Virus record (IMG/VR): IMGVR_UViG_3300044675_003531
Span: 1-52,773 of that record
DNA: 52,773 nt
Strand: one strand, 5' to 3'
Source of the DNA: a virus
Taxonomy: Duplodnaviria > Caudoviricetes
The position numbers were made by a program, and so were the translations under genes. The notes under the pieces were generated by a model. It was not told the origin of the DNA. It was given only the letters and a program-made list of their open reading frames with translations, and did no database searches. This document shows positions 1 through 52,773 of the stretch, piece after piece. Position 1 is the stretch's first letter. Each line of letters begins with the position of its first letter.

Positions 1-1786
1 GTATAACCAACGGCAAACGCTTATCAAAACATTGTCCGGTCAAGGTAAGGTAACCCAAACGTTTGGTGATGTCTCAACGTTGCTGCGGCCTACGCAGTTT
101 GGCACTCCTGACTTCAAGATGCCTAAACCGATGATTGACCCGGTTCAGTTACGGACAATGACTGATGCAGAGTTGCAAAAAATCATCAAGGCTCCAGCCG
201 CACAAAAAGCAGATGTTGCAGCACAAGCGCGTAAACGTTTAGAGTATTACGCTGACCCATCATATATTGATGCTAATATCCCAGCGGTTGGCGCAGATAT
301 GGGTTTTGGTGGTTCAAAAGGTGCCAAGCCTCTTGAGAATCCAGCGGAATTCTTTCAACAGAATCCTATGTTTCAACAGGGTGTTGGCGGCGAACGCATT
401 CTACCTACTGGCGCGAAACAAGTTGTCAAGTATGTCAATGGCGTTCCTCAAGTTGAATATCAACGACCGCTAAAGGCTGATTATGTAGCCCCAGAAGCCG
501 AGTCACTTAAGTCTGGAATCTTGAATAGGCAGTTAGAGTTTCTAACTAAGTCGATGGATTCTCGTGTTGCTAAGTCAGTAGCAGAAGCCGAAAAAGTTCG
601 ATGGTCAAACCTGTTATCTGGAAAGCAATACGATTGGTACGACAAGATAGCGTCAGCCAAAGCGGCAAAACTTAGGTCGAATGGTTCTGGTGCATCTGAT
701 TCATTACGCCGCCTGTCGATTATGTTGGCGCACAATGACCGTGTTGCTGCATTAGGTCAACGCCAGCGTGAATTCAAACTAACTGAAACTAAAGCATGGA
801 ATGACACGGTCACAGAGTTTGATAAAAATCTAAGTGGCCTTAAAGCAGAACGAGATGCGATGCTCGGTAAAGTTGGTAGTGCCCAAGATGCAGGAGCGGG
901 AGCCACTAGAGCAGCAGCACAACAAGGTGTGGCCCGACTTGACAAAGAAATTCAAAGACTTGAATCTCTCGGTGCCAAAGTTAAAACGCAAAACCTTGGT
1001 GCAGCAAGTGAGGTCATTGGTACTAACTTTACACCTGCGGCTGAACTAGATGCAACGACTATGTATGCTGACCAACAGACTCAACAACAGCAAGCCTTGT
1101 TGGCTGCTCAGATGGGTATGGCAGGACCGCGATATCAGCAACAACCTGCACCGCAAGCACCAGCGCAAGCCCCAATGGTTTTCGCTCCAAACATCAGTCT
1201 TGGAGGTATGGCGGGTGGTGCTGGTATGCCGGGAGCCGCAGCAGCCGCAGGTGGTGGTGGGTTTGCTGGTGGCGGCGGAATACTGCCGCCTACAGGTGGT
1301 AAACCTGCTGTAGATAAAAACGGTAAACCATTAGACCCAGCAGCACAACTTGCAGCAATATTGGCTGCCCTCACCGCAGAAAAAAGTAAAGGCGATGGTA
1401 AAAATACTGATGCTGATGGGTTCTTGATAGATAAAAATCGCAAACGATATAGGCTTGATGCATCAGGTCGTGCTATTTACGTTGATGCAAAGGGTAAAGA
1501 TATTGGCACACCATTACCTGCTGCACCTCCAGTTAAAAAACCTACTGCTGCTACCGCGTCACAAGCGGGTATTCCAGATAACTATGAAGGTTGGGTGAAG
1601 GATGGAAAACCATATACTGGACCTCAGTATCAAGGTTATCCAATGACTCAAGCGCAATTTGAAGAAATGGCTCGGTCTGGTCGCCCAATGAAGCAGTTGC
1701 GTTTACAATATAAAACGCGTAAAACATCATCAAGGCCTGTAAGAGTAACACCGGACTACGGTGACACAAGTAGTTTTGGAGACTAA
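1..1786 (+). CDS. Probable internal virion/ejection protein, 5'-truncated
   Basis: The frame is open from position 2 to the stop at 1786, so the TTG at 32 is probably not the real start. The product is Q/A/G/P-rich and partly coiled-coil, and lies directly upstream of the giant protein. Confidence 0.5.
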   Translation, partial: YNQRQTLIKTLSGQGKVTQTFGDVSTLLRPTQFGTPDFKMPKPMIDPVQLRTMTDAELQKIIKAPAAQKADVAAQARKRLEYYADPSYIDANIPAVGADMGFGGSKGAKPLENPAEFFQQNPMFQQGVGGERILPTGAKQVVKYVNGVPQVEYQRPLKADYVAPEAESLKSGILNRQLEFLTKSMDSRVAKSVAEAEKVRWSNLLSGKQYDWYDKIASAKAAKLRSNGSGASDSLRRLSIMLAHNDRVAALGQRQREFKLTETKAWNDTVTEFDKNLSGLKAERDAMLGKVGSAQDAGAGATRAAAQQGVARLDKEIQRLESLGAKVKTQNLGAASEVIGTNFTPAAELDATTMYADQQTQQQQALLAAQMGMAGPRYQQQPAPQAPAQAPMVFAPNISLGGMAGGAGMPGAAAAAGGGGFAGGGGILPPTGGKPAVDKNGKPLDPAAQLAAILAALTAEKSKGDGKNTDADGFLIDKNRKRYRLDASGRAIYVDAKGKDIGTPLPAAPPVKKPTAATASQAGIPDNYEGWVKDGKPYTGPQYQGYPMTQAQFEEMARSGRPMKQLRLQYKTRKTSSRPVRVTPDYGDTSSFGD

Positions 1787-1795
1787 AAAGTAACT

Positions 1796-4700
1796 ATGGC
1801 AACAGAACAACAGCGTAAAGCATTCCGAGGCGCGTTATCACAGTTACTGAAAAATGAACAATACCTGTTCAGTACGCAGGGCAAAACTCAACTTGCTGAC
1901 TTTTTAAAACAAGGTAAAACGCTAGGCGTTGTTGATGACGACCTTATCAAAGGCATTGAGACGTATAAGTCTAGCCGTTTACAGCAAATTCAAAATACGC
2001 CTCTTGTGAATCCGCAGACTGGCCAGCCTGCACTAAAGGTCAATGCGCGTGGGCAGACAGTTCCTCAAACTGGTAAAGACTTGTTTGTGGGCGGCCAGTT
2101 TGTTCCACAGGCAAATGCACAACAGGTTGCACAGGCTCGTGCCCAACAACTTGGGGAACAAACACAACGTACACAAGCAGACCTTGCACGTCTTAAGGGC
2201 GTTACTGATGTACTTGCACCACCAATGTCAGACGTTGGTGGCAATATGCGTCAGTTTGGCGCAGCAGTGCAAGGTGTCATGGGTGGTATTGGTGAAGGTG
2301 CCAAGGCTACTAACTTGTTGGGCATTGGCTCACTTAGTAAGGCACTTGGACGTGGGCCAATGTCTGCGGCTGAGTTGCAGGCTGGACTACAGCAAACATC
2401 TGTCAATGAACTGACACCAGAAAACGCATTAGAAGACCTTTCCAAACCTGCTCGTTTTGGAGGATTTAGATTTGGTCAAGGTGTAGGTGGAACTATCGGC
2501 GGTATGGTTGGCTCTGAAATTGGAGCCGCCGCTATGACTGCGTCTGGTATTGGTAAGACTGCGGCTGCGCCATTTGTTCTTCCACTCGCTGCTGCGGCTG
2601 CGTCCTTTGGTGGCGGTGCTGTAGCCAACTACCTTAGTGAGGGTGCTATGAAGGGCACCTATGGCGAACAGGGGTACAAAGACGTACTCCGTGCGTTGCA
2701 AGCGGCTGAACAAGAAAACCCCGGCATTGGAATGGCCGCCGATTTTGGAAACGTTCTACTACAGGGAAATCCTGTTTTAACAAGTGGCACAGGTGCCCGT
2801 CAAACACTTGGGATGATTGGTAAGAGTGTTCTTGGTAATGCCCCTTCGTATATCCGTGGCACTGCTAGTCAATTAGGTGCAAATGCACCAAAGATTGCTA
2901 ATGCTATTGAGGCTGGCGTTGCGCTTCCACAGGCTGCTGCGTCTGTTACAAAGTACGACACGTTAGTCAGTAACTTCTTGCGCAAGACTGGAGCCGCTAG
3001 TGGCGAGGCTATTGATAGGTATGCGACATTCACTCCAACTGGTGGCTTAGGTAGTCGCATCAAGCAGTTTGGTCAGTTCTCTAGGGATACGCCCGGAGTC
3101 AATGAGTTTCTTGCTGACGCTATTGGCGAGCAGGCTGTCAACTTTGGTCAGGCTGGTGCTGACTATTACAAAGAACTACGTGAAGCCCAAGAGACGGGTG
3201 CCGAACCACCAAGCGCAACAAAGGCGTTGGCCAACTTGGCATTCGGTTCTCTGTTCATTGGCAACAATAAGATTACTGAAAACTTTGGCGGCAAGGTCCG
3301 TGGTATCGGTTCATTAGGTCTGGACATTGCAGGTAAGGTGCCCGGAGTAAGTCGTGGTGTAGATGCATTACGAAACCGCTATAACGAGAATCTTGCATTC
3401 CAAAACTTGCAGGGTAGACGTGCTGATGTTCTTCGTGGAATTACATCAGAAGCACCAACAGATACTGAACTTGCATCTGGAATACGTTCACGTATTGGAG
3501 TTGCGCCGGGAGCCACTCCTGCTGCGCCGGTTGTTGCCCCAGAAGAACGTCCAATCTCTCTTGGTGCTGGGCGCGTTGCCCTGTGGAATAGCACGTCTCA
3601 GACTGCACGCATTGTCCCATTTGCCTCGGTGTATGGCGGGATTGATGATGCGGCTAATGTTGATGATGGCAAAGCCATTGGTGCTGGCATTTCAACGCTA
3701 GAAACAGTCAACCCTAATCGTGGAATTAATCGATTTATTCCGGGTCAAGGTGAACAGGTTTTACCAACTGAGGGGCCTTCTAAGCAACAAGTTGTTGGTG
3801 CTACTGATACAGGACACGTAATGGTGCGTGAGGTCCCTGTGAGCGCAGAAGGTGGTCGTACACAGTCTCCTGTATACGACATCGTGCGTATAGAAGACCT
3901 TGAGGAAAAGAATAAAGCCCGTGGTTTGGCGATTCTAGAAACGGCTGGCATCCCTGCAAATACTGAAATGTATGAAGCAACTGCAACCGGACCAATGGGA
4001 GGCACTGCCTTTGACCAGATTACTGGATTCCAAAGAGGTGTTGAAGCAATTGGTACTTCTGTAACAACTGCAATCAACAAAGAGTTTCCTACGGTTGTAC
4101 AGTTTGGACAGGGTCAAGAACTTCGTGGACGTATAGTTGGAGTTGAAAACAACAAAGATATCCAGTTCCAGTTGATGACTCCGGGTATGTCTATTGTTCG
4201 TGTTGACCCCGGCAACATCCTTAAAGATGCAACATCACCCAAAGAGCCTATGGCAATTGCTGACATCCTGAGCGAATCAGATTTGTCTGACAAAGCACGG
4301 CCTAAGCCATCTAAAAGTTATGATGTCTTCGATGGTTCACAAACCAAGTTCCATACCGTTTTAGGTGGCAACGTACACCTGACTACTGAACAACAAGCAA
4401 AAATTGGTCCTGCTGTAGCGGCTATTGCAGCAGCCAAACGTGACGCGGCAACACGCTCAACTGACGCACGCATCATCAATCAAGCGGTCACAAACGAAAC
4501 CAACAAGCAACTCAAAGACATTTTTGGTGGACGTGTTCAACCAGTTGATGCAAGAAATGACTATGAGATTGGAACGCCAATCATTGTCAATGGTCCGAAC
4601 GGACGCGAGGTTGGACTTGTTATTGACAATGCGGATGCTGGTCCTGTTGTCCACTTGGATAGCATGGACGGTGACCCTGTAGTTATTCAAGAGTCTGATG

Positions 4701-7700
4701 TTGTCAGTGGAACGCCTATTGCTCGTCCAGAGCCAGAGACGCGTGCTACGACGACTGAGGAATCCAGTGCGGCTATTCCAGCGCGAACTGAACGTGACCT
4801 TTATTCTGAGAACTTCTTCCAAGACATGGCGGATATTACAGATAAAAAAGCAAAGGCGATGTTTATTGCCCGTCAGTTGTTGAAACGTAAAGAAGACGAA
4901 GATGGTGGATATCCTGTACCCCCGGCACTTCAACGCGTCTTGGGTTTTGCAGTAAACGCAGAAGGTAAAGTAAACGCTACTGACGCACAGGTTCAACAGC
5001 GCGTTAATGCTTTGTACAACGCTATGGTGTTCCAGTACAACCGGGCTGGTCGTAGCGCACCAACAGAATCTGAAAAGGCCGAAATCCTTGATGCCCTTAA
5101 CTATCTAGACGATATGGAAAAACAGGCAATGGATGACCCGACCCGTATAAAAACACGGGCACGTCGGCCTGCTACTGGAGCAGCGGCAGCATCTGCGGCA
5201 GCATCTGCAACTACAACAACTCCTATTGCACGACGTACGGCAACAGCAGCAGCAAGACCAGCACGAGCAGCAGTAGCGACACCGGAGCCAGCAATAACAG
5301 TTGAAGGCGCAGATGCGACTGCTTCTACGACTGCTCCAATGCCAGCGGCTGTAGAAACGCCTGCACCTACTGCTGTATCACCTCTAGGATTAAATCCTGC
5401 TGAACAAGCCGTTTATGATGCAGTCAAAAAATTGCTTGAACCTCGACCAGTTGAGGGTAGGCCCCCATTTGTTAACTATGGTGCTGCAATGCTTGAGGCA
5501 TCAGGTAAAGGCAGCGATGACAGAGGTGTTTGGGGTGACCAATCTGACGCATACCGAAAGGCTATAAGAGAATTATTTAAAGAAGCAGATGCTGAACTTA
5601 TAGAACCTAAAGTTGGTGACCCGGTTGAAGCCGACAGTGCAGGTAAATATCCTTTTGACGTGCTTTGGATTAATCCTGCACCTGATGGGAGTTTGCCAAA
5701 AACCGTTGCAAGAGTGATGGGCCCCGGCGTTATTTTTCCTGAATTCGTAATGGGAGAAACAAAGCGTAGCACGTTTCCGCCAAAAATCGGTGTAGGTGTA
5801 CCAGAGGCCGGTCGTGTGCCTGAGCCGTTTACTGATACGGTTGTAGAAACTCCCACCCCGTTAGACCTTACACCTGAGAATCCTGTCGTTGTTGCGGCTG
5901 AACTAGGTGTGACACCGCCAAGCCCAGAAGCAGATGAGAATATTGTAGATAGTCCTGCTGCAAGTGCAGACATTGCATTGACATCATTGCAGGCAAGAAC
6001 GCTTGCTGGACTTGTGCCTTCAGTTAATGGACGCAATGTTTTTGCAACACGCCAACGTGATGGTCAGCCACGACAATATAACCAAGCGCAAGAAATTGTC
6101 CGCAAGTTAATCAAGGGTTTGACATTGACTCGTCAAGAGAAAGCCTTGGCAACAGACCTAGATTTTCCAGATTATGATGGGAATCAGGCTTGGTACAGGA
6201 ACGCTTATCAAGGTATTCAATACCTCAATGATGGTCAAGTACGCGGTATCGTAAGCGGACTTATAACTTGGATGGACCAGTCTCCATCTAATACTTTGCA
6301 AAAAGCCTTGGCGGTTTTGACTGACGGACAAAAATCTAAACTTCAATCTGCCATGTTTATTGACGAAAATGGCAATTTTGATGCTCGGTCATTAGTAATT
6401 TACGGACGTACAGAACGCGGTTTAGTGTTTGGTGCATTGGCGCAATCATCCACAAATACTGCAACCGCTAATGTTGGTGACCTACCAAACCAGATGATTG
6501 CTGGAACCAGTGGCAAGATACAAGATTTTCTTGGTATTGCCAATTTGGATTTTGGTACTTTCCGTGTAACAAGTAAAGCATCGTTCACCGCAGCACTGAC
6601 TGGGATTATGAAAAAAACCCGTCAAGGCAAAACTGAATCTGCTGAAACGCTTGAGATTCAAGCCAAAGCCGTTGCAGATATGTTTGACACATTTGTGCAT
6701 GGAGCAACGGCTAGACGCGTTGACTTGATGATGGAAGGTGTCAACAAGGGATACTTTAGTACACGTAGTCAAGCAGGCCAAGTTCGTACGTTGGCTGGAA
6801 CACGAAGTAGCACTGTAGAGTTCACGCAATCGGTTGAAGAAGACTTGCGGCCTTTGTATAACCGTCTTCGAGAAATACTTGGACTCAGTCGGCAGTCAAA
6901 TTTAGCAACGTATCTCACAAAGCCACAACACGCAGTGGCAGTAGCAAACGCATATGCACAGTTAGCAGAAGAAGAAAGCAAGCGTTTCTATTCAGAACGA
7001 TTGCCAGCATTTGCAAACTTTGATGTATTGCCAGATGTTGTGGATGCTAACGGTGCCCTGCTTAACATCTATGACCCAGACCAACAAACTGCATTGTCTG
7101 TCATCATGGCGTTTAGTGCGGCAGATGTGTCTACATTCGTTCACGAGGTCGCTCACGCATATCTAGAGGCCCTGCCATTACCATTACAGCAAGACATCTC
7201 GTCTGGCTTTAGTAGGTCATTGCGTGCGCCAACACTATCCCACCCGTCGGTCTTGTCATATGAGGTCCAAGAAGAGTTTGCGTATGGTCTTGAAATGACA
7301 TTAGCAAACAGAGCCGATGAATATTGGAAAGGCACTAATCTTGGGGCAGACCGTGGCGCAACAATACCATTGAAAAAAGTATTGAAAGCCGTCAGTGATG
7401 CAGTTAAGGCAACATATGTCTCACTTGTAAATAGCGCGGTAGTCCATGCAGAAGATGGAGTTTTGACTAGGGACTGGGCAGTTCCATATACTAGGTCACC
7501 ACAAGATAATCCAACCGGACGCGTCAAGTTATGGATGAACGCTCCGGTAATCCTACACGATGGTTCTTACGCCATAGTCAAAGAGAGTTTTGGTACAACC
7601 AAAAACGGAAAACGTCTTGTGCGAATCGAACAAAACGCAATCCCAATTGATATTCCTAACGGAGAAATTAAAGCCATTGGTGCGCCCACTAGAGGGTTGA

Positions 7701-10700
7701 CACCGGCTGTGATGCAGATTATGTCTATGTGGATTGGGTACTCCACTGATGCAACCAAAGGAAAGGTTACATCAACACCCGAAGCACGTATGACATCGAT
7801 TGTTTGGGATGGTGACAAGGTAGTTCATATCAATCGTAGTGGCCCTGTTACAAGTGGTGACATTACATCGTCTAATGTCAACAATATTCTTACGGCACTA
7901 GGAATTACAGATATTGCTGACTTGCAGCATCGAATTATCTTTGAACGAGTTGGCCGTGCTGCATTGCGCGATATGAACAATCGTCTGCCAGATATTAACC
8001 GTAAGTTTAGTAATGGCACAGCACCGTTAACTCAAGAAGATAACCAGTTGCGTGCGCTTGCTTCTGCCTATGCTGAAGCAAGACTTGCTGCTCGTTTGAC
8101 GGATGTGGCAAATCGTGGCAACATCACTCAACAGGACCGTGCAAAGAAAGCCATAGCCGGGGCACCTGATTCAACACGCAGTTTAGGTGGACGACGCTAT
8201 TGGGCTGCTGTATCTGCAATCGAACGCCAAATTCATGCAAACCGAAGCGTCCTTGGAACGGTTGCTCGTGACATTGCTGCGATTACTACAAAGAGTCGCA
8301 CCAACTGGGCAATCAAACGTGACGGCAACAAGTTTGCTTATAACTCCCAAACTGGTGAAGTTACCATCGTTAAAAAAGAACGACGTGGTGGTCAAACCCG
8401 AGAGGTTGAATACAAGGTAAACCTAAAGACTGGTGCTGTACAGCGACCGGATACTGCAACACCTGTTATTGTTCCGGACACATTTTATTACCATGACCCA
8501 CAATTCCGAACACGGATGCCGGGCGGTTTGATAAGTGACATCAATGCTCAAGTTGAAACTGACTTGAAAGCGGTTGGTCTGGATGGCGCATACACCATGC
8601 GTGTTGCGGAACCTGAGTTCCATATTGCAAGAGCATTGGTTAGTGTGATGATGCCTGAAGGTATTCCAACTTCTCCAAGCGTTGTCTTCCAGTCTAGTGG
8701 TGTTAGTACTAGAGATAATGAAGAAGCCACTCCAATGGTTCAGTTGTCACGAGACCAGCAGAAAGCGTTTGTCACACCTAGCATTGCGGTAGCACCTGTG
8801 CCCACAGGAAACGCATTGGTGACCATGCAAGAAGCAGAGGCTATTGGTCGTGCTGACCAAGCAATGCAGCAGTCTGCCGGAGTCAAGGTAGTTTCGCAAA
8901 GCCCTGAAGTTCGTCAGCGACAAGCCCAGTTCGTTCAGGGGATTATTGACCGCTTGACGACAGACATTGACAAGAAGTTAGATGCGGCTCGTAGTGTATA
9001 CGAGAAGAAAAACGCTGGTGAAACCCCAGTCTTGTACGCATATGAAGCCTATGAACTACGTGATGTTTACGACGTAGAACGTGGCGAACCAATGACGGAA
9101 ATGGAAGTCACCGAGAGCGGTGAATCCATACCTAAACTGCGTTGGGATGCAAAGGCGATGGACTATGTGCCGGTTACAAAAACCGCCCGTGTTCGTACCA
9201 CTATCTATTCCTACGAAGACCTGACAAAACTTAAGGTGCCAGTAAAGCAATCTGCAAACCTGTACGAGACCGACCGTCATTCATCATCTACTGAATCCAC
9301 AAGCAAGGAATTCAAACGCCTTGAGTTTGGTAGCGACCGCCCAATCTGGATTAACATCAAGGGTAAAGAAGTCCCATCGAAGAACAAGGCCAAAGTTGTA
9401 TCCACAATGGTTGGCAATATTGAAGGTCGTGTCCGTGATGTCGCAACACGATGGACATCTGAATACAACGACGCTCTTGCTGGTGATGCTATTAATCCTA
9501 CAGAAGCATGGAAGCCGCAGGAATTTGATGCTGAAGTCAAAATGCGTGAGTCTGATGGCATTACGATTCTTGCACCAAGTGTCAAGGTTCGTGGACAGGG
9601 ATACGCCATTGACACAGTCGAAGGCAATAAGGGTTGGAACTCTCTGACAACCAAGGAGATAAAGCAACCCCTATCAATTACACAAGCCAGAAAAGAACTG
9701 CTTGACATACGCAAAGTGGATGGCACAGAAAACAAGCACCACGCAATTTCCTATCCAATTGAAGTAGATGCCAAGGGTAAACCATCCAAGTGGGGCTACT
9801 CTCTTATGGTCCGCACTACTGATGTAGACGCGAAGACTGGCACATTCCAATGGAAGATTGAGAACGACTGGGGTCCACTCAACACTGGTTTTGCTTCCAG
9901 TAAGGATGCTCTCAAAGAAGCGCAGATAGAACACGACAAACTGTTTGGTCTTGCTCGTGAAAAGCAAGAAGAAGAAGTGTCTCGGCATATTGCGCGTGAA
10001 GTCATCGACATTATTGACGCTGGACGCAAGGCGTTGGATAAGTGGAACGCGGACAACAACTACAAGTTCACGGCTGAAGAAGCCAATGCAGTCAACATCC
10101 TTCGTCAGTTCCGCTGGTACAAGGGTATGGAGGAGCGTCTCAAGGGCACGTATGGCCAGTTCACAACGGTCATGGCTGATGTTCTTGGTGCAACGTCTCC
10201 ACAGACTCCTGTTTGGCAGAACTATGCCGCTACCCTGTACTTGATGCAAGGCGATAAGGGTGCCCATAGCAGACGTGTCAAACTGTCCGCGCAATCGATT
10301 GCACGCAACCCAGACTTATTGAACTACTTCCCTGATGATTCCAGTCAGAAGAAGGCAATGGTTGTCGTCAAGGCTGATATGAGTAGGACAATAACCGTCC
10401 TAAAAATGCACTCGATACTTGTGAAAGCACTGGACAAGAGTTTCGGAACAAACCCGCAACTTACAGTTGACGGCCTACGAGAGCAGATTGCTGACAGACT
10501 ACGCAGCGTGTATGAGCGGGATGGCGTTGATGATACGTCTGCGGCTGAAGCAGACTTGTTTATGTCGCTGATGGAAAGAGATGTTCCGGCTGCAAAGCGG
10601 CAGGAAACCTTGGACCAATTCAATCGCTACGCTGACAAGTCTCTACCATCCCGTATGGGCGGAACCATCAAGAAGGATACACAGTTCCGGTCCTTTGTAA

Positions 10701-13700
10701 ATGAAGTTGAGGACTGGATATCACCCAAGGGTGAGATTACTAAGTTCGGCGGAAAGACAGCAGTGACCACAAAACTTGCAGACATTCCAAAGGGAATCAA
10801 GTTATCACTGTCTGAAACGATTGTTCCACGCAACCTTGTGACGGGTGCGCTATACGGAAGTAATAGCGGAAACATCCTGATGGCATTGACCAATGAGTGG
10901 TTGACGGTTACGGAAGGCATGAGCGCAAAGGCACGTAACTTTGCAATGAACTTTGTTGGCCTGTCCCGTGGCGCAACCATTGACGTATGGGCCGCTCGTT
11001 TGACCCGTAGGCACCTCAATGAGGTGTACATGGGAGTTTACACAACTCGTGATGGTGAGTCTCGTGTTGAGGACGTAGCGCGTTATGGGGCATGGAGCCA
11101 ACTACCAGAGTCAGAGCGCAAACAGTTCTTCCGTATGAGTCCTCTTCAGGAGCAGGGTGTTGCTGGCGGATACGTTACCAATCTTCCAAAGAAGGTCTCG
11201 TCAAACGGATACTTTACTGAGACGGATGCAGAAACTGACCCTGTCAAATTTGCTCCGGCTAACCGAGAGCAAGTTGATGTAACCAACGCGGAGTTCATCG
11301 GTGAGTTTGGTATGGCTAACCGTGTGTTTGACCGCACGGCTGAACTCATCAATGGATACATCGGAGAAGCCGGGTTCATGTCTCCTGCGGACCTGCAAGC
11401 AGTTGTTTGGTTCGCTGAGAAAGAACGCTGGGTCCAGAACGGTTGGACAACGGCGGCTGGTGCTGGCGGTTCGTTTGAGCAGATGTATCACGAGATGATG
11501 GAACGTGCTGGCGCGTACGAACGTGTCAGTGGAACCGTCTATCAGCCACGTATGAGAATGCGTGGTGCGGCTGCCGCTAACCTATCGGTTGATGAGCAAA
11601 AATCTCTGTTCGATATCGCAACGTGGCCGTTCCTCCGACATCGCCGCGATTCCTATCAGGAAGGCATGGGAGACCTGCAACGAGAAGAACTTGTTGACGG
11701 AACAAACCGCCATCCAGTACAGAGCGTTCAGGCACTGGCCGTTACTGTTAGTAACGACGGTATGTATACAGAGTCTGCTGAAAATGCAAACAAGACAAAC
11801 CTGTCTGTTACATACCTGACTGGCGCAGGCCGTGAAGCCAAGGAGCGTTCATACACAGAGCCGATACCAACAGTCATAGTTCCAGAGGCTGATGCAGACA
11901 TCATGTTCAAGGGCATGACAAATTCAAGCCGGACGATTTACTTGCCTGTCGAGAATAGTAGTCGAGTCCTTTCTGGATTACACAACTATGCGGTTGGCGC
12001 ACGTACATCATTTGGCATTGCTGGCACAAACGGTACTCGATTGTTGGGTACGGGCGTTATTGATGCAGTTGCAATCCTTGATGCTGCTGATGTTCCGGAT
12101 GATGCGCCAGCAAAGGTCAAGCATCAGTCTGAGAAGTATGTCCGCATACAACTCGCTGAGACACAGCCAATGACAGACTCTGACGTTTATCTGTGGAACA
12201 ACAGTGGACGTTCAGAAAAGTTGGATACTCGGACGAATGAATATACATGGGGCTTACCATTACAGGCGTTTGATTCGGCTCCAAGTTTCAACGCTGATGC
12301 TGATAGAGGCGTATCAGAGAATCGTGTTTATGTAGGACAAATACCTCTTGGCGCAATCAAGAATGCTAATGGAAAGAAGGAAAAGAAAAATATCCTTCCT
12401 AAGCCAGCCGGTATTCCTGCGGCGCATCCTGCAAACCGTGTCATGGTTATTGAAAGTACTGCATCATTGTTGTCGGCCATGCGTGATGCCACTGATGTAT
12501 TCATGACAACTACCCGTGCTGTTGCAAGCGCGGATGACCCATACGCATCATTCCTTGATGTGCCTTCCAGTGCTATTGGTAAGGTTCCGATGGGTGAGGC
12601 ATGGAAGAACAGTAAGCCGGACAGCAATATGCGATTTGGCGCATATATGCTTCTGCGGATGCCTGTCGGTGCAGAGCGGTTGATTGCAGGGTCCAGACAG
12701 GCAGCAGACAACGCTCATCGTCGGTTGATGACAAGCCTCCGTGATTCCATGCCGGATGTCGGATACATGGTTCGTATTGACGCAGACGTTCGCGACTGGG
12801 TCAGTGACATCACGGGCAATGTTGGTATGCCATATGTCGAGATTGTCTTCTCGCCAGAAGAGTTCATCCGCAACTACAACCCAATTACTGAGGTAAATGG
12901 AGAGTTGCCAGCAAACGCCGCAGAGCGTAGCGCGTTGTTCAATGCGTACATCAATGGTGACATTGATGCTATACGTGCAGCAGAAGAGAAATTTGCTGAT
13001 GCGTATGAAAGTTGGATGCGCCGTGTTACAACTGACCCAGACCTTAGCGCACAGGTCATGTTGCCGGGTCTGACTGTTTACGACCTACAAGTTATCCCGA
13101 AGGAGAAATTACTAAATGCGCCGTCCATCAGAGAGTTTGCAGTCAGTGAAGTCGAACGACAGGCAGCCAACACAAACATCGGAAATGCCGTTCGCGAATA
13201 CGCAGAAGCCATCGGCAAAACAGTCGATGTCGAAATCACAGACGAGTTCTACGCCAGCCCAGACCAACCAAGAGTTGCTCAACCTGATTCTATCCTCGAG
13301 GATTGGAGCGATTTCCGCGAATATACGGTGATGGCGCAGAGTGGCCGCCCGCGTATTGCGGAGGTCACTGTATCGGCATATGCAGGCGAGAGCCGGATGG
13401 GCTTCCAGAACATCTACTCAGCCGCATTGTCAGACATCCGTAACGGTTCATATGCGGAAGCACAACGCAAGTTCGGAGTGATATCCGAGGCTGCTGGCAT
13501 TGAACTTGAGAATGCGTTCGGTGAGTTTGCTACGTCAATGTCCGCAGACATTACGGCTAGTGTTATCGCCGGTGATGCAAAGCCATCTGTTACCGCAACC
13601 GTTAGTGTTACAGCAGACCGACTAGGAACTGTCATCGGGCGTGCTGCACTGATAGGCCGGAAACTCGGGCAGGCTAACACATTCGTCACTGAGAAGGCAG

Positions 13701-16700
13701 GGCGTACTCGTTACGGTATCGAAGCGGACGGGGCAATGATTGTCCCATCACTGTCTATCACTCTCAACGAACCGCTGGATTCTGTTGGATTGCGAACACT
13801 CGTGGACAGTGCGCCAGCCATATTCCAAGGTGCAACGCAATCGCCTGACAAGCGAACCCTGACAGTGTTCATGGTTCCAGATGCAAACATTGCAACAGCC
13901 GAGGCAAAGGACTGGACCAATCAAGCGACTACGTTGCTCAATGACTTTGTGCAAACGTACACAACGCCTGCGGATTCCTATTCCGACGATATGCTTGCGC
14001 GGTTGTCTATGGAGGTTGCTCCGGGTGAAGGTTCACCTGCGCACGCTCTGGTCGGCGATGCGTTCTATGAACTGTCTACTGAGAAGCAACATGATGTCAA
14101 TCGCAACTTGACTGAGACCGCTATTCGTGAGGTGGAAGCCATCATGGGTATCAGGTTGAAGTCCGTTGTGTTTGGGCTTGGTGGATGGCAGCACTACCAA
14201 AATGCATCAACTGTCTTGCAGGCAAACCTTACGCCGAAGCAAGCAGAGATTGCAGCGCATATGCTTGGATATACATTGCAGCAAACCGCAGTGTGGTCCA
14301 ATAAAATTAAACCGTTCAGTAAAGCATCATCTGCATATGCAGTGGACTTCATTGAGGTCGGAGGCAAAACTCTTGCCGATAGCGATAAACTTTCGCAAGT
14401 ATGGGCACGGTTGGTGGAAGCCGATGATACATCGACTGACCTTGACAATAAACTATTCCAAGGGTTCCAACCTATCCGTACCGCGACAGGTCAGGTAGGT
14501 ATCCGCGTCATCATCAAGTCTCCTGATGCAAACACAGGCGACCAAGTAGAGCGGTTATTGAATGGGCCAATCAAGAGTGCGGTCAAATCACTTGACATTG
14601 AATTGGACGTAGATGGTTATTCCTGCGACTTAGTGGAGGCAGAGAATGACTGGAAGGAACAACGGAATGGGGAATCTTACGTGGCGCGGTTGGGCGACCT
14701 CTTGGGACCAAGTGCGCAAAGCACCATCGCCAAACTCGATACTGCTCGGCAAAAACTTGAACAGCAACTCAAGTCGGCAATCGACACAACTGGGGTCAAA
14801 CCAAAAGCAATTGCCGCTGGTCGAAGAAGACTCTGGAATCTCGGAAGCGTCGAACTCGGAGCCAAAGGGCGATTCATCGAATATGAAACAGTACGAGATA
14901 TCGTTTCCAACGTCGCCCCGGATGATTCCTTACCGACGGCAGAAAAAGTAGCAAACACGGTCAACCAAGCACAACGTCGGGAGGTTGAGGAAGCGTTGTC
15001 GGTCGTGGCTGGTCAACGTATCAATCTTCCGAAACGGGTGCGGTTCAAGCGTACGCCAGAACACTCCATCTTCCAGATGCACGTTGGGCGGCATTATGAA
15101 AATATGCCTAAGAATGCACTGAAGTCAGACCCATATGTCAAGGTGGCATATGAGGCGTTGGTCAGTGAACTGGATATGCAGTATCGGTCGTTGAACCTGT
15201 CGGTAGACTTCATGCAGCCTGTCCTTGACCGTGACGGAAAGCCAGCAGTTGACGCATCGGGCGACCCGATGTACATAGACCCTTACACCAACGCTGAAGG
15301 CAAACTTGACTCAACACTGGCCATCCGTGATGTCCGTGAGAATCGTCACCTCTACGTGTATCCAACAACGGAAGGAACCGTTGGTGATGCTGGGGACAAG
15401 GCTGACTTTGATTATCTTGCCAAGAATCACCCTCTGTTTCAACAGAGCGGATTCAAAACCAAGACCGGGCAGCCGATGATGTGGAACGACGTGTTACGTG
15501 CTGTTCACGATGCGTTGGCTCACGGCATCTATGGTTCATCGTTCAATGAGAATGGTGAAGAGAATGCGTTCGTTGCACACGCAATCCTGACGCAAAACCC
15601 ATGGGCAATCTGGGCATTGGCAACCGAAACCCGTATGCAAAACTCGTGGGTCCATTACGGACCGCACCGAGTACTTACGGATGGCTCGTTCGTAACAACC
15701 AAGCCAGATGGGTTTGCTTCCCAGAAAGTTGGACTGTCTTCACTGGAGTGCCTGTACACAGGATGCTCTACGGTAGACGACAGGCTGCGAGTATTCAGCC
15801 AAAAACTCCGGACTGACTTTGGTGGATACAACGGAACAATCTCGTACCTGTCTGGACAAACTGGTGCAACTGTTCCGAACATGGGTTCACAGACAGGCGC
15901 AGTTCAATCCGAGATGAAGCGCAAACTGTACATCATGCGTGGGCTACCCGGAAGTGGGAAGTCTACCAAGGCCAGAGAACTTGCTGGCAACCTTGGTCAG
16001 ATTTTCTCTACCGACGAGTACTTCATGCAGGATGGCAAGTATCAGTTTGATGCGAGTCGCCTGCCTGAATACCATCGACGCAACCTTGATGATTCCACGA
16101 TGGCTATGCGTCGCGGTACGGGTGTGGTCGTTATCGACAACACGAACATCGAACCATGGCACTTTGAAAAGTATTTGGAATCGGGACGGCTTTACGGATA
16201 TCAGGTTGAGTTCGTCGAGTTCGACCCGACTAACTATTCGGACGCAAAAATTAAGGAACTGGCATCACGCAACACGCATCAAGTTCCAGAATCCGCAATC
16301 CGCTCAATGCGCGATAAGTGGGTGAAGATAGATGCGAAGAAGTATCGTGACGCTAAGACTATGGCGATGACCGGAACAGACCTGCCTACAGCGATGTCGT
16401 TTGGTCCAACGCTTCTCCATAATGCTGACGCTAAAGAAGCAACCATCGACCTCAAGAACGGAACGGTTGAAGGAAACATCACCCCTCAAGTAATTGATGA
16501 GGCTGGCAACCAGTCCACATTCATTCCGAACCCGAATGGCACTCAAGAAGATATCAACAAGGGTATCTACGAAGAGCCAGACAGTCCGAACTTGATGGCG
16601 CAGACCGGGCGTATCGCTGAAGCCGCACGTCGTGGAGCAGCCGCTGCTGTATCTGCAATGCGTCCTGCACCGGTAACATCGCCAACGACATCGACTCGGA

Positions 16701-18415
16701 CTCAGCCAATCAAGAATCCTGCGGCACGCGCAGTGTTCATCCTGAACCAAATCCTGAAGGCTGGAGCCGCCGGTGATGCTTCACCTGTGCTGATGCAGAA
16801 CTTCCCGTTGGCATTGGATAAACCGGACCTCTTCTTGCGACAACTCCGGTTGCAGGCACAGGTCATCTTCAATCCAAACCTTGGATGGGCTGGGCGTAAT
16901 GGTCGGGCCACTTCAAAGAGCCTGATGTATGGGCGCAAACTGGCCCAAGATGTTTGGGATAACGAAGTCCGCAACCGTGCATCGTACGACTTGGCTAAGG
17001 TGTCCGGACTAAGTGTCTCCGCCATCTCCAATGAGAAGGACCTTGAAGACGCTAAACTGGTTGACCCGCTGATTCAACTGATGGACATCAGTGAACTGGG
17101 ACACAACTCGGATGTTGCTACAGAAGCAGACTTCCTCCAGCACCTGCCGGGTCAGGGCCAGTCAGAACGCTTCTTCATGCTGTCCAAGGACGTAGTCAAG
17201 ATGCGTCAGTTCGATGACATGGTCCAGCACCTTGTGGACATCGGATACAACCCAACGGAGTTCAAGTTGGACAAGGACGGCAAACTCATCGAGACGCACT
17301 GGACCCGTGCAGTCAAGGACATCGCGCATATCCTGAACGTCATCAGTGGCGATGTGCGTATCATCGAAGAGGACGAGACAGACGAAGCGGTCATGCGTAT
17401 CGCTAAACTGTTACTGTTCTCTCCACGGTGGACCGCAAGCCGCCTGATGGTAGACCGTTCGGGCCGTAGTGTGATGTCGTTCGTCGCCAAAAGCGTTCCG
17501 GGTGGAAGCGAGAAGGTAGAACAGATTCTCCGTATGAACGGAATGTCTGAACTGCAACTGAAGAATCGAGACCCTCGAGTTGGTGCCCTTCATGCTCGAT
17601 TGTTGTGGAAATCGTGGTCCCTGTGGCTCGGCGTGCTTGCTGGCATCTACGCCATGCGGGCAACCAATCCACGAACCATGGCCGTGTCCATCGACAAGGG
17701 TGGGACTCGATTCAAGATTGGAGACTACTCTTTCCGGATGCCGGGCGCATTGATGACACAGATTGAAATCATGACATCGGTGATTGATGGCTGGGGTGAA
17801 TGGCAGGCCCAAAAGGGAACCGTGTCAGACAAGCCTCTAGGCTCAGTGGTCTGGGAGAAGGTCAACCAGACATTGATGTCCAGAGCAAGCCCTATCTTGT
17901 CCACAGGGGTGGAAGCCATAACGCAGAGAGACGTGCTTGGGCAACCTGCGTTCGTAACCGATGAGGCCATCAAAGTCTTCTATGAAGAAGTCATGGAGCC
18001 AATGGGACTCAAGGGAGTGCCGTCCGAATGGAACAAGGCCCTGACCAAGCGTGTTATGTGGTGGTGGGTGCGAGACTGTATGGAGATGTATCAAACGCAA
18101 CGCGAGTTTGGTGTCGAGGCATCGGAAGCATTGATTGCCGCAGCCGCGACGGCAGCCTACTCCGCAGAAGGTGGACGTGTCAATTACTTCCCCAAAGCAT
18201 TGACGCAGAGAATCAAGGCTGGCCAGAAAATGGAAACCCAGTTCGACGCACCGACAGACTTCTTCACGGGAGGTAAGGCGGTCATCCCAGAGGTGGACCT
18301 CTTCAATCCTGATAAGGGACCGCAGCCACAGGACATCAGAGAGCCGCTCTTTGGTGGAACAGGAACGGACCTGAACGCAGACATCCTGCGGAGAACAGAA
18401 CCGCCTAAGAAGTAA
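1796..18415 (+). CDS. Giant (5539 aa) polyvalent internal-virion/DNA-ejection protein
   Basis: Uninterrupted ORF. N-terminal Gly/Ala hydrophobic segment (~2470-2640); FVHEVAH...EEFA zincin motif (7136-7290); ATSPQ/KARNF/TIDVW/LQAVVW motifs (10110-11430); RAVHDALAH...GEENA...TETRMQNSW (15485-15660); P-loop RGLPGSGKST (15917-16324); LPD38-like C-terminus (RASPILSTGVEAITQRDVLGQP). Confidence 0.8.
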   Translation: MATEQQRKAFRGALSQLLKNEQYLFSTQGKTQLADFLKQGKTLGVVDDDLIKGIETYKSSRLQQIQNTPLVNPQTGQPALKVNARGQTVPQTGKDLFVGGQFVPQANAQQVAQARAQQLGEQTQRTQADLARLKGVTDVLAPPMSDVGGNMRQFGAAVQGVMGGIGEGAKATNLLGIGSLSKALGRGPMSAAELQAGLQQTSVNELTPENALEDLSKPARFGGFRFGQGVGGTIGGMVGSEIGAAAMTASGIGKTAAAPFVLPLAAAAASFGGGAVANYLSEGAMKGTYGEQGYKDVLRALQAAEQENPGIGMAADFGNVLLQGNPVLTSGTGARQTLGMIGKSVLGNAPSYIRGTASQLGANAPKIANAIEAGVALPQAAASVTKYDTLVSNFLRKTGAASGEAIDRYATFTPTGGLGSRIKQFGQFSRDTPGVNEFLADAIGEQAVNFGQAGADYYKELREAQETGAEPPSATKALANLAFGSLFIGNNKITENFGGKVRGIGSLGLDIAGKVPGVSRGVDALRNRYNENLAFQNLQGRRADVLRGITSEAPTDTELASGIRSRIGVAPGATPAAPVVAPEERPISLGAGRVALWNSTSQTARIVPFASVYGGIDDAANVDDGKAIGAGISTLETVNPNRGINRFIPGQGEQVLPTEGPSKQQVVGATDTGHVMVREVPVSAEGGRTQSPVYDIVRIEDLEEKNKARGLAILETAGIPANTEMYEATATGPMGGTAFDQITGFQRGVEAIGTSVTTAINKEFPTVVQFGQGQELRGRIVGVENNKDIQFQLMTPGMSIVRVDPGNILKDATSPKEPMAIADILSESDLSDKARPKPSKSYDVFDGSQTKFHTVLGGNVHLTTEQQAKIGPAVAAIAAAKRDAATRSTDARIINQAVTNETNKQLKDIFGGRVQPVDARNDYEIGTPIIVNGPNGREVGLVIDNADAGPVVHLDSMDGDPVVIQESDVVSGTPIARPEPETRATTTEESSAAIPARTERDLYSENFFQDMADITDKKAKAMFIARQLLKRKEDEDGGYPVPPALQRVLGFAVNAEGKVNATDAQVQQRVNALYNAMVFQYNRAGRSAPTESEKAEILDALNYLDDMEKQAMDDPTRIKTRARRPATGAAAASAAASATTTTPIARRTATAAARPARAAVATPEPAITVEGADATASTTAPMPAAVETPAPTAVSPLGLNPAEQAVYDAVKKLLEPRPVEGRPPFVNYGAAMLEASGKGSDDRGVWGDQSDAYRKAIRELFKEADAELIEPKVGDPVEADSAGKYPFDVLWINPAPDGSLPKTVARVMGPGVIFPEFVMGETKRSTFPPKIGVGVPEAGRVPEPFTDTVVETPTPLDLTPENPVVVAAELGVTPPSPEADENIVDSPAASADIALTSLQARTLAGLVPSVNGRNVFATRQRDGQPRQYNQAQEIVRKLIKGLTLTRQEKALATDLDFPDYDGNQAWYRNAYQGIQYLNDGQVRGIVSGLITWMDQSPSNTLQKALAVLTDGQKSKLQSAMFIDENGNFDARSLVIYGRTERGLVFGALAQSSTNTATANVGDLPNQMIAGTSGKIQDFLGIANLDFGTFRVTSKASFTAALTGIMKKTRQGKTESAETLEIQAKAVADMFDTFVHGATARRVDLMMEGVNKGYFSTRSQAGQVRTLAGTRSSTVEFTQSVEEDLRPLYNRLREILGLSRQSNLATYLTKPQHAVAVANAYAQLAEEESKRFYSERLPAFANFDVLPDVVDANGALLNIYDPDQQTALSVIMAFSAADVSTFVHEVAHAYLEALPLPLQQDISSGFSRSLRAPTLSHPSVLSYEVQEEFAYGLEMTLANRADEYWKGTNLGADRGATIPLKKVLKAVSDAVKATYVSLVNSAVVHAEDGVLTRDWAVPYTRSPQDNPTGRVKLWMNAPVILHDGSYAIVKESFGTTKNGKRLVRIEQNAIPIDIPNGEIKAIGAPTRGLTPAVMQIMSMWIGYSTDATKGKVTSTPEARMTSIVWDGDKVVHINRSGPVTSGDITSSNVNNILTALGITDIADLQHRIIFERVGRAALRDMNNRLPDINRKFSNGTAPLTQEDNQLRALASAYAEARLAARLTDVANRGNITQQDRAKKAIAGAPDSTRSLGGRRYWAAVSAIERQIHANRSVLGTVARDIAAITTKSRTNWAIKRDGNKFAYNSQTGEVTIVKKERRGGQTREVEYKVNLKTGAVQRPDTATPVIVPDTFYYHDPQFRTRMPGGLISDINAQVETDLKAVGLDGAYTMRVAEPEFHIARALVSVMMPEGIPTSPSVVFQSSGVSTRDNEEATPMVQLSRDQQKAFVTPSIAVAPVPTGNALVTMQEAEAIGRADQAMQQSAGVKVVSQSPEVRQRQAQFVQGIIDRLTTDIDKKLDAARSVYEKKNAGETPVLYAYEAYELRDVYDVERGEPMTEMEVTESGESIPKLRWDAKAMDYVPVTKTARVRTTIYSYEDLTKLKVPVKQSANLYETDRHSSSTESTSKEFKRLEFGSDRPIWINIKGKEVPSKNKAKVVSTMVGNIEGRVRDVATRWTSEYNDALAGDAINPTEAWKPQEFDAEVKMRESDGITILAPSVKVRGQGYAIDTVEGNKGWNSLTTKEIKQPLSITQARKELLDIRKVDGTENKHHAISYPIEVDAKGKPSKWGYSLMVRTTDVDAKTGTFQWKIENDWGPLNTGFASSKDALKEAQIEHDKLFGLAREKQEEEVSRHIAREVIDIIDAGRKALDKWNADNNYKFTAEEANAVNILRQFRWYKGMEERLKGTYGQFTTVMADVLGATSPQTPVWQNYAATLYLMQGDKGAHSRRVKLSAQSIARNPDLLNYFPDDSSQKKAMVVVKADMSRTITVLKMHSILVKALDKSFGTNPQLTVDGLREQIADRLRSVYERDGVDDTSAAEADLFMSLMERDVPAAKRQETLDQFNRYADKSLPSRMGGTIKKDTQFRSFVNEVEDWISPKGEITKFGGKTAVTTKLADIPKGIKLSLSETIVPRNLVTGALYGSNSGNILMALTNEWLTVTEGMSAKARNFAMNFVGLSRGATIDVWAARLTRRHLNEVYMGVYTTRDGESRVEDVARYGAWSQLPESERKQFFRMSPLQEQGVAGGYVTNLPKKVSSNGYFTETDAETDPVKFAPANREQVDVTNAEFIGEFGMANRVFDRTAELINGYIGEAGFMSPADLQAVVWFAEKERWVQNGWTTAAGAGGSFEQMYHEMMERAGAYERVSGTVYQPRMRMRGAAAANLSVDEQKSLFDIATWPFLRHRRDSYQEGMGDLQREELVDGTNRHPVQSVQALAVTVSNDGMYTESAENANKTNLSVTYLTGAGREAKERSYTEPIPTVIVPEADADIMFKGMTNSSRTIYLPVENSSRVLSGLHNYAVGARTSFGIAGTNGTRLLGTGVIDAVAILDAADVPDDAPAKVKHQSEKYVRIQLAETQPMTDSDVYLWNNSGRSEKLDTRTNEYTWGLPLQAFDSAPSFNADADRGVSENRVYVGQIPLGAIKNANGKKEKKNILPKPAGIPAAHPANRVMVIESTASLLSAMRDATDVFMTTTRAVASADDPYASFLDVPSSAIGKVPMGEAWKNSKPDSNMRFGAYMLLRMPVGAERLIAGSRQAADNAHRRLMTSLRDSMPDVGYMVRIDADVRDWVSDITGNVGMPYVEIVFSPEEFIRNYNPITEVNGELPANAAERSALFNAYINGDIDAIRAAEEKFADAYESWMRRVTTDPDLSAQVMLPGLTVYDLQVIPKEKLLNAPSIREFAVSEVERQAANTNIGNAVREYAEAIGKTVDVEITDEFYASPDQPRVAQPDSILEDWSDFREYTVMAQSGRPRIAEVTVSAYAGESRMGFQNIYSAALSDIRNGSYAEAQRKFGVISEAAGIELENAFGEFATSMSADITASVIAGDAKPSVTATVSVTADRLGTVIGRAALIGRKLGQANTFVTEKAGRTRYGIEADGAMIVPSLSITLNEPLDSVGLRTLVDSAPAIFQGATQSPDKRTLTVFMVPDANIATAEAKDWTNQATTLLNDFVQTYTTPADSYSDDMLARLSMEVAPGEGSPAHALVGDAFYELSTEKQHDVNRNLTETAIREVEAIMGIRLKSVVFGLGGWQHYQNASTVLQANLTPKQAEIAAHMLGYTLQQTAVWSNKIKPFSKASSAYAVDFIEVGGKTLADSDKLSQVWARLVEADDTSTDLDNKLFQGFQPIRTATGQVGIRVIIKSPDANTGDQVERLLNGPIKSAVKSLDIELDVDGYSCDLVEAENDWKEQRNGESYVARLGDLLGPSAQSTIAKLDTARQKLEQQLKSAIDTTGVKPKAIAAGRRRLWNLGSVELGAKGRFIEYETVRDIVSNVAPDDSLPTAEKVANTVNQAQRREVEEALSVVAGQRINLPKRVRFKRTPEHSIFQMHVGRHYENMPKNALKSDPYVKVAYEALVSELDMQYRSLNLSVDFMQPVLDRDGKPAVDASGDPMYIDPYTNAEGKLDSTLAIRDVRENRHLYVYPTTEGTVGDAGDKADFDYLAKNHPLFQQSGFKTKTGQPMMWNDVLRAVHDALAHGIYGSSFNENGEENAFVAHAILTQNPWAIWALATETRMQNSWVHYGPHRVLTDGSFVTTKPDGFASQKVGLSSLECLYTGCSTVDDRLRVFSQKLRTDFGGYNGTISYLSGQTGATVPNMGSQTGAVQSEMKRKLYIMRGLPGSGKSTKARELAGNLGQIFSTDEYFMQDGKYQFDASRLPEYHRRNLDDSTMAMRRGTGVVVIDNTNIEPWHFEKYLESGRLYGYQVEFVEFDPTNYSDAKIKELASRNTHQVPESAIRSMRDKWVKIDAKKYRDAKTMAMTGTDLPTAMSFGPTLLHNADAKEATIDLKNGTVEGNITPQVIDEAGNQSTFIPNPNGTQEDINKGIYEEPDSPNLMAQTGRIAEAARRGAAAAVSAMRPAPVTSPTTSTRTQPIKNPAARAVFILNQILKAGAAGDASPVLMQNFPLALDKPDLFLRQLRLQAQVIFNPNLGWAGRNGRATSKSLMYGRKLAQDVWDNEVRNRASYDLAKVSGLSVSAISNEKDLEDAKLVDPLIQLMDISELGHNSDVATEADFLQHLPGQGQSERFFMLSKDVVKMRQFDDMVQHLVDIGYNPTEFKLDKDGKLIETHWTRAVKDIAHILNVISGDVRIIEEDETDEAVMRIAKLLLFSPRWTASRLMVDRSGRSVMSFVAKSVPGGSEKVEQILRMNGMSELQLKNRDPRVGALHARLLWKSWSLWLGVLAGIYAMRATNPRTMAVSIDKGGTRFKIGDYSFRMPGALMTQIEIMTSVIDGWGEWQAQKGTVSDKPLGSVVWEKVNQTLMSRASPILSTGVEAITQRDVLGQPAFVTDEAIKVFYEEVMEPMGLKGVPSEWNKALTKRVMWWWVRDCMEMYQTQREFGVEASEALIAAAATAAYSAEGGRVNYFPKALTQRIKAGQKMETQFDAPTDFFTGGKAVIPEVDLFNPDKGPQPQDIREPLFGGTGTDLNADILRRTEPPKK

Positions 18416-18417
18416 AC

Positions 18418-18451
18418 AAAAGCCCCGGGCATCACGCTCGGGGCTTCTCTT
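18418..18451. terminator. Bidirectional intrinsic terminator between convergent units
   Basis: AAGCCCCGGGC-ATCAC-GCTCGGGGCTT stem with an A-tract on the left and a T-rich tail on the right, between two stop codons. Confidence 0.8.
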
Positions 18452-18684
18452 TATTCTCCGTCCTCGGTCCTGAACCGGATGCCTTGGTCCAGTAGTTCCT
18501 TGGCTTCATATACGCTCTTGGCTCTCAGTGCTTTAAACGCCCGGTACAACGCGTCGTCCAGAGTTCGCTTATTGATGCCGAGGTCCTCTGCGGCCAAACC
18601 TCGATGCCCAACCTCAGCAACTTTGTTGATAATGAGTCGCTGGTAGTTGCTCACCTTGCCGATACCCGTCAATGTCTTTGCCAT
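18451..18684 (-). CDS. Small HTH protein (LuxR/sigma region 4-like)
   Basis: AAEDLGINKRTLDDALYRAFKAL HTH pattern; GGAGAG RBS before the ATG at 18684. Confidence 0.6.
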   Translation of the reverse strand: MAKTLTGIGKVSNYQRLIINKVAEVGHRGLAAEDLGINKRTLDDALYRAFKALRAKSVYEAKELLDQGIRFRTEDGE

Positions 18685-18685
18685 G

Positions 18686-19201
18686 TTACTCTCCAATCAT
18701 CCGAATGGTTGCCCCTTCAATGGCAAGCATCGGTTCAGTAAGGACCTCGTCTACACGAGGGTCGTCGTCGATGTTTTCCTGTACGGATTCCACCGCACGG
18801 ACCAGCCTGTCCTCGGCCATCATCCCGATGTTGTTCCATCCGCCAAGGTTGGCCACCAGAATCGGAACAGCAGGGCTGACCTTGCCTTCCTTGACCATCC
18901 GCTCGGTGTACTCTCTGCGGGTGGCTGGTGGGGCGTACAGGACGATGTGGCGAATCTGCTGGGCCGCCTGTCCGGTCGGGACCTTGACTCGCTTCAGGGA
19001 CAACGCGACCTCACGGAGTTCGCTGACCGTCGGACGGAACTTCTTGGTCATCAAGCAGTGCATGACGGACCGTTCCACGAGGTCGTCTGACCACTTCTGC
19101 ATCCCGATGGCATACACGGTTGCCATGCGCTCGTCCCAAGGTTGGCCTGATGGCATCGTACTCAAGATGTTGGCGGCTGTTGCAAATGATTTCTCTGTCA
19201 T
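18686..19201 (-). CDS. Putative helicase loader/inhibitor (G39P-like)
   Basis: Lies directly downstream of the initiator; VMHCLMTKKFRPTVSELRE pattern; GAGGAG RBS before the ATG at 19201. Confidence 0.5.
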   Translation of the reverse strand: MTEKSFATAANILSTMPSGQPWDERMATVYAIGMQKWSDDLVERSVMHCLMTKKFRPTVSELREVALSLKRVKVPTGQAAQQIRHIVLYAPPATRREYTERMVKEGKVSPAVPILVANLGGWNNIGMMAEDRLVRAVESVQENIDDDPRVDEVLTEPMLAIEGATIRMIGE

Positions 19202-19203
19202 CG

Positions 19204-20025
19204 TTATTCTCCTCTCACACGGCGCAGGGCGGCGATAGCACCCTCCGTGATGTCCATGACCGCTTCCTGTGCAGTCGGCTTGGTTGTCGCTGTTCCTGTG
19301 GTGGCCGCGCTCCAGTGGTTCCACAGGCTGTTCATCGTAACCATCTCACGCTTGGCCCATTTGCGTATCAGGTTCTCTGTTGACTGTCGCACTTGGTCCG
19401 GCGTGATGTCTGCATGAGACATCTGGTAGGCGATGTGCTTGACTCGGTTCCACTCTCCCAGTGTGAACTCTGATGCAATGAGTTCAGGGTAGGCCGTCAC
19501 ACGGTAGGCCTCGAATATCAACCGTCCCGCATCATCAGGTCCGGGAAGTGCGGACTTCTTTATACTCTTAGTTCCTTGTGATTCTCGTTCCTTATGATTC
19601 TTGTTAATAGGGGTATCGTTTTTGATACCCTCCACCCTACTAGATTTGATACCCTCCCCCGTATCACTTTTGAAACCCTCCGCATCCGGAAACAGGATGT
19701 ATCCGTTGGATGTCTGCCGCCCAGATGCATCGTGTCGGACCTTCTTGGCGAGGACCTTGGAACCGGAAATGGTTATGTTGCACAGGCTCTCAATCGACCG
19801 TCGCACCGTTGCTTCCGAGAGGCCGGTAGTGGCCACCAACTTGCCCATACTGGGCCAGCAGAAGCCCGTGCTGTCCATGTGGAGGGCCAGCGTTGTGAAC
19901 ACCATCCAGTCGCTGGACCCGAACTCCTTCAGGTGCGGCATGATGGTGTGGTGAACCTGCACGAACGTATCAGCAGGCGTTGAATGCAACAGGGTCCGAG
20001 ACCCGCCATTGAATATAGAAATCAC
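19204..20025 (-). CDS. Phage replication initiator with N-terminal winged HTH (HTH_36-like)
   Basis: ALHMDSTGFCWPSMGKLVATTGLSEATVRRSIESL; repetitive central linker (EGFKSDT/EGIKSSR/EGIKNDT) encoded by iterons. Confidence 0.8.
   Translation of the reverse strand: MISIFNGGSRTLLHSTPADTFVQVHHTIMPHLKEFGSSDWMVFTTLALHMDSTGFCWPSMGKLVATTGLSEATVRRSIESLCNITISGSKVLAKKVRHDASGRQTSNGYILFPDAEGFKSDTGEGIKSSRVEGIKNDTPINKNHKERESQGTKSIKKSALPGPDDAGRLIFEAYRVTAYPELIASEFTLGEWNRVKHIAYQMSHADITPDQVRQSTENLIRKWAKREMVTMNSLWNHWSAATTGTATTKPTAQEAVMDITEGAIAALRRVRGE
19561..19681 (-). promoter_or_regulatory. Putative replication origin inside the initiator gene
   Basis: Three GGAGGGTWTCAAA iterons (19621-33, 19645-57, 19669-81; 24-bp period) followed by an A-rich tract, as in lambda O-gene origins. 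Confidence 0.65.
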
Positions 20026-20028
20026 GCG

Positions 20029-20628
20029 TCACTCTCCTCCTCGCGTTCTATGCGGACAGCCCTCACACAGGATGCAGTCCAGCCCGGTTGCCTCGACCTC
20101 CACCGAGTCTCCCGGGTTATTACTCTCGGCCTTCGCACGGGCCTTGGCGTAAGCCTCCAGCACCGTCTGGGCCTCGGCAGGCGTGATGCCCGCAGGAACC
20201 GTCACAGAGGCCGTAGAGCGGCTCTCACGGCCGGACAGGTGCTGTTGCAGGGTAGAGGCTGATGCCTCGTGTTCTATGGCCCATTGCAGCGCGTCCACTT
20301 GTTCATCCGGCGGCAGGCCAGCCACCGCACGGTGATGCGTCCAAGACAGGCCCTGTATCCGGTTGTGGACCGGAACGTGCTTGGATACCCAGACACAGTT
20401 GGCCAGCGTCTGATACGCCATGCCGGTCAGGTCCATCGCTTGGCTGTACTTCTCGCCGTAGGTTGCCTCGCCGTAGACCAGAGCATCCCCGATGGCGAAC
20501 TGGACCGCCGTGTCGAGGGTGGATAGGGTCTGCACGAGGTTCAGCCATGCGTCGTAGGCAAGCGGCCCTGTGAAGGTCAGCCCGACCGAGGTCAGGCTGA
20601 CGTTAGGGGTTGCTAGGATGTCACTCAC
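20029..20628 (-). CDS. LmbU-like DNA-binding protein
   Basis: QFAIGDALVYGEATYGEKYSQAMDLTGMAYQTLANCVWVS...RIQGLSWTHHRAVA signature. Confidence 0.7.
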   Translation of the reverse strand: MSDILATPNVSLTSVGLTFTGPLAYDAWLNLVQTLSTLDTAVQFAIGDALVYGEATYGEKYSQAMDLTGMAYQTLANCVWVSKHVPVHNRIQGLSWTHHRAVAGLPPDEQVDALQWAIEHEASASTLQQHLSGRESRSTASVTVPAGITPAEAQTVLEAYAKARAKAESNNPGDSVEVEATGLDCILCEGCPHRTRGGE

Positions 20629-21214
20629 TGCTGGACACCGTCGTAACCTTCACAGAGTTCCGCCCGGGTTCGATGGTGAAGCCCCACGGAGTGTTGGACT
20701 CGCCGAACTCGTTGCTCGCCCACCGTTCGATGAACGTCTCTGGAAGTTTAGATACCAGCACCGACTCGACGGTCTTGACCGACTCGGGTGCGTTCAACTT
20801 GGCCCACGCCACGGCAAGTTGTTGGTTGTCAACAACTACCTTGGGCTTGACCTCACGGAACGCGACCTGTCCCCACGGGCAGGTGTAGGTCTTGGTCCGG
20901 AACGTGCCATCCGGCTTGCGTGGAAGCAGGCCCTCGGCCACGTCGCTGGCACTCCGTTCGTAGCGTGCCTTGAGCCACTCCACGCGGCGGTTCTTCAGGG
21001 CCAGCATCTTCTCCACGTTCGCGACAACAGCCTGCAACCGCTTGGTCTCGGCCAGCACGTCAGCCTCGGCACTGCTCAAACGGTTGAGGTAGGCCAGCAG
21101 TTCCTCCTCTGTCTCCAGAGCGCGGTCCGGCAAGGTGCTGTTGGCTGGACCGGCATACTCGCCGGTCTCTGTGTCGAACAGGTCATCCCCGATACGTTCA
21201 ATTGGCATTGCCAT
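20621..21214 (-). CDS. Mu Gam-like / Gp157-like DNA end-protecting protein
   Basis: Coiled coil followed by KTYTCPWGQVAFRE; adjacent to the annealase; GGAGAAGGAG RBS before the ATG at 21214. Confidence 0.6.
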   Translation of the reverse strand: MAMPIERIGDDLFDTETGEYAGPANSTLPDRALETEEELLAYLNRLSSAEADVLAETKRLQAVVANVEKMLALKNRRVEWLKARYERSASDVAEGLLPRKPDGTFRTKTYTCPWGQVAFREVKPKVVVDNQQLAVAWAKLNAPESVKTVESVLVSKLPETFIERWASNEFGESNTPWGFTIEPGRNSVKVTTVSSSE

Positions 21215-21824
21215 TCTCCTTCTCCAACTGTTGCAGGACGGCCTCGTACTCACTTGCAGGCACGTCGTACAGGGCCTTGGTGGCCTCTGTCAGATTCTCC
21301 ACCGTTCGCTCTGCGTTGTTGGTCAGCAGTGAGAACACCTCCTTGATGCGGGCACTGTCAGCATCCGGTTCGTGATGCTTGACCGCCGCACCAAACGCAA
21401 CGCCGGACCCCTTGATGTCAAGGACCTGCGGGCGTGGTGGGGTGGCACGCTTGAGTTCCACCGGAGCATCCACGATGCGCGGGTTGGCCACGCCATCGAC
21501 GACCTCGTCGAATTCGGGAGCGAACTGGGTTCCGTAGCCCAAGATACCCAAGGCGCGACCGATGGCCCCGGTCTCAGCCTTCTCCAAGTAGTCTGCGAAC
21601 CCTTTCGCATCCTCCATCTTGGTGCCTTCAGCAACGACCCTGCCTGTCGCATCGGTGATGGTTGCCTTGACGACGGCATACCTCTTCTCGATGCTGTGTT
21701 CGACAATCTGCGTGCTGATACCCCAGTCTGGATGTTCCTGTCGGAACCAGACCAGCCGCCACTTAACCTCGAGGTAGTCCTTACCCTTGAGGCTCATGAG
21801 TTTTTCGTTCGGATTGAACGCCAT
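21198..21824 (-). CDS. Single-strand annealing protein (Rad52/Sak-like)
   Basis: KGKDYLEVKWRLVWFR...VKATI...EKAETGAIGRALGILGYG motifs. Confidence 0.7.
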   Translation of the reverse strand: MAFNPNEKLMSLKGKDYLEVKWRLVWFRQEHPDWGISTQIVEHSIEKRYAVVKATITDATGRVVAEGTKMEDAKGFADYLEKAETGAIGRALGILGYGTQFAPEFDEVVDGVANPRIVDAPVELKRATPPRPQVLDIKGSGVAFGAAVKHHEPDADSARIKEVFSLLTNNAERTVENLTEATKALYDVPASEYEAVLQQLEKENGNAN

Positions 21825-21873
21825 ATCGATTCTCCTTCAAACGGTATGACCCAGCCCTTGCGGGCCGGGTCGT

Positions 21874-21884
21874 CCAGTGTATCA
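21874..21884 (-). promoter_or_regulatory. Extended -10 promoter (TGATACACTGG)
   Basis: TGn-TACACT; the same motif recurs at 24269, 25951 and 28139; followed by a 5'-UTR hairpin and RBS. Confidence 0.55.
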
Positions 21885-22586
21885 CTCGCTACTAAGTCTC
21901 GCGAGGAAGTCCTCCTCTGCGTCCTGTCGGTGCGCAGGGTTCATGTCTACGATGCCCATCAGCGGGCAGAGTTTCCGGTCCACGTACAGGACGGGATACT
22001 CCGCAGCCAGCCGCAGGATGCAGTGCGCCTCAATGATGCAGTCGCCGACCAGCCGCTCGACATCGTGCCCGAGTTCCAGTAGGTCCTCAATCACCCCGTT
22101 GATGCTGCTGCCAGCAACCGGGACCGTGAGGTCGGTGTTGGGGATAGGCCGCTCGATGATGCCTGTGTCTGGGTCACGGGCGATGTAGAGCCATCCGTTG
22201 CGGACAGGTGCAGGCAGGCCGTTCGGAAACGCTAGTGCGTTCGTTGGGCTATGCGTTGAACACTCGAGTGCGACGACCTTGTTGCCGTTGTAGCGGATGC
22301 ACCGCCACGACTCAATCAGTTCGTAGACAGAGATGCCTTCGATGTTCAGGTCGTTGAGGTCCACCGCCGTGTCCAGTTTCCCGGATTCTTTCATGCGCTG
22401 GATGTCAGCGCGGAACCCCTCCGGACTGTCTGCCACGATGATGTAGACCCACGGGCCGACACGCTCGGTGATGCATCCGCCCGGGCTGTTCTTCGGCTTG
22501 CCGATGTAGACCTTGTCGGTGGCCGACTGGCTGAACACATAGTCCCAGCAGTCCACTTCGAGTTCAGGTACGTTGATTGATGCCAT
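21882..22586 (-). CDS. Hypothetical protein
   Basis: 234-aa ORF in a tightly packed operon; GGAGG RBS. Confidence 0.6.
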   Translation of the reverse strand: MASINVPELEVDCWDYVFSQSATDKVYIGKPKNSPGGCITERVGPWVYIIVADSPEGFRADIQRMKESGKLDTAVDLNDLNIEGISVYELIESWRCIRYNGNKVVALECSTHSPTNALAFPNGLPAPVRNGWLYIARDPDTGIIERPIPNTDLTVPVAGSSINGVIEDLLELGHDVERLVGDCIIEAHCILRLAAEYPVLYVDRKLCPLMGIVDMNPAHRQDAEEDFLARLSSE

Positions 22587-22980
22587 GCCAAACCTCCATC
22601 TGTTGCAGAACTTTGTCGATGCGGTCCACTCGGCTCTGCCTCCCGAGTGTCGCCTCCGCTCGCCGAACCTCGTGCAGTGCCTCTGCCACCGTTCGGACGA
22701 TAGTTGTGATGTGTGCGTCGGCCAGCGACTGCTGGACCGGGGTGACCGCCGTCTTAGGTCCCTTGAGTTCGAGGCCCACGGCCATGCCGAACCAGTCAGG
22801 GTGATGGACGTAGATGTCCGGCAGGCCGGGAGTGTTGCCCTGCCATCCGGTGGCGTACGTCTTGGCCCCGCAGGCTCGGCAGGTGACCTTGCTCCTACTC
22901 TTCCCGCTCTCCATCGCTACATAGCCAAGGGAAGCGATGGCGGTTGTTATCGCCTTCTGTAGTTCCGCCTCCGGTTTCAT
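22564..22980 (-). CDS. VRR-NUC (PD-(D/E)XK) nuclease
   Basis: EAELQKAI...PGLPDI...GLELKGPKTAVTPVQ, with a CxxC insert. Confidence 0.8.
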   Translation of the reverse strand: MKPEAELQKAITTAIASLGYVAMESGKSRSKVTCRACGAKTYATGWQGNTPGLPDIYVHHPDWFGMAVGLELKGPKTAVTPVQQSLADAHITTIVRTVAEALHEVRRAEATLGRQSRVDRIDKVLQQMEVWHGINQRT

Positions 22981-23597
22981 CCTTCGCAAGGACGTGCCTC
23001 ATCACCAGTATCACCGCCAACAACAGGCTCACGAACCCCGCCAGCCTTCGCACGTTTTGCTTCACCGTGTACCTCCCGCCATAAGTATTTCGAGATGTAT
23101 GACGGCCATCCCGTGCCGGATTGTTGGACCGCTCGGGACCATTGCGAGAACGTAGAAGACCGCAGGCACAGGCTGAACAGCCTGCTGTGCAGTAGGTCGG
23201 TGTATGCCAGCCGATAGGCAGGCAGGGCATCCTGCGACACGTCAGGCAGGCGGGCCTCCGAGAGTTCGGCCTGCGTGTGCGTCCGTCGGTACAAGTACTT
23301 GGTCAGTGCGCCGTCCTCCCATTCCGCGTGCATCATAACGATGCGGGGCATGGTGCCGTTCATGATTGTGCAGATGGCTCCCGGGCCACGGCGATGCGCC
23401 CGGCTTAGGTAGTACATCACCTGCGTGACACGGGCGGTTCCGATGCCTCGGACCACGAGGTCCTTGGCTGCTGCCATCGCGGAGTCCAGCGCAGCATCCG
23501 CACCGGAACGGTCAGGAGACCAGACGCTGTGCGTCCGGCCTCCCATGGTTGTCTCCGTCTGCCATACACGGCTAAGGCCGCCGCTGTAGCCCTTCAC
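22977..23597 (-). CDS. Hypothetical protein
   Basis: 206-aa ORF with 4-bp overlaps with both neighbours. Confidence 0.55.
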   Translation of the reverse strand: MKGYSGGLSRVWQTETTMGGRTHSVWSPDRSGADAALDSAMAAAKDLVVRGIGTARVTQVMYYLSRAHRRGPGAICTIMNGTMPRIVMMHAEWEDGALTKYLYRRTHTQAELSEARLPDVSQDALPAYRLAYTDLLHSRLFSLCLRSSTFSQWSRAVQQSGTGWPSYISKYLWREVHGEAKRAKAGGVREPVVGGDTGDEARPCEG

Positions 23598-23839
23598 AGG
23601 CCGAGTTCCCGCAGGTGCTGGGACACAACCCTGTAGTTGCGGTCGCCTTCCCGGGTTTCGATGTCAGCGCGGATGGCCTTCTTCTGGTCAGCCCACGCCT
23701 GCTCTTCAGCCACCAGCCTCTTGCGGAGCGCGTTGACTTCGTTCTTCTGCATCACGCCGATGGTGAAGAATGCGATACCGGCGAGGCATATGATGATGCC
23801 TATTTGTGCGTCTGGGTTGTTGATGAATTTCTTAAGCAT
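23594..23839 (-). CDS. Small membrane-anchored protein
   Basis: IGIIICLAGIAFFTIGVM transmembrane segment followed by a coiled coil. Confidence 0.55.
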   Translation of the reverse strand: MLKKFINNPDAQIGIIICLAGIAFFTIGVMQKNEVNALRKRLVAEEQAWADQKKAIRADIETREGDRNYRVVSQHLRELGL

Positions 23840-24251
23840 TTTCGTGTTCCTTGTCTCTCCACGAGTCCAGTGAAATGTCAGCCTCTGGCTCCTCTGAAAC
23901 ATCCTCGCTGACGGCCGCCTCAATCCTTGCGATGAACGATGGGATGTCCACCGCCCCTGTGTGGAACGCGTCGTAGGTTCCTTCCCAGAGCGTCTCCGTC
24001 AGGATAGCCTCGGTATTGTCCTCCGCCCATGACGGGGAGAACGGGTCGCCCGAGTTGTTGTGGAGCCGTTCGACCTTGGCGGTGAAGGTTGCCCGGCCGT
24101 ACTGGACCCGGGCGGTAAACGTCACCCGCAACCGTGAGCCGTTGCAGACGCAGTGGGCATGGCGCGTGGCTTCGGTGAGCGTGGTGAACCGGACGATGCT
24201 GGATGCGACCGCCGCCGAGTTGGCGATGTCGCAGATGTCATTTACTTGCAT
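23832..24251 (-). CDS. Hypothetical protein
   Basis: GAGGAG RBS; lies downstream of the promoter motif. Confidence 0.6.
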   Translation of the reverse strand: MQVNDICDIANSAAVASSIVRFTTLTEATRHAHCVCNGSRLRVTFTARVQYGRATFTAKVERLHNNSGDPFSPSWAEDNTEAILTETLWEGTYDAFHTGAVDIPSFIARIEAAVSEDVSEEPEADISLDSWRDKEHENA

Positions 24252-24268
24252 GATGTCAAACTCCTCTG

Positions 24269-24282
24269 TGGCCCAGTGTATC
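24269..24282 (-). promoter_or_regulatory. Promoter motif GATACACTGGGCCA
   Basis: Repeated -10-like element. Confidence 0.5.
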
Positions 24283-24305
24283 GCACTGGCACGGTGTGGC
24301 CCAGC

Positions 24306-24695
24306 CTATCGGCCGGGGATTGGTTTCAAAGTAACCGAGGAACCTTGCTCGGTCCGTCCGTCTGAAATGTTTACAGAGCAGAAATTTCCGGGGTGATTGT
24401 CGGACACGTCAAAGATGCGGACGGTGTGCTTGCCAACCGTGTAGGTGTGGAAGTGTGAATCAAAGCGGTCCGTCCCGATGAACGTAACATTCTCGGACTT
24501 GGTGAGGTCGAGGCCGACGAGGTCCGCGCCTTGGCGCAGGTAGTGCAGCCGGTATGCCTTGCGGGCGATACGGGAGGCCGTAGCGGCCACGTTGCGGCCC
24601 GCTGGGGTCATAGGTGTCTGCGGTTCGGACTTCAGCCAACCGTACTGGGACGTGCTGTTGTAGCGGATAACAACGCCAATGGTTCTGAATTTCAT
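24306..24695 (-). CDS. Hypothetical early protein
   Basis: GGAGA RBS before the ATG at 24695. Confidence 0.6.
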   Translation of the reverse strand: MKFRTIGVVIRYNSTSQYGWLKSEPQTPMTPAGRNVAATASRIARKAYRLHYLRQGADLVGLDLTKSENVTFIGTDRFDSHFHTYTVGKHTVRIFDVSDNHPGNFCSVNISDGRTEQGSSVTLKPIPGR

Positions 24696-24754
24696 AGGTA
24701 TCTCCGTGAGGGTAAAAGTGTCCCGGTGTTTCGCCCCGCCGGGAAGGCACGGGG

Positions 24755-25156
24755 TCACAGGATGCGGGTCAGGGACCGGCAACCGACAACGTTCCCAGCG
24801 TCGTCCCGGATAAGGTCCCCGGGAACCAGCACATCCATCCGGCCCCGGATGCTGGGGTGGCTGGCCACCACGCTGGACACGATGTAGGCGACCTGCCCGC
24901 TGTGTGACTGGGCGGTTTCAGGCAGGGTGCATTCCTCTGTCTGTCGGACCCACTCGCCATCCTTGGACAGGATGCCGTCTGTCACAACGCGCTCGGCCTT
25001 GGAGCCGACCACGAGGACGTGCTGGCCGCAGACGAACAGGGACCCCACCGGCTCGGAAGCGGTGCGGACCCGGGCGATGCCGACGCTCGGGATGACGATG
25101 TCGGACGGGCCGATGATGGTGATGCTGTGAGGGGTCAGGTTGATAAGTGTTGTCAT
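24755..25156 (-). CDS. Conserved phage hypothetical protein (NLTPH...YIVS...RDDAGNVVGC family)
   Basis: Recognisable motif set of a widespread uncharacterised phage family; AAGGAG RBS. Confidence 0.7.
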   Translation of the reverse strand: MTTLINLTPHSITIIGPSDIVIPSVGIARVRTASEPVGSLFVCGQHVLVVGSKAERVVTDGILSKDGEWVRQTEECTLPETAQSHSGQVAYIVSSVVASHPSIRGRMDVLVPGDLIRDDAGNVVGCRSLTRIL

Positions 25157-25200
25157 GTTCATACTCCTTGAATAGCCGCAGGGCGGCAGTGTGTGACGGT

Positions 25201-25395
25201 TCAGCGGGCTTGTTCGTAACCGTCGAACCAGCGGCCCAGACGCTTGGTGCGGGCCTTACCTGCGGCCTTGGTGCAGGTGCTGGAAGATGTCTCCGGGTCA
25301 GAGCAGTGGGCCTTGGCCTGCTCGAGGGTCAGCCCGGTGGCGATGGTGCGGCGGCGGATGTTGGCCGACTCGTAGAAGCGGATGATGTGATACAT
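25201..25395 (-). CDS. Small conserved phage protein (GLTLEQAKAHCSDPETSS...WFDGY)
   Basis: Motif recalled from small phage early proteins; GGAGA RBS. Confidence 0.7.
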   Translation of the reverse strand: MYHIIRFYESANIRRRTIATGLTLEQAKAHCSDPETSSSTCTKAAGKARTKRLGRWFDGYEQAR

Positions 25396-25448
25396 GGTGA
25401 AATCTCCAAAGTGTCTGGCCCGGGCGGTGAACCCGGGCCGGGGTGATG

Positions 25449-25886
25449 TCAAACCTCGATGTCGTACTTGCGGCCAGCGTCCGCGACAGCCTTTTGCCAT
25501 ATCGGCTCGAACCACGCCTCAAGGCCCGTCCGGTCAGCCTCGGTGTCGGTGCGTGTGGACCAGTCAGATACCACGTCCGGGCCATCGTTCCCGTACACGA
25601 GGGATAGGGTCAGGAAGGTCATCGCGGTCCTGCCCTCCGGGTTGTCTACGGTTGCGAATGTCTCGGCCGGGAAGGAGAACATCAAATCCTGCACCTCAGT
25701 GTCGTGCATCCGGGCCTTGACCTCGTACCAGTCAGCCACCTTGCGGAACGAGTCCTCTTCGTCGCGGAGGGAAATCTTTGCGCGCTTGGCAAGTGCGGCG
25801 TATACAATCTGCCGCACCACAAAGTGTTCGGCGCGGACGCGGGTCTGGATGTCTGGGTGAAGGCCCAGAAGTTCGGAAGATGTCAT
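25449..25886 (-). CDS. Hypothetical early protein (LVYGNDGPDVVSDW motif)
   Basis: GGAGAC RBS; the motif recurs in small phage proteins. Confidence 0.65.
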   Translation of the reverse strand: MTSSELLGLHPDIQTRVRAEHFVVRQIVYAALAKRAKISLRDEEDSFRKVADWYEVKARMHDTEVQDLMFSFPAETFATVDNPEGRTAMTFLTLSLVYGNDGPDVVSDWSTRTDTEADRTGLEAWFEPIWQKAVADAGRKYDIEV

Positions 25887-25950
25887 GGTGTAAGTCTCCG
25901 GCCCGTCAGGGCTGGGGGTCAGTGCCCCGGCCGTGAGGCCGAGGCGGGAG

Positions 25951-25971
25951 CAACGATGGCCCAGTGTATCA
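25951..25971 (-). promoter_or_regulatory. Extended -10 promoter TGATACACTGGGCCATCGTTG
   Basis: Near-identical to 28139-28159. Confidence 0.6.
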
Positions 25972-26391
25972 CGACCGGGCGGGGCTATCAGGTGCCTCAA
26001 GCATCCCGTACCAGCCATCTGGGTCCAGAGCGGCCTGCACGGCGGCGACGTGTCCCTCGGCTACCATCCGGGCGTGCGCCCCCCAGTGTGGAGCGGACAG
26101 GACCGCGAGGGCATATGGCATCGTGTCGGCCGCGTACCATTGGCGGGCCAGCGCGTCGTAGTGTTCGACGACATCCTCCTGCACGGGGTCCAGCACGCCG
26201 TCGGGGATATCGCACGGAGCGTCAAACTCGGTCAGTTCGTCGTTCTGGCATACCAGCGTCTTGGGGCCGATGGCCACAACGATGCGGTCGGGCTTGGTCG
26301 TCGTGAGTATGAGCCACACGTCGTAGTTGGTTGTGAGGGCGGCCATGCGTTCGGCCTGTGCGACGTAGGGGGTGCGGCGGGTTATCCACAT
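25969..26391 (-). CDS. Hypothetical early protein
   Basis: AAGGAGAC RBS before the ATG at 26391. Confidence 0.6.
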   Translation of the reverse strand: MWITRRTPYVAQAERMAALTTNYDVWLILTTTKPDRIVVAIGPKTLVCQNDELTEFDAPCDIPDGVLDPVQEDVVEHYDALARQWYAADTMPYALAVLSAPHWGAHARMVAEGHVAAVQAALDPDGWYGMLEAPDSPARS

Positions 26392-26447
26392 GATGGTTGT
26401 CTCCTTGGGGGTCAGTGCCCCCGGGGTGTCCGGGGGCTGGGGGGGTG

Positions 26448-26783
26448 TCAGAGTGCGGCGGCCTTGACGCGGATGTCGAGGCGGGCGGATGTCAGGAACG
26501 GCGGCAGGCCGGACGTTCCGGCGGCGAACCCGCGAGTGGTCCGCGCCCAGTTGTTCAGATACTCCCACGCCGCGAACTCGGACCGCACCGCGAGGTACCG
26601 GCGGGCACCGCTTGCGCGGTTCAGGGTCAGGGCGTAGCGGCCATCCGGCAGGGCGGCGGCCTCGGCCCATGTCCACTCGTTGCGGCGGGTGTGGAACACG
26701 GCCACGCCGATGCGATGCTGGCCAGCGGCCGTGAAGGACTCGTCTGTCTGGAACAGCCGGGCGGGCTTGCGGTAGGTTGTCAT
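26448..26783 (-). CDS. Hypothetical early protein
   Basis: AAGGAGAC RBS. Confidence 0.65.
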   Translation of the reverse strand: MTTYRKPARLFQTDESFTAAGQHRIGVAVFHTRRNEWTWAEAAALPDGRYALTLNRASGARRYLAVRSEFAAWEYLNNWARTTRGFAAGTSGLPPFLTSARLDIRVKAAAL

Positions 26784-26918
26784 GTCAGGTGTCTCCTTGG
26801 GGCGTTGCCCCGGGGTATGTGGCCCGCGTTCGGTCGGGCCGTTCGTGATGCAGCAGCACGGGGCTGCGGGGCTGCGGGGCGGGGAACTGGCATCGCCAGC
26901 CCCCAGTGCAGGCCGGGG

Positions 26919-28076
26919 TCAGGCCGCCTCTTGGGCGACCTCCTCCCACTTTGTCGGGCGGCTGAAGAATCCGAACCCGGGTTCCTTGGGTTCAACCGTG
27001 GCGGTGAACCGGACCGGGGTGCCAGCCTCGGGTGCAACCGCCGAACTTGGCAGGGAACCGTACAGGCGGAACCCGTCGCATTGCACCAGCACCTTGGTCG
27101 TCCAGCCCCACTGGGTCTCGATGGACTTCGTGTTCAGGACCTGCCCGGTGATGGCACGGCGGCCATCCTGCGGGGTGACCAGCGGCGCGTCGGTCTTGGG
27201 GGCCGAGGTGGCCTTGCGCCATGCCCCGACAAAGTAGGCCACGCCCCGGCGGTCCAGCCAGCCATCGGCCTCCCAGCGTTCCATGATGCCCGGGGCATCG
27301 GCCATGGCCTCGCGGATGCTGGCCAGCACGGACCAGTCAGCGGCAGGCAGGGCCGACTCCAGCAGTTGGTCCGCGACCTTGGCCGCCTCCCAGACGATGC
27401 GCCATGTGGCGTTGGAGTTGGGGTTGCCATCGGGACCCTTGCTGGCCACGTAGGGCTGGCCATCCATCGATGCCAGCGCACGCAGGACCGTTTCGAGGCG
27501 GACCCACTTTGGCTCGTACCATCCGCCGCCGCCGCACTCGTCAGGGTCCCCGGTGCGGGACATGATGGCCGTTGCCTCGGCGAGGCTGGCCAGCGCAGAG
27601 CGCAGGGCGTTGGGGACATACTTGGCAACGCACGCGCCGCCGACTTGCAGGGCGTTGCCCATGCGGTCCCCGAGTATGACCGTGGTGTAGCGGGTGCGGT
27701 TCAAGCCGCAGGACTCGCAGGCGGTGTGGGTGTCCGGGAGCATGGCCATGATGGCGGCGGCCTCTGCGGCCGTGGTGCTAGGGCGGACCCACGACACCAA
27801 GGTGGCCTCGCGCTCGCCGAGGTACCGCCACCCAGCGGTCAGGTCGATGTCGGGTATGCCGACGGTGACGGGGACCACGGCCACGGTCCAGCGGGCGACG
27901 GGGACCTGCTCGAACCGGCCGCGTGCGCCCTCCTGCATCTCATAACGGGTGACGCGCAGGGGTTGCTCTTCACCGACGGTGATGGTCAGGCCGGGGATGC
28001 CTGCGGCGGCGCGGCGGAGCAGGGCCTGCACGCGGGTCAAGTTGTCGGGGGTGACTTTGTAGGTTGTCTCGGTCAT
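26919..28076 (-). CDS. Zn-binding (CESC...QVGGAC) plus C-terminal OB-fold-like protein
   Basis: Cys cluster; C-terminal beta-rich GRRAITGQVL...QWG...GTPVRFTATV...FSRPTK. Confidence 0.65.
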   Translation of the reverse strand: MTETTYKVTPDNLTRVQALLRRAAAGIPGLTITVGEEQPLRVTRYEMQEGARGRFEQVPVARWTVAVVPVTVGIPDIDLTAGWRYLGEREATLVSWVRPSTTAAEAAAIMAMLPDTHTACESCGLNRTRYTTVILGDRMGNALQVGGACVAKYVPNALRSALASLAEATAIMSRTGDPDECGGGGWYEPKWVRLETVLRALASMDGQPYVASKGPDGNPNSNATWRIVWEAAKVADQLLESALPAADWSVLASIREAMADAPGIMERWEADGWLDRRGVAYFVGAWRKATSAPKTDAPLVTPQDGRRAITGQVLNTKSIETQWGWTTKVLVQCDGFRLYGSLPSSAVAPEAGTPVRFTATVEPKEPGFGFFSRPTKWEEVAQEAA

Positions 28077-28138
28077 GGTCAGTGTCTCGGGGCTTGCGGC
28101 CCGGGGGGTCAGTGCCCCAGCAGAGCCGGGGCGTGGTG

Positions 28139-28159
28139 CAACGATGGCCCAGTCTACCA
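28139..28159 (-). promoter_or_regulatory. Extended -10 promoter TGGTAGACTGGGCCATCGTTG
   Basis: TGn-TAGACT with a shared downstream sequence. Confidence 0.6.
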
Positions 28160-28190
28160 TCAGGCGGACCGGGCTGGCCAGTTCGGCGGG

Positions 28191-28436
28191 TCAGACTTGC
28201 TCTGGGTCCCAGACCTCGCGGCATCCGGGGTTCGCACATCGGAGTTCGCCGGTTTGATGCCCGTCGGTTCCGACGGCGTGCGGCACTGGGCCGTCGCAAG
28301 CGCAGAACGGGCAGGGCCAGCCCCAGATGCGCTGGGAGGCGGTGCGGCGGCTCTTGGGTGCGGAGTGGGCCGCGACGCAGGCGGCGGTGTAGGTGCGATA
28401 GGTGCGGCCGGTGGCCGAACGGCGGGTTTCAAGCAT
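28191..28436 (-). CDS. Small zinc-finger protein
   Basis: CPFC...CANPGC; GAGGAG RBS. Confidence 0.6.
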   Translation of the reverse strand: MLETRRSATGRTYRTYTAACVAAHSAPKSRRTASQRIWGWPCPFCACDGPVPHAVGTDGHQTGELRCANPGCREVWDPEQV

Positions 28437-28492
28437 GAGAATTCTCCTCGGGAAGAAAGGCCCCGGCGGGCGGCCGGGGCAGGGTCAGCGGG

Positions 28493-29023
28493 TCAGAACT
28501 TGCGGCGGGCCGAGAAGCCCAGCGATGCGCCGCGATACTTGGGAGCCAGCGCGGTGTCGGTCAGCCCCGGCGGCAGGACGGGCCGCTGTTCGAGTTCGCC
28601 GGTCAGCGACATGGCCCCGACATCGTGGCGGTAGCCATCGCGGTACCGGGGGGCCAGCCGAACGGTCAGCCGATACTCGAGTTGGACCCCGTCAGGGGTG
28701 GCCGAGGTCCACTCCAACTGCCAGTGGATGGACCGGAGCGGGAGGGTGCTGGTTTCGATGGGCCCGTCGCCGGATGCGACGCTGGCGGCGGCCTTGGCGG
28801 TCATGTCGTCGATGCTCTCGGGTTGCGCCCAGATGACTCCGGAGTATCCGGCCCGCTTGGGTGTCACGCCCTCCGGCAGGGCGACCGTCGCGAAGAAGTG
28901 CCGGGCCTCGGTCATGGCCAGCAGGATGCGCTCTGGGGTCAGCAGGCGGCGCAGAACGGTCAGAGCGGACGCAGGTGCGGCCACGCCGCCAAACTTGCTA
29001 TCGTGGGTGTCGATGTCGAACAT
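28493..29023 (-). CDS. Hypothetical early protein
   Basis: GGAGAC RBS within the repeat element. Confidence 0.65.
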   Translation of the reverse strand: MFDIDTHDSKFGGVAAPASALTVLRRLLTPERILLAMTEARHFFATVALPEGVTPKRAGYSGVIWAQPESIDDMTAKAAASVASGDGPIETSTLPLRSIHWQLEWTSATPDGVQLEYRLTVRLAPRYRDGYRHDVGAMSLTGELEQRPVLPPGLTDTALAPKYRGASLGFSARRKF

Positions 29024-29119
29024 AGTGGGTTGTCTCCAGCCCGGTCAGGGGCGGGGGTCAGTGCCCCGGCAGGACCGGGGCGGGGGCGGCGGGAACTGGC
29101 ATCGGCCAGCGGGCGGGGC

Positions 29120-29452
29120 CTACTCGGCCACGATGTCGTCAAGCAGGACCGTGTCGGTCCCGCCGTCAGGGTTGGTGGCAGCCCGGGGGGCGACCAGAGC
29201 ATCGGCAATGCCACGGGCCACGGTGGACCGGACCAGCGGATGCAGCCGGTATCCCTCGAGAATGGCCTGCCCGTGGTACCGGGAACCGTCAAGGGCCGAG
29301 ATGGCCACGCGGCCGAACCGGCCATCAAGGGGGCCGTGCGGGTCCCGCAGGTTCTGATTGACGGCCTTGGTCACGAGGCCAGCAACGCGGGAGGCATCAG
29401 GGGTGCGGCCGGTCAGGTCGCCCCGGTCGTTGTGAACATAGAACATCGGCAT
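29120..29452 (-). CDS. Hypothetical early protein
   Basis: GGAGAC RBS before the ATG at 29452. Confidence 0.6.
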   Translation of the reverse strand: MPMFYVHNDRGDLTGRTPDASRVAGLVTKAVNQNLRDPHGPLDGRFGRVAISALDGSRYHGQAILEGYRLHPLVRSTVARGIADALVAPRAATNPDGGTDTVLLDDIVAE

Positions 29453-29525
29453 GGTGCGTGTCTCCAGCCCCCGGCGGGGGCGGTGGGGTAGGTGCCCGGG
29501 GCTGGCCGGGCGGGGTTGACTGATA

Positions 29526-29590
29526 GGGCTTGCCATCATCAGATGCTGGGGGGCCACCCCAGACACGACCCCCGGGCGGGGGTTTCGGCA
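29526..29590 (-). ncRNA. Type II hammerhead ribozyme (HH1)
   Basis: UGCC-GAAA-CCCCC(GCCC)GGGGG-UC^GUGUCUGGGG(UGGCC)CCCCAGCAU-CUGAUGA-U-GGCA-AGCCC; predicted cleavage between 29567 and 29566. Confidence 0.85.
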
Positions 29591-29592
29591 GG

Positions 29593-29823
29593 TCAGCGAT
29601 AGAAGCGGGTCAGGGCCTCGGTCGTGGCCTTGGAACTGGCATCGGCCCGGGTGGAGAGTTCGGAGCCGATGTAGGTCAGGACCCAGACGGTCGCGACCAG
29701 CGAACCGTACCAGCCCCAGTGCCCCTTGACGTGGAGCAGGATGCTGACCGTGGTGAGCAGGTGAACGATGGCCACCGTCAGGGCGGCGTGCAGAGTGTTG
29801 TCGGAAATACGGGTGATGCGCAT
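29593..29823 (-). CDS. Small two-TM membrane protein
   Basis: Two hydrophobic helices; repeat element upstream. Confidence 0.6.
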   Translation of the reverse strand: MRITRISDNTLHAALTVAIVHLLTTVSILLHVKGHWGWYGSLVATVWVLTYIGSELSTRADASSKATTEALTRFYR

Positions 29824-29901
29824 GGCAGATGTCTCGGGGCCGGATGGCCCGGGGTCAGTGCCCCGGGGTGAACCGGGGCGGGAGGGGCGAGGTGCGGCAG
29901 G

Positions 29902-30219
29902 TCAGGCCTGCGGGGTGGAGGTGTCCACGATGGCCCAGCCCTCGGCGGCGGCCGCGTCGAATGAGCGGACGGCTGCCACCACGGTGCGATACAGGGCGCG
30001 GGGGTGGAGTTGGACCGCCGAGAGGGTGATGGCGGCGAGGTCCTGCCCGCCGTGGCGGAGGGTCAGCGTCACCGGCGGGAGGGCCGGGCCGGTCCAGCGG
30101 ACGGTGGAGGAGCGCAAGACCTGATTGACGCGGAACGCAACCGCGCTCGGCAAGTTTTGGGTGACATAGGATGTTGCGCCGTCGAAGGACGCGATGCGGA
30201 CGGTGAACGGGTTCAGCAT
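29902..30219 (-). CDS. Hypothetical early protein
   Basis: GGAGACTCCGCATC-ATG start. Confidence 0.6.
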   Translation of the reverse strand: MLNPFTVRIASFDGATSYVTQNLPSAVAFRVNQVLRSSTVRWTGPALPPVTLTLRHGGQDLAAITLSAVQLHPRALYRTVVAAVRSFDAAAAEGWAIVDTSTPQA

Positions 30220-30289
30220 GATGCGGAGTCTCCGGCCCCAGAGGGGCGGGGGGTCAGTGCCCGGGGCTGGCCGGGCGGGTGGACTGATA

Positions 30290-30356
30290 GGGCTTGCCAT
30301 CGTCAGGCATCAAGGAGCCACCTTGACACGACCCCGGGGCGGCCGGGGTTTCGGCA
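30290..30356 (-). ncRNA. Type II hammerhead ribozyme (HH2)
   Basis: UGCC-GAAA-CCCCGG(CCGCC)CCGGGG-UC^GUGUCAAGG(UGGCU)CCUUGAUGC-CUGACGA-U-GGCA-AGCC; loop I GGCU can pair with the 3' AGCC; predicted cleavage between 30330 and 30329. Confidence 0.9.
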
Positions 30357-30372
30357 GGTCAGCGGGTGCGGC

Positions 30373-30714
30373 CTACTTGTTGGCCCAGAGGGTGGCCAGC
30401 AGGGCGCGGACGACACGGTCAGGGTCAGGGCTGGCCATCAGGGTGTCGGTGTCGATGTCCACCGTGCCAAGGAGGGTGGCACCCTGCCAGAGGCTAATGG
30501 ATGTCGCGGTGCCCGGGATGGGCTCGGCACCGTAGCGCAGGATGTTGGTCAGGCGGGTGATGGTCCGGAGGCCAACCCGGCTGAAGATGTCAGCCAGACC
30601 GGGCCGGGCGGTCAGCCAGACTTCGTAGCCTTGCGGGAGGTGGCGGCGGTTGGACCAAGTCCAGCGGCCGGTGGATGCTTCGAGGTGTGCGAATTCGCGG
30701 GTCAGGTTTTGCAT
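30373..30714 (-). CDS. Hypothetical early protein
   Basis: GGAGACTCCGCATC-ATG start, identical to that of the next gene. Confidence 0.6.
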   Translation of the reverse strand: MQNLTREFAHLEASTGRWTWSNRRHLPQGYEVWLTARPGLADIFSRVGLRTITRLTNILRYGAEPIPGTATSISLWQGATLLGTVDIDTDTLMASPDPDRVVRALLATLWANK

Positions 30715-30781
30715 GATGCGGAGTCTCCAGAGGGGGATGGCCCGGGGTGAACCGGGCCGGGGTTGTCGATGCGGGGAGGGC

Positions 30782-30994
30782 TTAGAAGTCGCCGCCAGCC
30801 GAGATGACCCGCTCACCGGGGGCGGCGATGGTGTAGAGGGTTGTCGGTACACCGTAGGTGGCGAGGTAGTCTCGCTCAGCACGGGCCTTGACTACCTCGG
30901 CGGTCGCCCTATTGTGGCACTTGACGACGACCAGCGGGTAGCCGCTTGGCGAGAGGACTGCAACGGCGTAGGTTGGAAGGGTGATGGTTGACAT
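30782..30994 (-). CDS. Hypothetical protein (first gene of the leftward unit)
   Basis: GAGAC-type RBS before the ATG at 30994. Confidence 0.55.
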   Translation of the reverse strand: MSTITLPTYAVAVLSPSGYPLVVVKCHNRATAEVVKARAERDYLATYGVPTTLYTIAAPGERVISAGGDF

Positions 30995-31029
30995 GGTTGT
31001 CGGTTGTCTCAGGGCACGAGGGCCCGGGG

Positions 31030-31395
31030 TCAGGGCCAGTGGACTAGACTGGCAGGGTGTAGGTTTCGCGGTGCTATCCGCCGGGGCCGGGTCAGGGCTC
31101 ATCAGGTGGCCAGCATCAGGCCACGACATGGTTTCCAGCAGGTCCCGTGGAGGTGTTGATATCACCTATCTGCTGGTACACCCCGCCACACGGTGGAGGG
31201 TGTCTCTTATGGTGCGGGTCGTTGCATCGATTGAGGGGGGCCGAACGGCCAAGGTGCCCGGGATGGGCTAGGGAGAGGATGCTACCGCGTCTAGGATAAA
31301 GTGCCGAACCTGCCGGACCCGCGAGGGGTCCCAACCGCGACCCAGTGGACTTGGCCACCGGACACAGGAACACTCTACTCGGACCTGGTGGCCCA
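31030..31395 (-). ncRNA. Large structured leader RNA containing a hammerhead-like core (HH3)
   Basis: GUC^GUGGCC(UGAUGCU)GGCCAC-CUGAUGA-GC...GCGG(AUAGCA)CCGC-GAAAC at 31127-31063, plus several additional helices. Confidence 0.5.
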
Positions 31396-31401
31396 GTGCA
31401 A

Positions 31402-31880
31402 GCATAGTTGTTGACACTCATTGACACTCATTGACAGTTATTCACACTTGAGTGCGCTGTTGATAGTTATTGACACTCACATTTATTTTGTTTAGTGATG
31501 TGAAGTATTTCAGAGGGCTGTGGAACCGATGCGGGACCGGGGCGGCAGTGTCCGGGACCGATGGCAGGGCGGCAGGATGCAGAGGGGAGTTTTTGAGGCA
31601 TAGTAGGAATCGCACACGTCACACGCATGACGCGTCACACACACGCACGTACACACGGGCACACACGCGCACGCGTTGGGATAGAACGCACGCACACGTA
31701 CGAGCAGGCGCAACGCGCCTGCGAGTATGCGAGCGCGTAGCGCGAGCAGGCTCCGGGGCTGCCACCAAGCAGAGGTGACAAGAATACAAGGGGGCCGTTT
31801 CACACCAAGATGAGGTGACAGCGTCGCAGGGCTATGTTGCAACAAGTATCAACAAGTATCAACGAGTGTCAACAACTATC
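31402..31880. repeat. Inverted arrays of 10-bp repeats flanking an alternating purine-pyrimidine tract
   Basis: TTGACACTCA-type tandem repeats at 31411-31450 and 31470; inverted copies at 31841-31880; exact 16-bp inverted repeat at 31404-19 / 31864-79. Confidence 0.85.
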
Positions 31881-32094
31881 AGAACAGAGGGGCAGTTATT
31901 ACCCGTACGATAGCAACCCCGCTGTATGGGCCCTGTGTGGCCTCACAGCCCTACCCGTCAGAGTCAGCCCACGCCCGGCTGGGGACCCCCTTTTATAATA
32001 GGGAGAACAACTGTTTGAGGACTCCAAATCGCAGCGCACCAAGGCGAGGTGACACCCCATTGGCAAGCCCCCGCCACCCCAAGGCGAGGTGACA
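31765..32094 (+). repeat. Four CCAAGnnGAGGTGACA sites in two pairs, each pair 40 bp apart
   Basis: Copies start at 31765, 31805, 32039 and 32079. Confidence 0.85.
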
Positions 32095-32195
32095 GGGGGG
32101 ACTCCAGAACCAATATTCACATCCCCCCAATCTCATTTCTCCCTACGGGGAACACACATCATCAAATGTATTCGTATGCGTATTCGTTTACCTTA

Positions 32196-32204
32196 TGGTA
32201 TACT
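32196..32204 (+). promoter_or_regulatory. Extended -10 promoter TGGTATACT
   Basis: TGn-TATACT upstream of the GAGGAGG RBS and the ATG at 32231. Confidence 0.6.
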
Positions 32205-32230
32205 ATTGTATGCACTGAGGAGGTGTAGTT

Positions 32231-32617
32231 ATGAAACCTACGGTAAGAGAGTTGTTTGAGACGGGTAAGTACACGTTCTATATGAGCGGTGTTGAACTGC
32301 CTAGTGAGAGTGTCGAGCGTTTGTTTGATACGGCTGTCACGTCGCTTGTGTTGACCGACACGGTCATTCTGTCTGTTAGTGTTATGGGTGGCAGCCCACT
32401 GTCGTTTGATATCCCTTATGAACTGATGCTTGGCGGGACAGTGTTCTGCCGCAGCGCGATTCCGGGTGAGTGGGAGTTTAGATGGCGTAAGACGTTTGGT
32501 GTATTGGAGGAGTGGTTCACTCTGACCAATGAGTGGAACGTGGTGGATGTCATGCAGTTGCCGCTTGGTGCGCGTTGTACGTGGGCTGTAGAGCGTATAC
32601 CGCTGGTGGGTAAGTGA
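32231..32617 (+). CDS. Hypothetical protein
   Basis: Strong RBS; 128-aa ORF. Confidence 0.7.
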   Translation: MKPTVRELFETGKYTFYMSGVELPSESVERLFDTAVTSLVLTDTVILSVSVMGGSPLSFDIPYELMLGGTVFCRSAIPGEWEFRWRKTFGVLEEWFTLTNEWNVVDVMQLPLGARCTWAVERIPLVGK

Positions 32618-33021
32618 TAGTTCTTGCGGGGCACCGCACTGCATTCCTGAACGCTAACAACGAGTGGGAAGATAGCGATGGCAATGTACTTATCCGTCTT
32701 ACTACGCTTGGGGATGTCATCCGTAAGCGTCGGTTGGAGTTAGGTATTTCCCAGCGTGATGTGGCTGCTATGATTACGGGGAGTAGGACATCGTTCTGCT
32801 CTCCTCAGACTCTCAACAATATCGAGCATAACGACCGTACGGGCGAACAGTATTGGGCATCAATCTCCAAGAAGTTAGATATCCCTTTGTGCGTGCTTAT
32901 GTACTACGGATTGTTGGCACCGGCTGGATATGTGCATCCATATGAGTATCCATATGAGGTTATTGAGAAAGCATTTGACAAAATGCGCGACAGTCTCTTC
33001 GACCACATTTACACACTTTGA
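32614..33021 (+). CDS. XRE-family HTH regulator
   Basis: LGDVIRKRRLELGISQRDVAAMI...SPQTLNNIEHN. Confidence 0.8.
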   Translation: MIVLAGHRTAFLNANNEWEDSDGNVLIRLTTLGDVIRKRRLELGISQRDVAAMITGSRTSFCSPQTLNNIEHNDRTGEQYWASISKKLDIPLCVLMYYGLLAPAGYVHPYEYPYEVIEKAFDKMRDSLFDHIYTL

Positions 33022-33065
33022 TGTATAATTTGTCTGTTCGATATTACTAACAACTAACCAAATGG

Positions 33066-33100
33066 ACCCTCGCAGTCAGCCACACTGCGGGGGTTTTGTT
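33066..33100 (+). terminator. Intrinsic terminator
   Basis: ACCCTCGCAGT-loop-ACTGCGGGGGT followed by TTTGTT. Confidence 0.7.
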
Positions 33101-33122
33101 ATACTAGGGCTGAGGTACTGCT

Positions 33123-33401
33123 ATGCCATATGTAACCAAACCTAGACCCTATAAGAAGGAATACGAGCAACAGGTCGCCAGAGGGGAACATCCTGCGCGT
33201 ATGGAACGCCAGAAGGCTCGTAGGGCCATGGATGCCAAAGGTGTTGAACGTACAGGCAAAGACATAGACCACAAGAAACCATTGAGTAAGGGTGGGACCA
33301 ACACGGCTAGTAACTTGCGAGTAGTGAAGCCTAGTACTAATCGGTCATTTGCGCGTAACAGTGACGGGTCGGTAAAGAAAAATGGAACTAAAAAGTCGTA
33401 A
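33123..33401 (+). CDS. Small HNH endonuclease-like protein
   Basis: DIDHKKPLSKGGTNTASNLRVVKPSTNRS. Confidence 0.8.
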   Translation: MPYVTKPRPYKKEYEQQVARGEHPARMERQKARRAMDAKGVERTGKDIDHKKPLSKGGTNTASNLRVVKPSTNRSFARNSDGSVKKNGTKKS

Positions 33402-33681
33402 ATCTGCCGAGGACGTAGCCAACTGGATACTCGATAGCGAGTACGAAGAGGTTGTGCTAATTGATGGTTTAGACGATGCTTTCATTGGATGTACCTCTGC
33501 TGGGGTTGCCATCTACAACATTGACCGATGCGCGGAAATCGTGGCCGAGGACAACAATATGTCCATTGAAGAGGCTATTGAGTACGTCGAATATAACGTC
33601 GTAGGGGCCTATGTAGGGCCGCAGACACCGTTGTTCATTGAGGTTATGAATGAGTACAGCAGTCAAGAAGAATCCGGCTAA
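33382..33681 (+). CDS. Conserved phage hypothetical protein
   Basis: DGLDDAFIG...EEAIEYVEYNVVGAYVGPQTP motif. Confidence 0.7.
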   Translation: MELKSRKSAEDVANWILDSEYEEVVLIDGLDDAFIGCTSAGVAIYNIDRCAEIVAEDNNMSIEEAIEYVEYNVVGAYVGPQTPLFIEVMNEYSSQEESG

Positions 33682-34036
33682 ATGGAAGGCTATTGTTGCT
33701 TCAGTCAAGGCTAGTACCAAGGGTGGAGACCCCGGTGAATGGTCGGCTCGCAAAGCACAACTAGCAACACAGAAGTACAAGGCCTCTGGTGGTGGATATG
33801 AAGGCCCAAAGAAGGCCGATAACAGTCTGTCTAAGTGGTCTGACCAGAAGTGGCGCACTAGTGATGGGAAACCCAGCGAAGGCAAGAAACGCTACCTGCC
33901 TGACAAGGCTTGGAGCGGTTTAAGTACCGGTGAAAAGGCTGCTACTAACAAGGCTAAAGCAGCAGGTAACGCGGCTGGTAAACAGTTTGTGGCCCAACCC
34001 AAAAAGATTGCGGCTAAAACAGCACGCTATAGATAA
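33650..34036 (+). CDS. Basic conserved phage protein (DUF5872-like)
   Basis: GGDPGEWSARKAQ...GGGY...WSDQKWRT...RYLPDKAW. Confidence 0.7.
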   Translation: MSTAVKKNPAKWKAIVASVKASTKGGDPGEWSARKAQLATQKYKASGGGYEGPKKADNSLSKWSDQKWRTSDGKPSEGKKRYLPDKAWSGLSTGEKAATNKAKAAGNAAGKQFVAQPKKIAAKTARYR

Positions 34037-34038
34037 AT

Positions 34039-34071
34039 AAAAACCCCTCTAGCCATGCAAAACTAGAGGGG
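34039..34071. terminator. Terminator between convergent genes
   Basis: CCCCTCTAG...CTAGAGGGG stem with an A-tract (U-tract on the - strand). Confidence 0.7.
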
Positions 34072-34104
34072 CTCGGCTGACAGGAGAATCAGTCGGGATT
34101 CGCA

Positions 34105-34443
34105 CTAAGATAGGACAGAGGAGGAGTCTTGGTGCATTTCTACCGTACCACAATCTTTCAATAATGTGTCTTTTAGACGATGGAATATTTCATCGGCTAT
34201 ACCGTAGAACGCGCCCATATCCATCTCTAGTCCTACAACTACAATCTGCCGCATGATGTCGATGCCTACCGACCTACGGCCGCGCTCAATGTTGGTCATG
34301 TGAGTACGATTGACGTTGCTTTTATAGGCTAGTCTCTCTTGACTGATATTCTTGTCTGTGCGGCACTTTACGATAGCCCAACCCACTGCAACGCAGTACG
34401 GTGAGGCAATATCTTTCAATGCTTTACGTTGACCCTTTACCAT
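34105..34443 (-). CDS. XRE-family HTH regulator
   Basis: ISQERLAYKSNVNRTHMTNIERGRRSVGI. Confidence 0.8.
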   Translation of the reverse strand: MVKGQRKALKDIASPYCVAVGWAIVKCRTDKNISQERLAYKSNVNRTHMTNIERGRRSVGIDIMRQIVVVGLEMDMGAFYGIADEIFHRLKDTLLKDCGTVEMHQDSSSVLS

Positions 34444-34445
34444 GC

Positions 34446-34715
34446 TTATTCCCCTAAAAAGGCTGGTTTGTTGCGCAGGTTAAACTTCCAGTTGTCGCTA
34501 CGTTGAGTCATCATTGTTATAAGTTCTGCTTCAGTCATCTGTCCAAATCGCCAAGGTGATTTAGACTTATCCTCACGCTCACTAATCAAGACCTGCAACG
34601 CGCCAGAAGGTGTACGCTGCGTCATAACACAACACTGTTCACACTCTGAATAGAGAGACTTGCCAGCATCTAAGTGCTGGATAGCCTCTACGAGATTTAC
34701 AAACGGCTCTGTCAT
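34446..34715 (-). CDS. Hypothetical protein
   Basis: Packed operon with overlapping start/stop. Confidence 0.55.
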   Translation of the reverse strand: MTEPFVNLVEAIQHLDAGKSLYSECEQCCVMTQRTPSGALQVLISEREDKSKSPWRFGQMTEAELITMMTQRSDNWKFNLRNKPAFLGE

Positions 34716-35050
34716 TTGGTGCGTGCCGCAATATGCGTATCAATCTCAACAAAGAGATGTTTGAGCCATGCACCATCACCAAGTCCAAGAAGGATTGGAG
34801 TCTTTCCCCAGAGCCAGCCAACACGCTCGACAAAGACACCAACCACAATGTTCTCAGTCATAGGGCTTTCATGACGCAGACGTACTGGTACGCCGTCACG
34901 CTCGAGCAATACTTCTTGTGTTGCATCGGCCGTCGCTCTCCACTGAACCAACTGCTTATGGAGTTTCTGTTCGGCCGTCATACCGACCGGTGCTTGCTCT
35001 ACTACTTCTACTACAGGGCTTACTACAGCCTTACGTCTTGCCATTTGCAT
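34712..35050 (-). CDS. Hypothetical protein
   Basis: Packed operon; GAGGA RBS. Confidence 0.55.
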   Translation of the reverse strand: MQMARRKAVVSPVVEVVEQAPVGMTAEQKLHKQLVQWRATADATQEVLLERDGVPVRLRHESPMTENIVVGVFVERVGWLWGKTPILLGLGDGAWLKHLFVEIDTHIAARTK

Positions 35051-35360
35051 ATCCTCTCATGCCACGCCATTCTTTGGAGTGGAATTCATTAGTAACAATA
35101 TCGGCTTCTTCACCGGTCAAAATGCGCCATTCGAAAAATGTAGGTGCAGACTTTGCTGTGACCATGATGAACCAAGGGTTTGTTTCAGTTGGATGCTTCA
35201 ACCGTGTATGAACACCGGAGATATTCAACTTATACTTCAACTCGCGGCATAACTTCGGCATTGCTACTTCATCAGCATCTAGCACCATTTTTTTACGGGC
35301 TATCTCTCTGTCCTCAATACCGCTGCGTAACTTGGTTACGACTTCAACAACACAACCCAT
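35031..35360 (-). CDS. Hypothetical protein
   Basis: AGGAGG RBS. Confidence 0.6.
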   Translation of the reverse strand: MGCVVEVVTKLRSGIEDREIARKKMVLDADEVAMPKLCRELKYKLNISGVHTRLKHPTETNPWFIMVTAKSAPTFFEWRILTGEEADIVTNEFHSKEWRGMRGYANGKT

Positions 35361-35369
35361 TCTGGCCTC

Positions 35370-35930
35370 CTAAAAACCTATCTGAACGAATCCGCCAAAC
35401 TTACCAAATTCACTCCAGTGCCGAACCTTGCGATAGTATCCATCACCATCTCGTTCTACTTCTGCGGACATTTCTGGCTCAGGATTAGTGTTGCCTTCAA
35501 TGGTAATCAAACCCCAGTCATGAACTTCTTCAATGACTCCAATATGTCCAATCCTGCCAAGCGCAGAGAAATAAAACAATGCTAAATCACCGGGTAATAA
35601 AACACGGTCAATTCCGCGTGCATCTAAAACACGTATCGATGAAATACTAACCCATGCGTTGTTAGCCTTAGCCCAGCGAGAATAGTCTGGTGTCCAACCG
35701 GTGCGTGGAAATGTCTTGTCATAGACCTGTCCAAGGGCCGTAGCGGCTTGTTTCAACCGAAACCGCACTACTGCTGCACACCATGGAGAACCGACGGGTA
35801 GCGGGGGAATACACGATTCTTGATAAGCACGTACAGCATCACCAGCATTGTTGCCAACCTCGGTGACACCAATGTTAGCGCGTGCAAATTCTAGTGCTTT
35901 GAGGGCAATAGGTCTATCTTCATTTCTCAT
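35370..35930 (-). CDS. CHAP-domain cell-wall hydrolase (endolysin)
   Basis: PWCAA catalytic Cys, GHIGV catalytic His, TIEGNT. Confidence 0.85.
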   Translation of the reverse strand: MRNEDRPIALKALEFARANIGVTEVGNNAGDAVRAYQESCIPPLPVGSPWCAAVVRFRLKQAATALGQVYDKTFPRTGWTPDYSRWAKANNAWVSISSIRVLDARGIDRVLLPGDLALFYFSALGRIGHIGVIEEVHDWGLITIEGNTNPEPEMSAEVERDGDGYYRKVRHWSEFGKFGGFVQIGF

Positions 35931-35931
35931 T

Positions 35932-36050
35932 GGAGGGTCTCATTTCTGTAAGGGTGAGGGTCTCAAAATTAACAGGGAGGGAGGGTCTCATATTTACTAC
36001 CCCTTATTAACAAGAATCATTTATGAATAAGAATCAGATTAACTAAGTGT
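35932..36050 (+). repeat. Non-coding second copy of the initiator-gene origin
   Basis: Three GAGGGTCTCA (35933, 35956, 35981) followed by TACCCCTTATTAACAAGAATCAT...AGAATCA...AACTAAG, collinear with the - strand of 19561-19681. Confidence 0.8.
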
Positions 36051-36083
36051 ATGGCTCCCTGCTAATATTACAGGTAATATACC

Positions 36084-36437
36084 ATGGGAGGCCTAATAAT
36101 GGTAACAGTTATTTCCGTTGTAATAGCAGTGTTTGTCACATGGGTAGTCGCGAAGGTGATGGTATCCCGTAAGTGGTACGAAGCAGGCCGGTTATGCGTT
36201 ATCACCAATGAGCGTACTGGTGTGCAGGCATTGGCTAAGTTAGGTCAGTCGGTTTACTGCGACCAAGAATATGCAGTCATTGCACACAATAAAGGACTCG
36301 TGTATTGCAGGTTAGATAGCGTTAGGTTTTATACTTTTGACGGTGAAGTTATTAATGAAGTCAACTGGAAACATTGTAATCCTGCACTAACTCCGTTTAG
36401 TTTACTTGAAGATGATGATACAATAGACCAACACTAG
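36084..36437 (+). CDS. Membrane-anchored hypothetical protein
   Basis: N-terminal TM; the start may be the ATG at 36099 after GGAGG. Confidence 0.6.
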   Translation: MGGLIMVTVISVVIAVFVTWVVAKVMVSRKWYEAGRLCVITNERTGVQALAKLGQSVYCDQEYAVIAHNKGLVYCRLDSVRFYTFDGEVINEVNWKHCNPALTPFSLLEDDDTIDQH

Positions 36438-36469
36438 TTCAGGAATAGTGGGTTGATAAGGAGAATCAG

Positions 36470-36709
36470 ATGACGTTACTACGGAAGTCTACATCAAGCG
36501 ATGTAGAAGTGGAGTTGGTATCCACGAAGAATGGCGAGGTCTACAACGTGAAAATTGAAGGCCGTGAAGACCAGAAGAACCTGACATCGACAGATGCATA
36601 CGAAGCACTTGCAGAATGTTTCAACGATGCAAATCTTCGGGTGCCATCACGCTTCATTGTTGAGTTTGGGCAGCACGTACTCAATCAACTGTTGCAGAAG
36701 ATTCGTTAA
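36470..36709 (+). CDS. Hypothetical protein
   Basis: AAGGAG RBS. Confidence 0.65.
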   Translation: MTLLRKSTSSDVEVELVSTKNGEVYNVKIEGREDQKNLTSTDAYEALAECFNDANLRVPSRFIVEFGQHVLNQLLQKIR

Positions 36710-37095
36710 TGAATCGCATCTGCATCGTTGGCCGGATTACGAAAACACCGGAAGCAAAAACGGTTGGCAGTGCTGGAGCGCAGGTTTCTGAGTTTGGCTG
36801 CGCTGTCAACAAGATGCGTAAGGATGATGGAGCCGACTTCTTCAATGTAAAGGTGTGGGGCAAGCAGGCAGAGTACGCATCCAAGTACCTTGAGAAAGGT
36901 CAACGCGTATCTATCTCAGGCCGGATGGAGTCTCGGGACTATGAGAAGGATGGTGTAAAGCGCACTGTCTGGGACCTAGTAGCAGACCAGATTAATGGCC
37001 TTGATAAACCCGGTGACCGTAACGGTGAAGAACGACCTGCAAAAACATCGCAGGACCCTACTAAGTGGGGTGAAATCGAAGACCCGTTTGCATAA
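36709..37095 (+). CDS. ssb: Single-stranded DNA-binding protein
   Basis: MNRICIVGRITKTPE...DFFNVKVWGKQAE...KGQRVSISGRM; acidic DPF tail. Confidence 0.95.
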   Translation: MNRICIVGRITKTPEAKTVGSAGAQVSEFGCAVNKMRKDDGADFFNVKVWGKQAEYASKYLEKGQRVSISGRMESRDYEKDGVKRTVWDLVADQINGLDKPGDRNGEERPAKTSQDPTKWGEIEDPFA

Positions 37096-37097
37096 AG

Positions 37098-37126
37098 AAA
37101 GCCCTCCGAAAGGAGGGTTTTTTATT
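37098..37126 (+). terminator. Intrinsic terminator
   Basis: GCCCTCC-GAAA-GGAGGGT followed by a T-tract. Confidence 0.85.
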
Positions 37127-37138
37127 GCGACTCGTGAT

Positions 37139-37411
37139 ATGGCCGGTCATACTACTGGCGTGGGCGTAATCAAAAAATACCAAAACCCTAAAGGTGGTTT
37201 GAATGCTGCTGGAAGAGCGCACTTCAAACGTACTGAAGGTAACAACCTAAAGCCGCCTGCCCCTAATCCGAAGACAAAAGCGGATGCTGGCAGGCGTGCG
37301 TCGTTTTGTGCCCGGATGTCTGGGATGAAGTCTAAACTAACCTCGGCCAAAACAGCCAATGACCCTAATAGCCGCATCAATAAATCGCTGCGTGCATGGA
37401 ACTGCAACTGA
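37139..37411 (+). CDS. Basic conserved phage protein (DUF6321-like)
   Basis: NPKGGLNAAGRA...RRASFCARM...DPNSRINKSLRAWNC. Confidence 0.75.
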   Translation: MAGHTTGVGVIKKYQNPKGGLNAAGRAHFKRTEGNNLKPPAPNPKTKADAGRRASFCARMSGMKSKLTSAKTANDPNSRINKSLRAWNCN

Positions 37412-37905
37412 TGGCCAAACCGCCTGTTAAAAAACGTGAGCCAACTCTCCGTGAGTTACTTGAACGTGATGCTAGAAATCCGTTGCGTACCATTGGTATT
37501 AACGACAATTTTAATGACACACCTGTAGGAAATGCAATGGGCAATATTCAAGATGAATTAACCGCAAACGCATTACTGGCTCGCGCAAAACAAGGTTACA
37601 ACGATTTCCAAAAACGGCAAGTTCCATTAGGTCCACCAAGTGAATACAATCCGAATACTCCTGCCCCAAAACCCATAAGTACAACTGCACCAAAACTACT
37701 GTTTGACATTCTGACTATGGCTGGTCCAGCAGGACAGCGAAAAGATACTGAAGAAGCCATTGTGCGACAGTATGAAAACAAAAAAATGAAAGATAGACAG
37801 CGTGCTGGGTTTATAAATCAAGTTGGGCAAGGTTTTGCGCCACGACCAGAAATGGGAAGGCTTAGGGATTTACTAGGTGTGACAAATAAGAAAGTAGGTA
37901 AATAA
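37411..37905 (+). CDS. Hypothetical protein
   Basis: TGATG translational coupling. Confidence 0.6.
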   Translation: MAKPPVKKREPTLRELLERDARNPLRTIGINDNFNDTPVGNAMGNIQDELTANALLARAKQGYNDFQKRQVPLGPPSEYNPNTPAPKPISTTAPKLLFDILTMAGPAGQRKDTEEAIVRQYENKKMKDRQRAGFINQVGQGFAPRPEMGRLRDLLGVTNKKVGK

Positions 37906-38387
37906 TGGCAAAGAAACGTGATGTTGGAATGGCTGGCTCTTCTGGATATGACAGCGAGTTCTATACGACTGATATGCAAGGCAATCCGGTAAGAAATGAC
38001 CGGACTATGCGTCTTCAAGGCATGGACCCAATGAAGCGCATTGCTGATTCTCAGCGACAAGAATCTCGCATGGAAACCATGATGGACAACGGAGTTCCCG
38101 TCAGTACTCGTGATAGAGCAAGGGCACTGGCGACTCGTGCATCAATGAATGAAAAACGCGGCACATATAGTGAAAGCAAATTGCAAGACACGATTGAACG
38201 AGACGATAATAAACGTATTGATTCAGCCATGAAACGTGGTGAGCAACAAGCCGAGACTATTGCAACACAGGCACGTAAAGCCTATGTAAAAAAACAAGTT
38301 GGTGATAACTCATTCAAGCCATTTACCAAAACCGCGCCTACTCTGTCTAAGCAGATTATGGCAGCGAACGCAAAGAAGAAACGGTAA
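37905..38387 (+). CDS. Hypothetical basic protein
   Basis: TAATG translational coupling. Confidence 0.6.
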   Translation: MAKKRDVGMAGSSGYDSEFYTTDMQGNPVRNDRTMRLQGMDPMKRIADSQRQESRMETMMDNGVPVSTRDRARALATRASMNEKRGTYSESKLQDTIERDDNKRIDSAMKRGEQQAETIATQARKAYVKKQVGDNSFKPFTKTAPTLSKQIMAANAKKKR

Positions 38388-38401
38388 CAGGTACATACGC
38401 C

Positions 38402-38710
38402 ATGATGGGTAGTATGAATAAGCATATTAACTCGCTTTCAAACCGTGACTTGTTTGCATTGGAAAAAGGCGAGCATAATCTTAAGCGTACTCCGTCGCTT
38501 GGGCAACTTCTCCGCAACGAGATGCAAGAACACAACTTGAAGAAACAGCCAACGTTAGCCCAAGTCAAAAAAGCCGAAGCCAAAGAACACGCTGAAGATG
38601 ATAAAAACGAGTATGAGAGCGACGACGAAAGCATGGGCGACCTTGTAATCGAAGGCACATCTCGTAATCGACGTGCAGCAACTGCGGTGTATGGAAAGAA
38701 AGGAAAGTAA
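38402..38710 (+). CDS. Hypothetical protein with an internal EHNLKxxPxL repeat
   Basis: EHNLKRTPSLGQ / EHNLKKQPTLAQ. Confidence 0.6.
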   Translation: MMGSMNKHINSLSNRDLFALEKGEHNLKRTPSLGQLLRNEMQEHNLKKQPTLAQVKKAEAKEHAEDDKNEYESDDESMGDLVIEGTSRNRRAATAVYGKKGK

Positions 38711-38712
38711 TC

Positions 38713-38880
38713 ATGCCAATGGGAATGCCTTACCCGAAAGGGGATATGGCTATGCAAAAAGGGAAGAAGATGTCTATGTCCGAGATGATGGGCGTAGAGA
38801 AGAAAATGTCTGGGCCTGAAATGCAAATGAAGGCAAAGGGCAAGGGCAAGAAGTTGCCTCCATTCATGAAGAAGAAGTAA
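38713..38880 (+). CDS. 55-aa Met/Lys-rich protein (not in the ORF track)
   Basis: MPMGMPYPKGDMAMQKGKKMSMSEMMGVEKKMSGPEMQMKAKGKGKKLPPFMKKK; fills the gap exactly; AAGGA RBS. Confidence 0.6.
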   Translation: MPMGMPYPKGDMAMQKGKKMSMSEMMGVEKKMSGPEMQMKAKGKGKKLPPFMKKK

Positions 38881-39080
38881 TGCCAAAAGAACCAACGCAG
38901 AATACTCCTCAAGGAGAACAACGGGCTGTGCCGTTTAGGCAGTTCGGTCGTATTCTTCAGGCGAACAATGCGTTACGTCAAATGCACAGCCCATATCGAG
39001 TTGGGAATCTAATGAATCCTGCATTGATGCAGAGTCGCTGGGACCAGAGTAATCTGAAAGACGCTTCTGAATCAGAGTAG
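38880..39080 (+). CDS. Hypothetical protein
   Basis: TAATG coupling, but it overlaps an antisense gene. Confidence 0.4.
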   Translation: MPKEPTQNTPQGEQRAVPFRQFGRILQANNALRQMHSPYRVGNLMNPALMQSRWDQSNLKDASESE

Positions 39081-39318
39081 TAACATCATCAGCCAACTCC
39101 CTAGCCTCAGAGTGGGACAATGTACGCCGACCCGATTCGTATGTCAGATACCAAGTAGCCTTGCTAAGGTCTTTGACATACGACTCGGTTGTTTTTTTAC
39201 CAGCACGCTGTAGGTACTTTAAAGCAAATCCAATAGCCAGCGATACATCCCAATGTTGTGCTACCCACAACGCATCGTGTACTGTTGCACGGTAATGGTT
39301 GTATAGTTGATTATTCAT
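38935..39318 (-). CDS. DUF3310/SaV-like protein
   Basis: NHY...GFALKYLQRAGKK...KDLSKATWYL. Confidence 0.75.
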   Translation of the reverse strand: MNNQLYNHYRATVHDALWVAQHWDVSLAIGFALKYLQRAGKKTTESYVKDLSKATWYLTYESGRRTLSHSEARELADDVTTLIQKRLSDYSGPSDSASMQDSLDSQLDMGCAFDVTHCSPEEYDRTA

Positions 39319-39334
39319 CGCCACATAATAGCAT

Positions 39335-40096
39335 ATGGAAGAATCTGAAGAACGATTTGGTTTGACACAAACGGGCGGCCTCGCTAGGCTATGCCATGCC
39401 AATCTAAACGGTAAAGACTGTGGTCGGTTTGCATTAAAAGGTCGTAATTTTTGTGCGCGTCATGGAGGTCGAACACCATTGGGTCCAGACAATCATTCAT
39501 TCACAACCGGGCTTGAATCAGTAAACCGCAAACGGTTTGCTGGTATTGGCAAGCAGTTGTTGAATCGTCTGGATGAGTTACGTGATGACCCACAACTGTT
39601 CTCCCTAAAGGATGATGCTGCATACATTACGGCTCTTATTGACCGGCGTGCTGAAGCCGCAGAAGAAGGGCTAAGTGTTGAAACGCTCAACCAACTGCGT
39701 AGCCTATACCGCGAATGCGCCAGTGCGTTAGAAGATGGCAAGACACAAGACTTTGACAAAGCGTTTGAACAGTTAGGTGGAATCATTAGGCAAGGCATCT
39801 CGGATGCAAAAGCAACAGATGAGGTTCTGCACCTTATTGAAAAGCGCGTTGATATTATTGAGGCTGAACAACGCATGACACAGGTCAAGGCGTACACGCT
39901 AGAAGTAGACCAAGCGTACGCTCTGATACAGCAAGTACTGAAAGTGGTTGTTGATTCTGTTCAGGATGTGAACTCACTGCACGCAATCCGAACCGGGGTA
40001 CAACGCATTCTGCGCGTATACCGTAACGTGGAAGACATTATAGATGTGGAGGTAGTCGATGAAGAAAGTTCAACTGAATACCAAAACGCCACGTAA
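39335..40096 (+). CDS. terS: Terminase small subunit (HGGxT-motif type)
   Basis: C...C...CARHGGRTPLG motif and helical body, directly upstream of TerL. Confidence 0.7.
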   Translation: MEESEERFGLTQTGGLARLCHANLNGKDCGRFALKGRNFCARHGGRTPLGPDNHSFTTGLESVNRKRFAGIGKQLLNRLDELRDDPQLFSLKDDAAYITALIDRRAEAAEEGLSVETLNQLRSLYRECASALEDGKTQDFDKAFEQLGGIIRQGISDAKATDEVLHLIEKRVDIIEAEQRMTQVKAYTLEVDQAYALIQQVLKVVVDSVQDVNSLHAIRTGVQRILRVYRNVEDIIDVEVVDEESSTEYQNAT

Positions 40097-41789
40097 CATG
40101 AAGAAGTTTGTCCGCCCTGACAAGGGGTTGGACATTGCACTGCTTGAGATGTTGGACCAGCAACTTGGTGAACACATTGAGAGTGGTGACTTTAGTAGTT
40201 CCGGTGCTTTCCCTATCGATGGGAGTGAACTCCAATATGAGTCGTGGTTACGCGCTTATGTGTCGAATGCTACATCATCTCCTCTGGCTGAACATCATAA
40301 ACGAGCATGGGAATGGGCAGAAGGAATTGTTGAAGGTAATCCTCCGCCTGCATTGATTGAGTGCTGGTTCCGAGGTGGCGGCAAGTCCACAACAATGGAA
40401 CTCATTGCTAGTCGCATCGCGGTTAAAGCGTCAAGACGTTTTCTCCTCTACGTCTGTGCTACTCAAGATGCTGCCAACCGTCACGTACAAGACATCGCAT
40501 CAACAATGGAACGATGCGGGATTGAACGTGCTGTCAATAAATATGGATTCAGTAAGGGTTGGAACGCAAGCAAACTGAGAACGTCCAATGGGTTTAACGT
40601 CTTAGCCTTTGGACTTGATACCGGCGCACGCGGTGTAAAACTTGATTACCTTCGTCCTGACTTCATCATCTTTGACGACATCGATGAATTAGATGACAGT
40701 GTCACACGCGTTGACAAAAAGATTGCGACAATCACGCAGACTATTCTCCCAGCAAAGTCTACCGATTGTGCGATTGTATTTGTCCAGAACCGTATCCACG
40801 CTAACTCTGTTATGTCCAAGGTATTGAGCGGTGAAGTAGATATGCTTCAGCACCGTGTGCAATCACCTATCGTGCCTGCGGTTGAGAACCTCACATATAC
40901 AACAGAGGAAAAAGAAGACGGACGCATTGGCTACAAGATTACAGGTGGCACTCCTACATGGAGCCACAAGTCAATGACAATCTGCCAACGTGAGATAGAT
41001 GACTATGGACTCATCTCATTTCTGCGAGAGTGCCAACACGAAGTTGGTGTCGGTGGATTGTTCTTCCCTGACTTCAAAGAGTGGGGTCCAGATGGAGAAC
41101 CATGGCACGTTGTAGATGCTGTTCATGTGCAACCGTGGTGGCGTGTCTGGGCAAGCCATGACTTTGGTATTGGTGCGCCTTGTGCCTTCATTCTGTATGC
41201 CTCGGATGACAAGGAGAACATCTATGCTCTGGCAGAGATTTACGAAAAAGGTCATGTGTCAAGTTCACAGGTCCAACTGGTACTGGACCTTTTACAATCT
41301 CGTGGCATGGCAGAGCCGACGAGCAAAACAAACCGACTAGGTAAATGGCAAACCAGATTAGAGGCAATTGCTTTTGACTACGCCAACACATTCCCGCCTG
41401 AAAATTATGCGCAGCGAATTGGTGAATACCCTGTTGAGGTGTGGTGGGAGCGTGGGTTGCCTGCTGTACGTGCGGTGAAAGACCGTAAGGCTGGATGGCG
41501 ACGCATCAAAGAACATTTGTGCGCAACCTATATGCACGATGGAAAACCTGTCCCGAAACTACGCATAACGCGTAACTGCCCAAACCTTATCAAAGAATTA
41601 AGCAGGACAATGGCCGACCCAAAAGACCCGGAAGAAATTGACCACGGCACAAAACATGACCACGCTATAGACTCATTTCGATACGGAATGATGTGGCGTG
41701 AATACCCCGTGGCTTGTCCTGAAATTGATGCAAGTCGAGCAAAGCGGCCGTCGTGGCTAAATGAAGATAGGAAGCGCGAATGGATATAA
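40059..41789 (+). CDS. terL: Terminase large subunit
   Basis: Walker A WFRGGGKST, Walker B FIIFDDIDE, nuclease motifs SHDFG and DHAIDSFRY. Confidence 0.95.
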   Translation: MKKVQLNTKTPRNMKKFVRPDKGLDIALLEMLDQQLGEHIESGDFSSSGAFPIDGSELQYESWLRAYVSNATSSPLAEHHKRAWEWAEGIVEGNPPPALIECWFRGGGKSTTMELIASRIAVKASRRFLLYVCATQDAANRHVQDIASTMERCGIERAVNKYGFSKGWNASKLRTSNGFNVLAFGLDTGARGVKLDYLRPDFIIFDDIDELDDSVTRVDKKIATITQTILPAKSTDCAIVFVQNRIHANSVMSKVLSGEVDMLQHRVQSPIVPAVENLTYTTEEKEDGRIGYKITGGTPTWSHKSMTICQREIDDYGLISFLRECQHEVGVGGLFFPDFKEWGPDGEPWHVVDAVHVQPWWRVWASHDFGIGAPCAFILYASDDKENIYALAEIYEKGHVSSSQVQLVLDLLQSRGMAEPTSKTNRLGKWQTRLEAIAFDYANTFPPENYAQRIGEYPVEVWWERGLPAVRAVKDRKAGWRRIKEHLCATYMHDGKPVPKLRITRNCPNLIKELSRTMADPKDPEEIDHGTKHDHAIDSFRYGMMWREYPVACPEIDASRAKRPSWLNEDRKREWI

Positions 41790-41926
41790 AATTATTTGTC
41801 TGGGCATTGTTGATATACATCGCGTTTTCTTCCATGGGGATATATTCAGTTTATTGTGTCTGGACAGAATTACGCAGGTTAACTGGTCCTAAAAAACCAA
41901 CTAAGTCGAAACAGGAATACATCTAA
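41780..41926 (+). CDS. 48-aa single-TM protein (not in the ORF track)
   Basis: MDIKLFVWALLIYIAFSSMGIYSVYCVWTELRRLTGPKKPTKSKQEYI; fills the terL-portal gap with TAATG coupling. Confidence 0.55.
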   Translation: MDIKLFVWALLIYIAFSSMGIYSVYCVWTELRRLTGPKKPTKSKQEYI

Positions 41927-44112
41927 TGGCGATTGGCGATATCCTCGGCGAACTGGCCCGCAAGATGCAGCCAGAAGCACGAATGACGGCTCTGAAGAAA
42001 CCAAACAATTCTGGTACACCGGGCAGTTTTAAAGATGGTGATTACCGACTACGGAACCCAGAAGACCTTACTCTAGACCATGGTCGTCAAGATTGGGACA
42101 AAGAACCTAACCTTGATGAAGGTGAAAAAAAGCGCATCTATATGTTTGTGCGTGATGCGTTTCAGAGCGCATATGCAGCACGGCAAGAGATGGAACTTGA
42201 ATGGGCGTTGGCTACGTCATTTTTTGAAGGTCGTCAGTGGATTCGCATTGCATCTCAAACGCGTAACCTTATTCAACTGCAAAATACTGATGAGCCAAAT
42301 CGATATGTCACAGTGCAAAAGATGCGACCGCTCATTGATGGAGTTGTTGGCAAACTAACGCAGGTTTCTCCCGATGCGTACGCAATACCATTATCAGATA
42401 CAGAAACAGACCGGTTTGCATCTGACGAGGCAAACATCATCTGTAATCACTTTAATCGAAAGTTTAAACGTGAGACACAGTTGAAAGAGCGTGTGCGTTG
42501 GGCTTGTGTCTGTGGCACGTCTTATCTAAAAGTCTATTGGGATGCTAAAGGTATTCAGACCGTCCCGTACTTTGACCCTATGACGGGTGAGATTGCTGGT
42601 TATGAACAGATGGAAGTTGGCGATGTCCGTGAGGAAATCTTGCCTGCTTTTGATATCTACATTGACCCTACGGCTAAACGTGATGAAGATATCCGGTACA
42701 TGATTCACGCAAGTGTGCGGCCTATGTCGTGGTTTGTAGACAACTATGGTGAAGCCGGGCGCAAGGTTACAGCGGATGCTTTGTCAGGTCAGAATTCATC
42801 GTATGTAGATGCATACCTTGAAGGTGGCAATGGAAGTGGCAACGGCTGGGTGCCAGCCAGTAGCGCAAGACTTGGTCAAGCCGAGAGCCGTAAACACGCA
42901 GCGGTTCTGTATGAATACTGGGAAAAACCAAATGCCCAATATCCAGAAGGCAGATACATAGTCAGCACTAACTCTGCATTGTTGTACGCCGGTGATTGGC
43001 CATACGAAAAGAAGGATACATTCCCATTCATTCCTATCCGTTGGCAACCAAGGTCGGGAACCACGTATGGATACTCACTTGGATTTGACCTGTGCCCATT
43101 GCAGTTGACTTATAACCGCATTTACAGCCGTATGGTAGAGCAGTTTGAAGGTCAAAAAGACTATGTGATGATTCAAAAGTTGAGTGGCATCGGAGCCGAT
43201 GCATTCAACAATATGAGTGATTCGGTTGATGAAGCCGACCGCATATATCGAAAGATTTACTACAACCAAGCAACGCAACCGCCAATCATTCAAAGGGCAC
43301 CGGGCATTGGTCAGGACCTATTCCCGATGTTACAGATGCTTGAAAAAGACATGATGGACATTGCTGGATTGCATGACGTGTCTCAAGGTATGGCTCAAGC
43401 AGGAACGCCTGCCGAATCAGTACGTTTGCTGCAACGCGCAGATAACACCCAACACTCTTTTATTCGAGCAGACATGGAAATCAGCAATGCTCATATTAAA
43501 GAGTGGGAAGTTGCGTTGGTAGCGCAGTTTGGCGTTGCCCCATTTATTGGTCAGATGGAAGAAAAACAATCGCCTGCTGATGAGTTGCGGACCGGATTGA
43601 TTACGTTTGACCATATCCGTCAAGGTGGTCAGTATCGTATTGAGTACGTTCCGGGTTCTGCGCAAGAAGATTCACCAGACCAGAAGTTGCAGAAACTTAT
43701 GGCGTTTAGGCAGATGGGATTGTTTGGTGACCCAGCAGACCCAGAAACCAATATGCTTGTTGTAAGGATGCTGAAACTACCAGAGACCTCGTTGATTATG
43801 GAACACCTTGCTTCACAGAATCAAAAGGTCCAAGAAATGCAGCAGTTTGCTATGGAGCAACAGCAGGCACAAAACCAACCACCGGCATCGACGTTCGACC
43901 CAGAAGCCGAACAGATGAAGTCACAACTTGACATCGAGAAGATAAAGGCCCAACAGGGAGCAAAGATGGAAGCCGATATCGTCAAGATGCGAGAACGCAG
44001 TCGCCTCCTCCAAGAGAACGACGCATCCAAGTCTATGGTGAAACTGTCTGAAGAAACCCTTCGACAGAATATTTTGCCATCAGACCAGCCAAATAGTGGC
44101 AAAACAAGATAG
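41926..44112 (+). CDS. Portal protein (P22-like)
   Basis: 728 aa after TerL; FFEGRQW, CGTSYLKVYWD, DIYIDP, FPFIP; Q-rich C-terminal coiled coil. Confidence 0.9.
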   Translation: MAIGDILGELARKMQPEARMTALKKPNNSGTPGSFKDGDYRLRNPEDLTLDHGRQDWDKEPNLDEGEKKRIYMFVRDAFQSAYAARQEMELEWALATSFFEGRQWIRIASQTRNLIQLQNTDEPNRYVTVQKMRPLIDGVVGKLTQVSPDAYAIPLSDTETDRFASDEANIICNHFNRKFKRETQLKERVRWACVCGTSYLKVYWDAKGIQTVPYFDPMTGEIAGYEQMEVGDVREEILPAFDIYIDPTAKRDEDIRYMIHASVRPMSWFVDNYGEAGRKVTADALSGQNSSYVDAYLEGGNGSGNGWVPASSARLGQAESRKHAAVLYEYWEKPNAQYPEGRYIVSTNSALLYAGDWPYEKKDTFPFIPIRWQPRSGTTYGYSLGFDLCPLQLTYNRIYSRMVEQFEGQKDYVMIQKLSGIGADAFNNMSDSVDEADRIYRKIYYNQATQPPIIQRAPGIGQDLFPMLQMLEKDMMDIAGLHDVSQGMAQAGTPAESVRLLQRADNTQHSFIRADMEISNAHIKEWEVALVAQFGVAPFIGQMEEKQSPADELRTGLITFDHIRQGGQYRIEYVPGSAQEDSPDQKLQKLMAFRQMGLFGDPADPETNMLVVRMLKLPETSLIMEHLASQNQKVQEMQQFAMEQQQAQNQPPASTFDPEAEQMKSQLDIEKIKAQQGAKMEADIVKMRERSRLLQENDASKSMVKLSEETLRQNILPSDQPNSGKTR

Positions 44113-44130
44113 TAGGGAGCAATAATCAAA

Positions 44131-44970
44131 ATGTCAGAAGAGATGGCGATACAGACACCGGCCTCGCCGAACGGTGCTTTGGACACAGCGGGCACTTCCA
44201 GTGCAATTATGGGTATGGTCCGGGATATCGTCGAACCCGGAACAGGTGGACAAGACGTAAACAACAGTCCCACACCCGAGTCATATGACGTATATGACTT
44301 ATTGGGAGTTGAAAAAACTTCCGTCACCGACCAAGGTGAACCCGGCCCTGTACCTTATGACAGGTTCAAAGAAGTCAATCAAAAAGCAAATGATGCAAGC
44401 AGTAGGTTAAATCGTTGGAACGATGTAATCTCCGAGTTTGAATCAAATGGTTATAATTCAGCACAAGACCTCCAAGCAGCGATGCGGCAGCGAGAAGTGC
44501 AGTCTCAAGAAGATGCGATTGTAAGTCGTTATCGAGACCTTGAAGCAAATGACCTGATTGACCCTACGACCAGTCAGTTGCAGTTGCAAGCGGAGTTGGA
44601 AAGATTCCGATACCAGCAAGCAATGCAACAAGTGTCTCAGTACATGGTTGGTCAACAGAAGCACAATGCTTTTGCCCAGTATCCACTGGCGCGTAAGAAC
44701 GAAGCGTTTGTAGACCAACTTATTCAACGAGGCATGGACGCACAGGAAGCGGCTTCTCTTGTTCATTCGCAAGTTGAGCAACTCACAAAATCGTTGGCTC
44801 CTGAACTGCTTGCTAGGCTTCAATCTGGTCGTACCGCTCCTACACCAAGTGGAACCGCACAAACAGTTAATCAACCAACGGCTCCAACAAACAATCGGGC
44901 TACTGGAAACGGTGGTCGTTCTGCCCTAAGCCAACTGCTGGGGATTACTCGTAGTCGTAACAACATCTAA
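44131..44970 (+). CDS. Capsid scaffolding protein
   Basis: VPYDRFKEVN motif and coiled coil, between portal and capsid genes. Confidence 0.75.
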   Translation: MSEEMAIQTPASPNGALDTAGTSSAIMGMVRDIVEPGTGGQDVNNSPTPESYDVYDLLGVEKTSVTDQGEPGPVPYDRFKEVNQKANDASSRLNRWNDVISEFESNGYNSAQDLQAAMRQREVQSQEDAIVSRYRDLEANDLIDPTTSQLQLQAELERFRYQQAMQQVSQYMVGQQKHNAFAQYPLARKNEAFVDQLIQRGMDAQEAASLVHSQVEQLTKSLAPELLARLQSGRTAPTPSGTAQTVNQPTAPTNNRATGNGGRSALSQLLGITRSRNNI

Positions 44971-44981
44971 GGTGAAAAACA

Positions 44982-46010
44982 ATGGCAATTGATTTCAATG
45001 GTGCTTTAACGCTGGCAGACCATGCCGCACTTAGCAATGACCCTCTCGTCAAAGAGATTACAAAATCTCTTCATCAGACTTGGAATGCCCTTAAGGACAT
45101 CCCACTCTTTACCAGCCCTTCGCTCAAGCAGGTTGGTATGCGCTACCTCAACCAAGGTATTCCTGCTCCTAACTGGACCGGTGTAAACTCCGAGCCTGTA
45201 GCAGTCAAAGGAAAGCCAAAGTCTTACGAAGAGTCTCTGTATCTTGTTCGTAACAAGATTCTGGTTGACCATGTTCTGCTTGACCAGCCTACGAACATCA
45301 TTGACCCAATTGAAGCACAGGTACAAATCTTCCTCGAAGGTTTTGCGTATGACTTTAATGACAAGTTCATTAACAATGACCCGTCTTCGGTGTCCGCAGG
45401 CAACACCGCAGACTGTTTCCCGGGTCTCGCCTACCGCATGAACAACACGTCGGACTATGACATTCCTACTGAAATGGACTTGGCACTTACTGGTGGCTCG
45501 GCTGACCTGTATACCAATACCTCCACAACAGGCAACAACTTTATCTTCAAGTTGCAGGAAATGCTTGACAACATGAACGCGCCAGACGGCGACGGTGTCG
45601 TCTTGTACATGAACGAAGCAACTAAACGTCGTATCGAACTCAATATCCGTGTCATGGGTATTGGTGCTGGTTTCGACATGACACAGGACAACTATCAACG
45701 TCCTGTTGAGAAGTACAAGAATGCAACCGTGCGTACTGTTGGACGTAAGTCTGATGGAACAACCCACATCATTCCTGACAACCTTAACAACGGTGTTGCT
45801 GGTGACGCTGGTAAGTGTTCACACATCTATGCTGTTCGTTACGGCACGGGTTATGTACAGGGTTGGCAGAGCGGTCCATTCAAGCCACAGTATCTTGGCC
45901 TGTCCAAGGAAAATGGCATTATGCACAATGTCGTATTCGACTGGGGTGTAGGACTTTGGGTTCCACACGTCCGTGCAATCGGCCGCATGAAGGTTCGCGT
46001 CTCCGCATAA
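44982..46010 (+). CDS. Major capsid protein (HK97 fold, BPP-1-like)
   Basis: 342 aa; FINND...FPGL..R, SHIYAVRYG, WGVGLWVPHVRAIGRM; position after the scaffold. Confidence 0.85.
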   Translation: MAIDFNGALTLADHAALSNDPLVKEITKSLHQTWNALKDIPLFTSPSLKQVGMRYLNQGIPAPNWTGVNSEPVAVKGKPKSYEESLYLVRNKILVDHVLLDQPTNIIDPIEAQVQIFLEGFAYDFNDKFINNDPSSVSAGNTADCFPGLAYRMNNTSDYDIPTEMDLALTGGSADLYTNTSTTGNNFIFKLQEMLDNMNAPDGDGVVLYMNEATKRRIELNIRVMGIGAGFDMTQDNYQRPVEKYKNATVRTVGRKSDGTTHIIPDNLNNGVAGDAGKCSHIYAVRYGTGYVQGWQSGPFKPQYLGLSKENGIMHNVVFDWGVGLWVPHVRAIGRMKVRVSA

Positions 46011-46028
46011 TAAGAAAGGAGAGCAACA

Positions 46029-46865
46029 ATGGCTCGAGATAGTAAACAAGTTTTTAAGTTTGCCCAGCAAACATATGCTGCGGCTAACCTCCTCACGGTC
46101 AATAACTACGCAATGGGTACAACACTGTCCACTGGCGCAGCGTTTATCCAAACTACTCTTGGTACTGCAAGTCATTATTATCAAGGCGTATCCAACACAA
46201 TCAACCGTGGTGGATTCCGTGATACTAATGCCGACCAGAGCATTATTGTCAGTGGTGAAACATCAGCAATTGCAAACGACCCTGCACTGTTTGGTAATAC
46301 CAATGGTGCAGAGCGTTATGTACACGCTGTTATCCAGACCTACGGTGTAATGTCTACAAGTAACTTTGAGTTACTGTTGCAAGGTGCATCTGATACTGGC
46401 GTTGGCGCAGCAGGTACAGACTGGACTCAGATTAGCGGTTCTGTGGGATGTGTTTCACAGGTTGCTAATACCGTGCTTTCTACATCAACCATGACTGCTG
46501 GAACACTTACGAGTGTTGCTGCTCACGGCTTGAGTGTTGGTGATGTAATCCTTGCAACAACAGCAGGAACAGGCTTTGCTGCATACCAGCCTCTGATTGT
46601 AGTAGCAGTAACGGCACTAACGGCTGACCTGTCACTCGTTGCTGGTGGTGTAAAGAATACAGCACTTAGTGGTTCAAGTATTACTTACTTGCGTCCTACA
46701 GTCCGTCGTGTTGTAAGTGTGCCAATCGGTCCAAGTGCAAAACCTTGGGTGCGTGTTATGGTACGTGCTACAGCACCTCCTGCTGGACAGGTTCCTCTCA
46801 ATACTGGAGTCTTTGTTGACCAAGTCTACTTGACTATGGGTCGTGACACTGCCGCAGTAGGTTAG
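46029..46865 (+). CDS. Putative capsid cement/decoration protein 1
   Basis: Follows the MCP; beta-rich; begins MARD and has PWVR near the C-terminus. Confidence 0.55.
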   Translation: MARDSKQVFKFAQQTYAAANLLTVNNYAMGTTLSTGAAFIQTTLGTASHYYQGVSNTINRGGFRDTNADQSIIVSGETSAIANDPALFGNTNGAERYVHAVIQTYGVMSTSNFELLLQGASDTGVGAAGTDWTQISGSVGCVSQVANTVLSTSTMTAGTLTSVAAHGLSVGDVILATTAGTGFAAYQPLIVVAVTALTADLSLVAGGVKNTALSGSSITYLRPTVRRVVSVPIGPSAKPWVRVMVRATAPPAGQVPLNTGVFVDQVYLTMGRDTAAVG

Positions 46866-46877
46866 TCGATTAATGTG

Positions 46878-46904
46878 AGGGGAGGTGGAAACATCTCCCC
46901 TTAT
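46878..46904 (+). terminator. Hairpin / weak terminator
   Basis: AGGGGAGGTG-GAAA-CATCTCCCCT with a short T tail. Confidence 0.5.
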
Positions 46905-46914
46905 GGAGAAATGA

Positions 46915-48252
46915 ATGGCAAGAGATTACGAACTCCGGCTGTCGTTTAGTGATGTTACAGCAGCGACTAACATCTCGGCAGTTGTGAATGACTTGAGTGC
47001 TACCAACCGAACTGGCCTTGTTACTTTGACAAGTACTGCAAACCAGTGGGCTGTTGGTTTTTCAGATGCACTAAACTTTACTCACTTCCGCAACCAGATT
47101 GCTGACACCACTAACTTGGTTAGTGGAACAGTAACGAGTGCGATTGTAAACGACCCTGCGCTAAACAACAGTACGTCGCAAGCCAACTATTACCTGCGTG
47201 CGTCTGTATCGCCCGTAGGTTTTGTAGGCCCAGAACCCTGCCAGTTTATTGTTCAGGGTGGAAATGACGTAGGAACTGGAGCCGCACCAGCACAAACTTC
47301 ATCCTCGTTATGGTCGCAGATTTCAGGTGTATCAACCTGTCCTGCAACTTGTACGGCGCAGTCTGTTGGGTATACGGGTGTGTCTCCAACTGTTGCAACT
47401 GTAACAGCAGGTGCTGCACCACCAACTGGTTCCCTTGTAATGTTTACGGGACTTGGTGCAGGTACTGGCCCAGCACTTCGCGTACCGTATGTGGTTATTC
47501 AAACGGGTGCAACTACATATACATTGAGTAGTACGTTTGGTAGCAATACTGCTGTCAATGCTACTGGTGCTGGTACAGCCGCGACAACACTTGTAGGCAC
47601 TAACGCATCAAGGCTTACAGCCGTAAGCCTCAATGATGCAGCAGACCGTATTGCATTTGCAGAACCGGTTCAGGTTGGTGACACTATCATGTTGGGAGCC
47701 GCAGGTTCTATTACAGGACTTACGGTTGGCGTGGTGTATTACGTTACTTCAGTTACAACTGATGGTGCTACGATTGCTACAACTTCGGGTGGAACAACAG
47801 TAGCCGTTGCTGGAACTGTAACGAGTTCGTTCTGGGGCAAGATTGACTTCAATAACTTGAATGCTGTATTCGCTGCCTCTGGTACCAGCACAACGATTAC
47901 AACAAGTGCGCCACACAACCTTACGGTTGGACAGGTTGTTGTACCTAGTGCAGCGGCAGCGGCTGGTGGACTGACAAACGGAGTTGCTTACTATGTCATT
48001 GCAACGCCAACGCCAACAACCTTGCAGGTTGCTACAACCATCAATGGAACGGCTGTTGCCATTACAGCAGCAACTAACCCATTGTTTGTAGGTCGTCCAC
48101 CAAAGATTGCCAATGCGCCTGTTGTTGCTACAACTCGTCCATGGGTAAGAATGGGCGTACAGCAGTTGAACGGCGCGGCAGCACAAGATGGTTACATCGT
48201 TGTGTATGGCGCAGAGTTCTCGATGGGTAAAGACAGCGCGGCGGTATCGTAA
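46915..48252 (+). CDS. Putative decoration protein 2 (paralog of the previous gene)
   Basis: Shares MARD, NDPAL, QISG, PWVR and MGxDxAAV with the previous gene. Confidence 0.6.
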   Translation: MARDYELRLSFSDVTAATNISAVVNDLSATNRTGLVTLTSTANQWAVGFSDALNFTHFRNQIADTTNLVSGTVTSAIVNDPALNNSTSQANYYLRASVSPVGFVGPEPCQFIVQGGNDVGTGAAPAQTSSSLWSQISGVSTCPATCTAQSVGYTGVSPTVATVTAGAAPPTGSLVMFTGLGAGTGPALRVPYVVIQTGATTYTLSSTFGSNTAVNATGAGTAATTLVGTNASRLTAVSLNDAADRIAFAEPVQVGDTIMLGAAGSITGLTVGVVYYVTSVTTDGATIATTSGGTTVAVAGTVTSSFWGKIDFNNLNAVFAASGTSTTITTSAPHNLTVGQVVVPSAAAAAGGLTNGVAYYVIATPTPTTLQVATTINGTAVAITAATNPLFVGRPPKIANAPVVATTRPWVRMGVQQLNGAAAQDGYIVVYGAEFSMGKDSAAVS

Positions 48253-48902
48253 TGACAAGAGCGCAACTCAAGCAACGTATACGGGTCCTTGGCGGACATC
48301 TCTTCAATGGGATGGCCGACCAAGACCCGTTTGGCTTGGACTTGCTCTTAATTGAAATGGCTAACCAGATAGCACGGTCTACCGACTGTCTGGTTGGCAG
48401 ACGATACTTAGACACTGTTGCTAATCAAGACGAGTACTGTGCCCCGGACATCTATAAGATACGGGGCATTTACTTCTTAGAGGGCAGTGACTATAACCGA
48501 GTAAGACAAGTCAACTGGTCCGCACGAATCTTTGATAGCCAGCGAAACAATACAACAGCATCAGTCCCAGACATTGTGGCTGTATATGGCATGAACCGCA
48601 TACGATTTAAACCTGCACCCGATTCTGTAATCACCAGTGGAGTCATGCTGGAAGGGTTTATGCAACCGGGCGATATCTGGCAGTACAACTCATCTGGCAC
48701 TATAGACACATCCGTAGCAGCAGAAGACCACGAGTGCCCGTTACCTAACGTAGCACACGACTGTTTAGTTTATGCAGTTCTTATGACTCGCTCTGTGCAG
48801 ATGCGAGACCAAGCAGGCATACAACTCTATTCAGCGGAATACCAGCGCAGGTTGGGCGACGTGGAGGCCTACGCGGCCATGTATCACACAAGGGCAGTGT
48901 AA
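48252..48902 (+). CDS. Head-tail adaptor-like protein
   Basis: MTRAQLK...NQIAR...EY...P...HDCLVYAVL pattern; position. Confidence 0.65.
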   Translation: MTRAQLKQRIRVLGGHLFNGMADQDPFGLDLLLIEMANQIARSTDCLVGRRYLDTVANQDEYCAPDIYKIRGIYFLEGSDYNRVRQVNWSARIFDSQRNNTTASVPDIVAVYGMNRIRFKPAPDSVITSGVMLEGFMQPGDIWQYNSSGTIDTSVAAEDHECPLPNVAHDCLVYAVLMTRSVQMRDQAGIQLYSAEYQRRLGDVEAYAAMYHTRAV

Positions 48903-49648
48903 TGGCAACTCTAGTAAACCTGCGTAACGACACTCTTATACTTCTGAATGAAATCGGAACAGTCGCAACAAACGTTATTGGCTCACTGCCTGTCAGCACA
49001 GGCGGGTCAGAGATTGTTACCACCGAGACCACTATCGACCAGTACATCAATGAAGCAGCGGCTGAGATGGCTAGGTCATGCGTCTACATTCCTGTGTCCG
49101 GGACTAAATCAGCACACACGGGTTCAGTAGTTGACTTGTCTGGCTTAACAACAAATACAACTATCTGGTTCCCAATGAGTGTGTCGGTAGGCTCTTCATT
49201 CTTGCAACACACATCGGATACAAGACTCCGTGCATGGCAGCCAAACTTTGAAACATTTACCGGTACGTTTACGTTGCCAAATGGTGCGTCTACTGCCTCA
49301 CCAACCTACTGGTATAAACGCCAGTCGCAAACAATTGGTATCTTCCCAACAGTTGCTACCTCGTCTACAATAACCGTTTATGGGGCTGGATTACCTCCAA
49401 CAATCACAACGTCTGTTGATGCTGTGTTTGCTCCAGACGACATACTTCGTAACGCATTACCTGTGTACGCAGCATTTAAACTTGCTATGAAGAATATTGA
49501 CGACCCGTCGTTAGCCGCACGAGTACAACTCTGGCAACAATGGTGGTTCGACACTAAGCAGTCACTTTGGAATCAGTTAGATTCATCGCTTAAAATGGAT
49601 GGAAGTCCATATCAAACGCCTCCGGTTGCACCCCCGGCGGTGAAGTAG
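48902..49648 (+). CDS. Second head-tail adaptor-like protein
   Basis: TLVNLR...YINEAAAEMAR...PTYWY...IGIFP...LPVYAAFK. Confidence 0.65.
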   Translation: MATLVNLRNDTLILLNEIGTVATNVIGSLPVSTGGSEIVTTETTIDQYINEAAAEMARSCVYIPVSGTKSAHTGSVVDLSGLTTNTTIWFPMSVSVGSSFLQHTSDTRLRAWQPNFETFTGTFTLPNGASTASPTYWYKRQSQTIGIFPTVATSSTITVYGAGLPPTITTSVDAVFAPDDILRNALPVYAAFKLAMKNIDDPSLAARVQLWQQWWFDTKQSLWNQLDSSLKMDGSPYQTPPVAPPAVK

Positions 49649-49650
49649 AG

Positions 49651-49887
49651 GTGAATATGCAGATTAATCCAGACTGGTTCTCAGCCGGTATACAGATATT
49701 AGTTACGCTTACAAGCATTGCCGCAGGATACACAGCCCTAATCGTTAGGCTTGTAAAGATAGAAACATCGTTAGTCAACATACTTGATAGCCTCATATCG
49801 CAGGGTAGTGAAGTCAGACGTATAGAAGAACGGCTAGGGAAACTTGAAAGCCGTGTAGCCAAGATAGAAGGAAGCCTAGAACGATGA
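49651..49887 (+). CDS. TM plus coiled-coil protein (holin/XhlA-like)
   Basis: One TM followed by IEERLGKLESRVAKIE. Confidence 0.5.
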   Translation: MNMQINPDWFSAGIQILVTLTSIAAGYTALIVRLVKIETSLVNILDSLISQGSEVRRIEERLGKLESRVAKIEGSLER

Positions 49888-50135
49888 ATACGATTAGCAT
49901 TAAAAGACTCGCAGTGGTTGTGCTTGTAGCCTTTATCGCCGCTTTTAGTTCTGTGTTCGGCGATGGAGTACGCACCGCTGAAGCCAAAGATATATCTGAA
50001 CTCGGCGCAGTGCTGGCACTCTACGGGAGCAAGGCGGTAGCGGCTGGGGTCTCCGCTGCGGTGAGTTCTGTGCTGGCGTTCCTCACGATGCCGTTCAAGG
50101 GTGTAGGGGCGAACAGTTTGAAGGTGGGCAAATGA
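49884..50135 (+). CDS. Putative holin
   Basis: Small protein with two hydrophobic segments and a basic C-terminus. Confidence 0.55.
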   Translation: MNTISIKRLAVVVLVAFIAAFSSVFGDGVRTAEAKDISELGAVLALYGSKAVAAGVSAAVSSVLAFLTMPFKGVGANSLKVGK

Positions 50136-50359
50136 CGCTTCAAAATGTACGCATCGAAAAGGAGCCTGCACCATCGACAGACTGGCGTGTATACGGTGAC
50201 ATCCAAGATGACTACGGAAATCCACTCGGAGACTTTGGAGTGGATGGAACATCTGTAAACCAGTGGTGGGTTACTCAGGATGAAGTATTCCAGTCGAATA
50301 TCGTGTCTATGTTTCAGGTGATTATGGCAACGCAGATTGTTTCAGGAGACGCTGAATAA
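50132..50359 (+). CDS. Small tail-associated protein, copy 1
   Basis: Paralog of 52017..52238 (FGVDGTSVNxWW). Confidence 0.65.
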   Translation: MTLQNVRIEKEPAPSTDWRVYGDIQDDYGNPLGDFGVDGTSVNQWWVTQDEVFQSNIVSMFQVIMATQIVSGDAE

Positions 50360-52020
50360 TGGCGATTTATTATGTTCGCCCAGACGGCAATGACTCGAAT
50401 ACTGGTTTGGGTTCATCTGCCGGACAAGCGTGGTTAACAATTACTAAAGCAATGGGAGCCACCGGCATTACTTCTGGTGATACCGTTTACGTTGCTCCCG
50501 GTACTTATCGTTCCGCTACAGGATTCACGATTGCAACGGCGTACACTTCCGCTACGCAAATGCTTGCTGACCCTACTGGCGCACAGTTTAGTGGTATACC
50601 TGCTGGTCCTGTTCGATTGTCTGTATTTACACCAACCGATACATCTGCTGGTACTAGTGCAACGGTTCTAAGTGGTACGACAGATAACCTAACAATTAGT
50701 GGTTTTGAGATTTATGCTTTTACTGGAAGCGGTATCAACTTAACTGGAAGTTTAAGCATTGTAATTAATAAATGTGTTTGTTTCGGTCAGATGGTAGGAG
50801 CATCCTACGGTATTAGAGTTCTAGCAAATGTAGCAAATACAATAGGAACAAAAATACAAATTCACAATAATATTGTGTTTGGATTTGGTTTTGGGATAGT
50901 AATAAGACCACCTGTTACGGCTATTTATGTGGATACATATGAATGCCTCTTGGTTGGTCAGTCAGTAGATGGAATTACCATTAGCAATGATGCTAATTTT
51001 GCATTAGCCGTATACATCGTTGTTCACAATTGCTATAACAATACAATTTTATGTCCAGTCGGCAATGGTATAAGTAGTTGTGCAACTGGCACAAATAATA
51101 TTTTTAATAACTTAGTTTGCAACGCAGCAATCGGGTTACGAAATTTTGTTTCAGTAAATGGAAGTTACAACAGAATCATAAACTGTACAGTAACGACTTC
51201 GGGTACTGGATTTTCATTAAACCAAAGTTCAGGTATACCCGGCATCGATATCGGGCAAGGATTATTGCATAGTCTTGCAAGTCTTCAATTTGCTGGTTCA
51301 TTTTTTGGGTCACCAAATACATCATTTGGTACGACTGGACTAAATACCACCGACTTATTTGGAGTGACGTATTCTGGAGCAACGCCGGACGCTGGAGCAA
51401 TTACATACAGGTCTCTTGCAACACTTACTCCAACCTATCAACCAACCGATAGACAAGCATCCGCCATCACCATCGCTCCAGCCTCAACCTCCCAAAGCAT
51501 CGAACTCTACCTTGGTGCTACAGGGCTAACCTTTGCTACCTCCGGTCTAGCCGCTTACTACGTCCGCAATCAAAGCGCACCGGTGGCTATAACGCTGGTC
51601 ACGCAGACAGCAACAGGCGCGTGGACATCAGGTGGCTTTGCTGAGATTGATTCCTCCCTCGTGCCGGGCGTGTATCGTTTGGATGTTCCTGATGCGGCAT
51701 TTGCCGCTGGTGCATCAGATGTCACGATAGTGGTCAGAGGTGCTTCTGGTACAAATGGAGCAGTCTTGACCGTTACACTTTCAAGTGGTGGCTTGACGGC
51801 AGCGCAGACAGCAGACGCTATTCTCAACCGTAAGTTAGACAGTTCAGGTGACGGTACTGACACACTGAACGAACGTACCGTTCGTAGTGCATTGCGAGCA
51901 ATGCGTAATAAAGTATCTGTAGGTACAGGCACAATGAGTGTATACAAAGAGGATGACTCAGCGGTAGCGTGGACTGGTTCGTTGTCTAACACTGCTGATG
52001 TAACGGTAGACCCATCATGA
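50359..52020 (+). CDS. Tail spike/fibre with a right-handed beta-helix (pectin-lyase-like)
   Basis: YYVRPDGNDSNTG...AWLTITKA...GDTVYVAPGTYR followed by N/I/G-rich repeats. Confidence 0.8.
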   Translation: MAIYYVRPDGNDSNTGLGSSAGQAWLTITKAMGATGITSGDTVYVAPGTYRSATGFTIATAYTSATQMLADPTGAQFSGIPAGPVRLSVFTPTDTSAGTSATVLSGTTDNLTISGFEIYAFTGSGINLTGSLSIVINKCVCFGQMVGASYGIRVLANVANTIGTKIQIHNNIVFGFGFGIVIRPPVTAIYVDTYECLLVGQSVDGITISNDANFALAVYIVVHNCYNNTILCPVGNGISSCATGTNNIFNNLVCNAAIGLRNFVSVNGSYNRIINCTVTTSGTGFSLNQSSGIPGIDIGQGLLHSLASLQFAGSFFGSPNTSFGTTGLNTTDLFGVTYSGATPDAGAITYRSLATLTPTYQPTDRQASAITIAPASTSQSIELYLGATGLTFATSGLAAYYVRNQSAPVAITLVTQTATGAWTSGGFAEIDSSLVPGVYRLDVPDAAFAAGASDVTIVVRGASGTNGAVLTVTLSSGGLTAAQTADAILNRKLDSSGDGTDTLNERTVRSALRAMRNKVSVGTGTMSVYKEDDSAVAWTGSLSNTADVTVDPS

Positions 52021-52238
52021 ATCTAGTCAACGTAGAGATTACTCGGATTACTCAACCTGTGCCTGACTGGAACGTCAAAGGTGACGTTGTAGATGATGCA
52101 GGCAATGTGCTTAGTACGTTTGGTGTGGATGGTACATCTGTGAACAACTGGTGGAACAGCCAGAGTCAAGAGTTTCAAATTCAGTATGTAAGTATCTTTA
52201 TGTCAATTATGGCACAGCAATCGGTGGGTGCTGAGTAA
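52017..52238 (+). CDS. Small tail-associated protein, copy 2
   Basis: Paralog of 50132..50359. Confidence 0.65.
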   Translation: MNLVNVEITRITQPVPDWNVKGDVVDDAGNVLSTFGVDGTSVNNWWNSQSQEFQIQYVSIFMSIMAQQSVGAE

Positions 52239-52773
52239 TGGCAACATACTACGTCAAAACAACTGGAAATAATGCATCTGCTGGTACATCTACTGGTACA
52301 GCGTGGCAGACCATAAACTATGCCCTTGGTGCTACTTCTGGTGTAGCCGCTGGTGACACTATCTATATAGCCGCTGGTGTCTATCGTGAGATTGTTACAG
52401 TTGGCATGACTACATCGCCATCAACGACTAACATTATTGGTGACACAGATGGTTCTATCTTTGGCACTGCTGGTGAAGTTAGACTTACCGCATTCCTGAC
52501 AAACGATGACACCGCTGGTTCCGCTAGTGACACGTTAGGGATGACGGCTAAGACATACTTGTCATTTAAAAACCTACGGATTGAAGGTTACACTGGATAC
52601 GGTGTTCGTGTGCAGGGCGCAAGTACAAATCTTACTTTTGATAAATGCCACATAACTTCAACTGGTAGTAACGCCGCTTTACGGCTTGATATCACAACAG
52701 GTATTACGGCAAATCACGTTATAAAAAACTGCATACTGATTGCTAGAGCAAACACATTGCAAGTTGCACCTGT
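52238..52773 (+). CDS. Second beta-helix tail spike, 3'-truncated
   Basis: MATYYVKTTGNNASAGTSTGTAWQTINYALG...GDTIYIAAGVYRE; the frame is open to the window end. Confidence 0.8.
   Translation, partial: MATYYVKTTGNNASAGTSTGTAWQTINYALGATSGVAAGDTIYIAAGVYREIVTVGMTTSPSTTNIIGDTDGSIFGTAGEVRLTAFLTNDDTAGSASDTLGMTAKTYLSFKNLRIEGYTGYGVRVQGASTNLTFDKCHITSTGSNAALRLDITTGITANHVIKNCILIARANTLQVAP

Follow-up and report, generated by a model that had tools for sequence, protein, structure and literature searches.

The closest described systems are the type II hammerhead ribozymes of prophages. The type II class, its pseudoknot between loop I and the 3′-tail (about 4 bp in most members) and its association with prophages were set out by Perreault et al. 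(2011; PMC3088659). In the parts of that report which deal with prophage clusters, multiple hammerheads flank single genes or short gene blocks, and a triple arrangement is found around ardA in Agrobacterium tumefaciens. Three clusters are reported there to cleave in vitro and one in vivo in E. coli, and processing of a long phage transcript or operon is proposed. A cyPhyRNA-seq study, in its account of Desulfovibrio vulgaris, describes three further type II hammerheads which cleave in vivo (PMC8782182). Reviews published in 2017 and 2019 describe the flanked ORFs as small and non-conserved and treat the role of bacterial and phage hammerheads as still open (PMC6765202, PMC6155905).

The analysis of a phage genome from lake water revealed two hammerheads, here called A and B, which belong to the same kind. 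Like the prophage clusters as presented in PMC3088659, they are of type II, have the loop I pseudoknot and lie in a phage context as intergenic copies on the coding strand, flanking small genes of unknown function. Those clusters come from prophages of cultured bacteria, whereas the present pair was found in a free lake-water viral contig known from sequence alone; it differs from them also in a 4-bp stem II with an extra U, which leaves the copies under the Rfam cut-off, and in the fusion of both ribozymes to a phage-specific repeated cassette. The hammerheads of D. vulgaris, as far as PMC8782182 details them, are of the same type and likewise adjoin phage-derived genes, but each stands alone at its own place in the genome, and no pair flanks a gene block. 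A different likeness exists with retrozymes and viroid-like circular RNAs as portrayed in PMC4918200, PMC7229834 and PMC7761336: there too, two hammerheads on the same strand bound a unit of a few hundred nucleotides, and the cut ends can rebuild a ribozyme and serve RNA ligases. According to the same sources these elements carry type I or III hammerheads, are mostly non-coding, eukaryotic and retro-mobile or RNA-replicating, and circles have been detected, whereas the phage unit is of type II, encodes two proteins and belongs to the operon of a DNA phage. Clustered type II hammerheads in phages and prophages are known already and the present pair is a further example; the differences from the known kind (4-bp stem II with extra U, fusion to a phage-specific cassette) are minor. 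Since the arrangement has been described previously, its interest as such is modest.

The window, that is the whole stretch of DNA analysed, corresponds to the whole of an IMG/VR virus record (52,773 bases), which is classed as linear and has an estimated completeness of 85%. Structural genes occupy the half of the genome with about 47% GC. Pfam and PHROG scans identified there the terminase large subunit, a P22-like portal, SU10-type adaptors, an endolysin and an ORF of 5,539 aa, as well as a major capsid protein family matched weakly, under the Pfam cut-off. GC content climbs to 56-70% across approximately 18.4-32 kb, with a maximum of about 70% near 26-30 kb. The genes of this stretch are on the minus strand; besides several PHROG families of unknown function and many orphans, it holds the first of the following features, and the other two lie just past it:

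19204-20025, in the minus-strand gene stretch: replication-initiator-like protein with an HTH domain (Pfam/PHROG scans)
32614-33021: HTH_3 repressor-like gene (family scans)
34105-34443: HTH_3 repressor-like gene (family scans)

Because of the two HTH_3 repressor-like genes the phage was called probably temperate; it is probably a temperate, podovirus-like phage from lake water. The sequence is contained in 24 sequencing runs, all of DNA or of unspecified kind and with no RNA run among those listed, 23 of which are labelled lake water metagenome and one (X24) merely metagenome. A blastn search with positions 28400-31500 against 50,697 phage records gave no match.

Both hammerheads lie in the GC-rich part of the genome. 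Their positions are given below with scores from the Rfam model RF02276 (Hammerhead_II) and from R2, a covariance model for which 79 relatives from other viral contigs were used and both copies of the window were left out.

30286..30359, minus strand: hammerhead A, type II (RF02276, 32.6 bits, full length; R2, 64.7 bits)
29522..29593, minus strand: hammerhead B, type II (RF02276, 33.3 bits; R2, 58.1 bits)
30329..30330, minus strand: predicted cleavage site A, 3′ of C17 at 30330, placed at the GUC from the known chemistry of the family
29566..29567, minus strand: predicted cleavage site B, 3′ of C17 at 29567, placed at the GUC in the same way

In both copies the elements follow in the type II order UGCC, GAAA, closed stem III, GUC, closed stem I, CUGA(C/U)GA, U, GGCA, AGCC. 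Copy A (30359-30286) has UGCC-GAAA-C CCCGG/CCGGG G-UC before the predicted cut and GUGUCAAGG-UGGCU-CCUUGAUGC-CUGACGA-U-GGCA-AGCC after it. In copy B (29593-29522) the corresponding parts are UGCC-GAAA-C CCCC/GGGG G-UC and GUG(U)CUGGGG-UGGCC-CCCCAGCAU-CUGAUGA-U-GGCA-AGCC. The invariant core positions (C3 U4 G5 A6 N7 G8 A9, G12 A13 A14, A15.1-U16.1, C17) are intact in A and B, and the preliminary description, which had reported two type II hammerheads with a full core, is borne out on this point both by the model alignments and by the core columns. Its reading of an extra U after A9 and of an open stem II (UGCC/GGCA) is equally correct for both copies. Stem II has 4 bp and is identical in A and B; the pair 10.1-11.1, which follows the extra U, is G-C in both. 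Of the pseudoknot claimed earlier between GGC[U/C] and AGCC, the full 4 bp (GGCU/AGCC) are found in copy A, where loop I is UGGCU; in copy B loop I is UGGCC, which leaves 3 bp (GGC/GCC) and a C.A mismatch.

Comparison of the two stems I revealed differences in 7 of 9 pairs, as expected from the earlier claim of compensatory changes: three pairs were changed on both sides, in four a change on one side made or removed a wobble, and none was broken. Copy B carries one bulged nucleotide in stem I. Its pair 1.1-2.1, beside the cleavage site, is a G.U wobble where copy A has G-C, and this is the sole such case among 81 aligned sequences from the matches listed. The minimum free energy (MFE) fold of a 77-nt RNA of copy A is the three-way junction. 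The MFE fold of the isolated 75-nt RNA of copy B has stems I and III, with another hairpin in place of stem II. Judging from these features copy B may be slower than copy A.

A possible switch between core and flank was also considered. In 146-nt MFE folds, a model that leaves the pseudoknot out of account, the core (GACGAUGG or GAUGAUGG) of both copies pairs with a conserved flank, CUAUCAGUC, and stem II is absent. This hairpin was dropped as a switch, since shuffled flanks did about as well (z -0.95 and -1.3), and it is absent as a family feature (median z 0.27, with 2 of 79 below -2).

The comparison with Rfam Hammerhead_II proposed in the preliminary description gave a mixed outcome. RF02276 aligns both copies over all of its positions (1-66 of 66), with E-values for A and B of 1.6e-4 and 1.1e-4 in a 1-kb search or 1.9e-6 and 1.3e-6 per record, but both miss the gathering score of 37 bits. 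An Rfam scan of the window at the gathering threshold returned 0 matches, and the copies surface in E-value mode only. As the alignment shows, the shortfall is largely due to a 2-nt insertion before stem II. With R2 the E-values are 1.1e-15 for A and 7.1e-14 for B. A search with this model of both strands of the 52,773 bases identified no third hammerhead, the next best score being 14 bits. On the sequence evidence, the identity of both copies as type II hammerheads is secure.

Relatives were collected from viral contigs of IMG/VR. With a tight pattern derived from A and B, 8 more instances were identified, spread over 3 other viral contigs; a looser one, in which only core and loop letters were fixed, matched at least 117 stretches. 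The unique pattern matches listed (128) were then passed through a pairing filter demanding 5 of the 6 inner pairs of stem I and all 4 proximal pairs of stem III, and 81 of them passed; by our own calculation about 6 in 10,000 random sequences would do so. In the alignment of these 81 sequences from the matches listed (A2), 92% of cells are paired compared with 66% after shuffling and 30-43% when partners are slid, figures which are partly circular for stems I and III owing to the pre-filter, stem II being unfiltered. The covariation score is 0.646 versus 0.155, and 0 of 500 shuffles reach 0.646. Double changes occur at 15 of 23 pairs (stems I and III pre-filtered). In the unfiltered stem II, the middle pair, 6-86, is UA in 41 sequences, CG in 33, GC in 3, AU in 2 and UG in 2, and is never unpaired. 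The pseudoknot pairs 64-92, 65-91 and 66-90 are formed throughout; the fourth, 67-89, is UA in 57 sequences, CG in 2 and other in 22. A nucleotide is inserted after A9 in 37 of the 81 family members among the matches listed, and in 34 it is U.

The position of the relatives is equally regular. Among the matches listed, the hammerhead starts within 5 nt of the stop codon of an ORF on the same strand, or overlaps it, in 61 of 78 cases, compared with 246 of 3836 positions drawn at random from the same loci, and a median of 24 nt separates it from the following start codon. A tally of hammerheads inside ORFs was discarded because in GC-rich DNA either strand is full of 40-aa ORFs. In 100 loci searched there were 167 matches; 28 loci had at least two copies, and in 28 of 28 these were on the same strand. 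The densest array, in a 112-kb record, has 23 same-strand copies in 13 kb, other records have 9 and 8, and in arrays of 8-23 ribozymes the spacing is roughly 250-900 nt. Multi-copy arrays of type II hammerheads are common in IMG/VR.

The genes and repeated elements around A and B are as follows, in the order of transcription except for the cassette between the inner genes, which is given last:

30373..30714, minus strand: upstream gene, 113 aa, with its stop codon TAG 16 nt before hammerhead A (GC3 0.83)
30220..30285, minus strand: cassette 3′ of hammerhead A, consisting of hairpin, GGGCACTGACCCC, hairpin and GGAGAC, followed by ATG 30219 (motif search)
29902..30219, minus strand: first inner gene, 105 aa, orphan (GC3 0.90)
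29593..29823, minus strand: second inner gene, 76 aa, with its stop codon TGA 2 nt before hammerhead B (GC3 0.87)
29453..29521, minus strand: cassette 3′ of hammerhead B, with the variant GGGCACCTACCCC, followed by ATG 29452 (motif search, alignment)
29120..29452, minus strand: downstream gene, 110 aa, orphan; the ORF is 29120-29566, read from ATG 29452 (GC3 0.81)
29824..29901, minus strand: ribozyme-less cassette between the inner genes, opening with TGACCTGCCG (motif search, alignment)

The 113-, 105- and 76-aa proteins had no match in Pfam or PHROGs. No relatives of the 113- and 105-aa proteins were found in viral contigs (24 and 47 pattern matches, respectively, and 0 by tblastn), and the top score of the 105-aa protein in the ESM Atlas, 0.76, is at noise level. 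Hydrophobic stretches recognized by eye make the 76-aa product a likely membrane protein. The small minus-strand genes have GC3 values of 0.81-0.90. Overlapping plus-strand ORFs mirror this with GC1 of about 0.82, an antisense pattern which marks them as spurious, and the genes with PHROG matches are on the minus strand, the same as the small genes. All three observations agree with the earlier placement of the ribozymes on the coding strand. One hammerhead, named HH1 in the preliminary description, had also been said there to begin 2 nt past a stop codon; this is correct for copy B only (TGA 29595-29593), and copy A begins 16 nt past TAG 30375-30373.

Hammerheads A and B share a repeat of about 110 nt, which comprises the ribozyme and one copy of the intergenic cassette. 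A cassette copy is situated directly 3′ of each ribozyme, exactly as the preliminary description held in calling the two fused. Altogether the cassette is present in 8 copies, all on the minus strand between 25.9 and 31.0 kb and including one at 30705-30776, and 2 of the 8 have a ribozyme. Its parts follow in the order GC-rich hairpin, the 13-mer GGGCACTGACCCC (exact in 6 copies), variable second hairpin, GAGAC, 7-12 nt and start codon, with a gap of 7-8 nt between GAGAC and the start codon in 7 of 8. The opening TGACCTGCCG is common to the ribozyme-bearing spacers and the ribozyme-less spacer after the 105-aa gene. The pattern GGGCACTGACCCC..GAGAC had 5 single matches in viral contigs, none in a multi-copy setting, and these were treated as chance; as a repeat, the cassette was seen in no other viral contig by motif search. 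RNAalifold analysis of the 8 cassettes gave no useful covariation and, as its sole structure, the invariant GGGG/CCCC hairpin. As candidate roles we considered a promoter, a site of protein binding and a processing site.

A consensus scan for transcription signals on the minus strand identified one candidate on each side of the block:

31845..31872, minus strand: promoter-like site TTGACA-16-GATACT, sigma-70-like, 10 of 12 consensus positions (a consensus match only)
28460..28480, minus strand: terminator-like hairpin with U-rich tail after a 176-aa gene (a consensus match only)

The same scan found no other minus-strand promoter match between 31872-31845 and 28480-28460. From these matches a single transcript across both ribozymes is plausible. 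With both ribozymes on the coding strand, one promoter-like site upstream and one terminator-like element downstream, cutting of a polycistronic early transcript is the natural reading. If the 8 cassettes are promoters, however, the transcript need not be polycistronic. The family context, with its same-strand copies at stop codons, supports punctuation of operons. Four of the lake-water DNA runs span both ribozymes, and none of the 26 substitutions listed for a stretch of 1301 nt is inside them, a result that is marginal given that about 3 would be expected by length.

We consider it probable that A and B are functional and cut a polycistronic early minus-strand mRNA into hairpin-capped pieces. 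Each ribozyme would fold during transcription of the operon, stems III and I forming first; the 4-bp stem II and the pseudoknot of loop I with the tail would then close the core, and the RNA would cut itself 3′ of GUC. The cuts named in the preliminary description, 30330/30329 and 29567/29566, and its 763-nt fragment agreed with our recount of positions. The upstream piece would retain its stop codon and end in the stem III hairpin with a 2′,3′-cyclic phosphate, which gives a 3′ UTR of 43 nt at A and 26 nt at B. The downstream piece would open with a 5′-OH directly on the stem I hairpin, 110-114 nt before the next start codon. As the products would be held by just 4 bp they should separate. 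One transcript would then yield three independent mRNAs, among them the two-gene piece of 763 nt, in which a leader of 110 nt precedes the 105-aa gene, a spacer of 78 nt separates it from the 76-aa gene and a trailer of 26 nt follows. In this way mRNA stability and translation of neighbouring cistrons would be uncoupled. From the anatomy of the ribozymes and general knowledge of bacterial RNA decay we infer that the products would be released quickly and their ends protected by hairpins, which would give the cistrons separate fates. In phage T7 RNase III cuts the early polycistronic mRNA at structured, double-stranded intergenic sites into gene-sized, hairpin-ended mRNAs. There the cutting is done by a protein enzyme of the host, whereas here a self-cutting RNA leaving 5′-OH and cyclic-phosphate ends is predicted.

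It could be argued that A and B are decayed or chance look-alikes which do not cleave. Both score below the Rfam gathering threshold, sub-threshold Hammerhead_II matches at E ≤ 1 were present in 6 of 14 control genomes, and copy B combines a G.U pair at 1.1-2.1 with a bulge and a weakened pseudoknot. Nevertheless, the independent family model gives E-values of 1e-15 and 7e-14, the core nucleotides are complete in both copies, seven stem I pairs were changed between the copies with none broken, and the extra nucleotide which costs the Rfam score is common to 37 of 81 relatives among the matches listed. We would be greatly surprised if this explanation were correct. The modules of about 110 bp and the 8 cassettes might alternatively be DNA linkers where recombination adds, removes or exchanges small early genes, with the ribozymes as passengers, whether active or not. 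Three joints in contigs of one sequencing run (X9) are consistent with such exchange: one joins 29593 to 30374 and lacks hammerhead A and both inner genes (780 nt), in another, 29456 is joined to 29828 and 371 nt with hammerhead B and the 76-aa gene are missing, and in a third the 76-aa gene is followed by a cassette that has no ribozyme (29882 to 29588). In addition, the spacer after the 110-aa gene has the lead-in of hammerhead A, TAGGCC..CCCGCTG (16 of 19), with no ribozyme, the spacer after the 105-aa gene opens with the same TGACCTGCCG, and the genes concerned are orphans. However, each joint is represented by a single short contig, aligned at 85% likeness, whose shorter side comprises 20-32 letters, and such joints often stem from repeats or other organisms. 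Back-joints (30233 to 29862, with 12 letters between, and loose ends at 29882) were rejected as artefacts: the mapped stretch ends before the cassette copy at 30705-30776. Recombination at linkers also leaves the intact cores, the compensatory changes and the family-wide covariation unexplained. As the explanation of the locus we hold it to be doubtful, though it is compatible with self-cleavage and not opposed to it; as a lead, the joints suggest that the modules are places where genes and ribozymes come and go.

The other matter is the fate of the excised piece. The preliminary description had suggested that the two cuts would free the 763-nt two-gene RNA for ligation by RtcB; more broadly, a host RtcB-like ligase or the reverse ribozyme reaction could close it into a circular mRNA. 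RtcB acts on ends with a 5′-OH and a 2′,3′-cyclic phosphate, and the end chemistry of the predicted fragment would suit it. The 3′ end of the fragment is the 5′ half of B (UGCC-GAAA-stem III-GUC) and its 5′ end is the 3′ half of A (stem I-CUGACGA-UGGCA-AGCC), so that with identical stems II the ends could rebuild a hybrid hammerhead nicked at the cut site. Eukaryotic retrozymes are described as doing so in the accounts of PMC4918200 and PMC7229834. However, the ends would be 763 nt apart with the 4-bp stem II as the sole helix between them, and arrays of 8-23 ribozymes resemble general punctuation more than one dedicated circle. No RNA ligase, RtcB or cyclic phosphodiesterase family was matched among the window ORFs scanned against Pfam or PHROGs. 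For comparable prophage clusters the relevant part of Perreault et al. states that circular or spliced products were sought and none detected (PMC3088659), and in the literature searched we found no report of hammerhead-derived circles from DNA phages. RtcB circularisation, as proposed in the preliminary description, found no support in this analysis, and a circular mRNA is quite improbable. A contig skipping 29594-30373, the single one of its kind, hinted at an extended version, in which ribozyme, cassette, gene, cassette and gene form an exchangeable block: its RNA would be excised, form the hybrid hammerhead and become a circular mRNA, and either this circle or recombination between modules would underlie the presence and absence of the block in lake-water relatives. 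We regard this version as very improbable.

Cutting of an early operon mRNA by A and B is the reading we prefer, and its meaning extends beyond this phage. Two well-supported hammerheads in an uncultured phage escape the Rfam threshold. With only two copies and clean predicted fragments, the phage would be a simple test system for the effect of cleavage on the stability or translation of individual early genes. The type II layout would leave a hairpin on both new RNA ends. Overall, the relatives in other viral contigs suggest that type II hammerheads punctuate phage operons at large scale, starting almost exactly at stop codons.

In the family of 81 aligned type II hammerheads (79 from other viral contigs, at loci L003-L123, and the two copies in the window), a same-strand stop codon was located at the hammerhead start, or not more than 5 nt from it, in 61 of 78 cases among the matches listed. 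The same was true of 246 out of 3836 random positions taken as a control. An extra nucleotide at the A9/G10.1 junction was present in 37/81 members, and in 34 of them, again among the matches listed, it was U. This insertion between A9 and G10.1 lowers the Rfam score.

In three other viral records such ribozymes form dense arrays:

G001 (the record of L003, L005 and L006), 871-13,936, all on the same strand: 23 type II hammerheads in 13 kb
G002, 42,629-49,136, all on the same strand: 9 type II hammerheads in 6.5 kb
G003, 32,336-35,542, all on the same strand: 8 type II hammerheads in 3.2 kb

The density in these arrays is about one hammerhead per small gene, and the copy number is far higher than in the triple clusters reported in 2011 (PMC3088659).

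The intergenic cassette fused to the 3′ side of each window hammerhead occurs eight times on the minus strand of 25884-31078. It consists of a hairpin, GGGCACTGACCCC, a second hairpin, GAGAC, a spacer of 7-12 nt and ATG, with the 13-mer GGGCACTGACCCC exact in six of the eight copies. A search of other viral contigs did not recover the cassette in repeated form. Directly upstream of two cassettes lies a 25-nt repeat (25947-25971 and 28135-28159, 88% identity between copies), reading TG(A/G)TA(C/G)ACTGGGCCATCGTTGC on the minus strand; by eye it resembles an extended -10 promoter (TGnTAnAnT). Closely spaced repeated TTGACACTCA-like decamers at 31409-31479, between divergent gene runs and adjoining repressor-like genes, look like putative operators or overlapping promoters.

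The minus-strand spacer 3′ of the 110-aa gene (29021-29125) has no ribozyme. Its lead-in, TAGGCC..CCCGCTG, is common to the spacer of hammerhead A (16/19), and GAUGGCAAG is faintly recognizable in it; either loss or gain of a ribozyme may therefore have occurred at this site. Within 29300-30600, contigs of the lake-water run X9 contain joints of 29593 to 30374, 29456 to 29828 and 29882 to 29588. Each is represented by one short contig with short sides, and they weakly suggest variants without the ribozyme-bounded block or without a ribozyme.

The early region (18000-32000) has a GC content of 56-70%, with a maximum of about 70% at 26-30 kb, versus about 47% in the structural half. This contrast suggests that the record is a mosaic or perhaps an assembly chimera.

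A kinase-domain match falls in one very large ORF:

1796-18415, plus strand: ORF of 5,539 aa

Its family matches are limited to a P-loop kinase domain at residues 2302-2452 of the ORF piece starting at 9002 (Pfam AAA_33, E 1.8e-12; PHROG 'ATPase', 7e-29, and 'polynucleotide kinase', 9e-14), DUF7178, just above the Pfam cut-off, and, weakly, the function-unassigned phrog_3170. A 5′-OH kinase would be of interest in a phage whose hammerheads are predicted to generate RNA with 5′-OH ends.

Follow-up and report, generated by a model that had tools for sequence, protein, structure and literature searches.

Among small ribozymes hammerheads have been studied the most, the core with its three helices is regarded as invariant, and search pipelines discard candidates with irregular stems next to that core. 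A leader at the head of a phage operon, in which the letters of a hammerhead core enclose two hairpins instead of one, therefore raises the question as to whether an element of this kind can be a ribozyme and, if it is, what it would do to the transcript that carries it. The leader lies in an uncultivated virus record of 52.8 kb with a completeness of about 85%, and by "the window" we mean the whole stretch of DNA analysed (52,773 nucleotides). An earlier note on this DNA had proposed a large structured leader with an atypical and possibly switchable hammerhead that gates the entire early operon. Of that interpretation, the hammerhead, its cut site, the insertion in stem II and the loop pairing stood up to comparison, whereas the switch and the operon gating did not, and the leader as a whole is not exceptionally stable. 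From sequence comparison, the minus-strand element 31133-31057 is probably a type III hammerhead of a phage-borne subfamily that has taken up an insertion and that would cut itself to process the operon transcript.

The record contains ORFs for a terminase, portal protein, major head protein, endolysin and HTH repressors, together with a 5539-aa ORF, and near-identical DNA occurs in lake-water metagenome runs, with no RNA run among them. The 5539-aa ORF fills 1796-18415 on the plus strand as a single frame; its only matches are to a polynucleotide-kinase/ATPase-like stretch and to one PHROG without known function, all in the C-terminal third. The bulk of the window has a GC content of 44-54%, compared with 59-70% at 20-32 kb, and codon-position GC resolves the high-GC part into a single minus-strand gene chain running from ~30994 down to ~18450. 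Positions 31000-31400 therefore precede a leftward operon as its 5' leader, in line with the assumption of the earlier note. The operon opens with the following gene:

30782..30994, minus strand: operon gene 1, 70 aa; homologues start MSTITL

Nine homologues of the 70-aa protein were obtained, all of which begin MSTITL; one is truncated, and the eight full-length ones have 80-94% identity. Neither Pfam nor PHROG gave a match for the 70-aa protein. Two minus-strand ORFs that run through the leader (31116-31427 and 30782-31165) were rejected as coding because they lack third-position GC bias. The leader as a whole was likewise rejected as coding sequence: indels break its frame in the homologous leader described below, and the homologues of gene 1 all begin at ATG 30994.

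The leader DNA was present in 0/21 related viral records (records found via the capsid protein), and five related phages gave no DNA match to approximately 21.7-33.1 kb of the window, matching only outside it; the module is therefore lineage-specific. Four near-complete related phages lack the module and carry no hammerheads. The stretch from ~20000 to 32000, with its elevated GC and without a counterpart at 21.7-33.1 kb in the five relatives, suggests a swapped-in early or replication module. There was no match to 30700-31900 by blastn against GenBank phages, no related locus in viral contigs via the 70-aa and 413-aa proteins, and no exact match in viral contigs for the 20-mer covering the second hairpin of the element and GAAAC.

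The letters from which the earlier note had assembled its hammerhead (the GUC, stem I, CUGAUGA, the hairpin before GAAAC, and GAAAC itself) are all on the minus strand, at the positions given here:

31125..31127, minus strand: cleavage triplet GUC (G16.2, U16.1, C17), from the sequence; predicted cut C31125/G31124
31106..31124, minus strand: stem I, GUGGCC (31124-31119) with GGCCAC (31111-31106), a perfect 6 bp, and loop UGAUGCU (31118-31112)
31099..31105, minus strand: core box CUGAUGA (C3-A9), from the sequence
31082..31098, minus strand: inserted hairpin hp1, GCC-CUGACCC-GGC (31098-31086), and linker CCCG (31085-31082), from folding of the stem II region
31068..31081, minus strand: stem II proper (hp2), GCGG-AUAGCA-CCGC; loop AGCA complementary to loop I UGCU
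31061..31067, minus strand: core GAAA (G12-A15.1, 31067-31064) and 3' strand of stem III (C31063, C31062, U31061), from the sequence

We applied the hammerhead criteria in the Methods of PMC3088659. The consensus core (C3 U4 G5 A6 N7 G8 A9, G12 A13 A14, A15.1, U16.1, H17) is complete in the window, and the cleavage site that had been predicted at 31125/31124 is consistent with hammerhead numbering. Two of the core-adjacent pairs, N1.1-N2.1 (G31124-C31106) and A15.1-U16.1 (A31064-U31126), are present in the window and kept in 6/6 of the two-hairpin sequences introduced below. At the third, N10.1-N11.1, which would close a single stem II directly between A9 and G12, G31098 and C31068 are pairable, yet the predicted fold uses them as the end bases of two separate hairpins. 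Stem III consists of U-A (31126-31064), G-C (31127-31063), a U.C mismatch (31128/31062) and A-U (31129-31061). Between CUGAUGA and hp2 lie 17 nt (31098-31082), which confirms that stem II is interrupted by an insertion, and UGCU in loop I is complementary to AGCA in the loop of hp2 over a predicted contact of 4 bp.

Considered in isolation, the window motif is weak and not significant. Rfam Hammerhead_3 (RF00008) gives the element 17.4 bits, below the gathering score of 48.5, in a local match to model positions 6-49; the E-value is 1.6 when all Rfam families are run on 1.2 kb and 0.017 when this family alone is run on the 52.8-kb record. Nor is the leader exceptionally structured: over 431 nt its stability is about that of shuffles (z -0.82), and the 151-nt subdomain that reaches z -2.56 was picked post hoc. 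The motif stands above chance because of comparative evidence, which comes from a homologous leader, from a subfamily of phage-borne relatives and from other sequences with two hairpins.

The homologous leader, L084, is a metagenome contig with the 70-aa gene and 329 nt upstream of it; it was retrieved via a neighbouring protein, not via the motif, and is the sole full-length homologue of the window leader obtained. All 13 core positions are kept, with changes only at N7 (U to A, giving CUGAAGA) and at H17 (C to U, giving GUU, which is still N-U-H). Its stem I reads ACACUC/GAGUGU, and five of the six pairs differ from the window on both sides around the same loop UGAUGCU, while the block GCGG-AUAGCA-CCGC-GAAAC is identical. 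Stem III, which is AUGU/ACCU with the U.C mismatch in the window, has become UGGU/ACCA and is paired at 4/4 positions. L084 also has the insertion, as GCC-UUGACC-GGC with the linker CCCCCG, and selection on the core and stem I has therefore continued after the insertion took place. Contigs from four sequencing runs supplied further variants; these are short and local, and none spans the whole stretch. In the contig from run X24 the nine changes are confined to 31130-31167 and leave the ribozyme untouched. Compensatory changes at two stem pairs of AGGUG/CACCU account for four, and a fifth leads to G-U pairing on the minus strand only. In a variant contig from run X8 the loop of hp1 is altered and the linker is longer, with the GCC/GGC stem kept.

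A wider set of relatives came from a pattern scan that combined loop I, CUGANGAG and CGAAAC, a pattern derived from the window, followed by a filter on stem I. Viral contigs yielded 27 pattern loci, of which 25 have 6/6 stem I pairs, and genome contigs yielded 19, of which four do. We judged two viral matches (L099 and L107) and 15 of the 19 genome matches to be false, as they have at most 4/6 stem I pairs. The resulting subfamily comprises 23 distinct sequences with sufficient flank, window and L084 included, plus L090, for which there is 1 nt upstream only. Ordinary type III hammerheads make up 18/23. On Rfam Hammerhead_3 such canonical members reach 30-42 bits, with E-values down to 1e-5, and they too stay below the gathering score of 48.5. 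For 16 canonical members, 93.3% of 240 pair cells are paired, 12/15 pairs are changed on both sides, and their pair score was reached by 0/500 shuffles. From these 16, with the window and L084 excluded, we built a covariance model (R1), which matches the window (42.7 bits) and L084 (41.0 bits) at full length, over model positions 1-60; the window score, like the core and stem I pairing of the members, is partly so by construction, the training set having been retrieved with a window-derived pattern. L088 and L096, in which MAFFT misplaced stem II, were kept out of the R1 alignment and served as held-out positives. The stem II loop AGCA, which is absent from the search pattern, occurs in 19/23 distinct members, and the UGCU/AGCA loop pairing proposed in the earlier note is accordingly a conserved hallmark of the subfamily. 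Together with the covariation in L084, this phage-borne group backs the assignment of the element as a hammerhead. Most relatives lie ~6-35 nt before the first downstream ATG; the window ribozyme is 68 nt from its start codon.

Two contigs carry more than one copy. On the viral contig L094, ~2521-4779, four hammerheads (two type III and two type II) fall within ~2.3 kb, and L096 has two type III copies. As far as sequence assignments go, L094 and L096 show some phage operons to be densely packed with putative ribozymes.

How unusual is the extra hairpin? Two hairpins between CUGANGA and GAAA occur in six distinct sequences from five lineages, namely the window, L084, L090, L092, L108 and L115 (=L125, a Spirochaetes MAG). 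The order is hp1 directly after A9, a linker of 4-6 nt, and then hp2, which ends directly before G12 and carries the AGCA loop. The six linkers are CCCG, CCCCCG, CCUG, CACG, CUUG and CGAG. The stems vary among lineages, in hp1 (GCC/GGC, GGGCA/UGCCC, GCGC/GCGC) as well as in hp2 (GCGG, GGCGG, GACCC, GACCA, GCCC), and in other lineages hp1 has GNRA or UUCG tetraloops. Unconstrained folding returns the four-helix layout for 5/6. Stems I and III, to which the pair count is limited because MAFFT misaligned hp1 and hp2 of the six (these are described from per-sequence folds), are paired in 59/60 cells, the sole exception being the U.C of the window. Stem I contributes 36/36 cells, four of the six sequences having been pre-filtered on this stem, and stem III is complete (4/4 pairs) in L084 and the other four sequences and 3/4 in the window.

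Sister loci indicate which of the two hairpins is the newcomer. Comparison of the canonical L103 with L115 gives a clean 15-nt indel directly after CUGAUGA, and that of the canonical L096 with L092 a clean indel of ~11 nt at the same place. Both canonical sisters have one unpaired or bulged G between CUGAUGA and stem II, at the same position as the hairpin of the sister locus. The indels and the bulged G point to hp2 as the original stem II and to hp1 as an insert at the A9/G10.1 junction, a catalytic-metal site. Read in this way, the insertion in the window is 16 nt (GCC-CUGACCC-GGC and CCC) between A9 and the bulged G that precedes stem II. In the window lineage hp1 may derive from a local repeated hairpin. 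The minus-strand sequence GCCCUGACCC is found in the 5' strand and loop of hp1 (31089-31098) and again in the hairpin before the RBS (31027-31036), and GGCCC...GGGCC-like hairpins are also seen in other intergenic gaps, including 30739-30760. The literature searched gave no account of a hairpin placed between CUGANGA and stem II, although the supplementary alignments of PMC3088659 and PMC10085705 might contain such variants. The phrase "undescribed branched hammerhead" in the earlier note is a fair one for the two-hairpin layout.

The element is not the only hammerhead candidate in the operon, in which two gaps between genes hold matches to a second hammerhead family:

30287..30356, minus strand: type II hammerhead candidate in the gap between gene 2 and gene 3, Rfam Hammerhead_II 32.6 bits
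29523..29590, minus strand: type II hammerhead candidate in the gap between gene 4 and gene 5, Rfam Hammerhead_II 33.3 bits

Both scores are below, and near, the Rfam Hammerhead_II gathering score of 37. The first candidate is a full-length match (1-66) with an E-value of 0.0024 in 15.5 kb (1.9e-6 per record), and L084 has a homologue of it at 33.5 bits; the second, also matched over its full length, has an E-value of 0.0016 in the 15.5-kb scan (1.3e-6 per record). Each candidate fills the gap from a stop codon to the next start codon, and along the minus strand the order is the type III variant, genes 1-2, a type II candidate, genes 3-4, a type II candidate, and gene 5 onward. In both type II candidates A9 of the core, with the two bases that open the 3' strand of stem II, makes up the start codon of the following gene (CUGA(C/U)GA-UGGCA), and the ORFs downstream of both begin MASPIS. 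Cleavage of a type II element and release of the 5' fragment could unmask this start codon. Perreault et al. 2011 (PMC3088659) describe multiple prophage hammerheads that flank genes or short gene blocks and take them as processing long transcripts. The earlier note had the leader element possibly gating the entire early operon; a context with two hammerheads between gene pairs suggests transcript processing instead.

What the comparisons document is that the element descends from the family, that selection on the core and stem I went on once the insertion was there, that the layout recurs and that the context is rich in ribozymes. The most likely role of the element would be self-cleavage at 31125/31124, by which a polycistronic phage transcript is processed. 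In the fold that we propose, loop I (UGAUGCU) would pair with the AGCA loop on stem II, and the inserted hairpin would place four helices around the core, not three. The RNA would then cut itself between C31125 and G31124, shedding an upstream leader of at least 270 nt and leaving an mRNA with a 5'-OH end and the folded ribozyme body at its head. The type III variant and the two type II ribozymes would between them split the polycistronic transcript so that each unit holds about two genes.

RiboJ-type synthetic insulators are a familiar point of reference, in which a hammerhead between promoter and RBS trims off a variable 5' leader and remains attached to the mRNA as its 5' hairpin. The window element is natural; it would resemble them in its position upstream of the RBS and in the predicted removal of the leader. 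A viroid hammerhead with one more nucleotide between A9 and G10.1 is known. Variants with single extra core nucleotides (PMC3088659) likewise have an insertion at a backbone position able to point away from the core; here it is a whole hairpin of 11-18 nt. The closest known systems are the phage and prophage type III hammerheads with a loop I/II pseudoknot (RF00008; Perreault et al. 2011, PMC3088659). They have the same core and the same block order (cleavage site-stem I-CUGANGA-stem II-GAAA-stem III), a 4-bp contact in the style of UGCU/AGCA, a position just upstream of a gene and a tendency to cluster with other hammerheads; loop I/II pseudoknots and frequent weak stems III are reported there. 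The window differs from them in its added 16-nt hairpin and linker, which makes two hairpins instead of one, in a score below the Rfam gathering score and in an internally mismatched stem III. The non-circularly permuted hammerheads of types SGC and CSG (Eckert et al. 2023, PMC10085705) also combine a non-classic topology with a full set of core bases and come from metagenomic or viral-like sources. In contrast to these, the window keeps the classic type III order (S-C-G), and its novelty is an added helix, not a permutation.

It is possible, and we put it forward tentatively, that these sequences represent a natural four-helix hammerhead, in which a hairpin insertion at A9/G10.1 is tolerated by active ribozymes, or even selected, and has been acquired repeatedly by phages. 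The inserted hairpin might be a folding or docking module that tunes the timing of the leader cut, possibly together with an upstream mimic of stem II in this phage. If the four-helix reading is true, the core of a hammerhead can accommodate a large insertion at a site considered closed. A recurrent, selected variant with a hairpin beside CUGANGA would widen the accepted architecture, would expose members that current models miss (Rfam gives this one 17 bits) and would mark the insertion site as a natural spot for engineering ribozyme switches. The context would also offer a clean example for the unsolved role of phage hammerheads, with three ribozymes bounding two-gene blocks and a type II pair that overlaps start codons.

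A weak stem III, a competing fold and the position of the insertion speak against robust cleavage by the window copy. For this copy the minimum free energy fold, which pairs CAU with the AUG of CUGAUGA, is 4.4 kcal/mol more stable than the hammerhead secondary structure, and with U.C at the third pair its stem III is the weakest of the 23 subfamily sequences. The same features, with the Rfam score of 17.4 bits, would fit a relic, descended from a canonical phage hammerhead, that lost cleavage through the hairpin insertion and weak stem III and persists only as 5'-UTR hairpins, for example protecting the mRNA end. At the A9/stem II junction, moreover, known alignments have 1-2 extra nucleotides at most (Eckert et al. 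2023, PMC10085705). We nevertheless consider an inactivated relic unlikely. The window and L084 kept their cores after the insertion, with changes at N7 and H17 only and five stem I pairs compensated, and a like insertion with a 4-6 nt linker stands beside intact cores in five lineages, albeit among sequences retrieved by a core-containing pattern.

The preferred reading, a self-cleaving hammerhead that processes the transcript, has also to be set against a regulated one, which involves the rest of the leader:

31135..31176, minus strand: hairpin CCAGCAG...CUGCUGG with inner AGGUG-AUAUCAA-CACCU (31167-31151), covariation in L084
31178..31203, minus strand: hairpin ACACCCU...GGGGUGU, predicted fold
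31275..31289, minus strand: segment CGCGGUAGCAUCC, a possible competitor, complementary to the 3' half of hp2, with AGCAUC complementary to loop I
31021..31052, minus strand: two hairpins from the ribozyme to the start codon, CCAGU...ACUGG and GGCCC-UGACC-CCGGGCC, from RNAalifold

The inner stem AGGUG/CACCU of the first hairpin is GAGCG/CGCUC in L084 (three double changes) and GGGCG/CGCUC in the X24 contig (letters read by eye). The hairpin ACACCCU/GGGGUGU is kept in L084 with a one-sided change of U-G to C-G, and the two hairpins nearest the start codon have one A-U to U-A double change there. A switchable hammerhead could work in several ways: CGCGGUAGCAUCC (31289-31275) could capture hp2 and loop I, GGGGUGUA could alternate between upstream and downstream partners, or a factor could bind the inserted hairpin. 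Complementarities that the earlier note had listed do exist in the window: UGCU/AGCA, the upstream AGCAUC (31283-31278), the partners of GGGUGUA and CCAGCAG/CUGCUGG are all present. CGCGGUAGCAUCC is a mimic of hp2, copying its 5' half and loop; RNAalifold pairs the two, and the mimic is conserved in L084. GGGUGUA and UACACCC belong to a 12-nt inverted repeat that is 92% complementary (31188-31177 with 31061-31050), and the resulting 12-bp long-range helix could stand in for the weak stem III of the window. Comparison with relatives argues against both pairings. The 3' strand of the 12-bp helix (UACACCC) is replaced in L084 and in the X8 variant, and the 5' strand in L084 brings no compensation; with its downstream partner lost and the upstream hairpin kept, the proposed GGGUGUA switch finds no backing. 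The pairing of the mimic is without covariation, and the upstream AGCAUC, shared with L084, occurs outside the window lineage in 2/21 members having 300 nt upstream, which is about the chance rate and makes it no feature of the subfamily. The GNRA and UUCG tetraloops on hp1 in other lineages are structural, not sensor-like. A switch in the window lineage is therefore possible and unsupported, and as an account of the element we regard regulation as improbable.

A chance resemblance in a GC-rich non-coding leader, for which the E-value of 1.6 (all Rfam families, 1.2 kb) and a whole-leader stability no greater than that of shuffles would speak, is very unlikely given the covariation with L084, a subfamily with the same loops that includes canonical hammerheads of the validated type, and two further hammerheads in the same operon.

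Self-cleavage for transcript processing thus remains the reading that we prefer for the element. Repeats of other kinds occur close by in the window. Two arrays of TTGACAC-type repeats with a 10-bp periodicity lie at 31404-31480 (plus strand) and, inverted, at 31840-31880; in this inverted orientation they border a CA/CG-rich sequence of ~360 bp. Four copies of a 21-nt repeat are located at 31761, 31801, 32035 and 32075. The arrays and the 21-nt repeats could be operator, promoter or origin iterons.
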